Shown piece by piece: positions 1-64,000 of a stretch of 64,000 bases of DNA. The position numbers were made by a program, and so were the translations under genes. How positions within the stretch are numbered: the first letter of the stretch is position 1; each line of letters starts with the position of its first letter. Source of the stretch: Geobacter sp. (GTDB taxonomy: Bacteria > Desulfobacterota > Desulfuromonadia > Geobacterales > Geobacteraceae); the NCBI RefSeq assembly GCF_027327745.1, contig NZ_DAHVYG010000085.1, positions 20,465-84,464 of the forward strand, written 5' to 3'. The notes beneath the pieces are model-generated. The model worked only from the letters and a program-made list of their open reading frames with translations, was not told the origin of the DNA and did no database searches.

Positions 1-229
1 TGGCCCTTCCGATCATCGCCACGCAGACCCTTTCCCGGCGCCCACCCCAATCTTTGATTTCGCCTTGCGGCGCTCGTCTGTTACAATGAACGCCGTTTCC
101 CCCTCACCTGGCGCCGCATCCCGGGGAAAAGAGCTGCCGCGGCGGCATTAAAAAAGTCTACCCCATGATCCCGGTGCCGCAATGTCTAACACCCAGGAGC
201 CCGAAACCATCCAGCGGAAAGGAGAACCG

Positions 230-475
230 ATGCTTCGCCTGCTCATGGATTACCGTCTGCTCGTCCCCCTTGCCCTCGTTCTCGGCCTCGCGCCGTACCC
301 CTTCGCCCCCGAGCCGCACCTCGTGGAGAAGTCGCGGATGCTCGCGAACGGCACCCTCGCCCGTCCCGTAGACATCTTCGACCTCGTCTGGCACGTCTGG
401 CCCCTGGCGCTCCTCGGCTTCCAGGCGGGGCGCGACGTCGGGCGTCTCCTTTCGGGGGGGAGGACGCGGCGATGA
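230..475 (+). CDS. small hydrophobic membrane protein of unknown function (the ORF opens at 182; ATG 230 has the better SD)
   Basis: ORF 182..475. AAAGGAGA lies 5 nt upstream of ATG 230. Hydrophobic segments LLVPLALVLGL and WPLALLGF. The stop overlaps the next start (ATGA at 472-475), suggesting translational coupling. Confidence 0.5.
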   Translation: MLRLLMDYRLLVPLALVLGLAPYPFAPEPHLVEKSRMLANGTLARPVDIFDLVWHVWPLALLGFQAGRDVGRLLSGGRTRR

Positions 476-1377
476 AACGGGGAGGTCCGTCCTTCCGGAT
501 CGGCATCGACCTCGGCGGGACCAAGATCGAATCGCTCCTCCTCGCCCCCGATGGCGCCGAGCTCTCCCGCCGGCGGATCCCGTCGGCGGCGGGGGAGGGG
601 TACGGGGCGGTCCTCGCGTCCCTGCACGCCCTGGTCGCCGCGGCGGCTGCGGAGCTTCCGGCCGGGGCGCCCTACACCGTCGGCGTCGGCATCCCGGGCT
701 CCGTCGACGCCGCCACCGGCCTCGTGCGCAACGCCAACTCCACCTGCCTCATCGGCAACCCCCTCCAGCGCGACCTGGAACGGCTCCTCGGCCGTCCAGT
801 CGGGGTGCGAAACGACGCCGACTGCTTCACCATGGCCGAGTGCCGCCTCGGGGCAGGGCGGGGGTACGGCCTCGTCTTCGGGGTCATCATGGGGACCGGC
901 TGCGGCGGCGGGATCGCCATCGACGGGACGGTGCGCGAGGGACCCCACCGGATCGCCGGGGAGTGGGGGCACCTCTCCGTCGACCCGACCGGCGCCCCCT
1001 GCTACTGCGGCAACCGCGGCTGCGTCGAGACGAAGATCAGCGGCTCCGGCGTGGAGCGGGCCTTCCGCGAGGCATACGGCGAGCCGCTCCCCATGGCGGA
1101 GATCGTCGCCGGCGCCCGCGCCGGCGAGCCCCGCTGCGCGGCAGCCTTCGAGCGCTTTCTCGACGACTTCGGCCGCGCCCTCGGCGGGCTCATCTCCATC
1201 CTCGACCCCGACGCCGTGGTCCTGGGGGGCGGTCTCTCCAACATCGACGAGCTCTACACCCGGGGAGTGGAGCGGGTGCGGCACCACGCCTTCCACGACG
1301 ACCTGCGGACCCCGATCCTGCGGAACCTCCTCGGCGACTCCGCCGGAGTCCTCGGCGCGGCGTGGATCGGGCGGTAG
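472..1377 (+). CDS. ROK-family sugar kinase (N-acetylglucosamine/glucose kinase-like)
   Basis: 301-aa ORF. N-terminal IGIDLGGTK phosphate-binding motif. ROK zinc-Cys signature CYCGNRGCVE. Confidence 0.85.
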   Translation: MKRGGPSFRIGIDLGGTKIESLLLAPDGAELSRRRIPSAAGEGYGAVLASLHALVAAAAAELPAGAPYTVGVGIPGSVDAATGLVRNANSTCLIGNPLQRDLERLLGRPVGVRNDADCFTMAECRLGAGRGYGLVFGVIMGTGCGGGIAIDGTVREGPHRIAGEWGHLSVDPTGAPCYCGNRGCVETKISGSGVERAFREAYGEPLPMAEIVAGARAGEPRCAAAFERFLDDFGRALGGLISILDPDAVVLGGGLSNIDELYTRGVERVRHHAFHDDLRTPILRNLLGDSAGVLGAAWIGR

Positions 1378-1549
1378 GCTCGCATCCCGTCTTCATGCCA
1401 TCTTTGACCTGCCCTCAATCGCAAAATCCTCGACGTAGCCCTGCTACGCCTGCGGTTTTGCTCAATCGGCCCGGCCAAATCTGCCACAAATCCGGGCGCG
1501 ATCTTCCGGAACGTGATTTACGGACAAGCATTAAATGGGAGGAATATCG

Positions 1550-2131
1550 ATGAAACGTCTCTGTGTCTTCTGCGGATCGAGCCCCGGGGCCAACGGCGCC
1601 TACCGGGAGGCGGCGGAGGGGCTCGGCCGGCTCCTGGCCCGGGAGGGGATCGGCCTCGTCTACGGCGGGGCGAGCGTCGGGCTCATGGGTGCCGTGGCCG
1701 ACGCGGCCCTGGCGGCCGGCGGCGAGGTGACCGGCATCATCCCCCGGGCTCTGGAAGAGAAGGAGATCGCCCACCCGGGGCTCACGGCGCTCCACGTGGT
1801 CGACTCCATGCACGAGCGCAAGGCCCTCATGGTCGAGCTCGCCGACGGCTTCATCGCCCTCCCCGGCGGCATGGGGACCTTCGACGAATTCTTCGAGGTG
1901 GTCACCTGGGCCCAGCTCGGGATGCACCACAAGCCGTGCGGCCTCCTCAACGCCGCCGGTTACTACGACCGGCTGGCCGCCTTCCTCGACCATACCGTGG
2001 CCGAGCGGTTCGTGAAACGGGAGCACCGGGAGATGATCATCATCGAAACGGACCCGGCGCGGCTCCTGGAGCGGTTCCGCACCTACCGGTCGCCCGCGGC
2101 GAAGAAGTGGCTCGACCGGGAGAGCGTTTGA
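1550..2131 (+). CDS. LOG-family nucleotide 5'-monophosphate nucleosidase (TIGR00730-type lysine-decarboxylase-like protein)
   Basis: Motifs [11 protein letters not shown] and [22 protein letters not shown] 6 nt upstream of ATG 1550 (the ORF track opens at 1535). Confidence 0.85.
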
Positions 2132-2357
2132 GGGGAGAAGTGGAGAAATTGAGCGCCGCCCTGCCGTTTGTTGAGAAAATTATAATTTACAGTCTCTTTC
2201 GTCCAAACGATTTGACAGGATAATCGGGGAGTTGGTCGATTTACTAACAAGGCATTAGATCACGCCGGCTCTTCCGTTCAAGCCGACCAACGGAAGCAGT
2301 GCTCTTCACCGCAATCCCATAGCAGACCAAAAACACAAGAATCCATCAGGAGTGCCT

Positions 2358-3452
2358 ATGTCGAAGAGAATGAAGATCTGCATCAACACCGGCGGCGGCG
2401 ATGCGCCGGGCCTGAACGCGGTTATCGAGGCGGTCACCATGGCGGCCCACAACCGGCAATGGGAGGTGTACGGCATCAAGTGCGGCTATGCCGGCCTCCT
2501 GAACACCGACGAGATCATCCCCCTGACCCCGGAGAAGGTTGACGGCATCGCCAGCCTGGGGGGAACCATCCTGGGGACCACCAACAAGGGGAACCCCTTC
2601 ATGATGCCGGTTGCTAACGCTGCCGGCGAAACTGAACCGCGCGATCTGTCGGACCGGGTCATGGAAAACTTCCGCCGCCTCCGCTTTGATGCCCTTGTTG
2701 CCGTGGGGGGTGACGGAAGCCTCGAGATTGCCCACCGTTTCGCCGAAAAGGGGATGCCGGTGGTCGGCGTTCCCAAGACCATCGACAACGACATGGGGGG
2801 GACGGTCATTACCTTCGGTTTCGATACGGCGGTCAGCGTCGCCACCGAGGCCATCGACCGCCTCCACTCGACGGCCAAGTCTCACGACCGGGTCATGGTG
2901 GTTGAGGTCATGGGGCGCAATGCCGGCTTCATCGCCCTGAACAGCGGCATCTCCGGCAACGCGGACGTGATCCTGATTCCGGAGATACCGTTCGACATCG
3001 ACAAGGTCTGCGACAAGCTGATGGAGAACGAGCTCCACGGCCACCGGTATGCCATCGTGGTCGTGGCCGAAGGTGCGCTTCCCAAGGGGGGTGACGTGAT
3101 CGCCAAGGGCTCCGGCGAGGCCGGCCGCCAGCACGTGGTCCTGGGGGGGATCGCCGAGTACGTGGCCAGGGAGATCACCCAGCGCACCGGCAAGGATTCC
3201 CGCTCCATGGTCCTGGGCCATCTCCAGCGGGGGGGATCCCCTTCCACCTTCGACCGCCTCCTATCCCTGCGGTTCGGCGCGGCCGCGGTGCGGGCCATCG
3301 AGAATGGGCAATTCAACCACATGGTGGCGCTCCGGTCGCCGGACATCGTCATGGTCCCCCTCGGAGAGGCCCTGGGGATGCAGAAGCGTGTTCTCATCGA
3401 CGGCGATACGGTGCTGACGGCCCGTGATCTCGGGATCTGCTTCGGGGACTGA
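2358..3452 (+). CDS. pfkA: 6-phosphofructokinase
   Basis: Motifs INTGGGDAPGLNA, VGGDGS, PKTIDND and EVMGRNAG. AGGAG 5 nt upstream of ATG 2358 (the track starts at GTG 2352). Confidence 0.9.
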   Translation: MSKRMKICINTGGGDAPGLNAVIEAVTMAAHNRQWEVYGIKCGYAGLLNTDEIIPLTPEKVDGIASLGGTILGTTNKGNPFMMPVANAAGETEPRDLSDRVMENFRRLRFDALVAVGGDGSLEIAHRFAEKGMPVVGVPKTIDNDMGGTVITFGFDTAVSVATEAIDRLHSTAKSHDRVMVVEVMGRNAGFIALNSGISGNADVILIPEIPFDIDKVCDKLMENELHGHRYAIVVVAEGALPKGGDVIAKGSGEAGRQHVVLGGIAEYVAREITQRTGKDSRSMVLGHLQRGGSPSTFDRLLSLRFGAAAVRAIENGQFNHMVALRSPDIVMVPLGEALGMQKRVLIDGDTVLTARDLGICFGD

Positions 3453-3612
3453 AAGTGCGGCGGGCATGCTGAGCATGTTCATGCTGATTGTTATCAGGAT
3501 AGATGGAATGGCACAGTATACCGTGCCATAGTGCACCAAATGGAACAGTATAGTTGTCGTGCATTGCGGGGAACCGACCGAATCCATTACAGAGAACCGG
3601 AGGGGAAAGACC

Positions 3613-4109
3613 ATGGCGGATAAGAAAACGGGGGCACGGAAGATTTCCACAACCAGCACCAAGCAGGAGATGCTGGACGCGACATCCAGAACAAGCGGGA
3701 ACAGACCGAGAAGGAGTTCGCCGAGCGGGAGCAGGCCATCGCCAGGAGCGAAGCCGAGCTGAACGACCTCCGCCAGCGGGCCGCCTCATTCCCGCAGGAA
3801 CTGGAGGCCACGGTTACCCGCGAGGTTACGGCTGCTGTGGAGAAGGTCCGCCTTGAGTCCGACACCCGCCTGGAACTCCTCAAGAAGGAGTACGAAGGGG
3901 AGAGGAACGTCTTCCTCGCCCGGATCGCCGCCCTGGAGGGGAAGGTCAAGGAGCAGGCCGAGCAGGTGACGAAGATGAACGCCCAGTTGGAAAAGGCCTA
4001 CGGCCAGGTCCAGCAGATCGCGGTGAAGGCGGTGGAGGGATCCTCGGCCGTGAAGTCCCTCGGCGGGGGGCAGCAGTTCGGCGGCGATGCCGGGCGGGGA
4101 CAGGGGTAG
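3613..4109 (+). pseudogene. coiled-coil protein gene interrupted by a -1 frame change near 3678-3684 (true pseudogene or assembly indel)
   Basis: MADKKTGARKISTTSTKQEMLDA reads in frame 1 with a GGAGGGGAAAGA SD. The heptad-rich continuation IQNKREQTEKEFAEREQAIARSEAELNDLRQR...VEKVRLESD... runs in frame 0 into the listed ORF 3837..4109. Frame 0 has a TAA at 3621 and no ATG before 3837. Confidence 0.55.
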
Positions 4110-4125
4110 GATCGAGGGACATGAC

Positions 4126-4329
4126 ATGAAGAGGCGGAGGAGGAAAACGTGGGACGAGGAGCTCCTTTGCCTCCCCGACAGTGACGAACAGTTCGCGTAC
4201 ATCGCGGGATATACCGAGGGCGGTTTCCCCTACGGGATTACCTGGGAGGAGCACTGGGCCTCCCAGGTGAGGCACGATGATGAACCTGACGATCTGGGAA
4301 ATATCTTTTCTGACAACTTGATGGAATAA
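4126..4329 (+). CDS. small hypothetical protein (MKRRRRKTWDEELL...)
   Basis: ORF 4087..4329. GAGGGA lies 7 nt upstream of ATG 4126. No recognisable domain. Confidence 0.4.
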   Translation: MKRRRRKTWDEELLCLPDSDEQFAYIAGYTEGGFPYGITWEEHWASQVRHDDEPDDLGNIFSDNLME

Positions 4330-4426
4330 GGGGGCTGTTCCGCAGAGCCGGCACTCTGTTCAATCTGGCCTTAGTGAATGATCCCTCTTGGGTCATCCTG
4401 GTTAAGGTTGGCAGTTGGAAGGATAA

Positions 4427-5551
4427 ATGTTTCAGGCGAAGCACGCCCCCTGTGCCTATTACATCCGCCGCTTTGCCAGCACGGTCAAAGCACGCCCCGA
4501 TGACGAGCGGGAGCTGATGGAGCTGGCGGCGAACGTTCCCTTTGACGACCGGATCAATCACCGGGCCGAGCTGAACGATCTGAATCTCGGCCTTATCCGT
4601 TCGTTTCTTCAGGAGATCGGCAGCGACCTGTTCGAACAATCCACGCAACTCCCCTTCGAGCAGTTGTGCGAACAGATGAAGATTGTCGACGGGCCGCCGG
4701 AGTACCTGAAGCCGCGCAATGCGGGGCTTCTCTTCTTTAACGACAGGCCGGACCAGTTCTTCCCCTATGCCCGGATCGAGCTCGTGCATTTCAGGACCTC
4801 GCCCGCCGACGACATTCTGACGGAAAAATACTTCGAGGGGCCGCTCCATCAGCAACTCCGCAATGCCCTGAGCTTCATCAAGAACACTTTCATTGTCGAG
4901 CGGGTCCGCAAGGTGCCGGGGCAGGCCGAGGCACAGCGGTTTTTCAATTATCCCTACGAAGCGCTCGAAGAGGTCCTGGTGAATGCCGTTTACCACCGTA
5001 GTTACGAGCTGCGGGAACCGGTGGAGGTGCGGATTCATCCGGAGCGGATCGAAATCCTCAGCTTTCCGGGGCCGGACCGGTCGGTGCGCAAAGAGGATAT
5101 CGAGAAGGGGAACATCGTATCCCGGCGCTACCGTAATCGGCGAATCGGTGAGTTTCTCAAGGAGCTGGACCTGACGGAGGGGAAAGCAACCGGTATTCCG
5201 AAGATCAAGAAGGTGATGCAGATGAATGGTTCTCCCGAGCCGATCTTTGAGACGGATGACGACCGGACGTTTTTCCTGGCCATTCTGCCGGTACATCGAG
5301 AGTTTCACGGAGTGGGAATTGAAGAGTCACGAGATGTCCCTGTAAATGTCCCTGTAAATGTCCCTGTAAATGAAAGGCAGCAGTGGTTCCTTGACGAGCT
5401 CGCCGCCGGCAGGCATGTCAAGGCCGTTGATTTGTGCGAACACTGGAAGGTAGTGGAAAAAACCGCCAAGCGCGACATCAGCGAACTCAAGAAGCAAGGC
5501 ATGATCGAATTCGTCGGGGCACCGAAAAAAGGGTTTTATCGGCTCGTGTGA
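4427..5551 (+). CDS. ATP-binding (HATPase_c_4-like) putative transcriptional regulator with C-terminal wHTH, of the AlbA_2/Schlafen-associated family; it appears to lack the N-terminal AlbA_2 domain
   Basis: 374-aa ORF. The YYIRRFASTVKARPDDERELMEL...FDDR region and the C-terminal KRDISELKKQGMIEFVGAPKKGFYRLV wHTH match my recollection of proteins often annotated 'RecG-like putative DNA-binding'. Only about 100 nt separate it from the upstream gene, and in-frame stops sit just before the ATG. Confidence 0.55.
   Translation: MFQAKHAPCAYYIRRFASTVKARPDDERELMELAANVPFDDRINHRAELNDLNLGLIRSFLQEIGSDLFEQSTQLPFEQLCEQMKIVDGPPEYLKPRNAGLLFFNDRPDQFFPYARIELVHFRTSPADDILTEKYFEGPLHQQLRNALSFIKNTFIVERVRKVPGQAEAQRFFNYPYEALEEVLVNAVYHRSYELREPVEVRIHPERIEILSFPGPDRSVRKEDIEKGNIVSRRYRNRRIGEFLKELDLTEGKATGIPKIKKVMQMNGSPEPIFETDDDRTFFLAILPVHREFHGVGIEESRDVPVNVPVNVPVNERQQWFLDELAAGRHVKAVDLCEHWKVVEKTAKRDISELKKQGMIEFVGAPKKGFYRLV
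5336..5371. repeat. perfect 12-bp tandem repeat x3 (GTCCCTGTAAAT), in frame, encoding VPVN x3
   Basis: Read directly: 5336-5347, 5348-5359 and 5360-5371 are identical. It lies in the linker before the wHTH of CDS 4427..5551. Confidence 0.95.
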
Positions 5552-5618
5552 TGCCTACCAACTACCCGAGCAGAAAAAAGTGCAGCCTATAAATGAAAAC
5601 GATAGATGAGGAGTTTCA

Positions 5619-5905
5619 ATGAAACCATCCCCAAAACGAAAGCCGGAAACACGGAAAATGACCGCCAAGGTTGTCAAACCCGCTTCGGAGCAACCGGCCG
5701 CGGCTAAGGTTTCCCGCCTCCACAAACCCGATGACATGCCCCTTGAGGAGTGGCAGCTGCTGCTGCGCAGGCAGTTCGGGGAGAAGCAGGATTTCCGCCT
5801 GGAGAACGTGGGGGACGATCCGCTCTTTTCCGATTACCAACTCACCAATCCCGCCTCCGGCAGGACTTACCGGCTGGTTGTCCGGGGAGCGGGGCCGGGG
5901 GATAA
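5619..5905 (+). pseudogene. 5' stump of a SWIM-zinc-finger/SNF2-family helicase gene
   Basis: LHKPDDMPLEEWQLLLRRQFGEKQDFRLENVGDDPLFSDYQLTNPASGRTYRLVVRGAGPGD resembles, from memory, the conserved N-terminus that precedes the CxC SWIM finger of SNF2 helicases. Resemblance stops at about 5905, where composition becomes AT-richer. The ORF ends at 5969 with no SWIM or helicase domains. Confidence 0.45.
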
Positions 5906-6094
5906 GCCACGACGATTTTCTCAAGCTGCACCAAAGCAACGTCGGCACCCTTCCGGCATCAGATGTTAGTCGGCTTTATTACGCCATCAGGGAAGGATAC
6001 AACAGGTCAGAGTCATATGCGCTATGCTCGGCCATTGTGGAGCAAAGTTTCCGCCAGAAAATGACAGCCTTAACGGTATAAACACGGAGAGAAC

Positions 6095-6268
6095 ATGGAA
6101 GAAGAACTGGATCAAGAAATCTGTAAGAGCTGCGGGACCAGGCTTGAATTCGATCCGAACTATGACGCACTTTTCTGCCCGATGTGTAACGAGTGGCGCG
6201 ACGAACTATGTGGCAAGAAAAGCTGTGAGTTCTGCGGCAAGCGTCCAGAAAAACCGGTCTCTGAGTAA
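6095..6268 (+). CDS. 57-aa zinc-ribbon protein (too short for the ORF track)
   Basis: My translation: MEEELDQEICKSCGTRLEFDPNYDALFCPMCNEWRDELCGKKSCEFCGKRPEKPVSE, with three CxxC pairs. GGAGAG upstream of ATG 6095. Confidence 0.45.
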   Translation: MEEELDQEICKSCGTRLEFDPNYDALFCPMCNEWRDELCGKKSCEFCGKRPEKPVSE

Positions 6269-6299
6269 ATCTTATATTGCTATCGCATGGAGGTGTTAA

Positions 6300-6881
6300 G
6301 TGGTACCTGAAACTGCAGAAGGGTTCAATCTCGATGCATGGGCGCAAAGGTGGGACAAAGAGATTGAACAGTGGTTCAAAGATCCCAACGCGTTCTGGAA
6401 GGATCACCCATTGTTCTCCTGTTATAACGGCAGTGGCAAGTGCGAGATCAAAGCTGATTATCTGCCGGAACCTTATTTGGGAGATCCCTGCCCGTCCAAA
6501 GGACGACACAGCGCAGTCTTTCTGAATCTGAATCCTGGCCCGCCTGACGATTTATTTCAGGCTTATCCTTGCGGGAAGTACACGGCCAGGGTGGGAAAAG
6601 TTGGATACAGGAAGTGGGCAAAAAACAACCCTTACAATCCGCTTACCAACAAAGACGAAATAGAGACTATTTATGAGCAAGTCCACGTAGGCGGAGAAAA
6701 TTTCTGGGGAAACCGTAACCGCTGGCTAAGCGATGTAACTGGGGAAAATCAGCCTCAGCCGCCGTTTTGCCTGGAGATATTTCCGTTTCATTCAGATCGA
6801 TGGGGATACTACAACGAAGAGAAGGCGAGGGAGTGGATTACGGAGTGGGTACTCAATAGGGGAGCTTTTCGGGATAAGTGA
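6300..6881 (+). CDS. hypothetical protein (193 aa) in the AT-richer patch
   Basis: GTG start preceded by GGAGGTG. No family recognised. Contains YLPEPYLGDP...FLNLNPGPP. Confidence 0.5.
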   Translation: MVPETAEGFNLDAWAQRWDKEIEQWFKDPNAFWKDHPLFSCYNGSGKCEIKADYLPEPYLGDPCPSKGRHSAVFLNLNPGPPDDLFQAYPCGKYTARVGKVGYRKWAKNNPYNPLTNKDEIETIYEQVHVGGENFWGNRNRWLSDVTGENQPQPPFCLEIFPFHSDRWGYYNEEKAREWITEWVLNRGAFRDK

Positions 6882-6997
6882 CGCGGCGGTGTCCCAGGCA
6901 AGCCGGAGGTTAGTGTTAAAAGCCGAGAAAGATCAGCGGCTAAAGAAAATATTGGGAAGAGCAGAGACACACTTTGGTTGTGTCAGAAGTTGAGACC

Positions 6998-7034
6998 TGA
7001 CCCCTTAGAGCGGAGCGTTTGACCCCTTAGAGCG
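6998..7034. repeat. 15-bp direct repeat TGACCCCTTAGAGCG x2 with 22-bp period; the second copy contains the stop codon of CDS 7027..7659
   Basis: 6998-7012 and 7020-7034 are identical. Confidence 0.9.
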
Positions 7035-7659
7035 AAATGTAACGGATAAACCACTCCTTCGCCAGGGTCGCCGCCTGTTCCAGGGTGCCGGGTTCCTCGA
7101 AGAGGTGCGTGGCACCGGGGACCACGGCCAATTCCTTCTCTCCGGCAAGATGGGCGAACGCCTGCCGGTTCAGTTGCAGAACCTGCGTGTCGAGCTCCCC
7201 GACAATGAGCAGGGTCGGCGCGAGCACCTTCTCCAGGTACGGCATCGCCAGGTCGGGCCGCCCCCCGCGGGAGACTACCGCCCTGATGGCCGTTCCCGTC
7301 AGAGCAGCTCCCTGGAGGGCTGCCGCCGCCCCGGTGCTGGCGCCGAAATAACAAATCGCCATTCCCTTCATTTCCGGCCTTGCCGCAAGCCAGCGCGTGG
7401 CCCCCACCAGCCGCCGGGCCAGCAGGTCGATGTCGAAGCGCTGCTCGTAGATGCGGTCCTCTTCGCTGGTGAGAAGGTCGAAGAGGAGGGTGCCGATCCC
7501 CGCCTGCTGCAGGACCCCGGCAACGCGGGTGTTTCTGGGGCTGAAGCGGCTTGAGCCGCTCCCGTGGGCAAAGATGACAACCCCCTTTGCCTGCTCCGGC
7601 AAACCCAGGGTCCCTTCAAGGGCAACCTTGTCGATCTCTATCCTAACCTGTTGTTCCAT
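7027..7659 (-). CDS. dienelactone-hydrolase-family alpha/beta hydrolase
   Basis: 210 aa. VVIFAHGSGSSR and nucleophile elbow YFGASTGAAAAL. Commonly paired with a phosphoribosyltransferase gene, as here. Confidence 0.75.
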   Translation of the reverse strand: MEQQVRIEIDKVALEGTLGLPEQAKGVVIFAHGSGSSRFSPRNTRVAGVLQQAGIGTLLFDLLTSEEDRIYEQRFDIDLLARRLVGATRWLAARPEMKGMAICYFGASTGAAAALQGAALTGTAIRAVVSRGGRPDLAMPYLEKVLAPTLLIVGELDTQVLQLNRQAFAHLAGEKELAVVPGATHLFEEPGTLEQAATLAKEWFIRYISL

Positions 7660-7718
7660 GACGCCACCTTCCCCTCCCGGCAGGAGTCAGGCAGACCCTG
7701 CCGGCCCCCGTCTGCCGT

Positions 7719-8345
7719 TCACCCCAGCATTGCCACCACGTCGTCGTCCTCCACCTGGGTAAAGTCGTAGTAATAGTTGCCGACCGCCATGAAACCGGCC
7801 GGGGTCTGGAGACAGACCCACTCATCCACCATTGCCGATATTTCCCGTTCCGCCTCCCTGGAGGCGACGGGAAGCGCAAGCACGAGCCTCGCGATTTCCT
7901 CCCGGTTCAAGGTTGTGACGGCTGCCTTGGCGGTGGCGCCGGTGGCTACCCCGTCGTCCACCAGGATAACGGTCTTTCCGGCCAGGGGAGGGATGCCCTT
8001 CCCCTTCCGGTACAGGTCGATCCGCCGGGCAATCTCCTCCTTCTGCCTGGCGGTTTCCTGCTGTAGATAGGTCTTGCTCACGCCGCAGGCGGAGACGACG
8101 TCCTCGTTGAGCACCACGGTGCCGGTCTCGGAAACCGCGCCGGCAGCCAGCTCCGGATTGCCGGGAACGCCGATTTTCCTCACGATGAGGATGTCGAGGG
8201 GGCAATGGAGCGCCCGGGCAATTTCCCAGGCGACCGTCACCCCGCCCCGCGGCAACCCGAGCACGATCACGTCCTTTTTGTCGCGGTAGTGCGTCAGCCT
8301 CTCTGCCAGGCGCTTCCCGGCGTCCTTTCTGTCCTTGTAGACCAT
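7719..8345 (-). CDS. phosphoribosyltransferase-family protein
   Basis: PRPP-binding loop VILVDDGVATGAT. Start MVYKDRKDAGKRL at 8345 is preceded by GGGAGGAAAGG (the ORF track opens at 8450). Confidence 0.8.
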   Translation of the reverse strand: MVYKDRKDAGKRLAERLTHYRDKKDVIVLGLPRGGVTVAWEIARALHCPLDILIVRKIGVPGNPELAAGAVSETGTVVLNEDVVSACGVSKTYLQQETARQKEEIARRIDLYRKGKGIPPLAGKTVILVDDGVATGATAKAAVTTLNREEIARLVLALPVASREAEREISAMVDEWVCLQTPAGFMAVGNYYYDFTQVEDDDVVAMLG

Positions 8346-8446
8346 GAGCCTTTCCTCCCACCAATCCCTTGAAACGACATCAGGTCCCGAAAAATCAGAA
8401 ACCGACTTTCCAGGACCTGACCCGCATGACTTCATTACTTCCCATC

Positions 8447-8623
8447 TCATGTTGTTTGCCAGTCTTCTCCTTCGTCACCGGCCATTTCGTCTACGTGGGT
8501 ACGGGTCATATGTTCAACGCCATGTGACCGGAACCAGGTGTAGGCGAACAGGATGATCGAAACCGTTGTGACGAGAAGCAGGCTGACGGCGGTACCGAAC
8601 ATTTGCCAGCCGATCCCTGTCAT
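8447..8623 (-). CDS. small single-pass membrane protein
   Basis: MTGIGWQMFGTAVSLLLVTTVSIILFAYTWF..., preceded by AGGAGG. The stop overlaps the start region of the downstream gene. Confidence 0.45.
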   Translation of the reverse strand: MTGIGWQMFGTAVSLLLVTTVSIILFAYTWFRSHGVEHMTRTHVDEMAGDEGEDWQTT

Positions 8624-8835
8624 GGTAACAACCTCCTTTCTTTCCGACTCCGCTCGCGCCGCTTCAGCGTCGGAGCATTTTGCCTGATTCAATTATAGCG
8701 CATTTGGGGAGATGAGCGACCTCGGAATTCATCTCCCGGGAGCGAGCCGGAAAGGCGGGGGCAGCCGTGGAGATGCGAAAAATCTTTGGAATCTGCCGGG
8801 GGTGTGGTACACGGGGACGTGAAGGGAGTCCCGGA

Positions 8836-9603
8836 ATGGGAGATACGCGTCAGATGGAACCGATCTACGAAAAGAGCTTTCAGATCCGCTCGTACGAAGT
8901 GGACATGGCGGGGCGGGTGCGACCGACGGCACTCCTCAACTACCTCCAGGAGGCTGCTGGAGACCACGCCCGGCTCCTCGGGGTGGCGGTGCGGGACCTG
9001 ATCCCCCGGGGGTTCACCTGGGTCCTCTCCCGGATGCACCTGAGGCTCCTCGGCACCGCTTCCTCCCGCGAGGAGCTGCGGGTGCGGACCTGGCCATCGA
9101 GCCGCGAGGGGCGCTTCTCGTGCCGGGAGTTCGAGGTGACGGCCGCGGACGGCCGCCCCATGGCATTGGCCAGCGCCTCGTTCGCGGTGCTCGACCTCGC
9201 CACCCGCCGGCCGGTGGTGATCGGCGAGCGCCTCCCCTCCTATCCGCTCCTGCCGCGCCGGGCGGTGGAGGACGATTTCGCCACGCTGCCGCGCCTGGCC
9301 GAGGCGGAGACGGAGCTCTCCTTCCGGGTGGGGTGGGGGGAGCTGGACATCAACCGCCACGTGAACAACGTGGTCTACGCCGCCTGGGCGCTGGAGACGG
9401 TTCCGGCCGCCGTGGCGCAGAAGTGCCTCCTGGCCGACCTGGAGATCGGCTACCGGGCCGAGGCGCTCTATGGCGAGACGGTGGTTGCCCGCTGCCGGCA
9501 GGAGAGCGGCGGGGAAAGCCCGGTGTTCATCCACCAGATCGTGCGGGCCGGCGACGGGGTCGAGCTCACCCGGCTGGTGAGCCGCTGGAGGCGTGCCGGG
9601 TAG
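8836..9603 (+). CDS. acyl-ACP thioesterase
   Basis: FQIRSYEVD N-terminal hot-dog signature, a second hot-dog region with NRHVNNVVY, and typical length. The start choice (8836 vs 8767 or 8854) is uncertain. Confidence 0.8.
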   Translation: MGDTRQMEPIYEKSFQIRSYEVDMAGRVRPTALLNYLQEAAGDHARLLGVAVRDLIPRGFTWVLSRMHLRLLGTASSREELRVRTWPSSREGRFSCREFEVTAADGRPMALASASFAVLDLATRRPVVIGERLPSYPLLPRRAVEDDFATLPRLAEAETELSFRVGWGELDINRHVNNVVYAAWALETVPAAVAQKCLLADLEIGYRAEALYGETVVARCRQESGGESPVFIHQIVRAGDGVELTRLVSRWRRAG

Positions 9604-9637
9604 GAGTCCGGTGTCCGGGGTGTCTGGAGGAGTGGGG

Positions 9638-9675
9638 AAGGGGAGAGCTGGTGACGGCTTTCCCCTTTTCGTTTG
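9638..9675 (+). terminator. putative rho-independent terminator
   Basis: AAGGGGA (9638-9644) pairs with TCCCCTT (9661-9667), followed by TTCGTTTG. Confidence 0.5.
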
Positions 9676-9811
9676 CGGGAGGTTGTAAACCGATGGCTTG
9701 GTGACGCGTTAGAAGGTGAGGCGCGGCCGGCCGGGTTTTCTTGACCGCAATCTGGGGTACACTGTAACTGTCAGGCAAGAAGCCGCGTCCATTCATTCAA
9801 GGAGGATGACC

Positions 9812-10477
9812 ATGAAAAAGATCACCATCACCATTGCAGCCATCGCCCTCTGCGCCATTCCCGCCGTCTCCGGGGCGACCCCTCCCCATCCCGGGGCCTA
9901 CGTCTCCGGCTTCCTCGGGGTCAGTGCCCCCCTGGACACCGACGTGACGGGTTTTGCCGGGGGGCCGATCAACGACCGGGTGGAGTTCGACCCGAGCATC
10001 AACGTGGGGGGGACCGGGGGGTACGACTTCGGCCTCATCCGTCTGGAGGGGGAGATCTCCTACAAGCACGGGGAGATCAAGTCGGTGACCGACGACACCG
10101 GCTTTCGCTTCGGGGGGGTGGACGGCAACATCGGGGCGCTGGCGGTGATGGCCAACGCCTTCTTCGATCTCCACAACGCCACCCCGATCACCCCGTACTG
10201 GGGAGGGGGGATAGGGTTTGCCGTGCTGAAGATAAGCGATACCTTCGGCAACGATGCGACGGGCCGGCTCCTCCTTTACCCCGAGGATGACGACACGGTC
10301 TTCGCCTACCAGGCGGGCGGAGGGGTGGAGATCGCCATCAACCGGCAGTTTTCGCTGGATCTCGGGTATCGCTACTTCGGGACGAGCAAGGCGACCTTCG
10401 ACTCCAACTGGCCGACGACGACCAGTCTGAAGTATGAGAGCCACAACGGGATGGTGGGGTTCCGGGTGAAGTTCTAA
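9812..10477 (+). CDS. outer-membrane beta-barrel protein (OmpA-like/OmpW-like porin family)
   Basis: Signal peptide MKKITITIAAIALCAIPAVSGA. Alternating beta pattern. C-terminal aromatic residue (..GFRVKF). AAGGAGG 6 nt upstream. Confidence 0.8.
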   Translation: MKKITITIAAIALCAIPAVSGATPPHPGAYVSGFLGVSAPLDTDVTGFAGGPINDRVEFDPSINVGGTGGYDFGLIRLEGEISYKHGEIKSVTDDTGFRFGGVDGNIGALAVMANAFFDLHNATPITPYWGGGIGFAVLKISDTFGNDATGRLLLYPEDDDTVFAYQAGGGVEIAINRQFSLDLGYRYFGTSKATFDSNWPTTTSLKYESHNGMVGFRVKF

Positions 10478-10554
10478 CAGTTACCGCTTCCCAGGCAGAT
10501 GGAGAGCCCCGCTGTCGGATTCCGGCAACGGGGTTTTTTGACGGTGCAAAGTCG

Positions 10555-11469
10555 TTACCCTTGCCGCGACGGGGGGAAGAGGAGCTTTGCCGCGTCGATG
10601 GTGTAGAGGACGAGGCCGGCCCAGATGCAGGCGAAGCTCATCAGGTGGGCACGGGTGAACGGCTCGCCGTAGGCGAAGACCGCCAGCAGGAAGTGGAGCG
10701 TCGGCACGATGTACTGCATCAGCCCCACGGTGGCGAGGCGCAGGCGCTTGGTGGCCGCGGCGAACCAAATGAGGGGGGTGGAGGTGAGGACCCCGGCGCA
10801 GGCGAGAAGCAGCGTGAGGTGCGGCGGGCCGGCGACGAAGGCGCTCCTGCCGCCGGCGGCAAGCCACCCCAGGTAGCCGAGGGCCGGGAGGAAGAGGAGG
10901 ATGGTCTCCACCGTGAGGCCGGAGAGGGAGTCCACCGGGGCCTGCTTGCGCAGCAGGCCGTAGAGGCCGAAGGAGAAGGCGAGGACGAGGGAGATCCAGG
11001 GGAGCTCCCCGTGGTGGATGGTGAGGAAGAGAACGCCGGTGGCGGCGAGGAGAAAGCTCGCCTTCTGCTTCGCCCCGAGCCGCTCCCGCAGGAAGAGCAC
11101 CCCGAGAAGCGCCGAAACGAGCGGGTTGATGAAGTAGCCGAGGCTCGACTGCAGGACCTTGCCGGCCCCGACGGCGTAGATGAAGACAAGCCAGTTGACG
11201 GCGATGAGGAGCGAGGTGGCGCAGAGGGTGAGCAGGGTCCGGGGCCGGGCGAAGACCGCCCGCACCCCTTCCCAGCGGCGGGCGACGGTCAGCATCAGGG
11301 CGAGGGTCACCACCGACCAGACGATCCGGTGGGAGAGCACCTCCAAAGGCGCCACCCCCGCCAGTGCCTTGAAGTAGATCGGGAAGAATCCCCACACCAG
11401 GTAGGCGGCAAGGGCGTAGGTTACCCCGAGGCGGGCCTCGCGATGGGCAGCGTCTGCGGTATGGGGCAT
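10555..11469 (-). CDS. rarD: RarD (EamA/DMT-family transporter)
   Basis: Strong resemblance to E. coli RarD along the whole length: YLVWGFFPIYFK, SLGYFINPLV, FSFGLYGLLRK, TKRLRLATVGLMQYIVPTL. Start MPHTADA at 11469. Confidence 0.85.
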   Translation of the reverse strand: MPHTADAAHREARLGVTYALAAYLVWGFFPIYFKALAGVAPLEVLSHRIVWSVVTLALMLTVARRWEGVRAVFARPRTLLTLCATSLLIAVNWLVFIYAVGAGKVLQSSLGYFINPLVSALLGVLFLRERLGAKQKASFLLAATGVLFLTIHHGELPWISLVLAFSFGLYGLLRKQAPVDSLSGLTVETILLFLPALGYLGWLAAGGRSAFVAGPPHLTLLLACAGVLTSTPLIWFAAATKRLRLATVGLMQYIVPTLHFLLAVFAYGEPFTRAHLMSFACIWAGLVLYTIDAAKLLFPPSRQG

Positions 11470-11552
11470 GGTTTCCTCCTTTCTCTCTCTCCCTCGCCGG
11501 CCCGCTCCATGATACACGAGCCGCATGGCGGCTTCAATTATCCCTTGACTTT

Positions 11553-11570
11553 CTAGACGACCGGTCTAAT
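11553..11570. promoter_or_regulatory. candidate TetR operator copy 1 (CTAGACGACCGGTCTAAT), just downstream of TTGACT
   Basis: An identical 18-mer recurs at 12186-12203. It contains the inverted repeat TAGAC-N5-GTCTA and the palindrome GACCGGTC. It lies 10 nt upstream of the TetR start. Confidence 0.6.
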
Positions 11571-11580
11571 AATTCCTTCC

Positions 11581-12168
11581 ATGGACAGGAACGAAACACG
11601 CGCCACCATCATCCGCATCGGCACCGATCTCATCTCCCGCCAGGGGTTCAACGCCACCGGCATCGACGCGGTGCTGAAGGAGGCGGGGGTCCCGAAGGGC
11701 TCCTTCTACTACTACTTCCGGAGCAAGGAGGAGTTCGGCCTGGCGGTGATCGACCACTTCGCCGAGCGCTACGACCAGCGGCTCGACACCTTCCTGAACG
11801 ACGAGGAGGTGACGCCGCTGAACCGCATCCGCAACTACCTGGAGAGCGGCCTGGCCCGGCTGGAGCAGAACCAGTGCAGCAAGGGGTGCCTCATCGGCAA
11901 CCTGGGACAGGAGCTGGCAGACCAGAACGAACGCTTCCGCGTCCGGCTGGACGAGATCTTCCGCTCGTGGAAGGAGCGCTTCGCCGCCTGTCTGGGGGAG
12001 GCCCAGCGGGGAGGGGGGCTGGCGCCGGAACTCGATTCCAATGTGGTAGCCGGTTTCATCCTCTCGGGGCTGGAGGGGGCGATCCTGCGGGCCAAGGTGA
12101 TGAAGTCGCCCCAGCCGCTGCGGGATTTCATTGAAACGCTTTTTGCGACGGTGCTCCGGAGACGGTAA
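11581..12168 (+). CDS. TetR-family transcriptional regulator
   Basis: N-terminal HTH (GFNATGIDAVLKEAGVPKGSFYYYFRSKEE), 195 aa. Confidence 0.9.
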   Translation: MDRNETRATIIRIGTDLISRQGFNATGIDAVLKEAGVPKGSFYYYFRSKEEFGLAVIDHFAERYDQRLDTFLNDEEVTPLNRIRNYLESGLARLEQNQCSKGCLIGNLGQELADQNERFRVRLDEIFRSWKERFAACLGEAQRGGGLAPELDSNVVAGFILSGLEGAILRAKVMKSPQPLRDFIETLFATVLRRR

Positions 12169-12185
12169 AAAATTTTGACCGGCAA

Positions 12186-12203
12186 CTAGACGACCGGTCT
12201 AAT
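12186..12203. promoter_or_regulatory. candidate TetR operator copy 2 (CTAGACGACCGGTCTAAT), downstream of TTGACC
   Basis: Identical to 11553-11570. It lies 21 nt upstream of the oxidoreductase start at 12224. Confidence 0.6.
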
Positions 12204-12223
12204 TCTAGTGCAAGGAGGGGAGT

Positions 12224-13231
12224 ATGGCAACGACGTCGACATTCAAGGCGCTGGTGGTGGAGAAGACCCCTGAAAAGCAGTTCGTGCGGGAGATTCGGGA
12301 GCGGAGCAGCGACGACCTTCCCGCCGGCGATCTGGTGGTGCGGGTCCACTATTCTTCCCTCAACTACAAGGACGCCCTTTCCGCCACGGGGCACCCCGGG
12401 GTGACCCGGCAGTTCCCCCACACCCCGGGCATCGACGCGGCGGGGGAGGTGGTGTCGTGCGAGGGGGGCGCCTTCGCCCCCGGCGACAGGGTCATTGTCA
12501 CCGGCTACGACCTGGGGATGGAGACCGACGGCGGCTGGGGGCAGTACATCCGCATCCCGTCGGAGTGGGCGGTGCGACTCCCGGAGGGGCTCTCCCTACG
12601 GGAGGCGATGGCGCTGGGCACCGCCGGCTTCACGGCCGCCCTGTCGGTGCTGAAGCTGGAGCGGGCGGGGGTGAAGCCCGATGCCGGCGAGATCCTCGTT
12701 ACCGGCGCCACCGGTGGGGTGGGGAGCATTGCCGTCGCCATTCTCGCCGTCGCGGGCTACCGGGTGGTGGCCTCCACCGGCAAGGAGGCCGACGAGGAGT
12801 ACCTCCGGGACCTCGGCGCCTCCAAGGTCGTCAGCCGCGACGAGGTGACTGCCGGGGCGGAGAAGGCGCTCCTCGCCGAACGGTGGGCCGGCGCGGTGGA
12901 TGTGGTCGGCGGCCAGACCCTGGCGGCGGTCCTGAAAAGCACGAAGTACGGCGGCACGGTCACCTGCTGCGGACTGGTGGGCTCGCCGGAGCTGCCGGTG
13001 AACGTCTACCCGTTCATCCTGCGGGGGGTGAGCCTGCTGGGGATCGACTCGGTCCAGTGCCCCCGTCATACCCGCGAAGAGGTCTGGCAGCGGCTGGCAG
13101 CGGCCTGGAAGCCGGCCCGCCTCGATGAGATGGTGACCGAGTGTACCCTGCCGGGGCTCGAAGTCATGATCCAGACCATCCTCCACGGGGGGATCACGGG
13201 ACGGGTCGTGGTCAACATGCGCGAGAGCTGA
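12224..13231 (+). CDS. YhdH/AcuI-type NADPH:quinone (acrylyl-CoA) oxidoreductase, MDR superfamily
   Basis: VHYSSLNYKDALSATG...PHTPGIDAAGEVV and nucleotide loop VTGATGGVGS. Confidence 0.85.
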   Translation: MATTSTFKALVVEKTPEKQFVREIRERSSDDLPAGDLVVRVHYSSLNYKDALSATGHPGVTRQFPHTPGIDAAGEVVSCEGGAFAPGDRVIVTGYDLGMETDGGWGQYIRIPSEWAVRLPEGLSLREAMALGTAGFTAALSVLKLERAGVKPDAGEILVTGATGGVGSIAVAILAVAGYRVVASTGKEADEEYLRDLGASKVVSRDEVTAGAEKALLAERWAGAVDVVGGQTLAAVLKSTKYGGTVTCCGLVGSPELPVNVYPFILRGVSLLGIDSVQCPRHTREEVWQRLAAAWKPARLDEMVTECTLPGLEVMIQTILHGGITGRVVVNMRES

Positions 13232-13263
13232 TGCCTGTACTACCAAGATACCGAAGGAGGAAA

Positions 13264-13836
13264 ATGATGAAGATTGTCACCTTGCTGGGAAGTCCGCGCC
13301 TGAAGAAGAACAGCGCCACTATAGCGAACCGTTTCACCGAGACCGCCGCAGCGCTCGGCGCCGAAACCCGTACCTTCGAGCTGAACCGGCTCGTCTACCG
13401 CGGCTGCCAGGGGTGCTATGCCTGCAAGAAAGGGGACGAGCACTGTGTGCTGACGGACGATCTGACCGAGGTGCTGGCGGCGGTGCGGGAGGCGGACGTG
13501 GTGGTGCTTGCCTCGCCGGTCTACTACGGCGACGTCACCGCCCAGCTCAAGGGATTTATCGACCGCTGCTACTCGTACCTCACCCCCGATTACCTCACCA
13601 ACCCGCTGCCGAGCCGGCTCGGCCCCAAGAAGCTCGTCATGGTCCTTGTCCAGGGGCATCCGGACGAGTCGCTCTTTGCCGACATCTTCCCCCGCTACGA
13701 CGGCTTCCTGAAATGGATGGGATTCACCGAAACCCGCCTGATCCGCGCCTGCGGCATCGGACCGGCAAGCGTCGACGCGGTCCCCGATGCGCTCTTGCAA
13801 CAGGCCGAGGAAGCGGCCCGGGCGCTTACGGCATAA
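13264..13836 (+). CDS. iron-sulfur flavoprotein / NADPH-dependent FMN reductase-family protein
   Basis: MKIVTLLGSPRLKKNS flavodoxin-like N-terminus. Compact Cys motif CQGCYACKKGDEHC (CX2CX2CX6C). AGGAGG upstream. Confidence 0.75.
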   Translation: MMKIVTLLGSPRLKKNSATIANRFTETAAALGAETRTFELNRLVYRGCQGCYACKKGDEHCVLTDDLTEVLAAVREADVVVLASPVYYGDVTAQLKGFIDRCYSYLTPDYLTNPLPSRLGPKKLVMVLVQGHPDESLFADIFPRYDGFLKWMGFTETRLIRACGIGPASVDAVPDALLQQAEEAARALTA

Positions 13837-13838
13837 TC

Positions 13839-14651
13839 ATGAAGACCGATAGCCTCGTTACCATCGATCGCGCCGCCTGCCGCCGCGATGGCGTCTGCAG
13901 CGCGGTCTGTCCCGTCGATCTGTTCGTGGCGGACCCTGACGGAATCCCCGCCTTCCGCGCGGCGGGGAACAAGCGCTGCATGGAGTGCGGACACTGCGTC
14001 GCCGCCTGCCCCCATGACGCCATCGATCATCTCGCCATCCCCCGGGCCGATTCGCCCGTGGTCGACGCCGCACTGGCGCTCCCCGCCGCCGCAGCCGTCC
14101 AGCTTCTCAAGAGCCGCCGCTCCGTCCGGCAGTTCCGGAGTGAGCCGGTTCCCCACGAGCTGATGGCGAAGTTCGTCGACACCGCCCGCTGGGCGCCGAC
14201 GGCCCGCAACCGGCAGGAGGTCCACTGGCTGGTGCTCCGGGATCCGGCCGCGGTGCGGCAGTTGGCCGGCCTCACCGTGGAGTGGCTTCGGCAGGACACG
14301 GGACTAGGCAGCCAGTATGCCGGTTTCGTCACCGCCTGGGAGGATGGGGAAGATCGGGTGCTGCGCGGTGCCCCGCATCTGGTGGTGGCCCATGGGCCCG
14401 CCGACTGGCAGGGGAGCGCCGTTGACTGCACCATCGCCCTGAACTACTTCGAGCTGGCGGCGGTGGCCCACGGGGTCGGCACCTGCTGGGCGGGGTTCCT
14501 GACGCGGGCCGCGGCCGACTACGCCCCGCTCCAGGAGGCGCTGGCACTTCCCGGGGGGCACCGTGCCTTCGGCGCCCTCATGTTCGGCTATCCGAAGTAC
14601 TGCTATCGTCGCATCCCGCAGCGCCGGGAGGCCCGGGTGGAGTGGCGCTGA
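13839..14651 (+). CDS. ferredoxin (2x4Fe-4S)-nitroreductase fusion protein
   Basis: CRRDGVCSAVCP and CMECGHCVAACP motifs, followed by the nitroreductase signature SRRSVRQF...ARWAPTARNRQ. Confidence 0.8.
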   Translation: MKTDSLVTIDRAACRRDGVCSAVCPVDLFVADPDGIPAFRAAGNKRCMECGHCVAACPHDAIDHLAIPRADSPVVDAALALPAAAAVQLLKSRRSVRQFRSEPVPHELMAKFVDTARWAPTARNRQEVHWLVLRDPAAVRQLAGLTVEWLRQDTGLGSQYAGFVTAWEDGEDRVLRGAPHLVVAHGPADWQGSAVDCTIALNYFELAAVAHGVGTCWAGFLTRAAADYAPLQEALALPGGHRAFGALMFGYPKYCYRRIPQRREARVEWR

Positions 14652-14887
14652 CCATGACCGATTCCCCCGGAGCCGGCAGACGGGATGCCGGCAAGCTCCT
14701 GCTGCTCGCCATGGGGTGTTACAATACCTGCGTCTATGCCGGGATGATGCTCTGCGCCGCCGGCATGGGGCCGGTCATTCGGGGAGAAGGGTTTCGGGTC
14801 GGTTTTTTCCTCAACGGTGCGGTGGGGGTGGCGGTCCTTCTCCTCTTCATGACCCTGTACCGGCGTCCGGCGCCGGAAGCGGGGTAA
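14642..14887 (+). CDS. small membrane protein
   Basis: Two hydrophobic segments. It overlaps the upstream stop. An alternative start is at 14654. Confidence 0.4.
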   Translation: MALTMTDSPGAGRRDAGKLLLLAMGCYNTCVYAGMMLCAAGMGPVIRGEGFRVGFFLNGAVGVAVLLLFMTLYRRPAPEAG

Positions 14888-14897
14888 GGAGGTCGAA

Positions 14898-15719
14898 ATG
14901 GTCGGGATGATTTCCACAGAGATCAGGCGTTTCGTGGGGGAGTCCCCCGAAAACCGCTTTTCCGGCGGCGGACCGTACTTCGATGACCCCCTGGTGGGGT
15001 TCGCGGCGGCGGGAGATCCGCTCTTCCGGGAGTACAAAGGGATCATCGGCGATTTCCATCGGACGCCCGAAGAGATCCTTGCCGGCGCGGCTTCGGTTGT
15101 CTGCTGGGTCCTCCCCGTCACCCGCGCCACCCGCGAGAGCAACCGCCGGGAAAACCGGTGGCCCTCCCGGGAGTGGGCCCTCACCCGCCACCACGGGGAG
15201 ACCTTCAACAACACGCTGCGGCGACACCTGGTCGCCTGGCTCGAAGAGCGAGGCCACCGGGCCGTAGCGCCGCAGCTGGCCGAAGGGTGGCGGCAGTTGG
15301 AAGACCCGGCAGTCGGCATTGCCTCCACCTGGTCCGAGCGTCACGCCGCCTATGCCGCGGGTCTTGGCACCTTCAGCCTGAACGATGCCCTCATCACCGG
15401 CCGGGGAATCGCCCACCGCCTCGGAAGCGTCGTCACCGACCTCGTTCTGGCGCCGACGCCGCGCACCGCCCCCGATTACCGGCACAACTGCCTCTGGCAC
15501 CGTGAGGGGAGCTGCGGGGCCTGCATCGGCCGCTGCCCCGCCGGCGCCCTCTCCCGGCAGGGGCACGATAAAAGGAAATGCCGCGACTATGTTTACGACG
15601 CGGTCCCCGGCACGGTGGGGGAGCGTTACGGCGTCGCCCAGACCGGCTGCGGCCTCTGCCAGACCCGGGTCCCGTGCGAGGGGGAGGTGCCGCGCGCAAC
15701 GGGACGGACCGACTCCTGA
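14898..15719 (+). CDS. 4Fe-4S-binding protein of the epoxyqueuosine-reductase/reductive-dehalogenase-like superfamily
   Basis: C-terminal CGACIGRCPAGAL and CGLCQTRVPC motifs. The rest fits my recollection of QueG-like domains. Confidence 0.6.
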   Translation: MVGMISTEIRRFVGESPENRFSGGGPYFDDPLVGFAAAGDPLFREYKGIIGDFHRTPEEILAGAASVVCWVLPVTRATRESNRRENRWPSREWALTRHHGETFNNTLRRHLVAWLEERGHRAVAPQLAEGWRQLEDPAVGIASTWSERHAAYAAGLGTFSLNDALITGRGIAHRLGSVVTDLVLAPTPRTAPDYRHNCLWHREGSCGACIGRCPAGALSRQGHDKRKCRDYVYDAVPGTVGERYGVAQTGCGLCQTRVPCEGEVPRATGRTDS

Positions 15720-15761
15720 GTGAAAATTAACTGGACGGCGGGCACGTAAATCGTTAAATAT

Positions 15762-15786
15762 GGAGTGAACATTCATTCCGTTTTGC
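15762..15786. promoter_or_regulatory. candidate operator box upstream of the efflux TetR gene (reverse-complement relative of 16419-16444)
   Basis: Its reverse complement GCAAAACGGAATGAATGTTCACTCC matches GCAATCAGAATGAATGTTCATTCT at 18 of 24 positions. Confidence 0.5.
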
Positions 15787-15802
15787 AGAAAAAAGGAGAA
15801 CC

Positions 15803-16378
15803 ATGGCGAAGTCTGACAAGCGTGACGAGATCGTCCGTGCCGCCCTCGAACTCATCGCCGAGCACGGCTTCCACGGCGCCCCCATGGCGATGATCGCCGA
15901 CCGGGCCGGCGTGGGTGCCGGAACGATCTACCGCTATTTCGAGAACAAGGATGTCCTCATCAACGAGCTCTACCGGGAGATCGAAGAGCGGATTTACCCG
16001 GTGATCCTCGATGGATACGCGCCGGAGAAACCGATCCGGGAGCGGTTTCTCCACCTCGGCACGGCGCTGCTGCGCTACTTTATCGAAAATCCCCTCGAAT
16101 TCAGGTATGTGGAGCAGTTCCACAACTCCCCCTACGGTGTGGTCTTCCGCCGGGACAAGCTTCTGGGGAAGAGGGAAGGGTGCGACGTCTACCGCGAGCT
16201 CTTCGAGGAGGGGGTCTCCCGGCAGGTGATGAAGGACCTCCCCCTCGTCGTCCTCTTTGCCCTTTCCTTCGGGCCGCTCCTGACGGTGGCGCGGGACCAT
16301 ATCCTCGGTTTCGTCGCACTGGATCCCCCCCTGATCGCCCGGACCATCGAGGCTTGCTGGGACGGCATCAGAAGATAG
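15803..16378 (+). CDS. TetR/AcrR-family repressor, adjacent to the RND efflux operon
   Basis: HTH GFHGAPMAMIADRAGVGAGTIYRYFENKD, 191 aa. Confidence 0.9.
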   Translation: MAKSDKRDEIVRAALELIAEHGFHGAPMAMIADRAGVGAGTIYRYFENKDVLINELYREIEERIYPVILDGYAPEKPIRERFLHLGTALLRYFIENPLEFRYVEQFHNSPYGVVFRRDKLLGKREGCDVYRELFEEGVSRQVMKDLPLVVLFALSFGPLLTVARDHILGFVALDPPLIARTIEACWDGIRR

Positions 16379-16418
16379 GGAAAGGGGAGTGACCGGTTCG
16401 GGACTTTTTAAGCGGAGC

Positions 16419-16444
16419 AATCAGAATGAATGTTCATTCTGATT
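16419..16444. promoter_or_regulatory. 12-bp-arm perfect inverted repeat AATCAGAATGAA-TG-TTCATTCTGATT (candidate operator and/or hairpin)
   Basis: Read directly. It lies between the TetR stop and the efflux genes and shares the GAATGAATGTTCA core with 15762-15786. Confidence 0.55.
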
Positions 16445-16591
16445 TCGGGGGGCGACTGGTGAACCCCTCTGCAAAGGACGCGCGGATGACCTTTTTTATC
16501 GTTCTTACGATGGCGGTCTGGGCGCTGACGGCGATCATCGCCTTCGTGAAAAAAGACAAGTGACTGGCCGATTGGACGGCAATTTCTTCAC

Positions 16592-17791
16592 ATGACAGAG
16601 GTGCCTATGCAAGTGACGTACAGAACTCGACTGATTACCGTGGCGGGTCTCCTGGCTGCCGGACTGCTGGTAGCCGGCTGTGGCGGGAAAACCACCGCCG
16701 CTCCGCCCCCCAGCGGCCCCCCCGAAGTGGGGGTGATCGCGGTCAAGCCGGAACGGGTGGCGCTGACCACGGAACTTCCCGGCCGCACCTCCCCCCACCT
16801 GATTGCCGAGGTGCGACCCCAGGTGAGCGGCATCATCCAGAAGCGCCTCTTCACCGAGGGGGCCGACGTGAAGGCGGGACAGGTCCTGTACCAGATCAAT
16901 CCTTCGACCTACCAGGCGGCCTTTGCCAGCGCCAGGGCAACCCTGGCCCGGGCCGAGGCCAACCTGATCCCGGCCCGGCTCAAGGAGGAGCGGTTCCGGG
17001 ACCTGGTGAAGATCAAGGCGGTGAGCCAGCAGGACTATGATGACGCCAGCGCCGCCCTCAAGCAGGCCGAGGCCGACGTAGCGGCCGCCAAGGCGGCGGT
17101 GGAGACGGCCCGCATCAACCTCGCCTACACCAAGGTGACCGCCCCCATTTCAGGGCGGATCGGCCGTTCCACCGTGACCGACGGGGCGCTCGTCACCGCC
17201 AATCAACCCACGGCGCTTGCCACCATCCAGCAACTCAGCTCCATGTACGTGGATGTCACCCAGTCCAGCGCCGAGCTGCTGAAGCTGAAGCAGAGCCTCG
17301 CCACGGGGCTTCTGAAACACGACGGGGCCGCCCAGGCGCGGGTGAAGCTTCTGCTGGAGGACGGCACTCCCTATCCGCTGACGGGGACCCTGAAGTTCTC
17401 GGAGGTGACCGTGGACCAGGGGACCGGCTCCATCACCCTGCGGGCGGTCTTCCCGAACCCGAAGCAGACCCTCCTCCCCGGCATGTTCGTGCGCGCCATC
17501 GTGGAGGATGGGGTAAGCCCGCAGGCGATCCTGGTGCCCCAGCGGGGGGTCAGCCGGAACCCGAAGGGTGAGGCGATGGTCATGGTGGTGGGGGCCGAAA
17601 ACAAGGTGGAGCCCCGGACCATCACGGTCGCCCGGACCGTCGGCGACAGCTGGCTGGTGAGCGACGGGCTCAAGGCGGGGGACCAGGTGATTCTCGAAGG
17701 GCTCCAGAGGGCAAAGCCGGGGACGCCGGTGAAGGTCGTACCGTTCGGCGCCAAGCCGGAGGCGGCTCCCGCCATCGCAGGAAAGAAGTAA
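16592..17791 (+). CDS. RND efflux periplasmic adaptor (AcrA/MexA-like lipoprotein)
   Basis: Lipobox LLVAGC. HlyD/barrel-sandwich regions (VRPQVSGII, YQINPSTYQA, INLAYTKVTAPISGRIG). Confidence 0.9.
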   Translation: MTEVPMQVTYRTRLITVAGLLAAGLLVAGCGGKTTAAPPPSGPPEVGVIAVKPERVALTTELPGRTSPHLIAEVRPQVSGIIQKRLFTEGADVKAGQVLYQINPSTYQAAFASARATLARAEANLIPARLKEERFRDLVKIKAVSQQDYDDASAALKQAEADVAAAKAAVETARINLAYTKVTAPISGRIGRSTVTDGALVTANQPTALATIQQLSSMYVDVTQSSAELLKLKQSLATGLLKHDGAAQARVKLLLEDGTPYPLTGTLKFSEVTVDQGTGSITLRAVFPNPKQTLLPGMFVRAIVEDGVSPQAILVPQRGVSRNPKGEAMVMVVGAENKVEPRTITVARTVGDSWLVSDGLKAGDQVILEGLQRAKPGTPVKVVPFGAKPEAAPAIAGKK

Positions 17792-17793
17792 CC

Positions 17794-17881
17794 TCTCCCC
17801 CCTTTGAAAAAGGGGGGAGGGGGGGATTTGCTCTTGACTCCAAAGCGAAATCCCCCTAAATCCCCCTTTTTCAAAGGGGGA
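17794..17881. repeat. GC-rich hairpin module (two C5-8/G5-8 stem-loops) in the adaptor-pump spacer
   Basis: CTCCCCCC-TTTGAAAAA-GGGGGGAG (17795-17819) and CCCCC-TTTTTCAAA-GGGGG (17862-17880). Same style as the hairpins at 28716-28945. Confidence 0.7.
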
Positions 17882-17908
17882 CTTTCGAACACATAAAGGA
17901 GCCCCTCC

Positions 17909-20900
17909 ATGTCCCGCTTTTTCATAAACAGACCGATCTTCGCCTGGGTGATCGCCATCATGGTCATGCTGGCGGGCCTGCTGGCGATCAAGACCCTGCC
18001 GGTCTCCCAGTACCCCCCCATCGCACCGCCGCAGATCGCCATCAACGCCGTCTATCCGGGGGCCTCCGCCCAGACCGTGCAGGACACGGTCACCCAGGTC
18101 ATCGAACAGAAGCTGAACGGGATCGACAACCTGATCTACATGTCCTCCACGAGCGACTCGGCCGGGGCGGTTTCCATCACTCTGACCTTCAAGGCGGGGA
18201 CCGACCCGAATATCGCCCAGGTGCAGGTGCAGAACAAACTGCAGCTGGCCGTGCCGCTCCTGCCGCAGATCGTGCAGCGCCAGGGGATACAGGTGGTCAA
18301 GTCCACCCGCAACTTCCTGATGATCGTCGGCCTCGTGTCGGAAGACGGCTCCATGGATCGCAATGCCCTGACCGACTACATGGTCTCCAACCTCCAGGAC
18401 ATCGTCAGCCGCCTGGACGGGGTGGGTGAACTCATGCTGTTCGGCACCCAGAACGCCATGCGGATCTGGCTGAACCCGACCAGGCTCAACAACTACCACC
18501 TGACTACCAACGACGTGATCGCCGCGTTGCAGGCCCAGAACGCCCAGGTATCCGCCGGCCAGTTCGGCGGTACTCCCGCCGTCCAGGGGCAGCAACTGAA
18601 CGCCACCATCACAGCGCGCACTCTCCTGCAGACGCCGGACCAGTTCGACAATGTCGTGCTCCGGACCAACAGCGACGGCTCCACCGTTCGGCTGAAGGAC
18701 GTGGCGGTGAGCAAGATCGGTACCGAGAACTACGATATCCAGTCGTTCTACAACGGCAAACCGGTGGGGGGGATGGCAATCCGTCTGGCGGCCGGGGCCA
18801 ACGCCCTGGAGACGGGAAACCGGGTCAAGGCCAAGATGGCCGAACTCTCCAAGTACTTCCCTCCCGGCGTCAAGGTAGTCTACCCCTACGACTCCACCCC
18901 CTTCGTCAAGATCTCCATCGAAGAGGTGGTGCGGACCCTGGTGGAGGCGGTCTGCCTGGTCTTTATCATCATGTTCCTCTTCCTGCAGAACATCCGGGCC
19001 ACCCTGATCCCGACCATCGCCGTGCCGGTGGTGCTCCTCGGGACCATGGGGGTGCTGGCGGCCAGCGGCTTCTCCATCAACACCCTGACCATGTTCGCTC
19101 TGGTCATCGTCATCGGCCTCCTGGTGGACGACGCCATCGTGGTCGTCGAGAACGTGGAGCGGATCATGACCGAGGAGGGGCTCTCCCCCCATGACGCCAC
19201 CGTCAAGTCCATGGGGCAGATCACCGGGGCGCTCTGGGGGATCGCCACCGTCCTCTCGGCGGTCTTCCTCCCGATGGCCTTTTTCGGCGGCTCCACCGGG
19301 GTCATCTACCGCCAGTTCTCCATCACCATCATCTCCGCCATGATCCTGTCGGTCTTCGTGGCCCAGATCCTGACGCCGGCCCTCTGCGCCACCATCCTCA
19401 AGCCGATGACCAAGGGGCACGAGGCGTGCGAGAGCGGCTGGTTCTGCCCGTTCTTCCGCAGGTTCAACCGGGCATTCGACTTCTGTCGGAGAAAGTACGA
19501 GGGGATCGTCGGCCGCTCTTTCGGCAAGCCGGTGCGCTACCTGGTGGTGTACGGCGGCATCGTTTCCGCCATGGCGTTCTTTTTCCTCCATCTCCCCACG
19601 GCGTTCCTCCCCGATGAGGATCAGGGATTCCTCATTTGCCAGGTGCAGCTTCCCGCCGGCGCTACCCAGGAACGGACCATGCAAGTCCTGGGGCAGATGG
19701 AGCAGCATTTCCTGCAGAAGGAGTCCAAAACGGTGGAAGGGATCATCACTGTGGCCGGGTTCAGCTTTGCCGGCCGGGGCCAGAACATGGGGCTCGCCTG
19801 GGTGAAGCTCAAGGACTGGAAACTGCGCAATTCCCCGGAACTGAAGGCGAAGGCCATTGCCGGCCGGGCCATGCAGGCCTTCTCCCGCATCCGGGACGGT
19901 CTCGCCTTTGCCTTTTCCCCGCCGGCGGTGCTGGAACTGGGGGTCGCCAACGGTTTCGACCTGCAGCTTCAGGACCGCGGCGGGCTCGGTCATGAAAAGC
20001 TGATGGAGGCGCGCAACCAGCTCCTCGGCATGGCCATGAAAAACCCCAAGCTGGTGGCGGTGCGCCCCAACGGCCAGGACGATTCGCCCCAGTTCAAGCT
20101 CGACATCGACGACGTGCGCGCCGGTGCCCTGGGGGTCTCCCTGGCCGACGTCAACAGCGTCCTCTCCACCGCTTGGGGGAGTTCCTATGTGAACGACTTC
20201 ATCCAGAACGGCCGGGTCAAGAAGGTCTACCTCCAGTCGGAGCCCCGGGCGCGGATGCTGCCGGAAGATATCAATAGCTGGTATGTGCGCAACAACAACG
20301 GGGAAATGGTTCCGTTCTCGGCCTTTGCCACCGCCCGCTGGCAGTACGGTTCGCCGCGCCTTGAGCGCTACAACAGCATCCCCTCCGTGGAGGTCCTGGG
20401 ACAGGCGGCGCCGGGGGTGAGTACCGGCGAGGCGATGGCTGAGATGGAGCGGATGGCGGCCCAGCTCCCCCCCGGCATCGGGTACGAGTGGACCGGCCTC
20501 TCCTACGAGGAGAAGCATGCCGGCGCCCAGGCCCCGGCCCTCTACGCCATCTCGCTCCTGGTGGTGTTCCTTGCCGTGGCCGCCCTGTATGAAAGCTGGA
20601 CCATCCCCTTCGTCAACCTCCTGATGCTCCCCCTGGGACTGGTGGGGGCGGTGGCGGCGGTGAAGCTGCGGATGTTCCCCAACGACATCTATCTCCAGAT
20701 CGGGCTTCTCACCACCGTGGGGCTTTCGACCAAGAACGCGATCCTGATCATCCAGTTCATCAAGGAGCAGCTCCGCCAGGGGCACGAGCTGGTGGAGGCG
20801 ACCCTGGCGGCGGTGAAGATCCGGCTGCGGCCGGTCGTCATGACCTCGCTGGCATTCTTCTTCGGTACCCTGCCGCTGGCCCTCACCAAGGGGGCCGGGG

Positions 20901-21070
20901 CCGCGGCCCAGAACGCCATCGGCACCGCCGTCACCGGCGGGCTTCTCTCGGCCACCTTCATCGACCTGATCTTTATCCCGTTCTTCTTCGTCCTGGTTTC
21001 CCGCATCTTTGCGAGGAAGCCGGCTCCCGTTCCGGTTGCCGCGACAGCCGACCCCCAGGAGGTGAACTGA
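17909..21070 (+). CDS. RND multidrug efflux permease (AcrB/MexB family)
   Basis: 1053 aa. [18 protein letters not shown]-terminus and a 12-TM HAE1 pattern throughout. Confidence 0.95.
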
Positions 21071-21108
21071 TGAATCTGACAAGCGCTGCAGAGAGAGGAG
21101 ATGTTTCG

Positions 21109-21180
21109 GTAGGGGCGATCCTCGTGAGCGCCCGTATTCTCGCGCATGCCGAAAAGGGCAAACACAAGGTTTGCCCCTAC
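21109..21180. repeat. paired-hairpin repeat element, copy A (GTAGGGGCGATCCTCGTGAGCGCCC ... GGGCAAACACAAGGTTTGCCCCTAC)
   Basis: Its ends are inverted repeats of each other. A second copy is at 57545-57606. It lies in the pump/outer-membrane-factor spacer. Confidence 0.75.
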
Positions 21181-21202
21181 TCTGATATTCGGAGATAACG
21201 CA

Positions 21203-22615
21203 ATGATCCGTAGAGGCATTTCAATTATCGCCGTTGCAGTCGGCCTGACCGGCTGCGCAACCATGGCGCCGGAGTATGAACAGCCGCCCGCCCCCGTCCC
21301 GGCCGCCTGGCCGAGCGGCCCGGCCTACAAGGAAGGTGCGGCGAAAGCCGAAAAACCGGTGGCCGACATCCCGTGGCAGGAGTTCTTCGTCGACGAAAAG
21401 CTCCGCAAGCTGATCGCCCTGGCCCTGGAGAACAACCGCGACCTGCGGGTGGCGGTCCTCAACATCGGGCGCGCCCGGGCCCAGTACCAGATCCGGCGCT
21501 CCGATCTCTTCCCGAAGGTGGACGCCACCGCCGCCGGCAATATACAGCGTCTGTCGTCGGGCTCCTTTGGCTCCAATCCCGCAGTGACCGTTGAGCAGTA
21601 CAACGTCAGTCTCGGCGCCAGCTCCTACGAGCTCGACCTCTTCGGCCGGGTGCGCAGTCTGAAAGATCAGGCCCTGGAGCAATTTCTTGCCACCGGGCAG
21701 GCCCGCCGCAGCGTCCAGATCAGCCTCGTTTCGGAGGTCGCGGTCGGCTACCTGACCCTGGCCGCCGACCGGGAGCGGCTGCAGCTGGCCCGGGAGACCC
21801 TGGCGAACCAGCAGGAATCCTACAAGCTCACCAAGAGCCGCTTCGAGGCCGGCGTCTCCTCCGCCCTCGACCTCCACCAGGCCCAGACCAGCGTTGACGC
21901 GGCCCGGGTCGACATCGCCCGCTACACGACCCTCGTGGCCCAGGACGAGAATGCCCTGAGCCTCGTGGTCGGCTCCCCCGTGCCGGCGGAGCTCCTTCCG
22001 GCGGCCCTCTCCGAGGCCCTCACCGCCCTGAAGGATGTGGCGCCGGGGCTCCCGTCCGACGTGCTGCTCCGCCGTCCCGACATCCTCCAGGCCGAGAACC
22101 TCCTGAAGGGGGCCAACGCCAACATCGGCGCGGCCCGGGCGGCGTTTTTCCCGCGGATCACCTTGACCGGCTCAATCGGCACGGGCAGTGGCGAACTGTC
22201 CGGCCTCTTCAAGCCCGGCTCCTTCATCTGGAGCTTCGCGCCGCGGATAACGCTGCCGATCTTCACCGCCGGCGCCAACCAGGCCAACCTGAAGGTGGCG
22301 GAGGTGGACCGGGACATCGCCGTGGCCCAGTACGAGAAGGCGATCCAGACCGCCTTCCGCGAGGTGGCCGATGCCCTCGCCCAGCGGGGGACCATCGACG
22401 AGCAGGTGGCGGCCCAGCAGTCCCTCACCGACGCCACCGCCGAAAGCCACAAGCTCTCCCAGGCCCGCTACGAAAAGGGGGTCGACAGCTACCTGCAGGT
22501 CCTTGACTCCCAGCGCTCCCTCTACGGCGCCCAGCAGAACCTGATCACCGCAAGGCTCTCCCGGCTGGCCAACCTGGTGACCCTCTACCGGGTGCTCGGG
22601 GGCGGGGGAGGGTAA
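21203..22615 (+). CDS. RND efflux outer-membrane factor lipoprotein (NodT/OprM family)
   Basis: Lipobox GLTGC. Two OEP repeats. 470 aa from ATG 21203. Confidence 0.9.
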
Positions 22616-22637
22616 GGCCCCGTCAGGTGAAAAGCAC

Positions 22638-22676
22638 AAAAGCCCGTCAGTGCATGCTGACGGGCTTTTGTTGTGT
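22638..22676. terminator. bidirectional rho-independent terminator between convergent genes
   Basis: AAAAGCCCGTCAG-TGCATG-CTGACGGGCTTTT, a 13-bp stem, followed by TGTTGTGTG. Confidence 0.8.
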
Positions 22677-22693
22677 GTGTGGGAAAGGTCGGA

Positions 22694-23563
22694 TCACTCC
22701 GCTTCCCGCAGCCGGGCCGTCTCCCAGGCGAGGATCGCCCGCTTGCGCGCCGTCCCCCAGCGGTAGCCGCCGATGGCTCCCGACTCCCGGAGCACCCGGT
22801 GGCAGGGGATCAGGAAGGCGACGGGGTTGGCGCCGATGGCGCTTCCCACGGCCCGCGATGCGCGGGGGGCGCCTGCCAGCCGCGCGATCTCGCCATAGCT
22901 TGCCGCCACCCCCGCGGGAATGCGCAGAAGCGCCTCCCAGACCTTGATCTGGAAGTTGGTTCCCTTCACCAGGACGGCGAGGGGGAGATCCCGCAGTGGC
23001 GGTTCGGCGCCGAAGAGCCGGCGGACGATTTCCCCCGTTTCCCGGCGATCCTCCCTGAACTCCGACCGGGGCCATTCCCGTTGCAGTTCGGCCAGAGCCG
23101 CCTTGCGGCCGTCGTCGGAAACGAAGCGCAGTGCGCAGATCCCGCGGTCAGTCACCGCCACGAGGCAGATGCCGAAGGGGGTGGGGTGGAAGCCGCAGCG
23201 GATGGCGAGCCCCGCCCCCAGCGCCTTGTACTCGCCGGGAGTGAGGGCTTCGAGGGTGACGAAGAGGTCGTGGAGCCGGCCGGGTCCCGAGAGACCGCAG
23301 TCGAGGGAGGTGTCGAGGACGCTGTGCGACTGCCGCAGCAGCTCCTTGGCATAGCCGGCGGTGAGGTACTGGAGGAACTGCTTGGGGGTGACCCCCGCCC
23401 AGCGGCGGAAGCAGCGCTGGAAGTGGAACGGACTCAGGCCGACGTGGGCGGCGACCTCCTCCAGGGAAGGCTGACGCCGGAAATTCGCCTCAAGAAAGCG
23501 GATCGCTTCCTCGATGCGGGCGTAATCGCGGGCAAGTCGGTCGAGTCCTCTGCTCATCGCCAT
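22694..23563 (-). CDS. Ada-like bifunctional protein: AraC-type HTH plus methylated-DNA-protein-cysteine methyltransferase
   Basis: AraC HTH (LEEVAAHVGLSPFHFQRCFRRWAGVTPKQF). Ogt active site IPCHRV. C-terminal GGYRWG. Confidence 0.85.
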   Translation of the reverse strand: MAMSRGLDRLARDYARIEEAIRFLEANFRRQPSLEEVAAHVGLSPFHFQRCFRRWAGVTPKQFLQYLTAGYAKELLRQSHSVLDTSLDCGLSGPGRLHDLFVTLEALTPGEYKALGAGLAIRCGFHPTPFGICLVAVTDRGICALRFVSDDGRKAALAELQREWPRSEFREDRRETGEIVRRLFGAEPPLRDLPLAVLVKGTNFQIKVWEALLRIPAGVAASYGEIARLAGAPRASRAVGSAIGANPVAFLIPCHRVLRESGAIGGYRWGTARKRAILAWETARLREAE

Positions 23564-23624
23564 CTCCTTTCACCTGTAAAAAGCACCTGATAACACGGAG
23601 AAACGATAGCCGAACCGGCCGCGA

Positions 23625-24134
23625 TTATCCACCCGGATCTTGCGGAGGTGGTGAAGAGCCCGGGCGCCGCGCCGCGATCCGGGCATGGACGAGCACCGCC
23701 ACCACCGTGAGGTTTACGAGGAAGATGCCGATCTTGACCGGCGTGACGGAGAGGAAGAGCTCGTAGATCTCGACGGGGAGGTAGATGCCGCCGGAGACGA
23801 TGCCGAGCCACTCGGCCCACGCCCGGCCGCGCCAGAGCCCCCACGCCTCGACGAAGCGAAGGGTGGCGTAGCCGAAGGCGCCGAGAGCCAGCAGCCGGAG
23901 CCGCCCACCCTCGGCCTCCCCGGCCGCTTCGAGAAAGATGCGGGGAACGCGGCTCGCCGGGTTCAGGTGGAGGTGCCGGACGATCTCCTCGGCGATGGCC
24001 TGGACGTTGCGATGGATGAGGGAGAGAAGCCCGAGCCCCGCCAGGATGACGAGGAGACCCTTGGTCGCCTCGAAGAAGGCGATGGTGCGCAGATCGGCAG
24101 TAACGCGGGGGATTTCGTGGTTCGGGGTGCCCAT
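23625..24134 (-). CDS. DUF2127-like membrane protein
   Basis: 169 aa from MGTPNHEIP. Four hydrophobic helices. The family name is from memory. Confidence 0.55.
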   Translation of the reverse strand: MGTPNHEIPRVTADLRTIAFFEATKGLLVILAGLGLLSLIHRNVQAIAEEIVRHLHLNPASRVPRIFLEAAGEAEGGRLRLLALGAFGYATLRFVEAWGLWRGRAWAEWLGIVSGGIYLPVEIYELFLSVTPVKIGIFLVNLTVVAVLVHARIAARRPGSSPPPQDPGG

Positions 24135-24151
24135 TGATTTGCGGTTGGCGG

Positions 24152-24589
24152 TCAGCGCCGGTAGATCAGCGCTGCCCCTGCCATGAGGATGATGGCCCCG
24201 GCGATCCGCCTGGCGTCCAGGGGAGCGCCCCGGAAACCGAAGAGGCCGAGCTGGTCCATCACGAGCCCCGTGGTGAGCTGGGCGGCGATGATGGCGGCCA
24301 TGGTGGCGGCGGTGCCGAGCCGCGGCACGACCACGATGGTGAGGGTGACAAAGACCGCGCCGAGGAGCCCGCCGGTCAGCTCCCACCATGACGCGCCCGG
24401 GAGGGAGCGGAGGCTTCCGCGGCCGAACAGGGAGACCGCCGCGGCCAGGGCGATGGTCCCCACGGCGAAGGAGACGAAGGAACTCTCGATGACCCCTATC
24501 TTCTGGGCGAGCCGGGCGTTGATGGATGGCTGGAGCGCGAGGATGGCGCCGCCGCACATCATGAGGAGAAAGAGGGCGAGGTTCGACAT
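24152..24589 (-). CDS. DMT-superfamily membrane protein (DUF606/YdcZ-like)
   Basis: 145 aa from MSNLALFLLMMCGG. Five hydrophobic helices. Confidence 0.6.
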   Translation of the reverse strand: MSNLALFLLMMCGGAILALQPSINARLAQKIGVIESSFVSFAVGTIALAAAVSLFGRGSLRSLPGASWWELTGGLLGAVFVTLTIVVVPRLGTAATMAAIIAAQLTTGLVMDQLGLFGFRGAPLDARRIAGAIILMAGAALIYRR

Positions 24590-24731
24590 GGGAACTCCTT
24601 GACGCGGGGAGTGATATGGGGCGATGGCGGTGATTGTACGTCTGCGTGGCGCAAGGCGCAATCCTTTCGACGCAAAAAAAGAGGGGAAGCTTTCCGCTTC
24701 CCCCGGGCGTTCTGCCCTTTGTCACCGCTCA

Positions 24732-25214
24732 TTACTCCACGGTGATCTGCCGGACCGTGCTGGTCTCGGTTCTCGGGATCCGCACTTCGAGCACCCCGTC
24801 TTTGAAGCTCGCCTTGATGTGCTCCGTATCGAGCCCCTCGGGGAGGCCGAGGGTCCGGCTGAAGGAGCCGTGGGAGCGTTCGAGCCGCAGGAAGTTGCTC
24901 CGTTCGATCTTCTCTTCGGTGCTCTTTTCACCGGAGATGATAAGGTTGTTGTCGACGATCCGGAGATTGATGTCATTTTTCAACATACCGGGGAGCTCGG
25001 CCTTCACGACCAGGTTCCCGCCTTCCTCGAACATGTCGACCGCCGGCATCATCTCCATGCCGCCCCCCAGATCGTGGAGCATATGCCGCAGAGGCAACCA
25101 GCTCATCCCGACGAACGGCCGGTTGAACGACTCTTCAAACCACCGCTCCATCTCCCTCAGCGGCGAGAGGATGCTTACTTCGCCCTTTGTTCTTTCGCTT
25201 CTTCCCGTGGTCAT
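24732..25214 (-). CDS. Hsp20/alpha-crystallin small heat-shock protein
   Basis: Alpha-crystallin domain PAVDMFEEGGNLVVKAELPGM...GSFSRTLGLPEGLD...ASFKDGVLEVRIPR. The ORF could extend to 25307. Confidence 0.85.
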   Translation of the reverse strand: MTTGRSERTKGEVSILSPLREMERWFEESFNRPFVGMSWLPLRHMLHDLGGGMEMMPAVDMFEEGGNLVVKAELPGMLKNDINLRIVDNNLIISGEKSTEEKIERSNFLRLERSHGSFSRTLGLPEGLDTEHIKASFKDGVLEVRIPRTETSTVRQITVE

Positions 25215-25348
25215 CGCCTTAGCTTCAGACCCGGTTTGACGTTTCACGCTCACCGATTCCCCGGTACTTCTCGGGGTTTCTGTTCTGAGTTCCGTGTGCC
25301 GTCTCATGATTCAACACCCCTTTCCGTGAGATAGGTTTTCCTGCTTTC

Positions 25349-25376
25349 AGTATAATCAATTGAAAATGAATGTCAA
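25349..25376 (-). promoter_or_regulatory. sigma70-like promoter candidate for the Hsp20 gene (TTGACA-N16-TATACT on the minus strand)
   Basis: TGTCAA at 25371-25376 and AGTATA at 25349-25354 on the plus strand. Confidence 0.4.
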
Positions 25377-25463
25377 GAGCGCTTGACTTGCCCTGTCAGC
25401 AAAGTATGGCATCCTCTTCTTAATGTATTTCCATTCCCGTGGATTGGTGGAAAGGAGGCTGCC

Positions 25464-27524
25464 ATGCCGACGAAAGAGATCCGGGGACGGACATTCGACG
25501 CCCGTCCCGACCGCATCGACTACCGCGACCGCATCTACAATCCCCCCCTCGTCTCACTCCCCGAGCAGTATCCCGACCCGGAGTTCATCGGCACCTACCT
25601 TGCCGACTACACGAAGGTCCACGGCCTCGTCCTCGACCAGGGGCGGGAGGGGGCCTGCACCGGCTTCGGGCTGGCGGCGGTGATCAACTACCTCCAGTGG
25701 CGAAAGCACCTGGAGACGGTCCTCAAGAACGACAGGAAGGGGGGAAAGGTCCTCCGGGTGAGCCCGCGGATGCTCTACCACATGGCGCGGATCTACGACG
25801 AATGGCCCGGCGAGGATTACGAAGGGTCGAGCTGCCGCGGCGCCATGAAGGGGTGGCACCGCCACGGCGTCTGCGCCGAAAAGTTCTGGCCCTACAAGGC
25901 GAAGTTCGTGAAGCCGAAGGAGGGATGGCAGCAGGACGCGGCGCGGCGTCCCCTCGGGGCCTACTACCGGATCGACAAGGACTCGGTGGCCGACATGCAG
26001 GCGGCGATCCGCGAGGTGGGGGCGATCTACGTCTCCTCCTCCGTCCACGCCGGGTGGTTCCTCGACAGCTCGGCGACCATCCCGGAAATTCCCATGGTGG
26101 ACGGGGAGACCGGCGGGCACGCCTACGCCATGATCGGCTACACCCCCCGGGGGTTCATCGTCCAGAACTCGTGGGGGGCGGTCTGGGGATACCACGGCTT
26201 CGCCATCCTCACCTACGAGGACTGGATCCAGCACGGCACCGACGCCTGGGTGTCGGTGCTCGGCGCGCCGATGGAGGTGGCGGCGCAGATCCGGACCCGC
26301 AGCAGCATGACCCTCCAGGAGGTGGCCAACGGCAAGGCCTCCTGGTCGTGGCGCCCCGACAGCGTGCGGGCCCCCTTCACCTATGCCCGGAGTGCCGCCG
26401 AGCCCCTGGACGAGAACGCCGCCTACGAGCGGACGGTGGTCCTCGGCAACGACGGCCGCCCCATCAACCGCTTCCTCGACGTGGCCGACGCCGCCGGCGC
26501 CGTCCGGGAGGCAGCCTTCACCCTTCCCCTCGACTGGCTCAGGAACCAGACGACGCCGAAGCTCGCCATCTACGCCCACGGCGGGCTCAACAACGAGGAG
26601 ACCTCCCTCAAGCGGATCCGGGTCATGGCCCCTTACTTCAGCGCCAACGGCATCTATCCCCTCTTCGTCACCTGGCGGACCGGCTTCGGCGAGAGCATCT
26701 CCGGGATGCTGGAAGACGCGGTCGCGAAGTTCGCCGGCCCGGCCGAGCCCTCCCGGGGGCTCTGGTCCGACATCAGCAGCGCCCTCCAGGAGGCGAAGGA
26801 CCGGACCGTGGAGGCGGCGTGCGAGCACCTCCTCGTCAAGCCGGTCTGGATGCAGATGAAGCAGAATGCCGCGGCGGCCGCCGAACGCGACGCCGGCCTC
26901 TTCCTCCTGGCGGGGTGCCTGGCCGACCTGAAGAAGGAGCTCCCGAACCTGGAGATCCACCTGGTGGGGCACTCGGCCGGCTCCATCCTCCACGGCCACC
27001 TCCTCGACCGGTTCGCCCCGAAGAAGCTCGCCGTGGAGACGGTGAGCCTCTTCGCCCCGGCCTGCACCGTCGGCTTCGCCCTCGACCACTACGTGCCGGC
27101 GGCGCAGCGGGGGATCATCGGGAAGGAACGGCTCTTCTTCGACATCCTGAGCGACGAGCGGGAGCAGGCCGACACGGTCGGCCCCTACGGCAAGTCGCTC
27201 CTCTACCTGGTGAGCCGCGCCCTGGAGGAGGTGCACAAGATGCCGATCCTCGGCATGGAGGGGGCGTGGGACCCGGCCGTGACGGCCCAGGACATCTGGA
27301 TCGGATCGAAGCGGCGGGACGTGGAGCAGTGGCAGGCGTTCATGGGGGGAATGGGGACGGTGCGGATCCACACCAAAGAGCGGGCCAAGGTCTTCGACGG
27401 CCACGAGTACATCCCCCTGGCTCACGGCTCCTTCGACAACGACACCGACGTGGTGGCGAAGACCATCGAGCGGATCAGGGGGGCGAAGCTCGCCGTGCCG
27501 GTGGAGAACCTCCATGGGTTCTGA
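25464..27524 (+). CDS. papain-like (C1) cysteine peptidase fused to a C-terminal alpha/beta-hydrolase (GHSAG lipase/esterase-like) domain; no signal peptide
   Basis: QGREGACTGFG (Cys), GGHAYAMIGY (His) and VQNSWG (Asn) in the first ~270 aa. Then LAIYAHGGLNNE and the nucleophile elbow HLVGHSAGS. AAGGAGG 5 nt upstream of ATG 25464. Confidence 0.75.
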   Translation: MPTKEIRGRTFDARPDRIDYRDRIYNPPLVSLPEQYPDPEFIGTYLADYTKVHGLVLDQGREGACTGFGLAAVINYLQWRKHLETVLKNDRKGGKVLRVSPRMLYHMARIYDEWPGEDYEGSSCRGAMKGWHRHGVCAEKFWPYKAKFVKPKEGWQQDAARRPLGAYYRIDKDSVADMQAAIREVGAIYVSSSVHAGWFLDSSATIPEIPMVDGETGGHAYAMIGYTPRGFIVQNSWGAVWGYHGFAILTYEDWIQHGTDAWVSVLGAPMEVAAQIRTRSSMTLQEVANGKASWSWRPDSVRAPFTYARSAAEPLDENAAYERTVVLGNDGRPINRFLDVADAAGAVREAAFTLPLDWLRNQTTPKLAIYAHGGLNNEETSLKRIRVMAPYFSANGIYPLFVTWRTGFGESISGMLEDAVAKFAGPAEPSRGLWSDISSALQEAKDRTVEAACEHLLVKPVWMQMKQNAAAAAERDAGLFLLAGCLADLKKELPNLEIHLVGHSAGSILHGHLLDRFAPKKLAVETVSLFAPACTVGFALDHYVPAAQRGIIGKERLFFDILSDEREQADTVGPYGKSLLYLVSRALEEVHKMPILGMEGAWDPAVTAQDIWIGSKRRDVEQWQAFMGGMGTVRIHTKERAKVFDGHEYIPLAHGSFDNDTDVVAKTIERIRGAKLAVPVENLHGF

Positions 27525-27601
27525 GGGGGGCACACTTCGCCCCCTCGATCATGTTGGGCTCCTGTCCCGGAGAAGCGTCTACATTGTTATAGACGCGTAG
27601 T

Positions 27602-27637
27602 GACCCCAGATTTTCCCACGACCCCAGATTTTCCCAC
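27602..27637. repeat. perfect 18-bp tandem repeat x2 (GACCCCAGATTTTCCCAC)
   Basis: 27602-27619 equals 27620-27637. It ends 22 nt upstream of ATG 27660. Confidence 0.95.
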
Positions 27638-27659
27638 AACACCACTAAGGAGGATCGCC

Positions 27660-28133
27660 ATGACAAGACCGATTCCGGAAGGTTTTCACACTGTTACACC
27701 GATGTTCATGTTCAAGGATGCCCGTAAGGCCTTGGAATTCTACAAACGGGCATTTGGCGCGGAGGAGCTCTTCGCCATGCCGGGGCCCGACGGCAAGGGG
27801 GTGATGCACGCCGAGCTCCGGATCGGCAGCTCGATCCTCATGATGGGCGAAGAGCATCCGCAGGAGCCCTGCAAAAGCGCGGAAACCATTGGTGGCTCTC
27901 CCGTCAGCTTCTACATCTATCTGGAGAACGTCGACGAGGCTTTCAGGAGGGCCGTTGAAGCAGGCGCCGAGGCCCGGATGCCCGTCCAAGACATGTTCTG
28001 GGGGGACCGCGCCGGTGCCGTGCAGGACCCCTTCGGCTACAGCTGGACCCTTGCCACCCATATCAAGGATCTGACGCCGCAGGAAATCCAACAGGGCGCC
28101 CAGGCCTTCTTCGCCCAAATGGTCGGGGGCTAA
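27660..28133 (+). CDS. VOC/glyoxalase-family protein (PhnB-like)
   Basis: FHTVTPMFMFKDARKALEFYKRAFGAEE...MHAELRIGSSILMMG...DMFWGDRAGAVQDPFGYSW. AAGGAGG upstream. Confidence 0.8.
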   Translation: MTRPIPEGFHTVTPMFMFKDARKALEFYKRAFGAEELFAMPGPDGKGVMHAELRIGSSILMMGEEHPQEPCKSAETIGGSPVSFYIYLENVDEAFRRAVEAGAEARMPVQDMFWGDRAGAVQDPFGYSWTLATHIKDLTPQEIQQGAQAFFAQMVGG

Positions 28134-28188
28134 TCAGGTCGAGAATTGAATACACTACCGCGATGCGCGGCGAGATGGAGGAAGTGTC

Positions 28189-28665
28189 ATGCTCAAAACA
28201 CGGTCTTTTCTAAGAACAGTCATACTCGCGGGCATTTTGGCTGTACTACTTGCGGCAGGTGCCGTCCAAGCCGCTGAGGCGCAGCCGGCAAAATCCCTCT
28301 ACGACAGGCTCGGAGGAGTCTACCCGATCTCCGTCGTGGTGGACACATTCATCGATCTATTGCTTGTGAACGATGTGCTCAACGCCAACCCGGCAATCAA
28401 GGCAGCCAGGGAGCGTGTGCCAGCGGCTGGCCTGAAGTATCACGTCACGGCTTTAGTCTGCCAGCAGACCGGCGGTCCGTGCAAATACACAGGCCGCGGG
28501 ATGAAGGAGTCCCACGCACATCTCAATATCAGCGAGAAGGAGTGGCAGGCCATGCTTGCGGATTTCCGCCGAGTGATGAACAACTATGGGGTGCCCGCGA
28601 AGGAGCAGGAGGAGTTGGTGGCTATCGTCGAAAGCACGAAGAAAGACATCGTAGTCAGGAAGTAA
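28189..28665 (+). CDS. group-I-type truncated haemoglobin with an N-terminal Sec signal peptide
   Basis: Signal MLKTRSFLRTVILAGILAVLLAAGAVQA. SLYDRLGG start of the globin. Proximal-His region GRGMKESHAHLNIS, which by eye aligns to M. tuberculosis HbN APMKQVHQGRGIT. Confidence 0.7.
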   Translation: MLKTRSFLRTVILAGILAVLLAAGAVQAAEAQPAKSLYDRLGGVYPISVVVDTFIDLLLVNDVLNANPAIKAARERVPAAGLKYHVTALVCQQTGGPCKYTGRGMKESHAHLNISEKEWQAMLADFRRVMNNYGVPAKEQEELVAIVESTKKDIVVRK

Positions 28666-28682
28666 AAACTGCTGCCTAACAC

Positions 28683-28976
28683 CTGATTAGAACCAATCTT
28701 CCGCTTGATCAGAATCCTCCCTCCCCCTTGATGGGGGAGGGAGGGGGTGGGGGTGCAACTCACTGATTAATACGTATCATTTTTCACCCTCCCCCTAGTG
28801 CATTGTAACATTTAAGTTTTCGTATCTAACTCCTCCAAACCTCCCCTTGACAGGGGAGGCTTAAAGGCTTCCCCCCTGTTAAGGGGGGATCGAGGGGGGG
28901 GTAGATGTTTCAAAGTACTAGCCCCCTCCCATTGAAGGGAGGGGGAATGCTTTAGCGGAAGATCAGTGTTAATCAG
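28683..28976. repeat. 294-bp non-coding element with 23-bp imperfect terminal inverted repeats and four GC-rich hairpins (MITE-like or REP-cluster)
   Basis: Left end CTGATTAGAACCAATCTTCCGCT matches the reverse complement of the right end, CTGATTAACACTGATCTTCCGCT, at 19/23. Hairpins at 28716-28744, 28840-28859, 28871-28888 and 28922-28945. Confidence 0.5.
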
Positions 28977-29024
28977 CTTCCAGCATGAGACCCTTGCGGA
29001 ACCGCGCCGGCGCTGTCTCCTTTC

Positions 29025-29369
29025 TCACAGCGTGACGAGACTTCCCGCCTGGCCGGCGATGTCGGCGAGGATCTTGATCGCCTTGGCCGCCTTGTCGACC
29101 ACCTCGGCCACCTTCTCCAGCTTCTGCATCTCCTTCGTGATCTGCTGCGCCACCGCCTCCAGCCGGCTACCTGCCGCCCGCAGGGCGTCGATCCGCTCGT
29201 CGAGGGCCTGGGTGATGATGACATCTTCCTGGTTGTCCAGGTCGACGTAGAGGTTCTCGAAGAGCGCCCGCTGGTCGGCGGTGAGGCCGGGGGCGGTGCG
29301 GGCGTCGCCCGCAGCCTTCTTGGCCTCGCGCACTTTCTGCAGGACGATGAGGCGTTCGGTGTTTGCCAT
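29025..29369 (-). CDS. 114-aa predicted coiled-coil protein, unknown function
   Basis: ORF with a GGGAGA SD. Heptad-like helical sequence. Last gene of the array. Confidence 0.6.
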   Translation of the reverse strand: MANTERLIVLQKVREAKKAAGDARTAPGLTADQRALFENLYVDLDNQEDVIITQALDERIDALRAAGSRLEAVAQQITKEMQKLEKVAEVVDKAAKAIKILADIAGQAGSLVTL

Positions 29370-29391
29370 GATTTATCTCCCTGATGATCAG

Positions 29392-30387
29392 TTAGTTACT
29401 TTTCAGCTTCTTCCTGAGCCTGTTCGCCTCGTTCACCTCGTCCACGAGGGCCTTCACCTGCTCGATGGAGCCCTTGAGCCAGCGTCGCTCGGTTACGTTC
29501 TGCGCCAGAGCCCGGTGGGCGGCGCGGAACGTTTCTGCCGCCCGGAGCGCCTTCATCGCCAGCTGGACGGTGTCGTCGGCATCGCCGAGGCCGTCGACGA
29601 CGAGCGCCACCGCTTCGATCTGCTGCTTTCCGCCGGCGGTGTCGGCGATCCTTTTGTAGCTCTCCCGGAGGTCCGCCGCCACGTTCCGGATCAGGTCGAG
29701 CTGCTCCGGCGGCGTTGCGGCGGCGGTGATGGTGAGCTTCATGTCCTTGAGGTCCGCCGGCGAGAGGTAGAGGGCGAGGAGCTTCTCGACCTCGGAAATC
29801 ATCGCCTCCACCACCGGATCGGCGCTGGTGACCGCCCGTTTCAGCGCCCGGGCCTGTTTGTGGCGAATGTAGACGCCGCCGGCCTCCCGCACGCCGGCGG
29901 CGGCCAGGGCGCCGAAGCTTTCCAGGTTCGTCCCCCGCAGCTTGTTGTAGCTCGCGATCCCCTTGTCAACGGACCGTCCGAGGCTCTCGGCGCTTCCCTG
30001 GAGGTCGTTGGTGTAGGTGCCGGCGGTGAGCTTCACGAGGAGTCCGGCGTAATCGTTCAGGACGCCGAGGGCGTTGTCCGCCGCCGTGGCGCGCTGCTCC
30101 AGCTCGCGGCGGATGTCGACGGCCGCCTCCACCTGGCGCAGCGCCGCGTCACCGCTGGCGAAGGTGGTCGCTTCGAGGATCTTCTGCTCCGCCCGCAGAT
30201 CGGCGTGAGCCTGGATCACGGCGCCGGGGAAGGTGCCGTAATCTTTGGCCGCCTTGGCGAAGGTGGCCACCTCCTTCACCTGCGACGAGGTGAGAACGGC
30301 GCCGCACCCCTGGAGCGCGACGGCTGCCACGAGGATGACGATGAGGATGAGCGTCTGCCGGATTACCGTGGGAAAGGTTGGTTTCAT
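29392..30387 (-). CDS. 331-aa helical lipoprotein, unknown function
   Basis: Start MKPTFPTVIRQTLILIVILVAAVALQGC (lipobox LQGC). The longer 588-aa ORF in the track is a 5' out-of-context extension. Confidence 0.65.
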   Translation of the reverse strand: MKPTFPTVIRQTLILIVILVAAVALQGCGAVLTSSQVKEVATFAKAAKDYGTFPGAVIQAHADLRAEQKILEATTFASGDAALRQVEAAVDIRRELEQRATAADNALGVLNDYAGLLVKLTAGTYTNDLQGSAESLGRSVDKGIASYNKLRGTNLESFGALAAAGVREAGGVYIRHKQARALKRAVTSADPVVEAMISEVEKLLALYLSPADLKDMKLTITAAATPPEQLDLIRNVAADLRESYKRIADTAGGKQQIEAVALVVDGLGDADDTVQLAMKALRAAETFRAAHRALAQNVTERRWLKGSIEQVKALVDEVNEANRLRKKLKSN

Positions 30388-30431
30388 CGGGTCTCCTTTT
30401 GTGGATGACGTGCATTCATTTCCGGGGCAGA

Positions 30432-31460
30432 CTACCCCGGTCTGTTCACCGGCGTGTTCCCGGGGTTGTCGTACCAGGCGAAGTAGTGCTCCGCGCCGGT
30501 GCGTCCCGAGGCGACCAGCTCGTTCTTCCTGTCGTCGGTGATATCGAAGTCGGTGGCCCCCACGTCGAGGGTGTCGATGTAGATGGTCCGCTGCCAGTCG
30601 TCGCTGTGGAGGTGCTGTCCCTCCTGGACGTTGAGGACGGTGGCGACGAGCGCCTTCACGTAGTCGAAGAAGTCGCCGATCGGCCGGTGGGGAGGTTCGG
30701 CCTGGTCGCGAAAGACGGCGATCTCCGAGGCGGAATCGAGGCGGAAGCCGAGGGTCTCCTCGTTGTAGATGTAAGGGCTCACCGTCTTCCCCGACTGGCT
30801 CAGGAGCTCGTTGCGCTCGGCGTAGTAGTCGGTGGGGTGGGCGTGGGCCTCCGCGTACTTCTGGCGGTCGAAGAGCTTCACCGGGTAGTTGTCGAGAACG
30901 CCGCCGTCCACGTAGACGTCCCCCCGGATCCCCCGCTTCGCCGCGAAGAAGAGGGGGATCGACATGGAGATCCGGACGGCATCGGCTACGCACATCCTCG
31001 GGGTGTGCTCGGCGGAGAAGACCTCGGCGAAGCCGGTGGAGAGGTTCGTTCCGATGAAGTATAGATCGCGGAACCCCTTCGCCTCCTTCATCCCCGCCAC
31101 GTCGCCGAAGGTCGACTCGCTGTTGCCGGTCTTTTGGCCGATTATCCGTCCGGTCCACTCCCGGAAGGCATCCCCCTTGTACCAGCCGAAGTCATTCAGG
31201 AGGCGGTCGGTGTCGCGGACGATCCCGAAGGAGTCGTCGAGGAATTTCTTGAAGTCGAGAGAACGGACCTCCGCCTCGATCTGGTCCGGCCCGTAGCCGA
31301 GGCCGACCAGCAGTGCGGTGATGGCGCCGGCCGAGGTCCCCCCCACCCGGGTTATGCCGTCGAGGATCCCCTTCTCCCGGAGCACCGCCAGGGCCCCCAA
31401 GTAGGCGACCCCCTTGACCCCTCCTCCCTCGAAGACGAGATTTCTGAAGTGATAGCCCAT
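30432..31460 (-). CDS. patatin-like phospholipase
   Basis: GGGVKG oxyanion motif, GTSAG nucleophile elbow, DGG catalytic Asp motif (VYVDGGVLDNYP). No signal peptide. Confidence 0.9.
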   Translation of the reverse strand: MGYHFRNLVFEGGGVKGVAYLGALAVLREKGILDGITRVGGTSAGAITALLVGLGYGPDQIEAEVRSLDFKKFLDDSFGIVRDTDRLLNDFGWYKGDAFREWTGRIIGQKTGNSESTFGDVAGMKEAKGFRDLYFIGTNLSTGFAEVFSAEHTPRMCVADAVRISMSIPLFFAAKRGIRGDVYVDGGVLDNYPVKLFDRQKYAEAHAHPTDYYAERNELLSQSGKTVSPYIYNEETLGFRLDSASEIAVFRDQAEPPHRPIGDFFDYVKALVATVLNVQEGQHLHSDDWQRTIYIDTLDVGATDFDITDDRKNELVASGRTGAEHYFAWYDNPGNTPVNRPG

Positions 31461-31563
31461 GGTTCCCCTCCCTGATGACAGTGACGATGATTCACGAATC
31501 CTGAATTCGGCAGTTGGACGGGGTCTGCTCCGCTCAGAACGCCCTCTTTCTGCTGCGGCTAAC

Positions 31564-32448
31564 TCACGCCGGCGCCAGGTTCAGCGCGGCCACGGCGGCG
31601 CGGACATCCTCGGGCCAGATGAAGAGCCGGTGCTGGGGCTTCACCCTGATGTACTCCTCGGGGCCGTGGAGGAGGCCGGTCATCATGTCGGCGCAGTAAC
31701 GGGTGACCCAGCAGGTGCGTTCCTTACCGGTGAGCTTTGTTCCGCGCACGAGCTTCCCCGTCACCTCCCAGAGCCGGTAGGCCATGCGGAATTCGTAGCC
31801 GGCCAGCATCAGCGGATCGGCCCACGCCCCTTTCCCCTGGGTCACCGCCTCCTCGCCCGCCTGGTGGAAGATATCGAGGTCGGCCTGGCCGGGAAGGCTC
31901 GGGTAGATGAGAAACGGCGCCGCCCATCCGGACTCGACCATCAGGAGGTTGAAGGTGGCCCGCTCGTGCCGGGTCATGTTCGCCCGCTCGGCCGCCGTAT
32001 ACTCGGGGGCGATGTAGGCGAGGAGCCGGCCGTACTGGTCGAAGGGACGGTCCGCGGTCCGGACGAAGAGGGGGCGAAACGTCCCCGTGGGGCGGCGGAG
32101 CAGGTCGTCGATGAGGGCCTGGAACGCCTCGCTGGCCTGCTCCCCCTGGCGCTGGTGGCGGCTTCCGGCGTCGCCGGTGGCAAGGCGCGGCGCCAGGTAG
32201 GCGGCCATCTCCGGCGAGACCGGCGCCTTCCCGGCCGCGATCCAGTCGGCGAGTTCCGCGAGCCGCGCGTCGTGCTTCGAGGGGGCGGTGGTTCCGGGGT
32301 AGTGGACCTCGGGGGTGTCGATGCTGAGCATCCGGATGGAGACGGAGATGACCGGCGTATCGCCGTCGGAGTGGCGCAGGTAGCGCTGCGTGCCGATGCT
32401 GTCGAGGGTGAAGCCGTTCGGTTGCCAGAAGATCTTGAGCGCGGCCAT
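31564..32448 (-). CDS. staphylococcal-nuclease (SNase/thermonuclease)-like nuclease with a C-terminal extension; no signal peptide
   Basis: DGDTPVISVSIRMLSIDTPE and DQYGRLLAYI match SNase core motifs. Start MAALKIF is preceded by AGGAGGA. Confidence 0.7.
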   Translation of the reverse strand: MAALKIFWQPNGFTLDSIGTQRYLRHSDGDTPVISVSIRMLSIDTPEVHYPGTTAPSKHDARLAELADWIAAGKAPVSPEMAAYLAPRLATGDAGSRHQRQGEQASEAFQALIDDLLRRPTGTFRPLFVRTADRPFDQYGRLLAYIAPEYTAAERANMTRHERATFNLLMVESGWAAPFLIYPSLPGQADLDIFHQAGEEAVTQGKGAWADPLMLAGYEFRMAYRLWEVTGKLVRGTKLTGKERTCWVTRYCADMMTGLLHGPEEYIRVKPQHRLFIWPEDVRAAVAALNLAPA

Positions 32449-32519
32449 GCTGGTATCCTCCTGATATGCCCCATGCTGACGGTTTTGCTGATTTGTCGCG
32501 CGCCTTCCGCGGTCCGGTC

Positions 32520-32855
32520 TCAGCGCACCCGGATCGGGGGGATGTCGTTGTACGGGCGGTTGAGGACACTGACCGGCCTGGTGACTGGCAGTTGCCCCAC
32601 CCATACCTCCAGGACGTAGTTTCCCGGCGGGATGTTCTGGAGGTAGTAGAACCCCTGGTTGTCGGTGTACGCGGGGTAGGACCGCCCCCTGTCCCTGGAG
32701 AAGAGCGTCACGGCCATGGCGGTTGCCGGGTAGATGCCGTACGGGGTCCAGCGCTCGATCCTTCCGCGGACCGTCTGCGCCTCCGCCCACTGGGCACTTC
32801 CGAAAACGACGGAAAGCACCACTCCCCATGCTGCCAGTGTGGTTCTGACTCTCAT
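32520..32855 (-). CDS. secreted carboxypeptidase-regulatory-like (CarboxypepD_reg) beta-sandwich protein
   Basis: Signal peptide ...VVFGSAQWAEA. The motif TDNQGFYYLQNIPPGNYVLEV is typical of the fold. Confidence 0.6.
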   Translation of the reverse strand: MRVRTTLAAWGVVLSVVFGSAQWAEAQTVRGRIERWTPYGIYPATAMAVTLFSRDRGRSYPAYTDNQGFYYLQNIPPGNYVLEVWVGQLPVTRPVSVLNRPYNDIPPIRVR

Positions 32856-33424
32856 TGTGCCGGTCTCCCCGTGTTTCTTCCCATGTACGGAACGCTGGAG
32901 CGCTGCAGCCTTATCTGCTCGGCAATCAGCTTGGTCTTGCCCCCCTTGTCCGTTTCCACCGTGAGTCCCGGGCCGCCGAACGCGTACCGCTTGTCCCCGA
33001 GCGGAACGTATACCGATTCGTAACCGTCGTGGTGCAGAACGAGGGTCGGAAAATCGAGTTTGCCCGCCTGGTTACGCCTCACCGGGACGTCTAGGACGAA
33101 GCTCCCGTCGCCGAAAAACGTCACGGCATTCGGCCGCACCGATATGTCGGATTCGACCAGCGTATCCCCGGGGTTCGCCATCACCGCCTTCCCCTTGATC
33201 GTCCATACCTCGTAGGTCTTGGGGCGGGTTGTAATGAAGCCCGTCATGACCAGCACGAGCAGGAAATAGCCGGCGAACGCCCCCGAGAGCTGGACGTTCA
33301 ACCCCTTGAACGGCCCCCTGACGAACGTTCGGGAGGGGAGAAACCGGTAGATGATGACGGCGGGGACCAGGGGGAGGAGGATGGTCATCACCACCAGGGT
33401 CAGGTAGATGGCGTTGTCGCTCAC
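32852..33424 (-). CDS. membrane protein, unknown function (2-3 TM helices plus a soluble domain)
   Basis: GTG start. Hydrophobic IYLTLVVMTILLPLVPAVIIY and FAGYFLLVLVMTGFI. 4-nt overlap with the downstream gene. Confidence 0.55.
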   Translation of the reverse strand: MSDNAIYLTLVVMTILLPLVPAVIIYRFLPSRTFVRGPFKGLNVQLSGAFAGYFLLVLVMTGFITTRPKTYEVWTIKGKAVMANPGDTLVESDISVRPNAVTFFGDGSFVLDVPVRRNQAGKLDFPTLVLHHDGYESVYVPLGDKRYAFGGPGLTVETDKGGKTKLIAEQIRLQRSSVPYMGRNTGRPAQ

Positions 33425-33546
33425 AGTTTCTTAACCTCTGGCGTCTAGGGGTCTGTCGGACTTAGGGAATCGTAGAGAGATCGAATTGCATGGTAGGTCT
33501 CCTTGGATTATTGGACCCGGAAAGCCGGAAAACGCTCCCTGTCCCC

Positions 33547-34338
33547 TTACCGGTACGCCGGCAGCCGGACCACCTGGCGCGGCCCCTGGATCTGCTCTTT
33601 CTCCGTGCGGCGCGGGTCACGGAACTCCACCTCCACGTGGTACTCGGGGGCCAGGAGATCGGGGCCACCCCGGTATTCGTCGGCAAAGTAGACGAGCCTC
33701 ACGTCGCGGATGTCGTAAGGCCTCTTTCCGCACTCGTCCCGCCGGGCAAGCCCCTCGCGCACCGCGCGCAACACGTCGTGCTCGCGCACCAGCTCCCGCT
33801 CCTCGAACACGTCCAACCCTTCCCAGAGCCCCACATGCATCATGACGGGACGCTCGGTTTCCTTGAAGATCATCCGGACCTTCCCCCGGGGCCCCACCAC
33901 CGGCACCCCGTTGAGGGCGATCTTCGACATGACGTCGGTCTTGGCTTTCACCAGCCGGCGCTCCTTGCCGTTGAAGACCACCGCCTCGGTCTGGAACGCC
34001 TCCAGGTCGAAATCGAGCCGGATCCGCTCGTCGCCCCCCTTCGGAGCCAGATCGAACTTCTTCAGCAGTTCGCCGGCCCAGCTCCGGGCCCGCGTCTCGC
34101 TCACCGGCTTCTCGGCGCACTCCCCCCAGGATACCGACTGATCGGCGAAGAAGAGGAGACCGGCAAAGGTGGCGCAGGGGCGGGCGAAGGCCAGGGAGCG
34201 GGTGCCATCGCCGATGAAGAGGGCTTCGTCGGTCTCAGCCGCCTTCCCCTTGAGGTTCAGGGAGGCGGCCAGTTTCGTGAAGATGTCGGGGGTCAGTCTT
34301 TTCGTCGTCCGCTTGTATAGAAAGATAGAATCGGCCAT
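33547..34338 (-). CDS. 263-aa hypothetical protein
   Basis: ORF with a GAGGAGGA SD, 15 nt after the upstream stop. No family recognised. Confidence 0.6.
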   Translation of the reverse strand: MADSIFLYKRTTKRLTPDIFTKLAASLNLKGKAAETDEALFIGDGTRSLAFARPCATFAGLLFFADQSVSWGECAEKPVSETRARSWAGELLKKFDLAPKGGDERIRLDFDLEAFQTEAVVFNGKERRLVKAKTDVMSKIALNGVPVVGPRGKVRMIFKETERPVMMHVGLWEGLDVFEERELVREHDVLRAVREGLARRDECGKRPYDIRDVRLVYFADEYRGGPDLLAPEYHVEVEFRDPRRTEKEQIQGPRQVVRLPAYR

Positions 34339-34353
34339 GTCTGCTTCCTCCTC

Positions 34354-35139
34354 TCAGCAGGCGTGGGGGACCCACGTCCAACTGAACCAGTTGGCGGCTC
34401 CCCGGCGCGGGTCGGGGCTCACGTGTCCCCGGTCCCAGATGTAGTCGTTCTGGGTGTCGGTCCCCTGGGTGTTGGCGTAAAGGACCGCCGCCTCGTAGGG
34501 GGCCGGCTGGACCAGCGACGTCATGGCGAACCAGGCGTCGATCACCTTGAGGGGGATCCGGCCTATCATCCACTCGGGGATGCCGAAGATGACCGAGGGC
34601 CAGCGTCCGTCCAGGTATGCGGCGAAGTAGCGCCCGGGGGTCGCCAGATCGAGGCTCACGGTGGTGAAGGAGCAGATGGTGTGCATCCCCTGGAAAGCCT
34701 CGGCCCAGCGGTCGAAGACGTCGAGGTTGGTCCCCCCCAGGTTTGCGTCGAGCTGCAGGGTGTTGCAGACCTCCAGGGCGAGCCATTCGAGGTCGTCATA
34801 GCCGAGCCGCAAATCGCCGTTGGTGGGGCCGGAGTAGTGGTCGCACTCCACCAGGTTGTCGTCGGGGACATCGCAGCGGAAGTAGAATCCCCAGGGGCTG
34901 CCGTGCCCGGTGAAGTAGACGAAGTCCGCGGTGTCGACCCACTGGTCCGCGGTCCCCCCCTTGTCGGGGCGCTTGAAGTCCTGTTCCCAGGCGGCGCCGT
35001 TCCCCCAGTTGAAGGAACCGACCCAGCCATCGTGATTAACGAGTTCGTCGTAGAACCCCCCTGCATCCTCGTGCTCGTGGGTGAGCTGATTGAGGCAATC
35101 GTAGGTATTGACCCATTCGACGCCGACTTCCTTTGCCAT
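34354..35139 (-). CDS. 261-aa hypothetical protein with a gingipain/clan-CD-like His-Gly...Cys arrangement
   Basis: FVYFTGHGSPWGF then LEWLALEVCNT about 45 aa later. Compare gingipain INYTGHGSETAW ... LPFIFDVACVNG (from memory). GGAGGTG SD. Confidence 0.6.
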   Translation of the reverse strand: MAKEVGVEWVNTYDCLNQLTHEHEDAGGFYDELVNHDGWVGSFNWGNGAAWEQDFKRPDKGGTADQWVDTADFVYFTGHGSPWGFYFRCDVPDDNLVECDHYSGPTNGDLRLGYDDLEWLALEVCNTLQLDANLGGTNLDVFDRWAEAFQGMHTICSFTTVSLDLATPGRYFAAYLDGRWPSVIFGIPEWMIGRIPLKVIDAWFAMTSLVQPAPYEAAVLYANTQGTDTQNDYIWDRGHVSPDPRRGAANWFSWTWVPHAC

Positions 35140-35170
35140 GGTGCACCTCCGTGTGGTTGGCGGTTCGTTG

Positions 35171-37591
35171 TTACCCTTCCTCGCTCCTCAGGTCGTTGCA
35201 GATGCAGACCGCCCACGGCGACGACCAGGCGTGGTGGTAGCCGCCGTTCCAGCCGTCGCTCCAGGTCTTGTCCCGGGCGTAGAGCTGGAAGGTGTAGCCG
35301 CAGCATTCGCCCCGCTTGAGGGAGAAGCCGGCCGGGACCGTGTAATGCTCGGCCGCCGGGATCGACGGTGCGCAGACGGCGTCGAAGATCCGCAGGTCGA
35401 GGAGGGTGAGGAGCCCCGCCTGCCGTGCCGGGACGAGGGGAGGGGCCGGACAGCCGCCGACGGCCGGCAGCGGCTCGCACCTGACCCCCGGCTGGCCGAC
35501 CCGCTGGGTCCCCCGCAAAGGGTCGGTGCCGTAGGCGATGAAGTCGGGGGTGATCGGCACTACCAGCGTCGGCCCCCCCTGGCGGGTGATGGAGAGGGTG
35601 TAGTAGTCGAAGTTGTCGCTCGGGTAGGCCATGTCGGTCTCGTCGATGTACTCGTCATAGGCGATGCCGAAGAGCCCCCGGGGCCACGGCGCGCCGCACG
35701 GCGCCCCCCCCGGCACGAACTGGGAGAGCTTCAGGTCGGAGCAGCCGGGAAGCCCCTCGATGCCGGTGAAGGCGACGTGGACGTCGTTCTGCATCGGCTT
35801 GTTGTCGAACCAGACCTGCTGGGTGTCGTAAAAGAGGTTGCCGAGGGTGTCCTCCACCTGGAGCAGCAGGGTGTACTTGCCGCTGCGGCAGCGGTGGTGC
35901 GGATCGGGGCAGCCGCTCCCGTCGTTCACCCCCACCGGCAGGAGGCCGGCGCTGTTGAAGCAGAAATCCTGGAGCTTCCAGACCTTGAACTTCGAGCCGA
36001 GGAATTCCACCTCGGTCTCCACGAAATGGGTCGTGAGCGCCCGCTCGATGACCTGGTTCCACTGGGCCCGTTTCCAGAGCTCCACCGTGGGGTTCGGGTC
36101 GGGGTAGCAGACCGGGCCGTAGGGGAAGAGGAGCGATCCGGTGTAGTCGGCCGGATTGAAGCCGAGCTCTCCCGGGCCGGGGAGCCAGCCGAGGCCGAAG
36201 CGGAGATCGAAGCACTTGATCTTGCGGTTGTTGCACTCGCCCACGAAGGCACTCCCCTTGACGGTTACGCAGCCACCGACCGGCACGACCACCCCGCCGG
36301 GATTGCCGCTGACGATGGGGGCGGTGGAGACGAAGGGTCCGGGCGGGGTCTGCACCGGGGCGTTGGCCAGCCGGTCGATCCAGACCAGGCGCTTGAAGAG
36401 GCTGAACTGGATGCAGGTGCAGCAGCGCGGGACCCCCGGGAGGGCGGAGTAGACGCAGAGCCGGATTTCGTAGGAGCCGGCCGGCAGCGCCGTGGTGTCG
36501 AGCCAGCCGAGGGTGCCGGCCACCACCGGCGCGGTGCCGGTGGCGCCACTGCCGGGATAGCTGATGCCGGTTGCCTGCCAGCCGGTGTCATCGGCGCAGG
36601 GTGCCCCCTCAACCTTGCGCCATTCCAGGGTGTAGTGGTCGAATCCGCCGCCGGTGGCGGTGCCGTCGATCTCTACCACGAGCCCGCCGCCGTTCGGGTT
36701 GGGGAACTCCTCGGTGCACCCGGTCGGCTTCGTGAGGAGGCAGGTGAGCGGCTGGAGGCAGCGGCGCAGGCAGCGGAAGTAGTCGATCAGGCAGCGGACC
36801 AGGTCGAAGAACGTGCGGGAGCGAGCGAGGCACCAGCCGAAGCGGAAGGCGCAGAGGCACCAGCAGCGGCAGAACCAGAAGGCGCGCTCCTGGCGGAGCT
36901 TCTCGAAGAGCTCGGCGCCGAGGAGGAACCGGGCGTTCTCGACGGTCATGAACCGCTCGAAGAGGGACTCGGCCTCGCCGGCTCCGGCGTGGCAGTCGAT
37001 TTTTCCCGCCACCGCCTCGTCAGCCAGCTCGCCGGCCCGCTCGGCGGCCCGGGCCTCCCGTTCCAGGGAGGGCTTGAAGACGGCGGCGAAGGCGCCGACC
37101 AGGCTGCGGAAGTCGGCGCGCTCCGCGGCGGTGAGGGGGCGGCTCCCGATGGAGTCGTCGAACAGCCGGCGGATGCAGAGCCAGTAGCGGTAGAGGTAAT
37201 AGACGGCGGCGGGGAAGGTGCGGGCGCGGGAGAGGAGCCAGCCGAAGCGGAGGCAGCAGAGGATTTTCCGCAGGCACCAGCGCCACTGGTCGATGGGGCC
37301 GAGGAGCTCCAGCGCCTTCGGGTCCAGGAGCCGCAGGGCCACCTTCTCGTCCCCCAAGGGGGCGAAGATTCGGTCGGCCATGAGCTGCTCGTCCTCGCAG
37401 GTGTGGGGGTGCTTTTCCGTCTCCTCCAGGAGCCGCTCCGCCGACCTGATCAGGGCGAGGTCTTCTTCGAGGATCGGGCGATAGGCGTTCAGGAGTTCCT
37501 GCAGGACGAAGAGGAAATCCTCCCGTTTCACATCCTCGGGAAGCTGGCTTGCAATGAGCTTTTCAACGGTTTCCTTGGGTGCTTTTGCCAT
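35171..37591 (-). CDS. 806-aa Cys/Trp-rich protein: helical N-terminal third with two W/C/R-rich duplicated segments, beta-rich Cys-rich remainder
   Basis: AAAGGAGA SD. Duplicated segments at aa 103-143 and 238-279. 'HYTLEW' and 'DYYTLSI' beta-sandwich-like motifs. No signal peptide. Confidence 0.7.
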   Translation of the reverse strand: MAKAPKETVEKLIASQLPEDVKREDFLFVLQELLNAYRPILEEDLALIRSAERLLEETEKHPHTCEDEQLMADRIFAPLGDEKVALRLLDPKALELLGPIDQWRWCLRKILCCLRFGWLLSRARTFPAAVYYLYRYWLCIRRLFDDSIGSRPLTAAERADFRSLVGAFAAVFKPSLEREARAAERAGELADEAVAGKIDCHAGAGEAESLFERFMTVENARFLLGAELFEKLRQERAFWFCRCWCLCAFRFGWCLARSRTFFDLVRCLIDYFRCLRRCLQPLTCLLTKPTGCTEEFPNPNGGGLVVEIDGTATGGGFDHYTLEWRKVEGAPCADDTGWQATGISYPGSGATGTAPVVAGTLGWLDTTALPAGSYEIRLCVYSALPGVPRCCTCIQFSLFKRLVWIDRLANAPVQTPPGPFVSTAPIVSGNPGGVVVPVGGCVTVKGSAFVGECNNRKIKCFDLRFGLGWLPGPGELGFNPADYTGSLLFPYGPVCYPDPNPTVELWKRAQWNQVIERALTTHFVETEVEFLGSKFKVWKLQDFCFNSAGLLPVGVNDGSGCPDPHHRCRSGKYTLLLQVEDTLGNLFYDTQQVWFDNKPMQNDVHVAFTGIEGLPGCSDLKLSQFVPGGAPCGAPWPRGLFGIAYDEYIDETDMAYPSDNFDYYTLSITRQGGPTLVVPITPDFIAYGTDPLRGTQRVGQPGVRCEPLPAVGGCPAPPLVPARQAGLLTLLDLRIFDAVCAPSIPAAEHYTVPAGFSLKRGECCGYTFQLYARDKTWSDGWNGGYHHAWSSPWAVCICNDLRSEEG

Positions 37592-37655
37592 CCGTGGCGT
37601 CTCCTTTCATTTCCGCGTCCGTGCGGAGTTCTTCGATGCTGTCGGGCGGTCCGTC

Positions 37656-38465
37656 TTACGCGAACCGCAGGTACCGCGTCGCTACCCACTGCTGCTCCGA
37701 CGGATGGATGCGGCACCACCCGTCGGCCGTCTCGAAGACGTTCACCCTCACCCCCCGCGCCAGGCTCTTCACGATGGGGAACGACGCCCCTCGGCCGCTC
37801 CGCACGTTGAGCGTCGTGGCGATGACATCCGCCGCCCCGTTGGCCTGCGGCGGAGTGGGGGCAACCCCTCCCGTCAGGGTGGCAAGGGTCCGGGCGACGA
37901 GCGGGACGAAGTTGGCCGCCGCCGAGTCGACCGAGTTTCCGCCGAAGAACGCGCTCCCCGGGCACGATTTCGTCGTCCCGCTCCCGCCGGTCCGCTGGCC
38001 GGAGTTCAGGTCGTACCAGTGGTGGAAGACGATGGTGTCGGTGGAGGGGGTGAGGTGGAACTCGCGGCAGAGGAGGGCGTTGATCTTGACGATGGCGTCG
38101 CGGTGGGCGGGGGTCATGCTGTTCCCCCCGCCATCGAAGTTGCCGAGGTTCTCCAGGCAGATCCCCTCCTGGTTGGCCCCCTTGATCCCCGCCGGCACCT
38201 TGTCGATGGAGCGGCAGAGCGCCACCGTGCCGTCGGGGAAGGAGGTGAGGTTCTGGGCGATCTCCGCGAACCCCCGTTCGGCCATGTGGAAATGCTCCAT
38301 CCCGTTGAGGAGCGCGAAGTGGTTGCCGCCGTCGAACTGGGCGTAAGAGGGCTGGAAGGTGTGGTGGTTCTGGACGAGTTTCACCGAGCGGCTGAAGCGG
38401 GTCTGCTGCAGCCACTGGTCGAACTCGTCGATGGTGAAGAGGACGAACTTCCCCTTTTTCTGCAT
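37656..38465 (-). CDS. N-acetylmuramoyl-L-alanine amidase (Amidase_2/PGRP fold) with a C-terminal SH3b domain; no signal peptide
   Basis: VQNHHT...FHHWYD...KSCPG amidase_2-type pattern. C-terminal ATTLNVRSGRGASFPIVKSLARGVRVNVFETADGWCRI SH3b. GGGAGGG SD before ATG 38465. Confidence 0.75.
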   Translation of the reverse strand: MQKKGKFVLFTIDEFDQWLQQTRFSRSVKLVQNHHTFQPSYAQFDGGNHFALLNGMEHFHMAERGFAEIAQNLTSFPDGTVALCRSIDKVPAGIKGANQEGICLENLGNFDGGGNSMTPAHRDAIVKINALLCREFHLTPSTDTIVFHHWYDLNSGQRTGGSGTTKSCPGSAFFGGNSVDSAAANFVPLVARTLATLTGGVAPTPPQANGAADVIATTLNVRSGRGASFPIVKSLARGVRVNVFETADGWCRIHPSEQQWVATRYLRFA

Positions 38466-38488
38466 GATTCCCTCCCGGAACGTCATTG

Positions 38489-38524
38489 CAAAAGGGCGCG
38501 CCCTGACCGGAGCGCGCCCCTTTC
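38489..38524 (-). terminator. rho-independent terminator after the caspase gene
   Basis: On the minus strand, GGGGCGCGC-TCCGGTCAG-GGCGCGCCC is followed by TTTTGC. Confidence 0.7.
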
Positions 38525-38527
38525 ATC

Positions 38528-39364
38528 TCAGATGGTGAACGGCTTCTGCTTCAGGAACGCCGGATCGGGAGCCCCGACCATGAAGAGGTTCGGGGTCTGG
38601 TCGGGGGGCATCCGGCGGACGATGTTGCGGTGGAAGGTCCGGTAGTTCCCCCGGAAGAGGCTGTCCTTCCAGACCTGCAGGAGCTGGCTCGTGAAGAGGC
38701 CGTTGAAGGCGCCGTCCTGGGAGAGTTGGTTGTCCTGGCAGCCGGAGATGAGAAGCACCGATGCCTTCGGGTCGGGCTGGGAATCTTTGGGGGTTTTCCC
38801 CTGCTGGAGACCGTCGTAGAACGCCTTGTTGGCGCGGTAGGTGCGCAACGCCGCGTCGACGGGCATGGCCCGGTAGCGGACCTGCCCCCCTTCGTCGGCG
38901 GTGGCCCGGGCGGCGGTGGTGCCGGTGAAGTAGGCCATCTTGGTGACGGTGCCGCTGTGGCAGCTGTCGGAGAAGACCAGGATCCGCACGCCGGCGGCGA
39001 ACTGGCCGAAGAGGGCGTAGAGTTCGTCGTCGATCAGCTGGCCGTCGTAGAGGCACCAGGTCTCGTCCTGGCCGTCCGGTTCGTCGCTGCTTCGGTCGGG
39101 AACCTGTCCCCCGTGCCCCGAGTAGCTCAGCATGAAGATATCGCCCGCCTTGAGGTCGTGGGCCGCCTTTTTGATTCCGTCGACCACATGGGCGCGGGTC
39201 GCCGCCTTGGTCAGGAGCGGCGAGCAGATGAACTCCCGCGACCTGGCGATGGCGGTCATGTCCTCGGCGTCCGCCTCGCAGGCGTTGAGCTTGCCCGACC
39301 ACCCTCCGTAGTGGTTCGGGTCGACGGCGTTGAGTCCGATGGTGAGTGCGAGTCCTTTTGCCAT
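38528..39364 (-). CDS. caspase-family (C14) cysteine peptidase, stand-alone domain
   Basis: Catalytic dyad motifs FMLSYSGHGG and VFSDSCHSG. 278 aa. AAAGGAGGA SD. Confidence 0.9.
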   Translation of the reverse strand: MAKGLALTIGLNAVDPNHYGGWSGKLNACEADAEDMTAIARSREFICSPLLTKAATRAHVVDGIKKAAHDLKAGDIFMLSYSGHGGQVPDRSSDEPDGQDETWCLYDGQLIDDELYALFGQFAAGVRILVFSDSCHSGTVTKMAYFTGTTAARATADEGGQVRYRAMPVDAALRTYRANKAFYDGLQQGKTPKDSQPDPKASVLLISGCQDNQLSQDGAFNGLFTSQLLQVWKDSLFRGNYRTFHRNIVRRMPPDQTPNLFMVGAPDPAFLKQKPFTI

Positions 39365-39388
39365 GGGTGTGTCCTCCTTTAATTGGCT

Positions 39389-40180
39389 CTACCCTTTCAG
39401 GATTTCCGCCAGTTCCGCGATGAGCTTCGCGAAATCCTCCCGCTCCAGGAGCCTGCGGAAGTGGGCCGGTTCGCGGATTCCGGGGGAGAGCCGGGCGCCC
39501 CTGCCGGTGCGGAGATCTACGATCTCCTCGATGATCTCACGGAAGTGGGCCGGTTCGCGGACGCCGGGGACGAACCCGAGGCTCTCGCGCCGGGACACCG
39601 CCACCCGTTCCGCCAGCTTGAGGTCGGTGTAGACCTCGTCGATGGCGGCGATGAGGATCTCCTCTTCCTTGGCCAGGGCGATGCCGGCGTCGAACCAGTG
39701 GGCCGGCTCGCGGATGCCGGGATTAAGCTGGGCGAGCTCTTCGGCGACCGCCGGTTGGACCGTCACGGTCTGGAAGTTCCTGAAGTGGGCCGGCTCGATC
39801 CAGTCGGCCTTGAGCTTGAGCTTCAGGGCCTCGTGCCAGAGGAGGAAGAGGGAGTAACTGCCGGCAGCGACCTTCCCCGCGCTCTTGCCGGTGATCTCCT
39901 TCAGCACCGGGGCGAACTCCTTCTCGAAGAGGGTCCCCTGGAGGTTCTTCCCCCCCAGTTCGGCCCGGGCGATCTTGCCTCCCTCGGCGATGTCGAGGTT
40001 CAGCGGGAGGGTAGTGGTGACCACAAAGCCGATCTGCCGGGAGACCCGGTCGAAGACCGTGTCGGCCTTTTCCTGGATCGAATTCTTGAGGAAGCGGTAG
40101 ATTTCGACGAGGTCGTCGAAGCGCTGCACGAGCACCGGGTGGGCCGGTTCGACCCAGTCACGAATCTTGGTTTTTGCCAT
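39389..40180 (-). CDS. 263-aa Cys-free protein with five E-P-A-H repeats (novel repeat protein)
   Basis: EPAH at aa 11, 129, 158, 209 and 237. Contexts: DWVEPAHP, DWIEPAHF, PGIREPAHW, PGVREPAHF, PGIREPAHF. GGGAGGAA SD. Confidence 0.75.
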   Translation of the reverse strand: MAKTKIRDWVEPAHPVLVQRFDDLVEIYRFLKNSIQEKADTVFDRVSRQIGFVVTTTLPLNLDIAEGGKIARAELGGKNLQGTLFEKEFAPVLKEITGKSAGKVAAGSYSLFLLWHEALKLKLKADWIEPAHFRNFQTVTVQPAVAEELAQLNPGIREPAHWFDAGIALAKEEEILIAAIDEVYTDLKLAERVAVSRRESLGFVPGVREPAHFREIIEEIVDLRTGRGARLSPGIREPAHFRRLLEREDFAKLIAELAEILKG

Positions 40181-40301
40181 TGCCCTGTTCCTCCCTGAAC
40201 ATGCGATGTGATTAAACGATTAATTCCGATGGTGTCGTCGGCTGGTTATCCCTTCACGGCGTCACCCCCTCCCGGTGGCAATCCACGCAGATCCATATCT
40301 C

Positions 40302-42065
40302 TCATGGCGCCGTGGCGTCCTTTCCCTCACCGAGCCGCTTCCTGAATTCGGCGTAGGGGATCGGCGTCCGGAGTGCGCCGAAGAATCCGAGCCCCACCGG
40401 GTCGGCGTCGCCTCGGGCAAGGCTCTCGATGCCGGCGTAGGGGACCGCTTCTCCCCTGAACAGTGAGATCCCGGGCTGATCCAGGTCGGGGTCCGTCCGG
40501 GGATGACCCGCGTCCCGCTCGGCCCATGCCCGCCGCAACCGCTCCAGGATCCGCTCGCCCCGGCCCCGCAGCTCGACACCGCCGTCGTCCACCCGCTGGC
40601 GCATGACCCGCATGGCGGCGCGGACCGCCTCCCCCTCCTCCGGGTCGATCGACTGGACGATGTCCCAGATCCGGGAGAGGCAGCGGTAGGTGTCGATGTT
40701 GGTCTCCTTGATGAACGAGCGGACCTCGCTCCTGATCTCCTGGGAGAGAAGCTCGGGGTGGAAGCGGCGCAGGAGCTGGAAGGAGAAGTCGACCTCCATG
40801 TTGAAGTAGTGGAGGCCGTAGTCGTTGAAGTTGCGATCGAAGAAGGCGTAGTTGGCGATCTTGTGGAACGCCTCCACCTGCGGCTCCTTGATCCGGTAGT
40901 CGAAGCCGAAGTAGTCGCCGCTGATGATCCCGTCGTTCCGGAGCTTCTTCTCCAGCCCCGTGGCGGCGTAGGCCTCGGCCCGGCAGAAGTTGAACGGGTT
41001 GTCGATGTGCCGCTCCATGAACCGGAGGTTGATCAGCAGATCGTCCATGGTGGCGTCGGGCTCGAACATGAGGAGGTTGTACGCCACGTGGACGTCGAAG
41101 TCGTTCAAGATCCGGAGGGCGTTTTCGATCGCTTCCCGGGTGCACTTGCGGTTGAGGTTCCTCAGCCCCCGCTCCGACGCGTTTTCCACCCCGAGGAAGA
41201 CCCGGAAGACACCGAGGTCGTCCAGGACCCCCATCGCCTCCCGGTTGATGGAGTCGGGGCGGGCCTTGACCGCGATGGCGATCTCCTTCACCCCCTCCTT
41301 CCAGAGGGAGTCGCGCAGCTCGGTGAAGCGGGCCAGGGCCTGCGTCGGCTCCGGGAGGAAGAAGTTGTCGTCCTGGAAGTTGAAGATCCGCACGCCGTGG
41401 CCGTGGTAGAGCTCCTTCATCTCGGCCACGATGTTCGGGACGCTCCGGATCCGGAACTTGCGCCCGCCCCCCGAGCGGTACCAGGCGTCGATGCTGCAGA
41501 AGGCGCAACTGCGCCAGCACCCCCGCGAGGAGAGGATGCTTGCGATCGGTTTGCCGTAATACTCGTGGAAGGTGGTGCGACGGGGGAAGGGGAGAGCGTC
41601 GAGGTCCTCCGGGTTTCCGCGCGACGGGTTCACCGCGATGGAGCCGTCCCCCCGCCGGTAGGAGAAACCGGCAAGTTCCGGGAGATCGGCGGGGTTCGTT
41701 GCGAGGGCACAGATCAGCTCCTCCCCTTCGCCGAGGGCGATGGAGTCGAACTCCGGGAAGTCGGCCAGGAGCTGTCGGCAGTTCAGGGCCGCGAAGTGGC
41801 CGCCGGCGGTGAGGTGGCCGCAGAAGCCTCCTTCCCGCAGGGCCTTTGCCAGACGGCAGAACTCCCGGGCCCTGCCGGTGAAGACCATGGAGAGGCCGGC
41901 GATGTCGGGGGCGAAGGCGTTCACCTGCCGGACCACGGCCGGGATCTCCCCCTTCTCGTTGAAGGGGAAGATGACCGCCAGGTGTCCCTCCCGTTCCAGG
42001 GCCGATGCCATGTAGCGGAGTCCCAGGTTCTCTTCGAGCTCCGCGCCGATAAGAGCAATTTTCAT
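40302..42065 (-). CDS. B12-binding-domain radical SAM enzyme (class B)
   Basis: N-terminal Rossmann-like cobalamin-binding region (MKIALIGAE...GLSMVF...GGHFA). Radical SAM cluster motif SSRGCWRSCAFCS (Cx3Cx2C). GGGGAGGAAG SD before ATG 42065. The 695-aa track ORF is a 5' extension. Confidence 0.9.
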   Translation of the reverse strand: MKIALIGAELEENLGLRYMASALEREGHLAVIFPFNEKGEIPAVVRQVNAFAPDIAGLSMVFTGRAREFCRLAKALREGGFCGHLTAGGHFAALNCRQLLADFPEFDSIALGEGEELICALATNPADLPELAGFSYRRGDGSIAVNPSRGNPEDLDALPFPRRTTFHEYYGKPIASILSSRGCWRSCAFCSIDAWYRSGGGRKFRIRSVPNIVAEMKELYHGHGVRIFNFQDDNFFLPEPTQALARFTELRDSLWKEGVKEIAIAVKARPDSINREAMGVLDDLGVFRVFLGVENASERGLRNLNRKCTREAIENALRILNDFDVHVAYNLLMFEPDATMDDLLINLRFMERHIDNPFNFCRAEAYAATGLEKKLRNDGIISGDYFGFDYRIKEPQVEAFHKIANYAFFDRNFNDYGLHYFNMEVDFSFQLLRRFHPELLSQEIRSEVRSFIKETNIDTYRCLSRIWDIVQSIDPEEGEAVRAAMRVMRQRVDDGGVELRGRGERILERLRRAWAERDAGHPRTDPDLDQPGISLFRGEAVPYAGIESLARGDADPVGLGFFGALRTPIPYAEFRKRLGEGKDATAP

Positions 42066-42501
42066 CCACTTCCTCCCCGTGATCCGGCCGCCGGAAAAAC
42101 GGGGCCGTCTGCGGTACCGTTGACCGCGTTCGCTTCTCTGCGTCACCTCGTGTAGGCGGCATTGCCAATGAGAAAACATCCGATGCCCAGGACGGCGGAC
42201 GGGGGAAGGGGCTGACTGGTGTGGCGGCGTGCAGCGGGCCGCCGGATGCGGGAAGAGAGGTGCGCCTTCCCTGGCGCCTTCTGCCGCACGATGCGGCAGT
42301 GGGGCCCGTCCTGGGCCACAATTAGTTGTTGGGCGGCATTGTGCAGCGGTAGCCTGGGATGAGTATATCGTGCAAAGCGATTGCGACAAGTCGCGAATCG
42401 AATAATTTCTTCATGTTACAAAAAACGTCACGCGGAGCCGGCGTGCCGTTCTTGTGTTAGAATTGAAACAGCCGTCCAATTGCCAAAGAGGAGGGGAGCC
42501 G

Positions 42502-42780
42502 ATGATGTACGGAGTCGTGAGGCCAGCCCATCTGCTGCTATTGTTCATTGTCGTCGTTCCCGGGATCATCGGGGGGATCCTCGCCGCGAACCGGGGAAGG
42601 AACTTCGTCGGGTGGAGTCTCGCCTGCGCCGTCTTCCCGATCTTTCTCCTGGTGATCTATTTCGAGAAGCCCCGCCGGGAGGTGGAGGGGAAGTTCCGCA
42701 GGTGCGGCTCCTGCGGCGAGTATTACCGGTGGCGTGATCCCTCCTGCAAGTACTGCGGCACCCCCCGGCCGTCGGTCTGA
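42502..42780 (+). CDS. small membrane protein with a C-terminal zinc ribbon
   Basis: Two TM helices, then CGSCGEYYRWRDPSCKYCG. GAGGAGGGGAG SD before ATG 42502. Confidence 0.55.
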   Translation: MMYGVVRPAHLLLLFIVVVPGIIGGILAANRGRNFVGWSLACAVFPIFLLVIYFEKPRREVEGKFRRCGSCGEYYRWRDPSCKYCGTPRPSV

Positions 42781-42845
42781 CATCCTTCCCCGGCAGGCTC
42801 CCGCCGCTGGCGGCCGGGAGCCTCCCCTGCGTTTCCCCTTTCTTC

Positions 42846-43325
42846 TCAGGTCACCGCCACGTCGGCTTTTCCTTCCCAGTAGCCGTGAAGGTTGCAGCGC
42901 TGGCGGGCGATGAGGGTCACCTTCCCCGCCGGGGCGGCGTCTTTCGGGATCACGACGGTGAAGGTCACCTTAGGGTTCAGGAAGCCGCGGGGCTGGAAAT
43001 CGGCTCTCCCCGCCGGCTCGTTGCCGACGTTGAGCTCCACGAACTCGATCCAGTGGGTGGGCCCCATGGGGTGGATCACCTCGCCGACCGACACCTCCAC
43101 GGTGAACGGCTCCCCCGCCTTCACCTTTGCCGGGGTCCTGATCACCGGCACGTGCTTCTGCTCCAGCGGGTTCTTCTTCGCCGGGTCCTTCGCCCGGTTG
43201 ATGGTGACAAAGAGCGACTGGTCGGCCTTGACCGGGAAGTACATCTCGGCCGCAGTGACGGTTCGGGCGACGCCGGCGGCCGCGGCGCCGAGGGCGGCGT
43301 GCTTGAGAAAGGCTCTTCTGTCCAT
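42846..43325 (-). CDS. Tat-exported desulfoferrodoxin/superoxide-reductase-like protein
   Basis: Twin-arginine signal MDRRAFLKHAALGAAAAG. SOR centre-II ligand pattern QKHVP, IHPMGPTHW (H-x5-H) and CNLHG (C-x2-H). Confidence 0.75.
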   Translation of the reverse strand: MDRRAFLKHAALGAAAAGVARTVTAAEMYFPVKADQSLFVTINRAKDPAKKNPLEQKHVPVIRTPAKVKAGEPFTVEVSVGEVIHPMGPTHWIEFVELNVGNEPAGRADFQPRGFLNPKVTFTVVIPKDAAPAGKVTLIARQRCNLHGYWEGKADVAVT

Positions 43326-43451
43326 TGCTCCTCCCGTGGTACCATGATGTGTTGCCGGAGGGGGGCCTCCGCGCACATTCTTCAAGTGTAGAATCCTCCG
43401 TTCCAAAGTCAATGAGCGAATCCTCATCCCCGAACGGCGGGGGGGAAAGAT

Positions 43452-44093
43452 TTGCGTGCCGTGTCAACCGACGGCGGCGTGCGCGCGTTTCAGCTATCAA
43501 AAGCGTCTTGCGGCCCATGCCGGGGACGGGACACGAGGAGAGAATCCCTGGAGAATACCGAGGCACTGAACCGATTCCTGGCGGGAATCGAGCGGCGGGC
43601 GTTCCGGATGGCCCGGTTTGCCACCGCCGACGATGACGAAGCCCTCGACCTCGTGCAGGATGCGATGCTCGGCTTTGTCCGGCGCTATGCGTGCAAGTGC
43701 GAGGAGGAGTGGTCTCCCCTGTTCTACCGCACGCTCCAGAGCCGGATCATCGACTGGCACCGCCGCACGGTGGTCCGCAACCGGCTGCGCGGCTGGTTCG
43801 GCGGCGCCGGCGGCGACTCGGACGAGGGGGCCGATCCGCTGGAGAACGTGGCGGACGTCAACGCCCCCGATCCCGGACGGCATCTGACGAACCGGGAGCT
43901 CGGGGGGGCGATCGAAAGGGCCCTCCGGAAGCTTCCGCTGCGCCAGCGCCAGGCGTTTTTGCTTCGTTCGTGGGAAGGGCTCGACGTGGCCCAGACCGCT
44001 TTGGCCATGGGGTGCAGCGACGGCAGCGTCAAGACCCACTACTCGCGGGCGGTCCACACCCTGCGGCACCTTTTGAAGGAGTACCGATCATGA
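43452..44093 (+). CDS. ECF (RpoE-like) RNA polymerase sigma factor; start uncertain
   Basis: Region 2 (DLVQDAMLGFVRRY...FYRTLQSRIIDWHRR) and region 4 (RQRQAFLLRSWEGLDVAQTALAMGCSDGSVKTHYSRA). There is no in-frame ATG near the expected N-terminus. Confidence 0.8.
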   Translation: MRAVSTDGGVRAFQLSKASCGPCRGRDTRRESLENTEALNRFLAGIERRAFRMARFATADDDEALDLVQDAMLGFVRRYACKCEEEWSPLFYRTLQSRIIDWHRRTVVRNRLRGWFGGAGGDSDEGADPLENVADVNAPDPGRHLTNRELGGAIERALRKLPLRQRQAFLLRSWEGLDVAQTALAMGCSDGSVKTHYSRAVHTLRHLLKEYRS

Positions 44094-44449
44094 ACCGTGA
44101 CGAGCGGGACGACAGGCTGATCGAGACGATCCGGGGGCACCTGGAGGAACGGACGGCGGCGCTCGATGGGCGGACGGCGGCGCGGCTGCGGGAGATGCGG
44201 TTCGCGGCGGTGGAGGCGGCCGGCCGGCGGCGGTGGTTTGCGGCAATCCCCCGCTGGGCCACGGCCGGAGGGGTTGCCACCATTGCGGTTGCCGTCGTCG
44301 CCACCAGCCTCTGGTTCACCCGTGTCCAGCGGGAAAAGCCCGTCGCCGGCATCGACGACATGGAAATCATCACGACCCGGGAGCATATCCAGCTCTACGA
44401 AGATCTCGACTTCTACCGCTGGCTGGCGGAGCAGGACCGGAAGGGGTGA
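44090..44449 (+). CDS. DUF3619-like membrane protein (probable anti-sigma or accessory factor)
   Basis: ATGA overlap with the sigma stop. Single TM (GVATIAVAVVATSLWF). The sigma-DUF3619-DUF3106 operon pattern is recalled from other proteobacteria. Confidence 0.6.
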   Translation: MNRDERDDRLIETIRGHLEERTAALDGRTAARLREMRFAAVEAAGRRRWFAAIPRWATAGGVATIAVAVVATSLWFTRVQREKPVAGIDDMEIITTREHIQLYEDLDFYRWLAEQDRKG

Positions 44450-44488
44450 AGCCGCAATGAAATGGGAATGGGTGAAAGGGAAAACGCG

Positions 44489-44983
44489 ATGACGAGACGA
44501 CGACTGCTGGTGGCGATCCTCTTGCTGGCGGCGACCGCTCCGCCGGCGTGGGGCGAATCGGGCCCGACGCCGTGGAGCCGGCTCACTCCCGAGGAGCAGC
44601 AGGTCCTCCAGCCGATGCGCGAACGGTGGGATACGCTCCCCCCCGAGCGCCAGGAACGGCTCCGTCGCGGGGTGGAGCGGTGGCGGACCATGACCCCGGA
44701 GGAACAGAAAGAGGCCCGCGAACGGTTCCAGCGGTGGCGGGAACTCCCCCCCGAGCAACGGGAGCAGATCCGTCGCCGGTTCAGGGAGTTTCGCAACCTC
44801 CCTCCGGAGGAGCAGGAGCGGATCAGGCGCAAGTTTCAGTGGTTCCGGGAGCTTCCCCCCGCCGAGCGCCATGCCCTTCGGGAAAAATGGCGCGGCATGA
44901 GCCGGGAGGAGCGCCACGAACTGCGGGAACGATGGAAGACCATGACCCCCGAGGAGAAAAGGGATTTCCTCGAAAAAAAATAG
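44489..44983 (+). CDS. DUF3106-like secreted repeat protein
   Basis: Signal peptide, then repeated W..L.PEEQ/R..RF..W motifs (RWDTLPPERQERLRR, RWRTMTPEEQKEARERFQRWRELPPEQRE...). Confidence 0.65.
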   Translation: MTRRRLLVAILLLAATAPPAWGESGPTPWSRLTPEEQQVLQPMRERWDTLPPERQERLRRGVERWRTMTPEEQKEARERFQRWRELPPEQREQIRRRFREFRNLPPEEQERIRRKFQWFRELPPAERHALREKWRGMSREERHELRERWKTMTPEEKRDFLEKK

Positions 44984-45063
44984 TGGATGCGTGTCAACGG
45001 CGGCGTGAAGGTGGCCGTTTCTTGGGGCAAGAAGATTCACATGATCATCACGGAGGGAATATC

Positions 45064-45399
45064 ATGAAAGCGAAACTGGTTGGATTGGCAGCGGCGGGGA
45101 TCGTCGGCATCGTTACCGCGGGAGGGGTCTTCGCCGGGACCAACGATCCCGGCATCCAGCAGCGGGAGGTGAACCAACAGCGGCGCATCGACCAGGGAGT
45201 CGCCAGTGGCCAGCTTACCCCCAGGGAAGCGGGTCGGCTCGAGGCCCGACAGGCGAAGATCGCGCAGGACGAGGCGAGGATGAAGAGCGACGGCAACCTG
45301 ACCGCCAGGGAGCGTCGCCAGCTCCAGCGGGAACAGAACCGGGCCAGCCGCGCCATCTACCGCAAGAAGCACAACGCACGGAAGGTGGCGGTGCAGTAG
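45064..45399 (+). CDS. small secreted basic helical protein
   Basis: Signal MKAKLVGLAAAGIVGIVTAGGVFA, then a Q/R-rich helical region. It is followed by a strong terminator. Confidence 0.6.
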   Translation: MKAKLVGLAAAGIVGIVTAGGVFAGTNDPGIQQREVNQQRRIDQGVASGQLTPREAGRLEARQAKIAQDEARMKSDGNLTARERRQLQREQNRASRAIYRKKHNARKVAVQ

Positions 45400-45453
45400 C
45401 TCTACTTCATGCTTTACCCTTTCCACCATCCTGGCTGAAGAGATTTCAAATAG

Positions 45454-45503
45454 AGGGCCGATCGCAAACTTGGACACATGCCGATCGGCCCTTTTTCTTT
45501 TTT
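45454..45503 (+). terminator. rho-independent terminator
   Basis: AGGGCCGATCG (45454-45464) pairs with CGATCGGCCCT (45482-45492), followed by TTTTTCTTTTTT. Confidence 0.8.
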
Positions 45504-45571
45504 GGAACATGGTAAGAAGTGCGTGGCGTCACTTTTTGACAGTCATTTTGTCCTGGAGGTGAGGTGGCGCT

Positions 45572-45596
45572 ACTCATAGTCTGTAGACTTAAAGGT
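45572..45596 (+). promoter_or_regulatory. C-box-like operator (ACTCATAGTC-TGTA-GACTTAAAGGT) upstream of the controller gene
   Basis: Two near-palindromic GACT-N3-AGTC-type boxes separated by TGTA. This matches my recollection of C.PvuII-class C-boxes. Confidence 0.5.
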
Positions 45597-45658
45597 ATCA
45601 TTTTGCGAATATGCCCGCGAATTTTTATAGCTTTTTCGACACAAGTGGTACAAACCTC

Positions 45659-45901
45659 ATGAGAAAAGCAGACCAGAGTATTAGAACCATCCTTGCGGAG
45701 AATATTCACAGATACCGTCGTAGCAATAACTTGTCTCAAGAGCAACTAGCCGACAAATGCGGCCTCCATCGTACCTATATCGGCTCTGTTGAACGCGGGG
45801 AAAGAAATGTTACGTTAAGTACGCTGGAGGTACTTGCAGAGGCTCTTGGTGTCTCAATACCCGAACTACTTACAAGGAAGGGGGAAGAAGTTGGCAAGTA
45901 A
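45659..45901 (+). CDS. restriction-modification controller (C) protein, XRE-family HTH
   Basis: LSQEQLADKCGLHRTYIGSVERGERNVTLSTLEVLAEAL is the typical C-protein HTH. About 80 aa from ATG 45659 (the ORF opens at 45611). Confidence 0.8.
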   Translation: MRKADQSIRTILAENIHRYRRSNNLSQEQLADKCGLHRTYIGSVERGERNVTLSTLEVLAEALGVSIPELLTRKGEEVGK

Positions 45902-46943
45902 GCCAAAATCTTCTCAGCAATTTGTGAAGGCTATTTCTCAAAGCGGCCTTTCCATTTATGACGACATTGAAGTTGGTGATCCAAACCTCTGGATACCGGC
46001 CCCTGACTTGGAAACTCTGCTGGAGGAGGGGTTACATAGTTTTTCCACAGCCGGATTAGCCAACCGCACTCGGTCCAAGGTAGTTAAAGAGGAGGTTTGC
46101 CGTATCCTCGGTTACCCTGTGCCCCGATCGTTCAAAAAAACACGCCCCCGCTTTCCGGGACAAAAGTTTGATACCTATGTTCAGAAGTCCAATAACCTCC
46201 AGGTATGGAATGAAGAGCTGGAGCCAACACGTCGCTATGTGATTATTAAAGTGTCAGATAATGGTACGATAGAGCGGGTCAAGGTCGTAACTGGCGATAG
46301 ACTGGCGTTGCTCGACACAACAGGAACATTGACTCAAAAATTTCAGGCACGGCTAATCCCAGGATTAGACCAAGCAGAACTTGTGGCTCCTGAAGATACG
46401 GATCGTCTTAGGCCTTTTGTCGGGAAAATCAGGAAGGGCAAGATAGCTGCCAGTCCTGTCGATAACCCTGCTGTCGGTGCACTTTTCCCGACTGCCGGAT
46501 TATATGAGCGGTTGCGACAGTTGGTTGGAACCAGCTTCGTGGACAGTGGTCACGACCAAGAGCGAAATCGTGGAGCTGCATTACATCGGCTTGTTTGCAA
46601 ACAACTGGGCTATGCTGATTACCAGGATGACGGCCGTTTTCCAGATGTGCGACACCAACTCCTGGAGGTAAAACTCCAAACCTCGCCGACCATTGATCTT
46701 GGTCTGGTTTGTCCCAACAGCATGGAAACCTTGGATATCCCCTTGCTTAAGGGACAGCAGATAAGGCATTGTGATGTCCGCTATGCACTATTTTATGCAA
46801 AGACTGACGGAAAACGCGTTACCCTGACCAACTTCTATCTGACCACCGGTGAAGCGTTCTTCAGCCGTTTTCCTCAGTTTCAGGGAAAGGTCCTCAATAA
46901 AAAGCTTCAGATTCCTTTACCGGCCGATTTTTTCAGTCGTTAG
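45891..46943 (+). CDS. type II restriction endonuclease candidate (MutH-like D-x6-E-x-K signature); start uncertain (TTG 45891 or ATG 45834)
   Basis: It lies downstream of and overlaps the C gene, and is convergent with the methylase. FPDVRHQLLEVK has the D-x6-E-x-K spacing of MutH Asp70/Glu77/Lys79. AT-richer composition. Confidence 0.6.
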   Translation: MASKPKSSQQFVKAISQSGLSIYDDIEVGDPNLWIPAPDLETLLEEGLHSFSTAGLANRTRSKVVKEEVCRILGYPVPRSFKKTRPRFPGQKFDTYVQKSNNLQVWNEELEPTRRYVIIKVSDNGTIERVKVVTGDRLALLDTTGTLTQKFQARLIPGLDQAELVAPEDTDRLRPFVGKIRKGKIAASPVDNPAVGALFPTAGLYERLRQLVGTSFVDSGHDQERNRGAALHRLVCKQLGYADYQDDGRFPDVRHQLLEVKLQTSPTIDLGLVCPNSMETLDIPLLKGQQIRHCDVRYALFYAKTDGKRVTLTNFYLTTGEAFFSRFPQFQGKVLNKKLQIPLPADFFSR

Positions 46944-48671
46944 GCCAAACGCCTGCCAAACCAGTTGGTTCAATTCCTTTTCCAGATTGTCCGCTTCCGG
47001 CGAAGGGGTAAGGAGATAGACGCGTTTTGTCGCCTCGATGATGGACTTGCCTATACGGCTCTGCGGGTCCGGCAGCGGGAACTTTTCCACATATTGCGTC
47101 ATGAAACGCCGTCGGCCGGCATAAAGCTTGTTCTTGAACTGATGATCGTAAAAATTTTCGATAAAGGTTGAGTTGCCCACCGCAAGCGCCAGCCAGAGTA
47201 GATCTGTCTGTGATACATTTCGGTACGTCAACCAGTAACAATCGCCATTTACCACACATCCGTCCAAATCTATCCAGAATGTTGGTTTTTCGGAAATGTC
47301 CCGGAAAACGATCTTCGGGGCTGCCCAGGCATCTGGGTCCTGCGGCACCCAGATCTCATACCAGTTGCGACCAGCCTCGATCACGTATTCACGACTTTCA
47401 AGCGCCGCTCGATGCCTGTTCAAATAGGCTGCCGTGCGTGGATACGCTGCCAGATCGACCACAGTCCGCTTCCCTTGCACCACATGATGGGGGTAGACGA
47501 TTTGCCATAGTTTCTCCAGACGGAGACCTTTGTAGCGCCGCGCCGAGTGGTGCGTGATAAGTGGACGGAGAAGTTCTGGCCTTTCAGCTTTGGGAAGACT
47601 TTTCCAATCTGACCGAATGAATACCTTGTCGGCGGTTGTCTTTACCCCGACGCGAATTTTCCCTATATCGCCAAAAGTGCTCCATGTATGGGATGCAACG
47701 GTTGCCAGCCAACTATCCAGGATCTTAGTTGCGATACGCCAGACACCGTCCATTTGGCTACCGTTGTCTAGAATGCCGTGTTGAACGAGAAATCGCCTCC
47801 CATCTCTAACTTCCACAACTCCGGTGTTTTCCAGTGCTTTTATCGGGTCGGAGGAGCAGACCTCGGCTGGTTCACTGGTCGCATAAATAGAAGTAAACCT
47901 TGCCTTGTCCTTTATTCGTCTTTTGGTGGAATCTGCTCCTTCAAGCAGCAGAACTGCCGGCAACACAGCCGCCTCAAACAGCTTGGTGTCGCCCATGTCC
48001 CATACGTGACGCACATTGAATTGTTCCAGGATGGCGCGGCGCACCGCGCAGCCCGATTTTGTAGTCATAAAACGGTTCGATACTATGATTCCAGCTATGC
48101 CACTTGGTTTGAGTACGCGCCCCATGCCAAGGATAAAAGCATGATAAAGGTCTACGCGACCTGATAGCCCAAACTTGGATGCCAGCGTTTGTGCCTGTTT
48201 TGCGCCCATGATCTGAGTTCTGACATAAGGAGGATTAGCTATGATCATGTCAAAGCCTTCAGGGGGCGGACCTTGGAATAGATTTCCGCTGCCGCTTGCG
48301 TCCAAATAATTTCCTGCAAATTCAAGGAAATCACCAAGTTTAATATGAACGTTTACATTTTGAAACGATTGCCTTAATCGCGCTGAGGTCAGGTTGACAG
48401 CTTTCTCTTGTGTGTCAAAGCCGAAGACCTCAATCCTTGTGCAGCTTTTTACTGTCAGTTTTTCGAGTAGACTGACCAGAAGTTCACCATCACCCACAGC
48501 AGGATCAAGAATTCGCAAGGGGCCTTTTTGTTTAGCCTCATCATAACCTTCAATAATTTGCTCCGCCACGAAATCCGATAGATTCTTTGGCGTATAAGTT
48601 GCTCCACCAGCCTTTTCTTCGGTGACAAGTTTATATCTTTTTGTAAGTTGGGATTGAGCATGAGCTTTCAT
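46917..48671 (-). CDS. N6-adenine DNA methyltransferase (gamma class, Eco57I/TaqI-like)
   Basis: Motif I ILDPAVGDGELL precedes motif IV IIANPPYVRTQ. 584 aa. The 3' end overlaps the endonuclease gene by 27 nt. Confidence 0.9.
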   Translation of the reverse strand: MKAHAQSQLTKRYKLVTEEKAGGATYTPKNLSDFVAEQIIEGYDEAKQKGPLRILDPAVGDGELLVSLLEKLTVKSCTRIEVFGFDTQEKAVNLTSARLRQSFQNVNVHIKLGDFLEFAGNYLDASGSGNLFQGPPPEGFDMIIANPPYVRTQIMGAKQAQTLASKFGLSGRVDLYHAFILGMGRVLKPSGIAGIIVSNRFMTTKSGCAVRRAILEQFNVRHVWDMGDTKLFEAAVLPAVLLLEGADSTKRRIKDKARFTSIYATSEPAEVCSSDPIKALENTGVVEVRDGRRFLVQHGILDNGSQMDGVWRIATKILDSWLATVASHTWSTFGDIGKIRVGVKTTADKVFIRSDWKSLPKAERPELLRPLITHHSARRYKGLRLEKLWQIVYPHHVVQGKRTVVDLAAYPRTAAYLNRHRAALESREYVIEAGRNWYEIWVPQDPDAWAAPKIVFRDISEKPTFWIDLDGCVVNGDCYWLTYRNVSQTDLLWLALAVGNSTFIENFYDHQFKNKLYAGRRRFMTQYVEKFPLPDPQSRIGKSIIEATKRVYLLTPSPEADNLEKELNQLVWQAFGLTTEKIGR

Positions 48672-48811
48672 AATGGCCTCATGAATTCATAATCTTTTTT
48701 GCGCTACTTATAGTATTCTTATTTTAATTGCCGTCAAGGCTAATTTTGCCGGCTCTGTTATTCCGGCCTCCTCATGACGTTTTGCAAGAGCCTCAGATAG
48801 CCCCTTTTTTC

Positions 48812-50461
48812 TTAAGAATTTCTCTTGCTGGTCCCTGAGTCAGCCTCCCTTTCTTTCCGGTCATCCATTCCCAGCGTGAAATAAAAGGTGGCGCCCCGGT
48901 CCGGCTGCGCCTCGGCCCAGACCCGTCCCCCGTGGCGGAGGACGATCCGCTGGACTGTGGCGAGGCCGATTCCGGTCCCTTTGAACTCATCGGCCCGGTG
49001 CAGCCGCTGGAAGGGGACGAAGAGCCGGTCGGCATAGGTCATGTCGAAACCGACGCCGTTGTCGCGCACGAAATAGACCGTATTCCCCCCCTCTTCCATC
49101 GCACCGAACTCGATCTCGGCGCCTTCCCGCCTGGCGGTGTACTTCCAGGCGTTTCCCAGGAGGTTCTCCATGACCGAGCGGAGCAGTTGCTGGTCGCCCA
49201 AGGCGGTCACCCCCTCGGCGATCCGGACGGTCACCGCACGTTCGGGATCGAGGTGACTGAACTCCTGCATCACACTTCGGGCGATGCCGGAGAGGTCGAC
49301 CTCCTTCAGGTTTAGAGACTCGCGGGTGAGACGCGACAGAGAGAGGAGCGCGTCGACGAGCTGCCCCATCCTCTGGCACGCGCTTCTCACGCGCCCGAGG
49401 TAGTCTACCCCCGTTTCGTTGAGCCGGTCGGCGTAATCTTCCAGGACCGCCTTGACAAATCCGTCGATGACGATGAGGGGGGCGCGCAGATCGTGGGAGA
49501 TAGAAAAGTTGAATGCCTGGAGCTCCCGGTTGGCCCCCTCCAGCTCTCTGGTCCGCTCCGCCACCCGCGCTTCCAGTTCTTCGTTGAGCCGGCGCACCTC
49601 GTTCTCGGCCCGCTTTCGCTCGGTGATGTCCTGGTTGACGACGATGGCGCCGACGATCCTCCCCATCTGATCCCGGAGGGGGACCGCCGAGTGGAGGATC
49701 GTCTTGCGCCGGCCGTCGAAGGCCTCGATCTCGATCACCTCGTCGAGCGACGTCTCTCCCTTCGTGACGGCCCGGGCCGCTCCCCACTCGTGGGGTTCGA
49801 TCCGCTTCCCGGTATCGGCCCACCATCCCCGGTACTCCCCGTAACGCTCCATGCCGACGTAGCGCGCCCCGCCCCAGATTTTCTCGCCGGCGGGGTTGGA
49901 GCGGAGAATGAGGCCATCGTGGTCGATGATCCAGACCCCGACCGGCAGGGTTTCCATGACCAGTCTCAGCATCGCCTCGTTCTCCAGGAGCTCGTGGTAT
50001 TTCTCTTCGAGCTTGGTGGCGACCACTTCGCCGTAGCGCCGCAGGTACTCCTCTTCACTGATCATGGCAACGTCCCGCCGGAGTTTCTTCAGGCGGCACC
50101 CCTCCAGGATTGTCTGCAGTTCCTGCCAGAACTTTTCCGGTTCCACGGGCTTGGCGATGTAGGCGTCGGCCCCGAGGGAGTGGGCGAGCTCCTCGTCTTT
50201 CGGGGCCGTGTAGACCGCCGTGTAGAAGACGAAGGGGGTATCCCGCAGGGACGCGTCGCTCCTGATGGATCTCAGGAGCTGGAACCCGTCCATCCGGGGG
50301 AGGAGGGCGTCGGAGATGATCAGCCTCGGCCTATGCTCCTGCGCCAAGGCGAGGGCGCTCTCGCCGTCCGCCGCCTCGATCACCTCACAACCGCGCCGCT
50401 CCAGGTTCATCCGGAGCAGTTTCCGGTCGTCCGCCTTGTCGTCAACGATCAGTGTCTTCAT
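48812..50461 (-). CDS. hybrid sensor: receiver domain plus PAS plus HisKA/HATPase histidine kinase
   Basis: MKTLIVDDKADDRKLL...IISDALLPRMDG receiver. H-box FSISHDLRAPL. N/G boxes (LLGNAWKYT, DNGVGF, GTGIGLA). Confidence 0.85.
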   Translation of the reverse strand: MKTLIVDDKADDRKLLRMNLERRGCEVIEAADGESALALAQEHRPRLIISDALLPRMDGFQLLRSIRSDASLRDTPFVFYTAVYTAPKDEELAHSLGADAYIAKPVEPEKFWQELQTILEGCRLKKLRRDVAMISEEEYLRRYGEVVATKLEEKYHELLENEAMLRLVMETLPVGVWIIDHDGLILRSNPAGEKIWGGARYVGMERYGEYRGWWADTGKRIEPHEWGAARAVTKGETSLDEVIEIEAFDGRRKTILHSAVPLRDQMGRIVGAIVVNQDITERKRAENEVRRLNEELEARVAERTRELEGANRELQAFNFSISHDLRAPLIVIDGFVKAVLEDYADRLNETGVDYLGRVRSACQRMGQLVDALLSLSRLTRESLNLKEVDLSGIARSVMQEFSHLDPERAVTVRIAEGVTALGDQQLLRSVMENLLGNAWKYTARREGAEIEFGAMEEGGNTVYFVRDNGVGFDMTYADRLFVPFQRLHRADEFKGTGIGLATVQRIVLRHGGRVWAEAQPDRGATFYFTLGMDDRKEREADSGTSKRNS

Positions 50462-50828
50462 GGTTCGCTCCAAGCGCGTCAAGGATCTTTTCTACGATGG
50501 TCAGGGGGTCGATCGGCTTTTCGAAGTAGCCGTTGCATCCCGCGGTGATGATCCGCTCCCGGTCGCCGACCATGGCGTGGGAGGTGATGGCGACGATCGG
50601 GATTCGGGCGGTGGCCTCCGTATCCCTGATCCGGCGCGTCACCTCGAATCCGTCGATGTCGGGAAGGTTGATGTCGACGATGATGAAGGAGGGAAGGCAC
50701 TCGCGGGCCTTCCGTACCCCCTCCTCGCCGGTTTCGGCAGACTCCACGCCGTAGCCGCTCCTCCTGAGGGCATACCCGATGAGGCGGAGGTTGTCCCGGT
50801 TGTCTTCGATCACGAGAACCCGTTTCAC
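50442..50828 (-). CDS. single-domain response regulator (CheY-like)
   Basis: GTG start after AGGAGG-N6. VLVIEDNRDNL...IIVDINLPDIDG...ITSHAM. GTGA overlap with the upstream kinase stop. Confidence 0.85.
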   Translation of the reverse strand: MKRVLVIEDNRDNLRLIGYALRRSGYGVESAETGEEGVRKARECLPSFIIVDINLPDIDGFEVTRRIRDTEATARIPIVAITSHAMVGDRERIITAGCNGYFEKPIDPLTIVEKILDALGANHEDTDR

Positions 50829-52333
50829 GGCGTTCCTCCTGACGCTATCCCACCTTCCTCCGACCGGACGGGAATGGTGAGGAAAAAGCTGCTCCCTTCG
50901 CCCGGGCGGCTTGCGAGGGTGACCTCTCCTCCGAGGACCTCCCGCGCGAGCTTGCGCGTCAGGTAGAGGCCGAGGCCGGTCCCCGGCACCCGCGACTTCA
51001 GGGGGGAGTCGAGGCGGCTGAACGGCTCGAAGAGGCGCGGCCGGTCTTCTTCCCGGATCCCGATCCCGGTATCCGTCACGGCGATCGTCACCCGTCCGGC
51101 ACCGGAGGGGAAGGGGAGGTGTTGCGCGGTCACCACGACGGAACCCCGCTCGGTGTATTTCACGCCGTTGCTCACGAGGTTCAGCACACACTGGTAGAGC
51201 CGGCGGCGTTCGGTGTGCATGGGGAGGCGGACCGGCTCGACGCGGAGCTCGATGCCGCGGGCCGCCGCCTCGTCCGCCAGCTCCCGCGTCGCCTCCTCCA
51301 GGAGGTCGCCCAGGTCGAACTCCGAGATCCGGCGGTCACTCTGGCCGGCCTCCACCTTCGAGATGTCGATGATGTCGTTGATGAGCGCTAGCAGGTGTTT
51401 TCCGGCCCGAAGGACCGTGGCGAGGTTCTCCTTCTGCTCGTCGGTGAGGGGGCCGATCCATTCATCCAGCAGGATGCTCGAGAAGCCGATGATGGAGTTA
51501 AGGGGGGTCCGCAGTTCGTGGCTCATGCTCGCGATGAACATCGACTTCAGCCGGTCGAGCTCGGTCAGCTTGCGGTTCGCTTCCTCCAGCTCGGCGCTGT
51601 GCTGCCGCAACTCCGCATTCAGCCTGACGATCTCCTCGTCGGCAAGTTTCTCGTCGGTGATGTCGAGACAGACAATCAGGACGACCTTGTTGCCGGCCGC
51701 ATCCTCCGTGGCACGGGCGAACTCCCGGACCCACAGGATACTCCCGTCCTTTCGCCGCTTGCGGAACTCCCAGGAGACCGCCTCCCCGGTCGGAGCGTGC
51801 AGACAGGCGTCGAGCTGCCCTTGCACCACCTGTCGGTCCTCTTCGCAGAAGACGTTGAGGACCGGACGTCCCGTCAGCTCCTGCACGGAGTAGCCGAGTT
51901 GCTCGGCGCCGAACAGGTTTGCGGAGATGACCGTTCCGGAGCTGTCCACGGTGAAGTACATGGCCGGGATCTCCTCGTAGAGGGCGCGGAAGCGGTCCTC
52001 GCTGGCGCGCAGTGCCCGATTGAGCCCCTCCAGCTGGGCGGTCCGCTCCGCCACGTGACCCTCAAGCTCGGCCGCCGCGCTGGCCGCCGCCAAAAGGTTG
52101 CGGTTGATCAGCCAGGCGAGGAGGAGGGCGGTGACTCCCACATAGAGCCATCCCTTGGCGGTCTGGAGGCGGGTGAGGAGGAGCGGGTCGGCGACGAGGG
52201 AGGCGAGGACCCTGTCGGAGTAAACGATCCAGGCGCCCCCGAGCAGGGCGTAGAGGACGGCAATCCTGACCGCCTCCCGCCGCAGGCCGGCCGGCGTCAC
52301 CGCCGTCCGGCTGTTTCGCTCGGACCGCTGCAT
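50825..52333 (-). CDS. membrane PAS sensor histidine kinase
   Basis: Two TM helices, a PAS domain, H-box ASMSHELRTPLNSI and an HATPase domain. GGAGGTG SD before ATG 52333 (the ORF opens at TTG 52357). Confidence 0.85.
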   Translation of the reverse strand: MQRSERNSRTAVTPAGLRREAVRIAVLYALLGGAWIVYSDRVLASLVADPLLLTRLQTAKGWLYVGVTALLLAWLINRNLLAAASAAAELEGHVAERTAQLEGLNRALRASEDRFRALYEEIPAMYFTVDSSGTVISANLFGAEQLGYSVQELTGRPVLNVFCEEDRQVVQGQLDACLHAPTGEAVSWEFRKRRKDGSILWVREFARATEDAAGNKVVLIVCLDITDEKLADEEIVRLNAELRQHSAELEEANRKLTELDRLKSMFIASMSHELRTPLNSIIGFSSILLDEWIGPLTDEQKENLATVLRAGKHLLALINDIIDISKVEAGQSDRRISEFDLGDLLEEATRELADEAAARGIELRVEPVRLPMHTERRRLYQCVLNLVSNGVKYTERGSVVVTAQHLPFPSGAGRVTIAVTDTGIGIREEDRPRLFEPFSRLDSPLKSRVPGTGLGLYLTRKLAREVLGGEVTLASRPGEGSSFFLTIPVRSEEGGIASGGTP

Positions 52334-52420
52334 CGGCACCTCCATTCGTACAAACAAGATGATAACAGGAGAACGCCGGATGAGAAGGGAGTGGTTGGCG
52401 GATTTTTATGGGTGGGGATA

Positions 52421-53698
52421 TTACGGCCGGAGTTGCCTCAGCAGTTCCTCGGCCCGCTTCACGTCGGCAATCGCCCGGAACTCCCGGTAGCTGTCGACAC
52501 CCTCGGGGTCGAGGGCGCGGTAGTACCGTGGCGGGGTCTCCTTCAGCCCCCGCAGTGCCCTGTCGGTGGCGTAGTCGTCGCTGGAGATCCGCTCGGCGCG
52601 GGAGCGTAGCGGCATGACGATGCTGAAGCCGAGCTGGAAGAGGCGCCGGAGGTATTCGGTGCGGATGATCTCCGCCCCCCGTTCCTCGTCGCCGTCGGCC
52701 AGGTACTCCAGGGCGATGTTCAGGTAGCCGTGGACCCGCTGGAAGATCTGCTCCATGACGTCCCGGTCGTGGAGGGCCTCGCCGTCGGCCACCAGGGCGC
52801 TGTTCACGAGGTAGGTGAGCTCCTGGTCGATCTCCTCCGAGCCGGCCCGCGCCAGGACCCGCTGGAGAAACGAGTCGCTTCCCCCCACCGCCGGCAGGTG
52901 CGAGGCCGTTCCCTCGCCCGCAAGCCGCTTATCCCCTTCCACAGCGAAGGATGCCGGGTCGAGGCGGGCGTAGAGGGCGAGGGCGTCGTCCAGTTCGGGG
53001 AACCCGAGGTCGGCGAGCCGCCCGGCGCGGAAGTGGTAGGCGAGCTCTTCCAGTTCCGACTCCAGCTCCCCCTTGATCCCCTCCATCAGCCCCAGGTAGA
53101 GCTCGCGGTCGTTGCGGAAGACGATGTCGAGGAAGGTGCCGACGGCGCGGGCGTGGTCGCTCTTTCTGAAGGTGATGAAGTAGACGTTGTCGAAGGTGTG
53201 GTCGTACTCCGCGGTCCGCTCGTCGTCGGAGACAAGCTCGCCGATGCCGCCGCCGACGGAAATCTCCCGTTCGAGCATCAGGAGGAGCAGTTCCAGGTCC
53301 AGGTGGGGAAGCTGCTCCACCACCACGCTCTCCCCTGCTTCCAGGAGATGGTTGAGCCACTCGTAGGCCTTGGCGGGGGAAAAGTTCCACTTTTCCCAGA
53401 GCTCCAGGTCGAGGATGAAGGTCCGCTGCTCGGGGGAGGCGAGCTCCCAGAGCCCCATGGCGTCGGTCTCGCCGATCTCCTTCACCAGGAGATAGAGCTC
53501 CTGCGGGGGGATTTCTTCCACGAGCCCGCGCCCCAGGGGGTCGGCGAGGAGCAGGTCCATCTGCCGCCAGGCCGGGAGGGTGCGCAGGGTCTCGATCTTC
53601 TCCGGGACGGTGAGGGAGATGAACCCCTTTTCGGTGAGGGGGCGCCTGGCTCGGGCGCGGTCGATGCTGATGACGTTGTCGTCGGATTTACTGGTCAT
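52421..53698 (-). CDS. 425-aa acidic helical hypothetical protein (possibly DUF6178-like)
   Basis: Long ORF with good coding character. The family name is from memory only. Confidence 0.55.
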   Translation of the reverse strand: MTSKSDDNVISIDRARARRPLTEKGFISLTVPEKIETLRTLPAWRQMDLLLADPLGRGLVEEIPPQELYLLVKEIGETDAMGLWELASPEQRTFILDLELWEKWNFSPAKAYEWLNHLLEAGESVVVEQLPHLDLELLLLMLEREISVGGGIGELVSDDERTAEYDHTFDNVYFITFRKSDHARAVGTFLDIVFRNDRELYLGLMEGIKGELESELEELAYHFRAGRLADLGFPELDDALALYARLDPASFAVEGDKRLAGEGTASHLPAVGGSDSFLQRVLARAGSEEIDQELTYLVNSALVADGEALHDRDVMEQIFQRVHGYLNIALEYLADGDEERGAEIIRTEYLRRLFQLGFSIVMPLRSRAERISSDDYATDRALRGLKETPPRYYRALDPEGVDSYREFRAIADVKRAEELLRQLRP

Positions 53699-54029
53699 TG
53701 TCGGGCGATTCCTCCGTTTTGTCCCGTTCTTCCCACCGCTCGGCCCGCACCCGCGAACGGCGGATTCCCAGGGCCTTTCGATAGCCGCAGTCGTCGTGGA
53801 GCCAGTGGAGCTTGCGCACGAGCTTCTCGGTCAGCTTGACGCACTCGGGGTTCAGCTCGAAGCGGCGCTCGTAGATCGAGCACCGGTTGGTCTCCAGGTC
53901 GAGGTACTGGCAGGGGGTGGCGGTGAAAAATACGGCGCCCGTTTCGTCCTCGATCTTCTCGAAGCAGCAGAGGCCGCATCGCTCGCAGAGTGACTCCCAG
54001 GCGCCGTCGGAAACATCTCGTTTTTTCAT
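53688..54029 (-). CDS. YkgJ-family (UPF0153) Cys-cluster protein
   Basis: CERCGLCC...C..C motif pattern (CERCGLCCFEK...PCQYLDLETNRCSIYERR). Confidence 0.7.
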   Translation of the reverse strand: MKKRDVSDGAWESLCERCGLCCFEKIEDETGAVFFTATPCQYLDLETNRCSIYERRFELNPECVKLTEKLVRKLHWLHDDCGYRKALGIRRSRVRAERWEERDKTEESPDNDQ

Positions 54030-54236
54030 GGGGTGAGGATAGCCAATAGCGGCATCACCTGTCAACGGTGTAGACCCGGCATCCCGGAAGAGTCCGCCTC
54101 CACGGCGGCCCCGCCCCTCTCACTGTTTGCACCATTTTTACCTCGGTGTGACATCGATGTAAGATTCCTCCTCTACAGTCGGGGCGTTGCTATCGCGCGG
54201 TCCAGCGGCCGCGAAATCACCCCTGAGGAGGAAATT

Positions 54237-55463
54237 GTGAAATCGAAACTGATCGCGGTCGGCGCCCTTGCCGCCGTCCTGGCGGGGCAGAGCGCCTTTG
54301 CCAAGACCCTTGAAGACGTGCTTAAGGAGAAGGGGGTCATCACCGAGGAGGATTACAAGGAGGTCGCCAAGAGCGCGCCCGTCAAGTACAAGGTCGGTGG
54401 CGGCTTCACCTTCCAGACCCCCGACGACAAGTTCAAGCTTGCCATCGGCGGCCGTCTCCAGGCCCGCTATACCTTCACCGACAAGGACAACGCCAACGGG
54501 AGCGTTTCCGACACCAGCGAGTGGCGTGTCCGCAGGATGAAGATGTGGATGAAGGGGCATGCCTACACCAAGGATCTCACCTACAAGTTGCAGGCGAATT
54601 TTGTCGATGGCGGCTCGGAAAAACTCCTCGAAGACGCTTTCCTCAACTACCGGCTGATGGATGAAGTCCAGCTCCTTGCCGGTCAGGACAAGGTCCCCTT
54701 TGCCCGTCAGGAGCTTACCTCGTCCGGTGCCCAACAGTTCGTCGACCGGTCCAATACCACGGACACCTTCAAGCCGGGCCGCGACATCGGCGCGATGCTT
54801 CACGGCCAGATTGAAAAGGGTCTGGTGGAGTATGCCTTCGGCTGGTACGGTGGGGCAGGCCAGTCGAAGACCCGCAGCACCAACGACAATGCCATTGCTG
54901 CCCGCATCGAGTTCAACCCCTTCGGCTACCTGAAGAAGTCCGAAGCGGACCTGGAGATGACGAAAAAGCCGCTTCTCTCTTTCGGTGCCGACTATTACCG
55001 CAACAAGTTTGTCAAGGGTGAGAGCAACAATACCAGCTTTTACGGCAAGTGGCTGGAGAAGGGGGCGATATTCGCCGCCAATGAGAAGGTCGAGGTCAAC
55101 ACCGCCAGCGCCGACATCGCGTTCAAGTGGATGGGTGCCTCTGCCCAGGCCGAGTACTTCTGGGCCCAGGCCGACGGCGATGCCGCTGCCAAAACCACTC
55201 AGCGTGCCCATGGCTTCTACGCCCAGGCCGGTTATTTCATCATCCCGAAGCATCTGGAAGCCGCAGTCCGATACTCCTATGTGGACCCGAACCGGGACAA
55301 GACCCAGGACCTGCGCACGGAAACCCAGGGTGCCGTATCCTACTATTTCAACAAGCATAACCTGAAGCTGCAGGCCGACGTCACCAACATGCACCAGCAG
55401 AATGTGGCCAAGAGCAACACCGACGACATGCAATACCGCCTTCAGGCCCAGATCATCTTCTGA
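54237..55463 (+). CDS. phosphate-selective porin O/P-family outer-membrane porin
   Basis: GTG start after GAGGAGG. Signal peptide KSKLIAVGALAAVLAGQSAFA. GGRLQARYTF-type strands. C-terminal ...RLQAQIIF. Confidence 0.8.
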   Translation: MKSKLIAVGALAAVLAGQSAFAKTLEDVLKEKGVITEEDYKEVAKSAPVKYKVGGGFTFQTPDDKFKLAIGGRLQARYTFTDKDNANGSVSDTSEWRVRRMKMWMKGHAYTKDLTYKLQANFVDGGSEKLLEDAFLNYRLMDEVQLLAGQDKVPFARQELTSSGAQQFVDRSNTTDTFKPGRDIGAMLHGQIEKGLVEYAFGWYGGAGQSKTRSTNDNAIAARIEFNPFGYLKKSEADLEMTKKPLLSFGADYYRNKFVKGESNNTSFYGKWLEKGAIFAANEKVEVNTASADIAFKWMGASAQAEYFWAQADGDAAAKTTQRAHGFYAQAGYFIIPKHLEAAVRYSYVDPNRDKTQDLRTETQGAVSYYFNKHNLKLQADVTNMHQQNVAKSNTDDMQYRLQAQIIF

Positions 55464-55493
55464 TCCCTCTGTTCAAAGCTCCATTCTTCGCAT

Positions 55494-55552
55494 GGGGGGC
55501 AGGGACGCCCCCGCTTTTTTTGAAACCCGCTCCGGCGGGTTTTCGCATTTTT
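55494..55552 (+). terminator. two tandem terminator hairpins
   Basis: GGGGGGC-AGGGAC-GCCCCC followed by GCTTTTTTT. Then AAACCCGC-TCCG-GCGGGTTT followed by TCGCATTTTTT. Confidence 0.7.
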
Positions 55553-55629
55553 TCGGGAATGTTCGAAGACTGTAACGGGAATGCAGCGTTAGGCCGCTAC
55601 CATGGAGAAAAAACTTGGGAGGTCCGACG

Positions 55630-55812
55630 ATGAACATCATGCCGATGGGAGATTACTACGCCTGGTACTGCGAGTGGTGCGACACCAGGAACCTGACGCT
55701 CCAGCAGCGCTTCGACACCGGTTCCGTGAACTGCGGCGCCTGTCACAGGCCGTTCGCCCCCCTCGACCTTACGGGACGGGAGCCCGGGTACGCCGTCTCG
55801 GTCGGTTATTAA
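55630..55812 (+). CDS. 60-aa zinc-ribbon protein
   Basis: MNIMPMGDYYAWYCEWCDTRN...VNCGACHRPF (CxxC...CxxC). GGGAGG SD. Confidence 0.45.
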   Translation: MNIMPMGDYYAWYCEWCDTRNLTLQQRFDTGSVNCGACHRPFAPLDLTGREPGYAVSVGY

Positions 55813-56630
55813 CCCCTGCGCAGGATCTCGAAGAGGTAAATGACGATCTCGATGAAGATCAGGACGATGATGATCCATTCGAGGCGGGTGGCGCGGCGGG
55901 CGTGGGAGAGGCTGGTGAAGACCTGGGTGATGTCGAGAAGCGTCTCTCCCTTGTGCCTGATCTCGTTGTAGCGCTGGTTCAGCTCGAAGAGGTTGGCCAT
56001 GGTGAGGTAGAGCCGGTCGGCCTCGGGGTTCTCCCAGGTGATGTCCGGCTTGTCGAGCACCATGATATGGGCTATGGACTGGTACTTGTAGGTAAGGATG
56101 CTGGAGGCGAGGGTGGCGAGCCGCCGGTCGGAGAGCTCCAGTTTCCCCCGGTCCAGGAGCGCGATGAGTTCCTCCATCTCGTCGAGGACCAGGTCGACCC
56201 GTTCCTCGATCCGCTCCAGGGCCACCGACTTGGCGACGACGAAGCAGATGATGTCGACGTAGGCCGGGTCGTACCCCGGCATCACCGCCGAGTCGTTGGT
56301 GACGGCAATCCTGTCCCCCTCGCCGGTTCGCAGCGAGTAGTCGTCCCGGTACCTGATCGAGGGGTACTCCCTGAACTGATCGGCGTAACGCTCCATGCTC
56401 CGGGAGAAGGCGCCGATCTCCTCCTCCGAGCAATTGACGAAGACCACCCCGCCGAAGTAGTAGAGATAGACCCGTTTCCCTTCCCCCTGGTCGCCGGAAA
56501 GCGGCGTTAGCCCCGCAACGTCGAGCACCATCGGCTCTTCCCAGCGGTAGCGCCGGGGAAAGCCGAGGTCCGCCGCCAGGCGGTTCAGGTCCAGCTCCCC
56601 CGAGAGGGCGTAGGCGGTGAATCCGGTCAT
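55809..56630 (-). CDS. RMD1/DUF155-family protein with a C-terminal TM helix
   Basis: VYLYYFGGVVFVNCSEEE and a DUF155-like core. C-terminal LEWIIIVLIFIEIVIYLFEIL. 4-nt overlap with the arnD stop. Confidence 0.7.
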   Translation of the reverse strand: MTGFTAYALSGELDLNRLAADLGFPRRYRWEEPMVLDVAGLTPLSGDQGEGKRVYLYYFGGVVFVNCSEEEIGAFSRSMERYADQFREYPSIRYRDDYSLRTGEGDRIAVTNDSAVMPGYDPAYVDIICFVVAKSVALERIEERVDLVLDEMEELIALLDRGKLELSDRRLATLASSILTYKYQSIAHIMVLDKPDITWENPEADRLYLTMANLFELNQRYNEIRHKGETLLDITQVFTSLSHARRATRLEWIIIVLIFIEIVIYLFEILRRG

Positions 56631-57535
56631 CGCCTCTCCCCCTGCAGAGCCACCAACCCGGCCCGGCCTTCAAGCTCTCCCATTGCCAGCTCGCAGCAGG
56701 GGATCTCTTCCCGCAGCGCCTCCTGCGCCGCCTCCGCCAGGGTGACGAAGCGCGCTCCCGTTGCCCGGAGCCGCTCGATGAGGTCGACGAAGACCGGGGC
56801 GAGGACTCCCCCCTCCAGCTCGGCGTGGATGGTATGGACGGTGAGCCCCTCCGGCTTCACGAGGGAGAGGTAGTGGTCGTTCACGGTGGCGGCTGTGATG
56901 CCGTTCTCCCCCAGCAGTTCGTCCATGGTCGGGAGGGTGGTCGGGATCTGGAGGGTGCTGAAGCGCCGCCCTCCCATCACCGGGTAGAAGGGGTAGCTCC
57001 CCCGGCTGTCGCTGCAGTAAGTGAGGAAGAGGGCGTCCTGGATCTCCAGGGAGTCGGGGGAGACGGTCCACCCCGGTGCCGCGGTGGTCCTGGCCCGCCG
57101 GCCGAGGATCTCCTCGTAGAGGGCGAAGGCCCGGCCCAGCTCCAGGGCGATCATGTTCCGGGGGATCCAGGGGAGGAGGTCGTGCCACTTGACGTGGTCC
57201 CAGCAGTGGATGCCGACCTCGTGTCCCCGGGCGACGGTATCGCGCAGGACCTGGGGGACCCTGGCCGCGATGATCGGCGGCGGGAGGAGCACGCCGTACA
57301 TCAGCGTCCGCAGGCCATAGACCGACGGCGCCCTGGTCCGGAGCATCTTCCGCAGGAACCCCTTGCGGGTGAAGATGCGGCGGATCGCCTTGCCGCTGTT
57401 GTCGGGCCCCATGGAGAAGTAGAACGTCCCCTTGATCCCGAACCGCTCGAAGATCTCCAGGAGCCGCGGTACCCCGTCGCGGGTGCCGACGTAGGTGTCG
57501 ACGTCGATTTTCAGGGCAATGGTGGGTGGCATCAA
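56627..57535 (-). CDS. 4-deoxy-4-formamido-L-arabinose-phosphoundecaprenol deformylase (polysaccharide deacetylase family)
   Basis: [39 protein letters not shown] aligns closely with E. coli ArnD [39 protein letters not shown]. Confidence 0.85.
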   Translation of the reverse strand: [302 protein letters not shown]

Positions 57536-57544
57536 GTATCCATG

Positions 57545-57606
57545 GTAGGGGCGATCCTTGTGATCGCCCTTATGTTGGGCCGGGCGAATACAAGATTCGC
57601 CCCTAC
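57545..57606. repeat. paired-hairpin repeat element, copy B (GTAGGGGCGATCCTTGTGATCGCCC ... GGGCGAATACAAGATTCGCCCCTAC)
   Basis: Same family as 21109-21180. Its right end overlaps the TAG stop (57603-57605) of the decarboxylase gene. Confidence 0.75.
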
Positions 57607-58643
57607 AGCAGGTGCTCGATCTTTTCCTTCTCTTCGATCAGGTAGAAATCGAGGGTCTTGCGCAGGGCTTCGTCGATGACGGTCTTCGGCTCCCAGCCGA
57701 GCCGCTCCCGGGCGTTCTTCACGGAGGGGACGCGGGTCAGCATGTCCTGGTACCCCTTGCCGTAGAACTGCCCCGAGGAGACCTCGACGATCCGGCACGC
57801 CTCGGCCTTGTCGCGGTAAGCGGGATACTCCTTCACCAGGGCGATCAGCTTCTCCGCCAGTTCCTTCACCGACAGGTCGTTCCCCGGGTTGCCGATGTTG
57901 AAGATCCCCCCTTCGGCTTTACCGTCCCTGTTCTCGATGATCCGCATGAGGCAGTCGATGCCGTCCTCCACGAAGGTGAAGGAGCGGCGCTGGTTGCCGC
58001 CGTCCACGAGCTGGATCGGCTCGCCGGCCAGGATGTTGTAGAGGAACTGGGTCAGGACCCGGGAGCTCCCTTCCTTGGCGGTGGAGATGGAGTCCAGCTT
58101 CGGACCGATCCAGTTGAAGGGGCGGAACAGGGTGTAGCGCAGCCCCTCCTGCTCGCCGTAGGCGTAGATCACCCGGTCGAGCATCTGCTTGGCGCAGGAG
58201 TAGATCCAGCGCTGTTTGTTGATGGGGCCGAGCATCAGCGGCGAATTCTCCTCGTCGAACTCCCGGTCGGGGCTCATGCCGTAGACCTCGGAGGTGGAGG
58301 GGAAGATGACCCGCTTCCTGTACTTCACGCACTGGCGGATGATCTTCAGGTTCTCCTCGAAGTCGAGCTCGAAGACCCGCAGCGGGTCCTTGACGTAGGT
58401 GACCGGCGTGGCGATGGCCACCAGCGGCAGGACCACGTCGCACTTCTTGATGTTGTACTCGATCCACTCCTTGTTGATGGTGATATCCCCTTCCAGGAAG
58501 TGGAAGCGGGGATCGCCCAGGGAGCGCTCCAGCTTGTCGCAGGCCATGTCCAGGCCGTAGACCTCCCAGTCGGTGGTGGTGAGGATGCGGTGGGTGAGGG
58601 CGTTACCGATGAAGCCGTTGACGCCGAGGATCAGTACTTTCAT
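57603..58643 (-). CDS. arnA: UDP-glucuronate decarboxylase, equivalent to the ArnA C-terminal dehydrogenase domain (stand-alone)
   Basis: [16 protein letters not shown]...[56 protein letters not shown] is near-identical in pattern to E. coli ArnA residues after about 315. Confidence 0.9.
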
Positions 58644-58677
58644 GGTTTCTCCTTTGATGGTGACAGCGCAGCCGAGG

Positions 58678-59256
58678 CTACTGCCGTTTGGCAGCCGCCA
58701 GCTTTGCCGCGATGATATCGTATCTGCCGAGCACGACCCGGCTGAGGGCCGAGAGCGGGGCGTGCAGCAGGGAGCGGGAAAGGCCCGTTGCCGCCATGGC
58801 CACGGTAAATGATCCCGCTATGTCGAACGGATAATGGACCCCGCAGAATACCCGGGCGAATCCTCCCGCCAGGGCGAGGAAGATGAACAGCATCCCGATG
58901 CCCCTGAACCGGCGGAAGCTGGCCAGCATGAATGAGAGGGCCAGCATGAAGGTCGCGTGGTCGGAGGGAAAGGATGTCTCCGGCGCATGCTGGATGAGGA
59001 GGTTCACCGCGTGTTCCATGAAGGGGCGGGGATGGTAATAGGACAGGGTGATCGCCAGGTTCGCCGTGAGGGCGAGGGAGACTCCGAACCCCGTCAGCAG
59101 CACCTCTTCCCGGGATTCCTCCCTGAAGAACCAGAGGTACCCGAGATAGGCGATGAAGAGGAGCGGGAGGTACTCGGCAACGGCCACCGCGATGCTGTCG
59201 ATGGTCCCGTTCCTGCCGGCGTAGCCGTTTATGAGGGCGAACAAGGCATGGTTCAT
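58678..59256 (-). CDS. PAP2-family phosphatase (undecaprenyl-diphosphatase/lipid A phosphatase-like)
   Basis: PAP2 motifs SFPSDH and GVHYPFD. Six hydrophobic helices. Start MNHALFAL at 59256. Confidence 0.8.
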
Positions 59257-59281
59257 GGGTGGTCCTTTGGGCCGCAGTGTT

Positions 59282-60193
59282 TCATTCGCTGCGGAAACCG
59301 ACGGTCCCGTCGGGGATCGTCTTTGCGAACCGGGTGGCGGGACTCTCAGTGTCCCCGTCCACCTGAACGGAGCGGATCTCCAGCAGCCCTTCGCCGGTGC
59401 CGACCAGAAGCGGTTCCGTTGAAGCGATCGTTCCCGGTGCGGCGCTTCCCGCAACCGGCCGGGCGCTCCAGATGATCACCTTCTTCCCGTCCAGATGGGT
59501 GAAGGCACCGGGGTAGGGGTGGGTGACGCCGCGGATCAGGTTGTAGATCTGCACGGCGCTTTTCGTCCAGTCGATGAGCCCGTCGGCCGGCCGACGACCG
59601 CCAAAGTAGTTCCCCTCCGCCAGGTTCATGGGGATGCGGGGGGCGGTCCCCGCGGCCAGCAGGGGGTACGAGCGGGCGATGACCGTCACCGCCGCCTCGG
59701 TCACCTTGGTGAAGACGTCGAAGGCGGTGTCGGTGAAGGCGATCTCCACCTTCTCCCGGTCCACGATGTCGCCGGCGTCGGGCTTTGCCACCATGTGGTG
59801 CAGGGTGGCACCGGTCTCGGTCTCGCCGTTGATCACCGCCCAGTTCACCGGCACCCGGCCGCGGTACCGGGGGAGGTAGGAGCCGTGGAGGTTCAGGGCT
59901 CCCCTGCGGGGGATCTCCAGCACCTCCGGCTTGATCATGTTCCGGTAGTAGAAGGAGAAGAGGAAGTCGGGGGCGATCTCCCGTACCTTCGCCACGTTGG
60001 CCGGCTCGTTGATGTCGCTGGTCAGGCAGGGGATGCCGTGGCGCTCCGCCAGCTCCCGCACCGAGGCGAACCAGATCTCCTCCGTGGGCGAATCCTCGTG
60101 GGTGAAGACGAGCGTTACCTCGGCCCCCTGCTTCAGCAGCTCCTCCAGGCAGCGGTAGCCGACGTTGTGGTAGGCGCAGACGACAAGCTTCAT
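59282..60193 (-). CDS. arnA: UDP-Ara4N formyltransferase, equivalent to the ArnA N-terminal domain (stand-alone)
   Basis: FSFYYRNMI...ALNLHGSYLPRYRGRVPVNWAVINGETETGATLHHM parallels E. coli ArnA FSFYYRHLI...[36 protein letters not shown]. Confidence 0.85.
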   Translation of the reverse strand: MKLVVCAYHNVGYRCLEELLKQGAEVTLVFTHEDSPTEEIWFASVRELAERHGIPCLTSDINEPANVAKVREIAPDFLFSFYYRNMIKPEVLEIPRRGALNLHGSYLPRYRGRVPVNWAVINGETETGATLHHMVAKPDAGDIVDREKVEIAFTDTAFDVFTKVTEAAVTVIARSYPLLAAGTAPRIPMNLAEGNYFGGRRPADGLIDWTKSAVQIYNLIRGVTHPYPGAFTHLDGKKVIIWSARPVAGSAAPGTIASTEPLLVGTGEGLLEIRSVQVDGDTESPATRFAKTIPDGTVGFRSE

Positions 60194-60200
60194 TGCCGGG

Positions 60201-61136
60201 TTACTCCTCAAAGCCGTAGGTTCTCCGCACCACATACCGTGGCCGGCGGCGCACCTCCTGGTAGATCCGCCCCACATACTCCCCTACGAGGCCGATGCCG
60301 AAGATGATGATGCCGACGAAGAAGAAGAGGATGGCGAAGAGGGTGAAGACCCCTTCCACCTCGGAGCCGATCAGGAAACGGCGCACGAGGAGGAAGAGGG
60401 CGAAGAGGACCGAGGCGACCGAGGTGAGGATGCCCAGGAGGGCGAAGAGCTGGAGCGGCACCACCGAGAAGCCGGTCATGAGGTCGAAGTTGAGCCGGAT
60501 GAGGCGGTAGAGCGAATACTTGCTCTCCCCCTCGGCCCGCTCCGCGTGGGAGACCGGCACCTCCGACGGGTTCGAGGCGAAGGTCTGGGCCAGGGCCGGG
60601 ATGAAGGTGGTCATCTCCTGGCAGCGGTTCAGGTTGTCGATAACGGTGCGGTTGTACGCCCGGAGCATGCAACCGTAGTCGCTCATCTGCATCCCGGTCA
60701 TCTTGTTGGTGGTGATGTTGACGATTTTTGATGCCGCCCGGCGGAAGAAGGTGTCCTGCCGCTTCTGGCGGATGCTCCCCACCACGTCGTGCCCCTTCTC
60801 CATCTCCGCCACGAGCTTCGGGATCTCCTCCGGGGGGTTCTGGAGGTCGGCGTCGAGGGTGACGATGATCTCGCCGGAGCTCTTCTCGAAGGCGGCCATG
60901 ATCGCCATGTGCTGGCCGAAGTTGCCGTTGAACTCGATCACCTTCACCTCCGGGTGGCTGCGGGCCATCTCCCGGAGGATCTCCAGGGAGCGGTCCCGGG
61001 AGCCGTCGTCGGTGAAGATGATCTCGAAGGGCCTTCCCAGGTAGGTCATGACCGGGTAGAGCCGGGCCATCAGCTTGCGGAGGTTCGGTTCCTCGTTGTA
61101 GACCGGGACGATGATGGAGACGTACGGTGCGGCCAT
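60201..61136 (-). CDS. arnC: undecaprenyl-phosphate 4-deoxy-4-formamido-L-arabinose transferase (GT2)
   Basis: ITLDADLQNPPEEIPKLVAEMEKGHDVVGSIRQKRQD and DYGCMLRAY match E. coli ArnC almost motif for motif. Confidence 0.9.
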   Translation of the reverse strand: MAAPYVSIIVPVYNEEPNLRKLMARLYPVMTYLGRPFEIIFTDDGSRDRSLEILREMARSHPEVKVIEFNGNFGQHMAIMAAFEKSSGEIIVTLDADLQNPPEEIPKLVAEMEKGHDVVGSIRQKRQDTFFRRAASKIVNITTNKMTGMQMSDYGCMLRAYNRTVIDNLNRCQEMTTFIPALAQTFASNPSEVPVSHAERAEGESKYSLYRLIRLNFDLMTGFSVVPLQLFALLGILTSVASVLFALFLLVRRFLIGSEVEGVFTLFAILFFFVGIIIFGIGLVGEYVGRIYQEVRRRPRYVVRRTYGFEE

Positions 61137-61139
61137 GGG

Positions 61140-62303
61140 CTACTTTCTGCTCCTTGCGATAACGGTTTTTACCGCCTCCACCACGTCCCGCGCGTCGTCC
61201 ATGGTCATGGTCGGGAAGAGGGGGAGGGAGAGGATGCGGTCCGAGGCGTAGTCGGCGTTGGGGAGCGACCCCGCGGGGACCGGCATGTTCTCCCGGTACC
61301 AGGCGTGGTGGTGGATCGCCTTGTAGTGGAGGCCGGTGCCGATGTTGAGATGCTTCAGCTCCGCCATGAAGGTGTCGCGGTCGATGGTGAGCTTTTCCAC
61401 CCGCACCAGCGGCGTGTAGAGGTGCCAGGCGTGGCGCTGGGCGTAGGGGGCGGCGGCGGGGAGCGCCAGCTCCGCCACGTCGGCGAAGGCGCCGTTGTAG
61501 TACTCGGCGATGGCCCTGCGCTTCTCGATGAAGCCGTCCAGCTTCGGGAGCTGGTGGAGGCCGATGGCGGCCTGGATGTCCATCATGTTGTACTTGAAGC
61601 CGGGGAGGAGGATGTCGTAGTTGGGGGTGCCGCTGGCGGCGAAGCGCTTCCACGCCTCGCGGCTCATGCCGTGGAACTTCAGGAGCGAGATCTCCTCGGC
61701 CAGGGCCTCGTCGGGGGTGCAGACCATCCCCCCCTCGCCGGTGGTGATGTTCTTGTTGGGATGGAAGGAAAAGATGGAGACCGAGTCGAAGGTGCCGATC
61801 TTTCGCCCCTTGTACTCGGTGCCGGCGGCGTGGGCCGCGTCCTCGATGACGGTGAGGCCGAACTCCCGCGCCAGGGCGAAGATCGGGTCCATGTCGCACG
61901 CAAGGCCGGCGAAGTGGACCGGGATGATGGCCTTCGTGCGGGGGGTGATCTTCGCGCGGATCTTTGCCGCGTCGATGTTGAGGGTCCCGGGCTCGATGTC
62001 GACCAGCACCGGCTTCGCCCCGCAGAGGACGATCATGCTCACCGTGGAGGCGAAGGTCATGGGGGTGGTGATGATCTCGTCCCCCTCGGCGAGCTTCAGG
62101 GCCAGGAGCGTCAGGTGGAGCCCGGCGGTGGCCGAGCTCAGGGGGACGGCGTAGGAGGCGCCGACGTAGGCCCTGAACGCCTCCTCGAACCGCTTCACCT
62201 TGGGGCCGGTGGTGATCCACCCCGACTTCAGGGAATCGACGACCTCGTTGATCTCGTCGTCCTCGATGGTCGGGCGGGAAAAGGGGAGAAATTCGCTGCG
62301 CAC
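61140..62303 (-). CDS. arnB: UDP-4-amino-4-deoxy-L-arabinose-oxoglutarate aminotransferase (DegT/DnrJ/EryC1 family)
   Basis: RSEFLPFSRP...SGWITTGPK...SSATAGLHLTL...FSFHPNKNITTGEGG parallels E. coli ArnB. GTG start at 62303 after GGAGG. Confidence 0.9.
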   Translation of the reverse strand: MRSEFLPFSRPTIEDDEINEVVDSLKSGWITTGPKVKRFEEAFRAYVGASYAVPLSSATAGLHLTLLALKLAEGDEIITTPMTFASTVSMIVLCGAKPVLVDIEPGTLNIDAAKIRAKITPRTKAIIPVHFAGLACDMDPIFALAREFGLTVIEDAAHAAGTEYKGRKIGTFDSVSIFSFHPNKNITTGEGGMVCTPDEALAEEISLLKFHGMSREAWKRFAASGTPNYDILLPGFKYNMMDIQAAIGLHQLPKLDGFIEKRRAIAEYYNGAFADVAELALPAAAPYAQRHAWHLYTPLVRVEKLTIDRDTFMAELKHLNIGTGLHYKAIHHHAWYRENMPVPAGSLPNADYASDRILSLPLFPTMTMDDARDVVEAVKTVIARSRK

Positions 62304-62390
62304 GGGGTAACCTCCTTCACAAAACGCATTATGATTGCACAAAATCGGCGAGAGTTCCAGATGTTTACTCCGGATTTGCTTTGTCTGCCG

Positions 62391-64000
62391 TTAACGATTC
62401 GCTACGAGCAGAAATTTTTCCTTTTCCCCCAGCTCCCGGGGCGGGACGGCGGCCTTCCCGCAGAAGGCGGGAAAGATGTCCTTTTTCATGAGCACGATGA
62501 CCCGGGTGGGGGAGTTCCAGAGCCGGAAGAACCGCTCGTCGTCCACAAACCAGCGGCTCTGGTCCCCCTGACGGCTCCCGAAGTCGAGCTCACCCCGTTC
62601 ATTGGCGATGAGGATGCGGCGCCCCGCATAGAACGAGAACCCCTGCTGGTAGGTGTTGTAGCTGGCGATGACGGTGCTGCTGTCGGCGCTGGCCCGCGCC
62701 AGGAGCCCCAAGTCGCGGGAGGATTTGCGCTCCGTCGCCCGCTCCAGGACGAGGGCCGACCCGACGATCCCGACGACCAGCGAGGCGATTGTCAGGGTGC
62801 GGAAAAACGCCAGCCGGCTCTCCCGCCGCAGCGCCGCGAGACAGGCGCCCCCACCCGCCGCGAAGGCAAGGCCGAGGATGGCGCTTTCCGTCACCCCGAG
62901 CCGCGGTCTGGGGGCCAGGTGGGGGTAGAGAGCGACCCCGATGCCGGCAATGATGAAGAGGATGGCGGTGAACATGGGAACCTCCCGCGCCGGCGGCGTC
63001 TCTTCGTCGCAGAGGCTGCTGAACATCTCGCCGATCAGGATTGCCAGGGCGGGGAAGATCGGGAAGATGTACGGGATGAGCTTGGAGTCGGAGAGGGAGA
63101 AGAAGACGAAGATGACCGCCCCCCAGAGAAAGAGGTAGAGCCTTCCGTCGTCCCGGGCCTGTTCCCGCTCCCGCCAGAGCCTCTTTGCCGCGGTGGGAAG
63201 GAAGAACGACCAGGGGAACATCCCGCCGATGAGGACCGGGATGAAGAACCAGAACGGCTGGTAACGGTGGTGGACCTTGGTGAGGAACCGCTCGAAGTGC
63301 TCGTGGATGAAGAAGAAACGGGCGAATTCCGGGTTGCGGAGGGAGACGAGCACGAACCAGGGGGCCGCCACGAGGAGAAAGAGCGGGATGCCGGTGGCGA
63401 GCCGCATCTCCCTCAGCAGCCGCCAGCGCCGGGTGAGCAGCATGTAGAGAAAGATCACCCCGCCGGGGAGGACGATCCCGATGAGCCCCTTGGCCAGGAC
63501 GGTGAGGGCGGCGCTGAGGTAGAAGAGGTAATAGTAGAGTGTGGCCCGTTTTTCGTCCGGTCGTGTCGCCAGGAGGAAAAACCCGAGGGTGGCGCTCATG
63601 CAGATGCTCAGGGTCATGTCGATGACGTTGAAGCGCCCGAGGACGAGGTAGCCGGTGGCGGTGCCGAGGACCAGGGCGGAAAAGAGCCCCGCCCGCCGGC
63701 CGTAGAGGGTCCGGCCGACGTGGTAGGTGAGGAGGATGCCAAGCAGGGCGAAGAGGGCGGTGGGAAGGCGGGCCGCGAACTCGTTGAGCCCGAAGATCTT
63801 GAACGAGAGGGCGTTCAGCCAGTAGAGGAGCGGCGGCTTCTCGAAGTACTTGACATAGTTGAGGTACGGGGTGACGAAGTCCCCCGATTCGAGCATCTCC
63901 CGCGGGATCTCCGCATAGCGCCCCTCGTCGGGCTCCAGGAGCGGAATCCGGTGGAGGATCTGCAGGAAGGCGAAGCCGAAAACGGCGCAGAGGATGGCGA
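62391..64000 (-). CDS. arnT: 4-amino-4-deoxy-L-arabinose transferase (GT39/PMT_2 family), 5'-partial (continues beyond the window end)
   Basis: The reading frame stays open upstream of M at 63896 (...LEPDEGRYAEIPREMLESGDFVTPYLNYVKYFEKPPLLYW, the conserved ArnT N-terminal motif). There are more than 10 TM helices. Confidence 0.85.
   Translation of the reverse strand, partial: AILCAVFGFAFLQILHRIPLLEPDEGRYAEIPREMLESGDFVTPYLNYVKYFEKPPLLYWLNALSFKIFGLNEFAARLPTALFALLGILLTYHVGRTLYGRRAGLFSALVLGTATGYLVLGRFNVIDMTLSICMSATLGFFLLATRPDEKRATLYYYLFYLSAALTVLAKGLIGIVLPGGVIFLYMLLTRRWRLLREMRLATGIPLFLLVAAPWFVLVSLRNPEFARFFFIHEHFERFLTKVHHRYQPFWFFIPVLIGGMFPWSFFLPTAAKRLWREREQARDDGRLYLFLWGAVIFVFFSLSDSKLIPYIFPIFPALAILIGEMFSSLCDEETPPAREVPMFTAILFIIAGIGVALYPHLAPRPRLGVTESAILGLAFAAGGGACLAALRRESRLAFFRTLTIASLVVGIVGSALVLERATERKSSRDLGLLARASADSSTVIASYNTYQQGFSFYAGRRILIANERGELDFGSRQGDQSRWFVDDERFFRLWNSPTRVIVLMKKDIFPAFCGKAAVPPRELGEKEKFLLVANR

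What the first reader, a model, noticed from the sequence alone, without database searches (positions are those of the whole stretch)
38528..42065. Candidate novel triad: B12-radical SAM enzyme, five-fold EPAH repeat protein and stand-alone caspase
Seen directly: a class-B radical SAM gene (Cx3Cx2C CWRSCAFC plus an N-terminal cobalamin-type domain); a 121-bp gap; a 263-aa Cys-free protein with five invariant E-P-A-H motifs; a 24-bp gap; a 278-aa C14 peptidase with an intact YSGHG/DSCHSG dyad; and then a strong terminator.

Three repeats read PG(I/V)R-EPAH(F/W), so an Arg sits immediately N-terminal of the motif. Bacterial and plant C14 meta/orthocaspases are Arg/Lys-specific (established). The repeat protein therefore looks like a multi-site substrate of its neighbour.

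Two readings are possible:
1. A RiPP-like pathway, in which the rSAM enzyme modifies the repeated His/aromatic motif and the caspase excises units.
2. Gasdermin-like logic, in which a caspase-like protease activates the adjacent ~260-aa effector by cleavage.

I do not recognise this gene triad as a described system.
Basis: partly seen in the sequence, partly recalled or inferred. Interest (0 to 1): 0.8.

Follow-up and report, generated by a model that had tools for sequence, protein, structure and literature searches.

The report
B12 radical-SAM enzyme with EPAH-repeat partner
A vitamin-B12-type radical SAM enzyme gene and the gene for a protein with several invariant Glu-Pro-Ala-His motifs form a conserved, undescribed two-gene unit in anaerobic bacteria and archaea, most likely an enzyme and its own protein substrate; the caspase next door is an independent neighbour, not a third partner.

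Summary

The triad is not a conserved system. In 43 genome loci from other species, the radical SAM (rSAM) gene lies directly upstream of the EPAH gene in 40. The caspase lies downstream in none.

Related Geobacter and Desulfuromonadales contigs show the same chromosomal slot in five forms:
- rSAM-EPAH-caspase-amidase (this window)
- rSAM-EPAH-caspase
- rSAM-EPAH alone
- caspase-amidase alone, through a clean 2.7-kb indel
- barnase-barstar-caspase

The caspase is an orthologue of G. sulfurreducens GSU0716 (PDB 3BIJ). Its family has at least 7996 members and occurs in unrelated contexts.

What is conserved is a two-gene unit: a class-B rSAM enzyme plus a roughly 260-aa protein with 3-9 E-P-(A/V)-H motifs. 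These motifs are invariant and fall mostly in low-confidence loops of the model. The protein has no Pfam or NCBIfam family and no structural match, so it is not gasdermin-like. I found no paper on it.

Where the rSAM gene is missing, the EPAH gene is broken.

Most likely the rSAM enzyme modifies the EPAH motifs after translation. The chemistry is unknown. This is a new variant of the rSAM-plus-ribosomal-substrate theme and is directly testable.

The parts
40302..42065 (-). Class-B (cobalamin-type) radical SAM enzyme, 587 aa; first gene of the conserved two-gene unit
   Evidence: Pfam B12-binding and Radical_SAM. CxxxCxxC at 41496-41519. The AF2 model matches OxsB, TsrM, MgmA, CysS and TokK at E 1e-12 to 3e-18. 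An orthologue lies directly upstream of the EPAH gene in 40 of 43 loci.
40181..40301 (-). 121-bp spacer between the rSAM and EPAH genes, ending in the ribosome-binding site GGGAGG
   Evidence: Sequence. No Rfam family in the region. It holds no ORF of 60 aa or more.
39389..40180 (-). EPAH-repeat protein, 263 aa, Cys-free; second gene of the unit and the putative substrate
   Evidence: 514 homologues and no Pfam or NCBIfam family. 179 cluster representatives in 1.84 billion proteins. In the AF2 model, residues 15-128 fold with confidence and the EPAH motifs lie mostly in low-confidence loops.
40139..40150 (-). EPAH motif 1 (residues 11-14, DWVEPAHP)
   Evidence: Invariant in alignment A1.
39785..39796 (-). 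EPAH motif 2 (residues 129-132, DWIEPAHF)
   Evidence: Invariant in A1.
39698..39709 (-). EPAH motif 3 (residues 158-161, PGIREPAHWF)
   Evidence: EPAHWF is invariant in A1.
39545..39556 (-). EPAH motif 4 (residues 209-212, PGVREPAHF), in the part where repeat number varies
39461..39472 (-). EPAH motif 5 (residues 237-240, PGIREPAHF)
39379..42087 (-). The 2.7-kb segment (rSAM and EPAH genes with their ribosome-binding sites) that is present here and absent from a close relative
   Evidence: blastn of L050 against the window shows the flanks 87-93% identical and meeting across this segment.
38528..39364 (-). Stand-alone C14 caspase, orthologue of GSU0716 (PDB 3BIJ); co-transcribed here by position but an independent gene
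   Evidence: Pfam PF00656. 3BIJ at E 6e-140. It occurs without the pair in L050 and L057 and is absent from 43 other pair loci.
38490..38523 (-). GC-rich hairpin followed by UUUU: likely intrinsic terminator after the caspase gene
   Evidence: -27.9 kcal/mol, z -3.4.

Best explanation
The functional unit is a two-gene cassette, not a triad. It consists of a cobalamin-dependent (class B) radical SAM enzyme and, immediately downstream, its dedicated protein substrate.

The substrate has a folded N-terminal domain. It carries 3-9 copies of an invariant E-P-(A/V)-H tetrapeptide, most of them in flexible segments of the model. The number of C-terminal PG(V/I)REPAH(F/W) units varies between species.

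Inferred mechanism: the enzyme binds the partner and uses SAM, its [4Fe-4S] cluster and cobalamin to modify a residue in each motif. C-methylation is the most likely reaction, because that is what most class-B enzymes do. A cross-link is the alternative.

The modified protein probably stays intracellular, since it has no signal peptide and no protease or exporter is conserved. It then either works as a modified protein or is trimmed by housekeeping proteases.

In this window the cassette sits in the 5' leader of a separate caspase-amidase gene set, so it is co-transcribed with the caspase only by position.

**Shown:** the gene pairing, the motif invariance, the class-B fold, and the independence of the caspase. 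**Inferred:** the substrate relationship and the chemistry.
For: **Pairing**
- An rSAM orthologue (56-82% identity) lies directly upstream of the EPAH gene in 40 of 43 species loci spanning Geobacterales, Syntrophobacterales, Syntrophorhabdales, Acidobacteriota, Anaerolineae, Brocadia, Nitrospinae and Bathyarchaeota-labelled MAGs.
- These two are the only conserved gene clusters. The next best cluster is in 6 loci.
- A census of 130 flanking ORFs from 39 loci gives 173 Pfam families, none in more than 4 members.
- Two further rSAM orthologues, one from Ca. Methanoperedens, also have the EPAH gene next.
- Family sizes are similar: 816 rSAM against 514 EPAH proteins.
- The identity matrices of the two proteins correlate at r 0.88, Mantel 0 of 2000.

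**Dependence**
- The pair is gained or lost as one 2.7-kb unit between close relatives.
- In the two loci where the rSAM gene is verifiably absent, the EPAH gene has an in-frame stop (L008) or lacks its first ~45 codons (L040).

**Motif**
- E, P, A and H are each 100% conserved in 607 motifs of 120 homologues.
- Divergent members show EPVH or EPAQ.
- 63 different 12-mers encode the motif, using all synonymous codons, so selection acts on the protein.
- In the AF2 model four of the five motifs lie wholly or partly in segments with pLDDT below 50 (10-12, 127-158, 201-245). The third motif lies just past the second of these segments, where a short helix is predicted.
- Tandem 10-residue units occur, such as NPG(I/V)REPAH(F/I) five times in P0086.

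**Enzyme**
- Class-B fold.
- The closest solved sequence is 9CCB, which is MgmA/QCMT, a B12-rSAM enzyme that C-methylates a residue of a protein, McrA (PMC11796369 and PMC12931638).
Against: - There is no biochemical evidence. Adjacency and co-loss also fit a non-substrate partner.
- The partner is unusually large and has a conserved folded domain, unlike most RiPP (ribosomally synthesised, post-translationally modified peptide) precursors.
- No RiPP recognition element, protease or exporter is conserved.
- Similarity to MgmA is weak (E 4e-9). Some class-B enzymes, such as BchE, OxsB and AprD4, are not methyltransferases.
- An E-x-x-H spacing could also bind metal.
- The AF2 model of the partner is only moderate (mean pLDDT 65.6).
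Confidence: 0.55

Rival explanations
1. One reading: a three-gene RiPP-like pathway in which the rSAM enzyme modifies the motif and the adjacent caspase cuts after the Arg that precedes EPAH to release units.
For: - In this window, and in one other Geobacter lineage (L047), the caspase gene follows the EPAH gene closely: 24 bp here, and in L047 the next called gene begins 59 bases after the EPAH gene ends.
- A terminator-like hairpin follows the caspase gene.
- Three of the five motifs here follow Arg.
- The caspase has the DSCHSG signature of Arg/Lys-specific metacaspases (own knowledge).
- Unrelated Cys peptidases recur near the pair in some loci: Peptidase_C1 in L002, L011 and L013, with a homologue partly on contig L010, and a C70/C39-like peptidase in L001 and L034.
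Against: - No caspase lies downstream of the EPAH gene in 43 of 43 genome loci, nor in L044.
- L050 keeps caspase, amidase and big806 with 91-99% identical proteins but lacks exactly the pair.
- L057 has barnase-barstar in place of the pair, in front of the same caspase.
- L003 and L007 have the pair and big806 without the caspase.
- The caspase family has at least 7996 members at 66-91% identity. It sits elsewhere beside phage-tail-like genes, Peptidase_C1, nuclease/phosphatase, phospholipase C or patatin genes.
- Arg is at position -1 in only 49% of motifs, and the two N-terminal conserved motifs follow V, I or M.
Confidence: 0.07
2. One reading: gasdermin-like logic, in which the caspase activates the ~260-aa neighbour by cleavage to form a pore or other effector.
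For: Only the size of the protein and its position next to a caspase-like protease.
Against: - The AF2 model has no PDB match better than E 0.5, although PDB holds bacterial gasdermins. The best matches are TonB/TolA C-terminal domains at probability 0.35 or less.
- PADLOC finds nothing for the protein.
- The conserved partner of the protein is the rSAM enzyme, not a protease.
Confidence: 0.02
3. The EPAH protein is an accessory of the enzyme, not its substrate. It could be a corrinoid, tetrapyrrole or metal carrier that uses Glu/His of the motif as ligands, or a scaffold or chaperone. The rSAM enzyme would then act on a small molecule, as BchE, HpnR and OxsB do.
For: - The best NCBIfam hits are small-molecule enzymes: BchE 97 bits, then HpnR and HpnJ.
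- OxsB is the top structural match.
- The E-x-x-H spacing, and an aromatic residue after His in 70% of motifs, suit ligand binding.
- The folded N-terminal domain is well conserved.
- No protease or exporter is conserved.
Against: - All NCBIfam scores are far below the cut-offs, for example 97 against 481 for BchE.
- Pro and Ala are as invariant as Glu and His, which a ligand site would not require.
- Most motifs lie in low-confidence, variable-number tandem units rather than in a pocket.
- No pathway genes for any small molecule are conserved nearby.
Confidence: 0.2
4. The pair is a self-contained conflict cassette comparable to toxin plus immunity. The rSAM enzyme would modify an EPAH-like site in some target, and the repeat protein would be a decoy, antidote or sensor.
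For: - At the same chromosomal slot a relative carries barnase-barstar instead of the pair.
- The pair is patchily distributed across bacteria and archaea, and is present or absent between close strains.
- Here it lies at the edge of an island of degradative enzymes.
Against: - It is absent from IMG/VR viral contigs and from PLSDB plasmids.
- Only a weak, generic rSAM hit in PADLOC, 24.6 bits.
- In Acidobacteriota and archaeal loci the neighbours are housekeeping genes: MCH, RsgA and serine-pathway-type genes.
- The strong conservation of the enzyme (mean column identity 73%) is unlike fast-evolving conflict genes.
Confidence: 0.05

Closest known systems
MgmA/QCMT (PDB 9CCB), the B12-dependent rSAM glutamine C-methyltransferase of methyl-coenzyme M reductase
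   Same: - Class-B architecture: an N-terminal cobalamin domain followed by the rSAM barrel.
- It acts on a residue of a protein.
- It is the closest solved sequence (E 4e-9) and a strong fold match (E 1e-14).
- Identity of 9CCB taken from PMC11796369 and PMC12931638.
   Different: - About 16% identity only.
- The TIGR04014 score is 58 bits against a cut-off of 360.
- MgmA modifies one site in a large enzyme encoded elsewhere. Here a dedicated adjacent protein carries 3-9 identical sites.
His-Xaa-Ser repeat protein HxsA with rSAM maturases, and other triceptide-type rSAM systems (own knowledge, not tested here)
   Same: A ribosomal product with many copies of a very short invariant motif containing His, encoded next to the rSAM enzyme presumed to modify every copy.
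   Different: - Those maturases are SPASM-type, not cobalamin-type.
- Their precursors lack a large folded domain.
- There is no sequence relationship: no NCBIfam hit for the EPAH protein.
SCIFF peptide plus its rSAM maturase (own knowledge)
   Same: A widespread, strictly paired two-gene cassette of rSAM enzyme and ribosomal substrate in anaerobes, with no conserved protease or exporter and no known role.
   Different: SCIFF is a ~45-aa Cys-rich peptide with a SPASM enzyme that makes thioether links. Here the partner is Cys-free and ~260 aa, and the enzyme is class B.
Class-B rSAM C-methyltransferases of RiPPs (PoyB/PoyC-type, TIGR03975 rSAM_ocin_1; ApyD)
   Same: A cobalamin rSAM enzyme that acts repeatedly on one ribosomal precursor. 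There are weak profile hits: 63 bits to rSAM_ocin_1 and 73.5 bits to ApyD.
   Different: - The scores are far below the cut-offs of 281.85 and 750.
- Those clusters have leader-type precursors, proteases and transporters, none of which is conserved here.
GSU0716 of Geobacter sulfurreducens (PDB 3BIJ), a bacterial stand-alone caspase homologue
   Same: The window's caspase aligns end to end at E 6e-140. It has the same length and the same His/Cys dyad.
   Different: Nothing notable. This is an orthologue of a structurally known but functionally uncharacterised protein. It is used in the literature only as a modelling template or comparison (PMC3881575 and PMC3734836).

Membership tests
Class B (cobalamin-dependent) radical SAM enzymes | CxxxCxxC motif for the radical SAM [4Fe-4S] cluster | tested here: met
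   CWRSCAFC at residues 183-190. C183, C187 and C190 are invariant in 30 orthologues.
Class B (cobalamin-dependent) radical SAM enzymes | N-terminal Rossmann-type cobalamin-binding domain before the rSAM barrel | tested here: met
   PF02310 at residues 12-121, E 1e-11. The model matches OxsB, TsrM, MgmA, CysS and TokK over 410-650 columns at E 3e-18 to 1e-12.
Class B (cobalamin-dependent) radical SAM enzymes | Binds cobalamin and uses it in catalysis | not testable with these tools
   Needs purified protein.
Named B12-rSAM families (BchE, HpnR, HpnJ, ApyD, QCMT TIGR04014, rSAM_ocin_1 and others) | Score at or above the curated NCBIfam cut-off | tested here: not met
   The best hit is BchE at 97.2 bits against a cut-off of 481. 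All 25 listed families are far below their cut-offs.
RiPP biosynthetic cluster (rSAM type) | Gene for the modified ribosomal product lies next to the maturase | tested here: met
   Adjacent in 40 of 43 loci and in the additional loci L044, L047, L060 and L061. That it is the substrate is inferred.
RiPP biosynthetic cluster (rSAM type) | Short precursor with a leader and one or more cores | tested here: inconclusive
   The protein is 263 aa with a confidently folded domain at residues 15-128. It also has variable-number tandem PG(V/I)REPAH(F/W) units like a multi-core precursor.
RiPP biosynthetic cluster (rSAM type) | Conserved dedicated protease and/or exporter | tested here: not met
   No third conserved gene. 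In the neighbour census no Pfam family occurs in more than 4 of 130 flanking ORFs.
RiPP biosynthetic cluster (rSAM type) | RiPP recognition element (PqqD-like) in the enzyme or as a separate protein | tested here: inconclusive
   Pfam shows none. The C-terminal third of the enzyme is helical, with a conserved PIPYxxFK tail. No profile-profile test was run.
Gasdermin plus activating protease | Gasdermin fold in the ~260-aa protein | tested here: not met
   Foldseek against PDB gives no match better than E 0.5.
Gasdermin plus activating protease | Protease gene conserved next to the effector gene | tested here: not met
   Caspase downstream in 0 of 43 genome loci.
Peptidase C14 (caspase, metacaspase, orthocaspase) | C14 domain with the catalytic His and Cys | tested here: met
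   PF00656 at E 2e-24. YSGHG and DSCHSG are present. 3BIJ at E 6e-140 and metacaspase structures at E 1e-15 to 4e-7.
Known anti-phage defence systems (PADLOC) | Significant match of the components to a defence-system model | tested here: not met
   Only generic hits: rSAM to PDC-M51A at 24.6 bits and caspase at 39 bits. Nothing for the EPAH protein.

The most novel reading that the evidence does not exclude
The pair installs a so far undescribed post-translational modification on the tetrapeptide E-P-(A/V)-H. This could be C-methylation, or a Glu/His-centred cross-link made by a cobalamin rSAM enzyme. The repeat protein would then be either a multi-copy precursor of a small peptide or peptide-derived cofactor, or a modified functional protein. 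The system is shared by anaerobic bacteria and archaea.
Probability: 0.45. Interest if true: 0.7.

Novelty: new variant of a known kind. Interest (0 to 1): 0.55.

Why it matters
Class-B radical SAM enzymes are among the largest pools of unassigned enzyme chemistry. Very few have a known protein or peptide substrate.

This family of about 800 sequences comes with an obvious candidate substrate encoded next door. That substrate has an invariant four-residue target repeated several times. A single co-expression and mass-spectrometry experiment could therefore reveal the reaction.

The unit occurs in environmentally important anaerobes: Geobacter and relatives, peat and soil Acidobacteriota, anammox bacteria, Methanoperedens and Bathyarchaeia. 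A new modification, or a peptide-derived product, would be relevant to their physiology.

The analysis also removes a false lead. The caspase belongs to a different, already known family and to a variable island of degradative enzymes.

Tried and rejected
- **Triad synteny.** tblastn of all window proteins against 43 genome loci found no caspase partner.
- **Gasdermin or pore-former fold.** Foldseek of the EPAH model against PDB gave nothing.
- **Family assignment of the EPAH protein.** Pfam, NCBIfam and PADLOC gave no hit. A profile search of 1.84 billion representatives found only the family itself, 179 representatives.
- **A hidden third partner.** All-against-all clustering of ORFs, Pfam on individual neighbours and a census of 130 flanking ORFs found none.
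- **Relationship of big806 to large neighbours elsewhere (C4, C16).** No similarity.
- **RNA elements or a B12 riboswitch around the genes.** No Rfam match.
- **Mobile-element carriage.** No match in IMG/VR viral contigs or PLSDB plasmids.
- **Literature.** Searches for the motif and for rSAM-plus-repeat systems found nothing on this pair.
- **Fused rSAM-linker-EPAH structure prediction.** The metagenome scan was not needed.

Full report
**1. Observation**

The region holds three minus-strand genes exactly as described.
- A 587-aa protein at 40302-42065 has Pfam B12-binding and Radical_SAM domains and the motif CWRSCAFC.
- After a 121-bp gap comes a 263-aa Cys-free protein at 39389-40180. It has five EPAH tetrapeptides, at residues 11, 129, 158, 209 and 237. 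Its composition predicts 0.003.
- After a 24-bp gap comes a 278-aa Peptidase_C14 protein at 38528-39364, with YSGHG and DSCHSG.
- A GC-rich hairpin with a UUUU tail follows (-27.9 kcal/mol, z -3.4).

These points rest.

**2. The triad is not conserved, but a pair is**

The EPAH protein has 514 homologues in the large protein collection. None carries a Pfam domain or an informative name. A pattern scan of one genome per species returned 43 loci. They come from Geobacterales, Syntrophobacterales, Syntrophorhabdales, Acidobacteriota, Anaerolineae, Ca. Brocadia and Nitrospinae. Some MAGs are labelled Bathyarchaeota, and one of these carries the archaeal MCH gene next to the pair.

tblastn with the window's proteins gave a clear result.
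- An rSAM orthologue of 56-82% identity lies directly upstream of the EPAH gene in 40 of 43 loci.
- The caspase lies downstream in none.

Clustering of all ORFs in these loci found only two widely shared clusters, the rSAM enzyme (40 loci) and the EPAH protein (42 loci). The next cluster is in 6 loci. A Pfam census of the two nearest ORFs on each side in 39 non-redundant loci gave 173 families. None occurs in more than 4 of the 130 ORFs. Genes just downstream differ from locus to locus: Peptidase_C1, a SPASM rSAM, MCH, RsgA and a nitroreductase. Two further rSAM orthologues chosen from the enzyme's own hit list, one from Ca. Methanoperedens, also have the EPAH gene next.

**3. Natural presence/absence variants separate the caspase from the pair**

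The slot lies between a small zinc-ribbon membrane protein gene (window 42454-42780) and an 806-aa Cys-rich protein gene (big806, 35171-37591). In related Geobacter and Desulfuromonadales contigs this slot takes five forms.

| Locus | Content of the slot |
|---|---|
| This window | rSAM-EPAH-caspase-amidase-big806 |
| L047 | rSAM-EPAH-caspase-big806 |
| L003 (G. hydrogenophilus) and L007 | rSAM-EPAH-big806 |
| L050 | caspase-amidase-big806 |
| L057 | barnase-barstar-caspase-big806 |

L050 is a close relative. Its flanks are 87-93% identical at the DNA level and its big806 is 99% identical. The alignment breaks exactly at window 42088 and 39378. So 2.7 kb holding only the rSAM and EPAH genes is present or absent as one piece. 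The upstream leader that precedes the rSAM gene here precedes the caspase gene in L050. Co-transcription of the caspase with the pair in this window therefore follows from position alone.

**4. The caspase**

It is an orthologue of GSU0716 of G. sulfurreducens, whose structure is solved (PDB 3BIJ, E 6e-140). The literature uses that structure as a metacaspase template.

The family is very large and unusually conserved. At least 7996 proteins reach E 1e-10, and the best 120 are 66-91% identical at about 277-278 aa, across phyla.

Elsewhere it sits in quite different company:
- after phage-tail/baseplate-like genes (L052);
- among GH46, Peptidase_C1, Exo_endo_phos and phospholipase C genes (L054, L059);
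- near SLT and patatin genes (L058).

The caspase does not need the EPAH protein. Arg precedes only 49% of 607 EPAH motifs, and the two conserved N-terminal motifs follow V, I or M.

**5. Anatomy of the pair**

*The enzyme.* It is strongly conserved, with mean column identity of 73% over 30 orthologues. The invariant Cys residues are C70, C183/187/190 and C361. A variable linker is followed by a conserved PIPYxxFK tail. Its AlphaFold model (pLDDT 74.5) matches the cobalamin rSAM enzymes OxsB, TsrM, MgmA, CysS and TokK. By sequence the closest solved structure is 9CCB. This is MgmA/QCMT, which C-methylates a glutamine of methyl-coenzyme M reductase. No NCBIfam family comes near its cut-off.

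*The partner.* Its model has a confident N-terminal domain at residues 15-128 and a second conserved helical stretch around residues 170-190. Four of the five EPAH motifs lie wholly or partly in low-confidence segments, and the third lies at the start of a short predicted helix just past one of them. It has no structural neighbour in PDB.

Across 120 homologues there are 3-9 motifs per protein, and E, P, A and H are invariant in all 607. Divergent and archaeal members use EPVH or EPAQ. Motif number changes by tandem duplication of PG(V/I)REPAH(F/W) units. In long members the units come together with a repeated amphipathic helix of the form ...EIAxVLxRYG. The motif is encoded by 63 different 12-mers using every synonymous codon, so the constraint is on the protein.

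The family is isolated. A profile search of 1.84 billion representatives found 179 proteins, all of the same family.

**6. Evidence that the two genes depend on each other**

- They are lost together in L050.
- In the two loci where the rSAM gene is verifiably missing, the EPAH gene is damaged. L008 has an in-frame stop inside a motif, and L040 lacks about 45 N-terminal codons. A third copy, at a contig edge, is frameshifted.
- The pairwise identity matrices of the two proteins correlate at r 0.88, Mantel 0 of 2000. Shared ancestry contributes to this figure.

**7. Interpretation**

The best-supported reading is an enzyme and its dedicated protein substrate. The class-B rSAM enzyme would modify a residue in each EPAH motif.
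- Methylation is the default expectation for this enzyme class, and the nearest solved relative methylates a protein.
- A cross-link cannot be excluded.
- No protease, exporter or signal peptide is conserved. The product is therefore more likely an intracellular modified protein, or a precursor processed by general proteases, than a classical secreted RiPP.

I put this reading at 0.55.

The main rival, at 0.2, is that the partner is a cofactor or metal carrier or a scaffold, and the enzyme works on a small molecule. The invariance of Pro and Ala, and the variable tandem units in flexible regions, argue against it.

Its weak support is that unrelated Cys peptidases recur near the pair in some Desulfobacterota-type loci. 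The gasdermin-like model is not supported (0.02). A conflict-cassette reading, prompted by the barnase-barstar swap, is possible but weak (0.05).

**8. Novelty**

Searches of the paper library for the motif, and for cobalamin rSAM enzymes with repeat substrates, found nothing on this pair. Databases name the enzyme only generically or, automatically, as BchE or YgiQ.

The concept of an rSAM enzyme with an adjacent ribosomal substrate bearing a short repeated motif is known. I know the examples His-Xaa-Ser systems, SCIFF and proteusins from my own knowledge; they were not tested here. This finding is therefore a new variant of a known kind, not a new category. The caspase is already known. Overall interest is 0.55: a clean, testable lead for new class-B rSAM chemistry, but not the novel triad that was proposed.

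Noticed in passing
window 25383-39364: A run of stand-alone degradative enzymes:
- a 713-aa Peptidase_C1 protein (25383-27524, +)
- patatin (30432-31460, -)
- SNase nuclease (31564-32829, -)
- DUF6345 (34354-35139, -), with FTGHGS...EVCN, possibly a caspase-like His/Cys pair
- an 806-aa Cys-rich protein
- Amidase_2+SH3 (37656-38486, -)
- the caspase

The same caspase family elsewhere sits with a matching set of activities: peptidoglycan hydrolase, Peptidase_C1, nuclease/phosphatase and phospholipase (L054, L058, L059).
   Followed up: partly
window 38528-42453 and loci L003, L007, L047, L050, L057: The slot between the zinc-ribbon membrane protein gene and big806 is hypervariable, with five gene contents in related genomes. 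One of them is a barnase-barstar pair exactly where the rSAM-EPAH pair lies here.
   Followed up: yes
window 35171-37591 (-): The 806-aa Cys-rich protein (big806) has no Pfam, NCBIfam or PADLOC hit. It has repeated CxxFGWxLxRxRTF-like segments in its N-terminal third. It is conserved at 66-99% identity and is the constant gene of the variable slot in Geobacterales. It often lies directly after the caspase gene.
   Followed up: partly
L060:3924-9274 (Ca. Methanoperedens contig JAGFND010000029): Here the pair is flanked by two further radical SAM genes (348 and 364 aa) and by twin 69-aa ORFs that are about 70% identical to each other. This may be a separate peptide-modification cluster, or an extension of the pair in archaea.
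   Followed up: no
L008:1802-2530, L040:8001-8570, L043:192-796: These are degenerate EPAH genes. L008 has an in-frame stop in EPAH*F, L040 has lost its N-terminus, and L043 has frameshifts. L008 and L040 lack the rSAM gene upstream.
   Followed up: yes
protein P0142: A 395-aa member of the caspase family is fused to a Barstar domain (PF01337). This echoes the barnase-barstar genes next to the caspase in L057.
   Followed up: no
window 45834-48671: A likely restriction-modification pair lies in a low-GC stretch (GC 0.51 against about 0.65). It consists of an Eco57I/N6_Mtase/TaqI_C methylase (46917-48671, -) and a 369-aa protein with no Pfam hit (45834-46943, +). An HTH-type 96-aa ORF lies just upstream.
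   Followed up: no
L010, L011, L013 (upstream of the pair); L001, L034: Muramidase with PG_binding, a Peptidase_C1 protein and an IPT/TIG membrane protein precede the pair in the Syntrophobacterales and Syntrophorhabdales loci. A Peptidase_C70/C39-like gene precedes it in L001 and L034. Different Cys peptidases thus recur near the pair, and this remains unexplained.
   Followed up: partly
protein P0323: A 525-aa protein joins a multi-pass membrane domain to the C-terminal half of an EPAH-family protein. It could be a gene fusion or an assembly or gene-calling artefact.
   Followed up: no

Follow-up and report, generated by a model that had tools for sequence, protein, structure and literature searches.

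A gene on the minus strand of a 64-kb window of Geobacter DNA (the window being the whole stretch of 64,000 nucleotides that was analysed) encodes a protein in which the tetrapeptide EPAH occurs five times. The gene lies between a radical-SAM gene and a gene for a caspase-like peptidase (Table 1), and the original prediction had linked the repeats to both enzymes. The locus raises the question of whether such repeats are a lineage-specific accident or a feature under selection and, if selected, which neighbour is the partner of the protein that carries them.

Table 1. Features of the EPAH locus, in window coordinates
Feature	Coordinates	Strand	Description
Amidase_2/SH3 protein gene	37656..38486		
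Caspase-like C14 peptidase gene	38528..39364		Start 24 nt downstream of the EPAH stop codon
EPAH-repeat protein gene	39389..40180	(-)	263 aa; basis: ORF and translation
EPAH motif 5	39461..39472	(-)	aa 237-240, PGIREPAHFR; 28 codons past motif 4
EPAH motif 4	39545..39556	(-)	aa 209-212, PGVREPAHFR; opens the variable C-terminal repeat zone
Conserved helical hairpin	39578..39670	(-)	aa 171-201, EEEILIAAIDEVY..LKLAERVA; AF2 pLDDT ~90
EPAH motif 3	39698..39709	(-)	aa 158-161, PGIREPAHWFDAG; low pLDDT
EPAH motif 2	39785..39796	(-)	aa 129-132, DWIEPAH; E, P and H invariant; pLDDT <50
N-terminal alpha/beta domain	39797..40138	(-)	aa 15-128; AF2 pLDDT mostly >90
EPAH motif 1	40139..40150	(-)	aa 11-14, DWVEPAH; invariant in 92 aligned homologues; pLDDT ~85
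Spacer, radical-SAM gene to EPAH gene	40181..40301	(-)	121 nt; GGAGG ribosome-binding site 8 nt ahead of the ATG
B12-binding (class B) radical-SAM enzyme	40302..42065	(-)	587 aa; Pfam B12-binding and Radical_SAM

EPxH motifs in the window protein and its homologues

When the 64-kb window was searched for the plus-strand word GTGGGCCGGYTC, only five occurrences were found, at 39461, 39545, 39698, 39785 and 40139, every one of them within the EPAH gene, which confirms all five motifs. From composition alone, the chance expectation of EPAH in a protein of such make-up is 0.003 per protein. The two motif subtypes that had been proposed, DW(V/I)EPAH and PG(I/V)REPAH(F/W), are both present as described, and the reported lack of Cys was found to be correct for the window protein and to hold for 148 of 190 homologues. 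A hydropathy scan revealed no membrane segment, signal peptide or hydrophobic segment (maximum Kyte-Doolittle value of 0.96) and, with a pI of 6.1, the soluble EPAH-repeat protein is thus probably cytoplasmic. The spacer that separates its gene from the radical-SAM gene is 17-86 nt long in five other loci, again with a GGAGG. Promoter and terminator scans around the gene pair gave counts no better than those for shuffled sequences.

An AlphaFold2 (AF2) model of the protein, computed with 92 sequences (mean pLDDT of 75; model numbering is protein numbering minus 1), predicts a folded alpha/beta domain and a helical hairpin, with flexible linkers that bear the motifs between and behind them. The N-terminal domain is modelled in the order helix, helix, strand, strand, helix, strand, helix. 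Residues 45-125, which had been taken to be beta-rich, are therefore better described as mixed alpha/beta, although three strands do fall in this range together with two helices. Four of the five motifs (2-5) are in low-pLDDT linkers between confidently folded elements, with motif 2 at the C-terminal edge of the N-terminal domain, while motif 1 is just before helix 1. Since they lie in low-pLDDT linkers, these motifs would be accessible. The idea that each motif precedes an acidic helix was borne out in part. A helix is predicted soon after four of the five motifs, but the net charge of the 20 residues past motifs 1-5 is 0, -1, -4, 0 and -1, respectively, which is clearly acidic after motif 3 only. 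When the model was compared to the PDB using Foldseek, there was no significant match (best E of 0.3), and a TonB/TolA C-terminal-domain fold for the N-terminal domain was rejected as non-significant (E of 0.3, probability of 0.47, TM of 0.46 on the target).

How widespread is this protein? A homologue search of 5.8 billion proteins produced 514 homologues at 90% clustering, none of which is named and none of which has Pfam domains. When 1.84 billion representatives were searched exhaustively with a profile, 183 clusters at 50% were obtained, which correspond to the same family alone, without distant relatives of other architecture. The single apparent fusion, of a membrane protein to the C-terminal half (P0326), looks like a chimera or a frameshift. 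The EPAH-repeat protein found no match in Pfam, NCBIfam, PADLOC, PHROGs or a PDB profile search. Literature searches for EPAH, REPAH and EPxH motifs, alone or with radical SAM, uncovered no description of the family or of the gene pair, and searches for cobalamin radical-SAM enzymes with histidine or repeat precursors likewise did not return the family. The EPAH-repeat protein family and the clade of its enzyme are undescribed and taxonomically broad.

Family members range from 210 to 480 aa, and E-P-x-H occurs in every protein among 190-242 homologues, with x being A in ~92-95% of the copies and otherwise mostly V or P. From 872 instances in 190 proteins, we derived the motif logo (P/R)(G/D/E)(W/V/I)(R/V/M/I/Q)-E-P-(A 95%, V 5%)-H-(F/P/W/Y)(R/F). 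E, P and H are essentially fixed in it, substitutes for E or P are nearly absent (DPAH 3 and EFAH 1 vs. EPAH 833), Arg precedes E in 39% of the motif copies, and as many as 63% of all His residues in the 190 proteins are inside a motif. The EPAH periodicity is kept in the homologues rather than being peculiar to the window gene. Motifs 1, 2 and 3 never vary in alignments of 30 and 92 members, whereas the number of C-terminal PG(V/I)REPAHF units goes from 0 to 6. Motif 3 is the most conserved copy in the 92-member alignment, with EPAHW invariant and F and D conserved in at least 90% of the sequences, and motif 5 is missing in 242-aa homologues and multiplied in others. Among the 120 closest homologues there are 3-9 exact EPAH per protein; EPxH copies go from 3 up to at least 12-14, the latter (A/V/Q variants counted) in longer members (P0241, a Methanosarcinales homologue). 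P0241 carries tandem WPG(T/I)REPAHY units, and tandem units of 10-20 aa are present in some homologues. The folded parts are conserved as well. In the 92-member alignment, F42, D43, G50, T55, P58, F84, W114 and A117 of the N-terminal domain are invariant, as are D180, L188 and R196 of the hairpin, where I179, V182, Y183, L186 and R191 are conserved in at least 90% of the sequences. As judged from these alignments, EPxH is the hallmark of the family across bacteria and archaea, and the variable C-terminal copy number indicates that unit gain and loss are real on the time scale of the family.

The third motif position shifts jointly within proteins, as illustrated by EPPH in all four copies of a Terriglobia protein (locus L045) and by runs of EPVH in archaeal homologues. 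We counted 74 same-variant position-3 pairs within proteins when 10 were expected, a number that 0 of 2000 shuffles reached. Such concerted change fits either one partner reading all the copies or homogenization by duplication or gene conversion. The tolerance of position 3 for A, V and P argues against Ala as the functional atom.

Origin of the nucleotide identity between copies

The original prediction was that the motifs are conserved at the nucleotide level, with two identical 21-nt stretches (39457-39477 and 39541-39561) exactly 84 nt apart pointing to recent duplication or gene conversion. The identity is true, and the repeat alignment reads it as 22 nt (39456-39477), but the explanation does not hold. 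The two 84-nt units of the window gene share only 42 of 84 nucleotides (50%), which rules against a recent duplication of the whole unit. Their identity is limited to ~30 nt encoding PG(I/V)REPAHFR, stopping at the motif borders, outside of which the units are unrelated. At the identical residues of the two units, 8 of 10 codons match, compared to ~5 expected from summed per-residue match probabilities. Given the codon usage of neighbouring genes, the probability that a single copy uses CCG-GCC-CAC is P = 0.25, while the probability that all five copies do so is ~0.001, or ~0.004 given the first copy, which is a modest excess.

Conservation of the motifs at the nucleotide level was found in the window gene but not in its relatives. 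Among eight homologues whose genomes span 44-69% GC, synonymous codons differ between copies and vary freely. Since synonymous codons vary among copies and genomes, selection acts on the peptide, and a constraint imposed by a DNA or RNA element on the motifs was rejected because synonymous sites vary in the homologues. Most of the nucleotide identity can be explained by amino-acid selection together with codon bias, and the identical codons of the window gene are best read as codon bias plus a local effect. The view that the repeats are an accident of recent duplication or gene conversion in one lineage, without a function of their own, could draw on these identical codons in all five copies and on the 22-nt identical run between two of them. 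It is refuted by the comparison of homologues, where the motif stays invariant in several phyla of bacteria and archaea while its synonymous codons vary freely, and by identity between units that ends at the motif borders. We therefore give it virtually no chance of being correct.

A two-gene module with a B12 radical-SAM enzyme

We scanned 185,579 species genomes, which yielded 65 loci, and determined which genes travel with the EPAH gene. In 59 of these 65 species-level loci (GTDB; tblastn), the gene for the radical-SAM enzyme adjoins the EPAH gene and is co-oriented with it. The loci belong to Geobacterales, Desulfuromonadales, Syntrophobacterales, Syntrophorhabdales and many Acidobacteriota among the bacteria, to Bathyarchaeota, Methanoperedens, ANME-2 and Methanosarcinales, and to MAGs of Anaerolineae, Brocadia, Nitrospinae and Chlorobium. 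The other six loci are as follows: 1) a 398-aa hydrolase gene is inserted between the pair in L018, where co-orientation is kept, 2) the gene order is reversed in L047, yet the pair is adjacent and co-oriented, 3) L079 is at a contig end and L081 is a 30-aa fragment match, and 4) the enzyme is absent from L024 and L074, both with full context, where the EPAH genes are truncated. The same picture emerged from 10 inspected places in metagenomes and genomes (Geoalkalibacter, Geobacter hydrogenophilus, other Desulfobacterota, an Acidobacteriota MAG, a Methanoperedens-labelled MAG and unassigned metagenome contigs), in all of which the enzyme is immediately beside the EPAH gene and co-oriented while the remaining surroundings differ. 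Clustering of the flanking ORFs from 64 loci revealed no third conserved gene family, the next best being present in 4 loci, and no recurring protease or exporter/transporter. Pairwise identities of the enzyme and of its partner are correlated (r = 0.83, which 0 of 2000 permutations reach), although shared phylogeny contributes to this value. As far as gene order can tell, the EPAH gene and the B12 radical-SAM gene directly upstream are a self-contained two-gene module, inherited and transferred together. The proposed link between the EPAH protein and the radical-SAM enzyme is strongly backed by this synteny, which is evidence of partnership but not of which protein acts on which.

The caspase fared differently. 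It is absent, as are the amidase and DUF6345, from all 81 fetched loci (the window caspase was searched by tblastn), and in G. hydrogenophilus the locus has no caspase and the Cys-rich gene directly follows the EPAH gene. The 806-aa product of this Cys-rich gene recurs in close relatives only. Despite the 24-nt gap, the caspase is thus a window-specific neighbour rather than a conserved partner, and the suggestion that the EPAH protein is its substrate was rejected on synteny. There is no clear break in GC content at the caspase/amidase insert. Assorted peptidase genes are found near some other loci, but they are from unrelated families and in differing positions.

We next turned to the enzyme. 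Its start is the ATG at 42065, which is common to the homologues, while the longest ORF over-extends to a TTG at 42389. Pfam detects the N-terminal, Rossmann-type B12-binding domain (PF02310) with an E value of 1.5e-11 and the Radical_SAM domain with an E value of 1e-16, and the CX3CX2C motif for the [4Fe-4S] cluster, C183-W-R-S-C187-A-F-C190, is invariant in 48 homologues. Foldseek matched the AF2 model (pTM of 0.77) to OxsB, TsrM, MgmA/QCMT, CysS and TokK, with E values of 1e-13 to 6.5e-20. By sequence and modelled fold, the enzyme clearly belongs to class B of the radical-SAM enzymes. It scores below every curated cut-off of the NCBIfam equivalogs BchE, HpnR, HpnJ, ApyD, QCMT/MJ_0865 and rSAM_ocin_1. 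The top scores are those for BchE (96.5 bits, cut-off 481), HpnR (77 bits) and HpnJ (76 bits), with cut-offs of 481-650, and lower scores were obtained for TIGR03975 (62 vs. a cut-off of 282) and QCMT (57 vs. a cut-off of 360). The best PDB match by sequence is 9CCB (MgmA/QCMT), with an E value of 4e-9 and ~16% identity, a glutamine C-methyltransferase of methyl-coenzyme M reductase, which modifies a protein (PMC12931638). In the model, the C-terminal 200 aa of the enzyme form a long helical bundle, past which a disordered tail runs to a conserved PIPY segment. An RRE-type peptide-binding domain is not apparent from the Pfam search, which found no match in the C-terminal 199 aa, or from the AF2 model, where this region is all-helical. 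The enzyme is unusually conserved, with a mean column identity of 72%, and more so than its partner (mean identities of 63-72% vs. 46%), and the Geobacter and archaeal enzymes are ~60% identical.

Possible function of the pair and comparison with known systems

What might the two proteins do together? Our favoured reading, for which belief and doubt are evenly balanced, is that the EPAH-repeat protein is a dedicated multi-site substrate of the radical-SAM enzyme, as its sequence and gene neighbourhood suggest. The folded N-terminal domain would dock the protein to the enzyme, which would then modify a single residue within or adjoining each EPxH motif. If other class B enzymes are a guide, the chemistry could be a cobalamin-mediated C-methylation. 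The likely target would be His, Pro or Glu but not position 3, because that position tolerates A, V and P, and the product would stay a modified intracellular protein rather than become an exported peptide. There is precedent for a substrate role in the known modification of repeated motifs by radical-SAM enzymes (TvgA, TigB), and it also counts in favour of such a role that the best PDB match, MgmA/QCMT, methylates a protein. Several points weigh against it. With its large size and highly conserved folded domain, the partner does not look like a typical RiPP precursor, the closest NCBIfam families (BchE, HpnR and HpnJ) are small-molecule enzymes, and an RRE-type domain is not evident. The substrate reading is further weakened by the part that shared phylogeny has in the correlation of identities and by tandem duplication or gene conversion, which could cluster position-3 variants. 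Going one step further, the pair might represent an unrecognized post-translational system of bacteria and archaea, in which His, Pro or Glu is modified iteratively in the 3-14 EPxH motifs of a dedicated, folded cytoplasmic protein by chemistry new to class B radical-SAM enzymes, to give a poly-modified protein with a new function, e.g., a metal, redox or cofactor-like role. This broader proposal is tentative, and we consider it possible rather than probable.

The same protein could instead be an accessory that is not a substrate, i.e., a carrier, scaffold or chaperone presenting a small (perhaps hydrophobic) substrate, or a handler of metal or cobalamin with Glu and His ligands. Each motif supplies one His and one Glu, the bulk of the His residues lie within motifs (63%), and variable-length His-bearing repeats are typical of metallochaperone tails. 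An accessory would also suit a folded and strongly conserved N-terminal domain, an enzyme whose best family scores are for BchE, HpnR and HpnJ, which act on small molecules, and a module without protease or exporter. However, the scores for BchE and the other families are far below threshold, and a ligand role creates no obvious need for an invariant Pro, a fixed E-P-x-H spacing or conserved hydrophobic flanks. Moreover, the EPAH protein matches no known metal- or cofactor-binding family, and its motifs are in flexible linkers with no predicted site formed. We judge an accessory role unlikely, albeit far from implausible.

A multi-core RiPP precursor, in which PG(I/V)REPAHF units would be modified and small peptides then freed by a protease (here the adjacent C14 caspase, e.g., by cutting after the Arg before EPAH), strikes us as improbable. 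The core-like repeated motif with its variable copy number (3 to 12-14 EPxH), the Arg that precedes E in 39% of copies, the caspase start 24 nt past the EPAH stop codon in the window and the assorted peptidase genes near some loci are all in keeping with it. But caspase and amidase are absent in 81 of 81 related loci, no protease or transporter family recurs, and the nearby peptidases are unrelated and differently placed. The protein itself is also hard to reconcile with a precursor: 1) three motifs flank or sit within conserved folded parts, 2) in the DW(V/I/M)EPAH subtype, E is not preceded by a basic residue, 3) at 263 aa (210-480 in the family), with a confidently folded 115-aa domain and a hairpin, it is not a short unstructured leader/core peptide, and 4) it has no NHLP/Nif11-type leader, since there was no NCBIfam or Pfam match at E values up to 0.01 and, for the N-terminal half, none relevant at E values up to 10.

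A validated function is lacking for over half of the radical-SAM classes (PMC12931638). What usually holds up work on these enzymes is the substrate, and here an obvious candidate is encoded next door. The enzyme belongs to an orphan, very highly conserved B12 radical-SAM clade, evolution would have marked its exact target motif, and the module holds no further genes that would need reconstitution. The partner to look to is the radical-SAM enzyme rather than the caspase, and the chemistry could be tested with two proteins or a 12-mer peptide, the EPAH peptides PGIREPAHFRRL and KADWIEPAHFRN being the ones we would name. Were the enzyme to act on unactivated carbons of His, Pro or Glu in a full-size protein, both the protein modification and the enzyme activity would be new. 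A function would then also be assigned to a gene pair that is widespread among anaerobic microbes of soil, peat and sediment (Acidobacteriota, Geobacterales, Bathyarchaeota and Methanoperedens).

The module resembles the TvgA/TvgB, TigB/TigE, MgmA and Mmp10 systems while being a member of none. With BchE, HpnR and HpnJ, the window enzyme shares a common B12-binding and radical-SAM architecture, but their substrates are tetrapyrroles or hopanoids, and an EPAH-type partner gene accompanies none of them. In proteusin-type systems, the polytheonamide precursor PoyA is accompanied by the B12 radical-SAM C-methyltransferases PoyB and PoyC. In PoyA, a large N-terminal recognition region stands ahead of a segment modified at many positions by a B12 radical-SAM enzyme, an arrangement that the EPAH protein would share. 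The EPAH module differs from proteusins in lacking an NHLP/Nif11 leader as well as any epimerase, dehydratase, protease or exporter. One motif precedes the folded domain, and the enzyme scores just 62 bits on TIGR03975.

TvgA/TvgB and TigB/TigE pair radical-SAM cyclopropyl synthases with precursors that have repeating TVGG or TIGSVS motifs (PMC10878394). As in these systems, where each repeat is a modification site, a radical-SAM gene is beside a ribosomal product with a short, strictly conserved motif in variable repeats. TvgB and TigE are radical-SAM/SPASM enzymes that are not B12-binding, whereas the window enzyme is B12-binding, and TvgA and TigB are short peptides in RiPP clusters, whereas the EPAH partner is a protein of 210-480 aa with a folded domain, EPxH motifs and no other cluster genes. 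MgmA/QCMT (9CCB) and Mmp10 are class B enzymes too, and the residue that they C-methylate is in a full-size protein, methyl-coenzyme M reductase, rather than in an exported peptide. These enzymes modify one site in an enzyme subunit, while the window module would present 3-14 sites in a dedicated partner.

Integrity and variants of the two-gene module

Among the loci fetched with full context, only two lack the B12-binding radical-SAM gene that otherwise adjoins the gene for the EPAH-repeat protein (L024, 1802-2290, and L074, 4004-4570). In both, the EPAH gene is truncated: one copy encodes 162 aa and stops at the third EPAH motif, and the other is missing the first ~44 residues. These truncated copies suggest that the EPAH gene decays after separation from the radical-SAM enzyme. 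The arrangement of the pair also varies. In Geomobilimonas luticola (L018, 2646-3842), a gene for a 398-aa lipoprotein-like hydrolase is inserted between the enzyme and EPAH genes, while in an ANME-2 locus (L047) the order is reversed, with the EPAH gene first and the two genes still adjacent and co-oriented.

Within one protein, the third position of the EPxH motif varies in concert. All four copies read EPPH in the homologue from a Terriglobia MAG (L045), and runs of EPVH are found in archaeal homologues from Methanoperedens (L066 and L008) and Methanosarcinales (L077). This concerted change reflects either co-evolution with the enzyme or homogenisation of the repeats.

Start and gene calls of the radical-SAM gene

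Read as its longest ORF, the radical-SAM gene in the window begins at TTG 42389 and encodes 695 aa, the extra part being 42066..42389 (-). The start common to all homologues is the methionine of MK(I/V)ALIGAELEENLG, which in the window is ATG 42065, preceded by GGGGAGGAAG. Since the homologues share this start, automatic annotation could over-extend the gene by 108 codons. Two loci have two ORFs called for one radical-SAM gene (L003, 8171-9915, 402 + 185 aa; L005, 5094-6918, 345 + 275 aa). Both contigs come from the same ENA study, and the double calls probably stem from frameshifts in the assembly, not from genuinely divided genes.

Genes flanking the module

The genes surrounding the module in the window are listed below.

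Neighbours of the EPAH/radical-SAM module in the window
Feature	Coordinates	Strand	Remark
DUF3106 repeat protein	44462..44983	+	upstream of module
ECF-type sigma factor	43452..44093	+	upstream of module
Desulfoferrodoxin	42846..43427	-	upstream of module
Caspase-like C14 peptidase	38528..39364	-	
Amidase_2 + SH3 protein	37656..38486	-	
Cys-rich protein	35171..37591	-	806 aa
DUF6345 protein	34354..35139	-	E 9e-61
263-aa protein	33547..34338	-	next after DUF6345 gene

Desulfoferrodoxin and a sigma factor also occupy the corresponding position in Geobacter hydrogenophilus (L016), an agreement that assigns the window to Geobacteraceae or its vicinity. Downstream, the Cys-rich protein, which has no match in Pfam, NCBIfam or PHROGs, carries a Cys/Trp-rich segment twice (WRWCLRKILCCLRFGWLLSRARTF and FWFCRCWCLCAFRFGWCLARSRTF). 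Its homologue, 67% identical, lies directly 3' of the G. hydrogenophilus EPAH gene (L016, 10892-13297), and another is found in L023. The Cys-rich gene is kept with the module in close relatives only. Neither the DUF6345 protein nor its 263-aa neighbour was found in the related loci.

Separately, in L008 (4924-10274, from a MAG labelled Methanoperedens), two more radical-SAM genes (348 and 352 aa, Cys-rich at their C-termini) and a pair of paralogous ORFs of 69 aa flank the module; together they may form a separate peptide-modification cluster beside it. In four GTDB loci a similar radical-SAM gene, encoding 363 aa, was seen again.

The caspase and Amidase_2/SH3 genes, present between the EPAH and Cys-rich genes in the window only, look like an inserted gene pair relative to G. 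hydrogenophilus; GC content shows no clear break at the pair (37656..39364). Among known systems, the PADLOC 'caspase' model matches the C14 peptidase weakly (E 1e-10).
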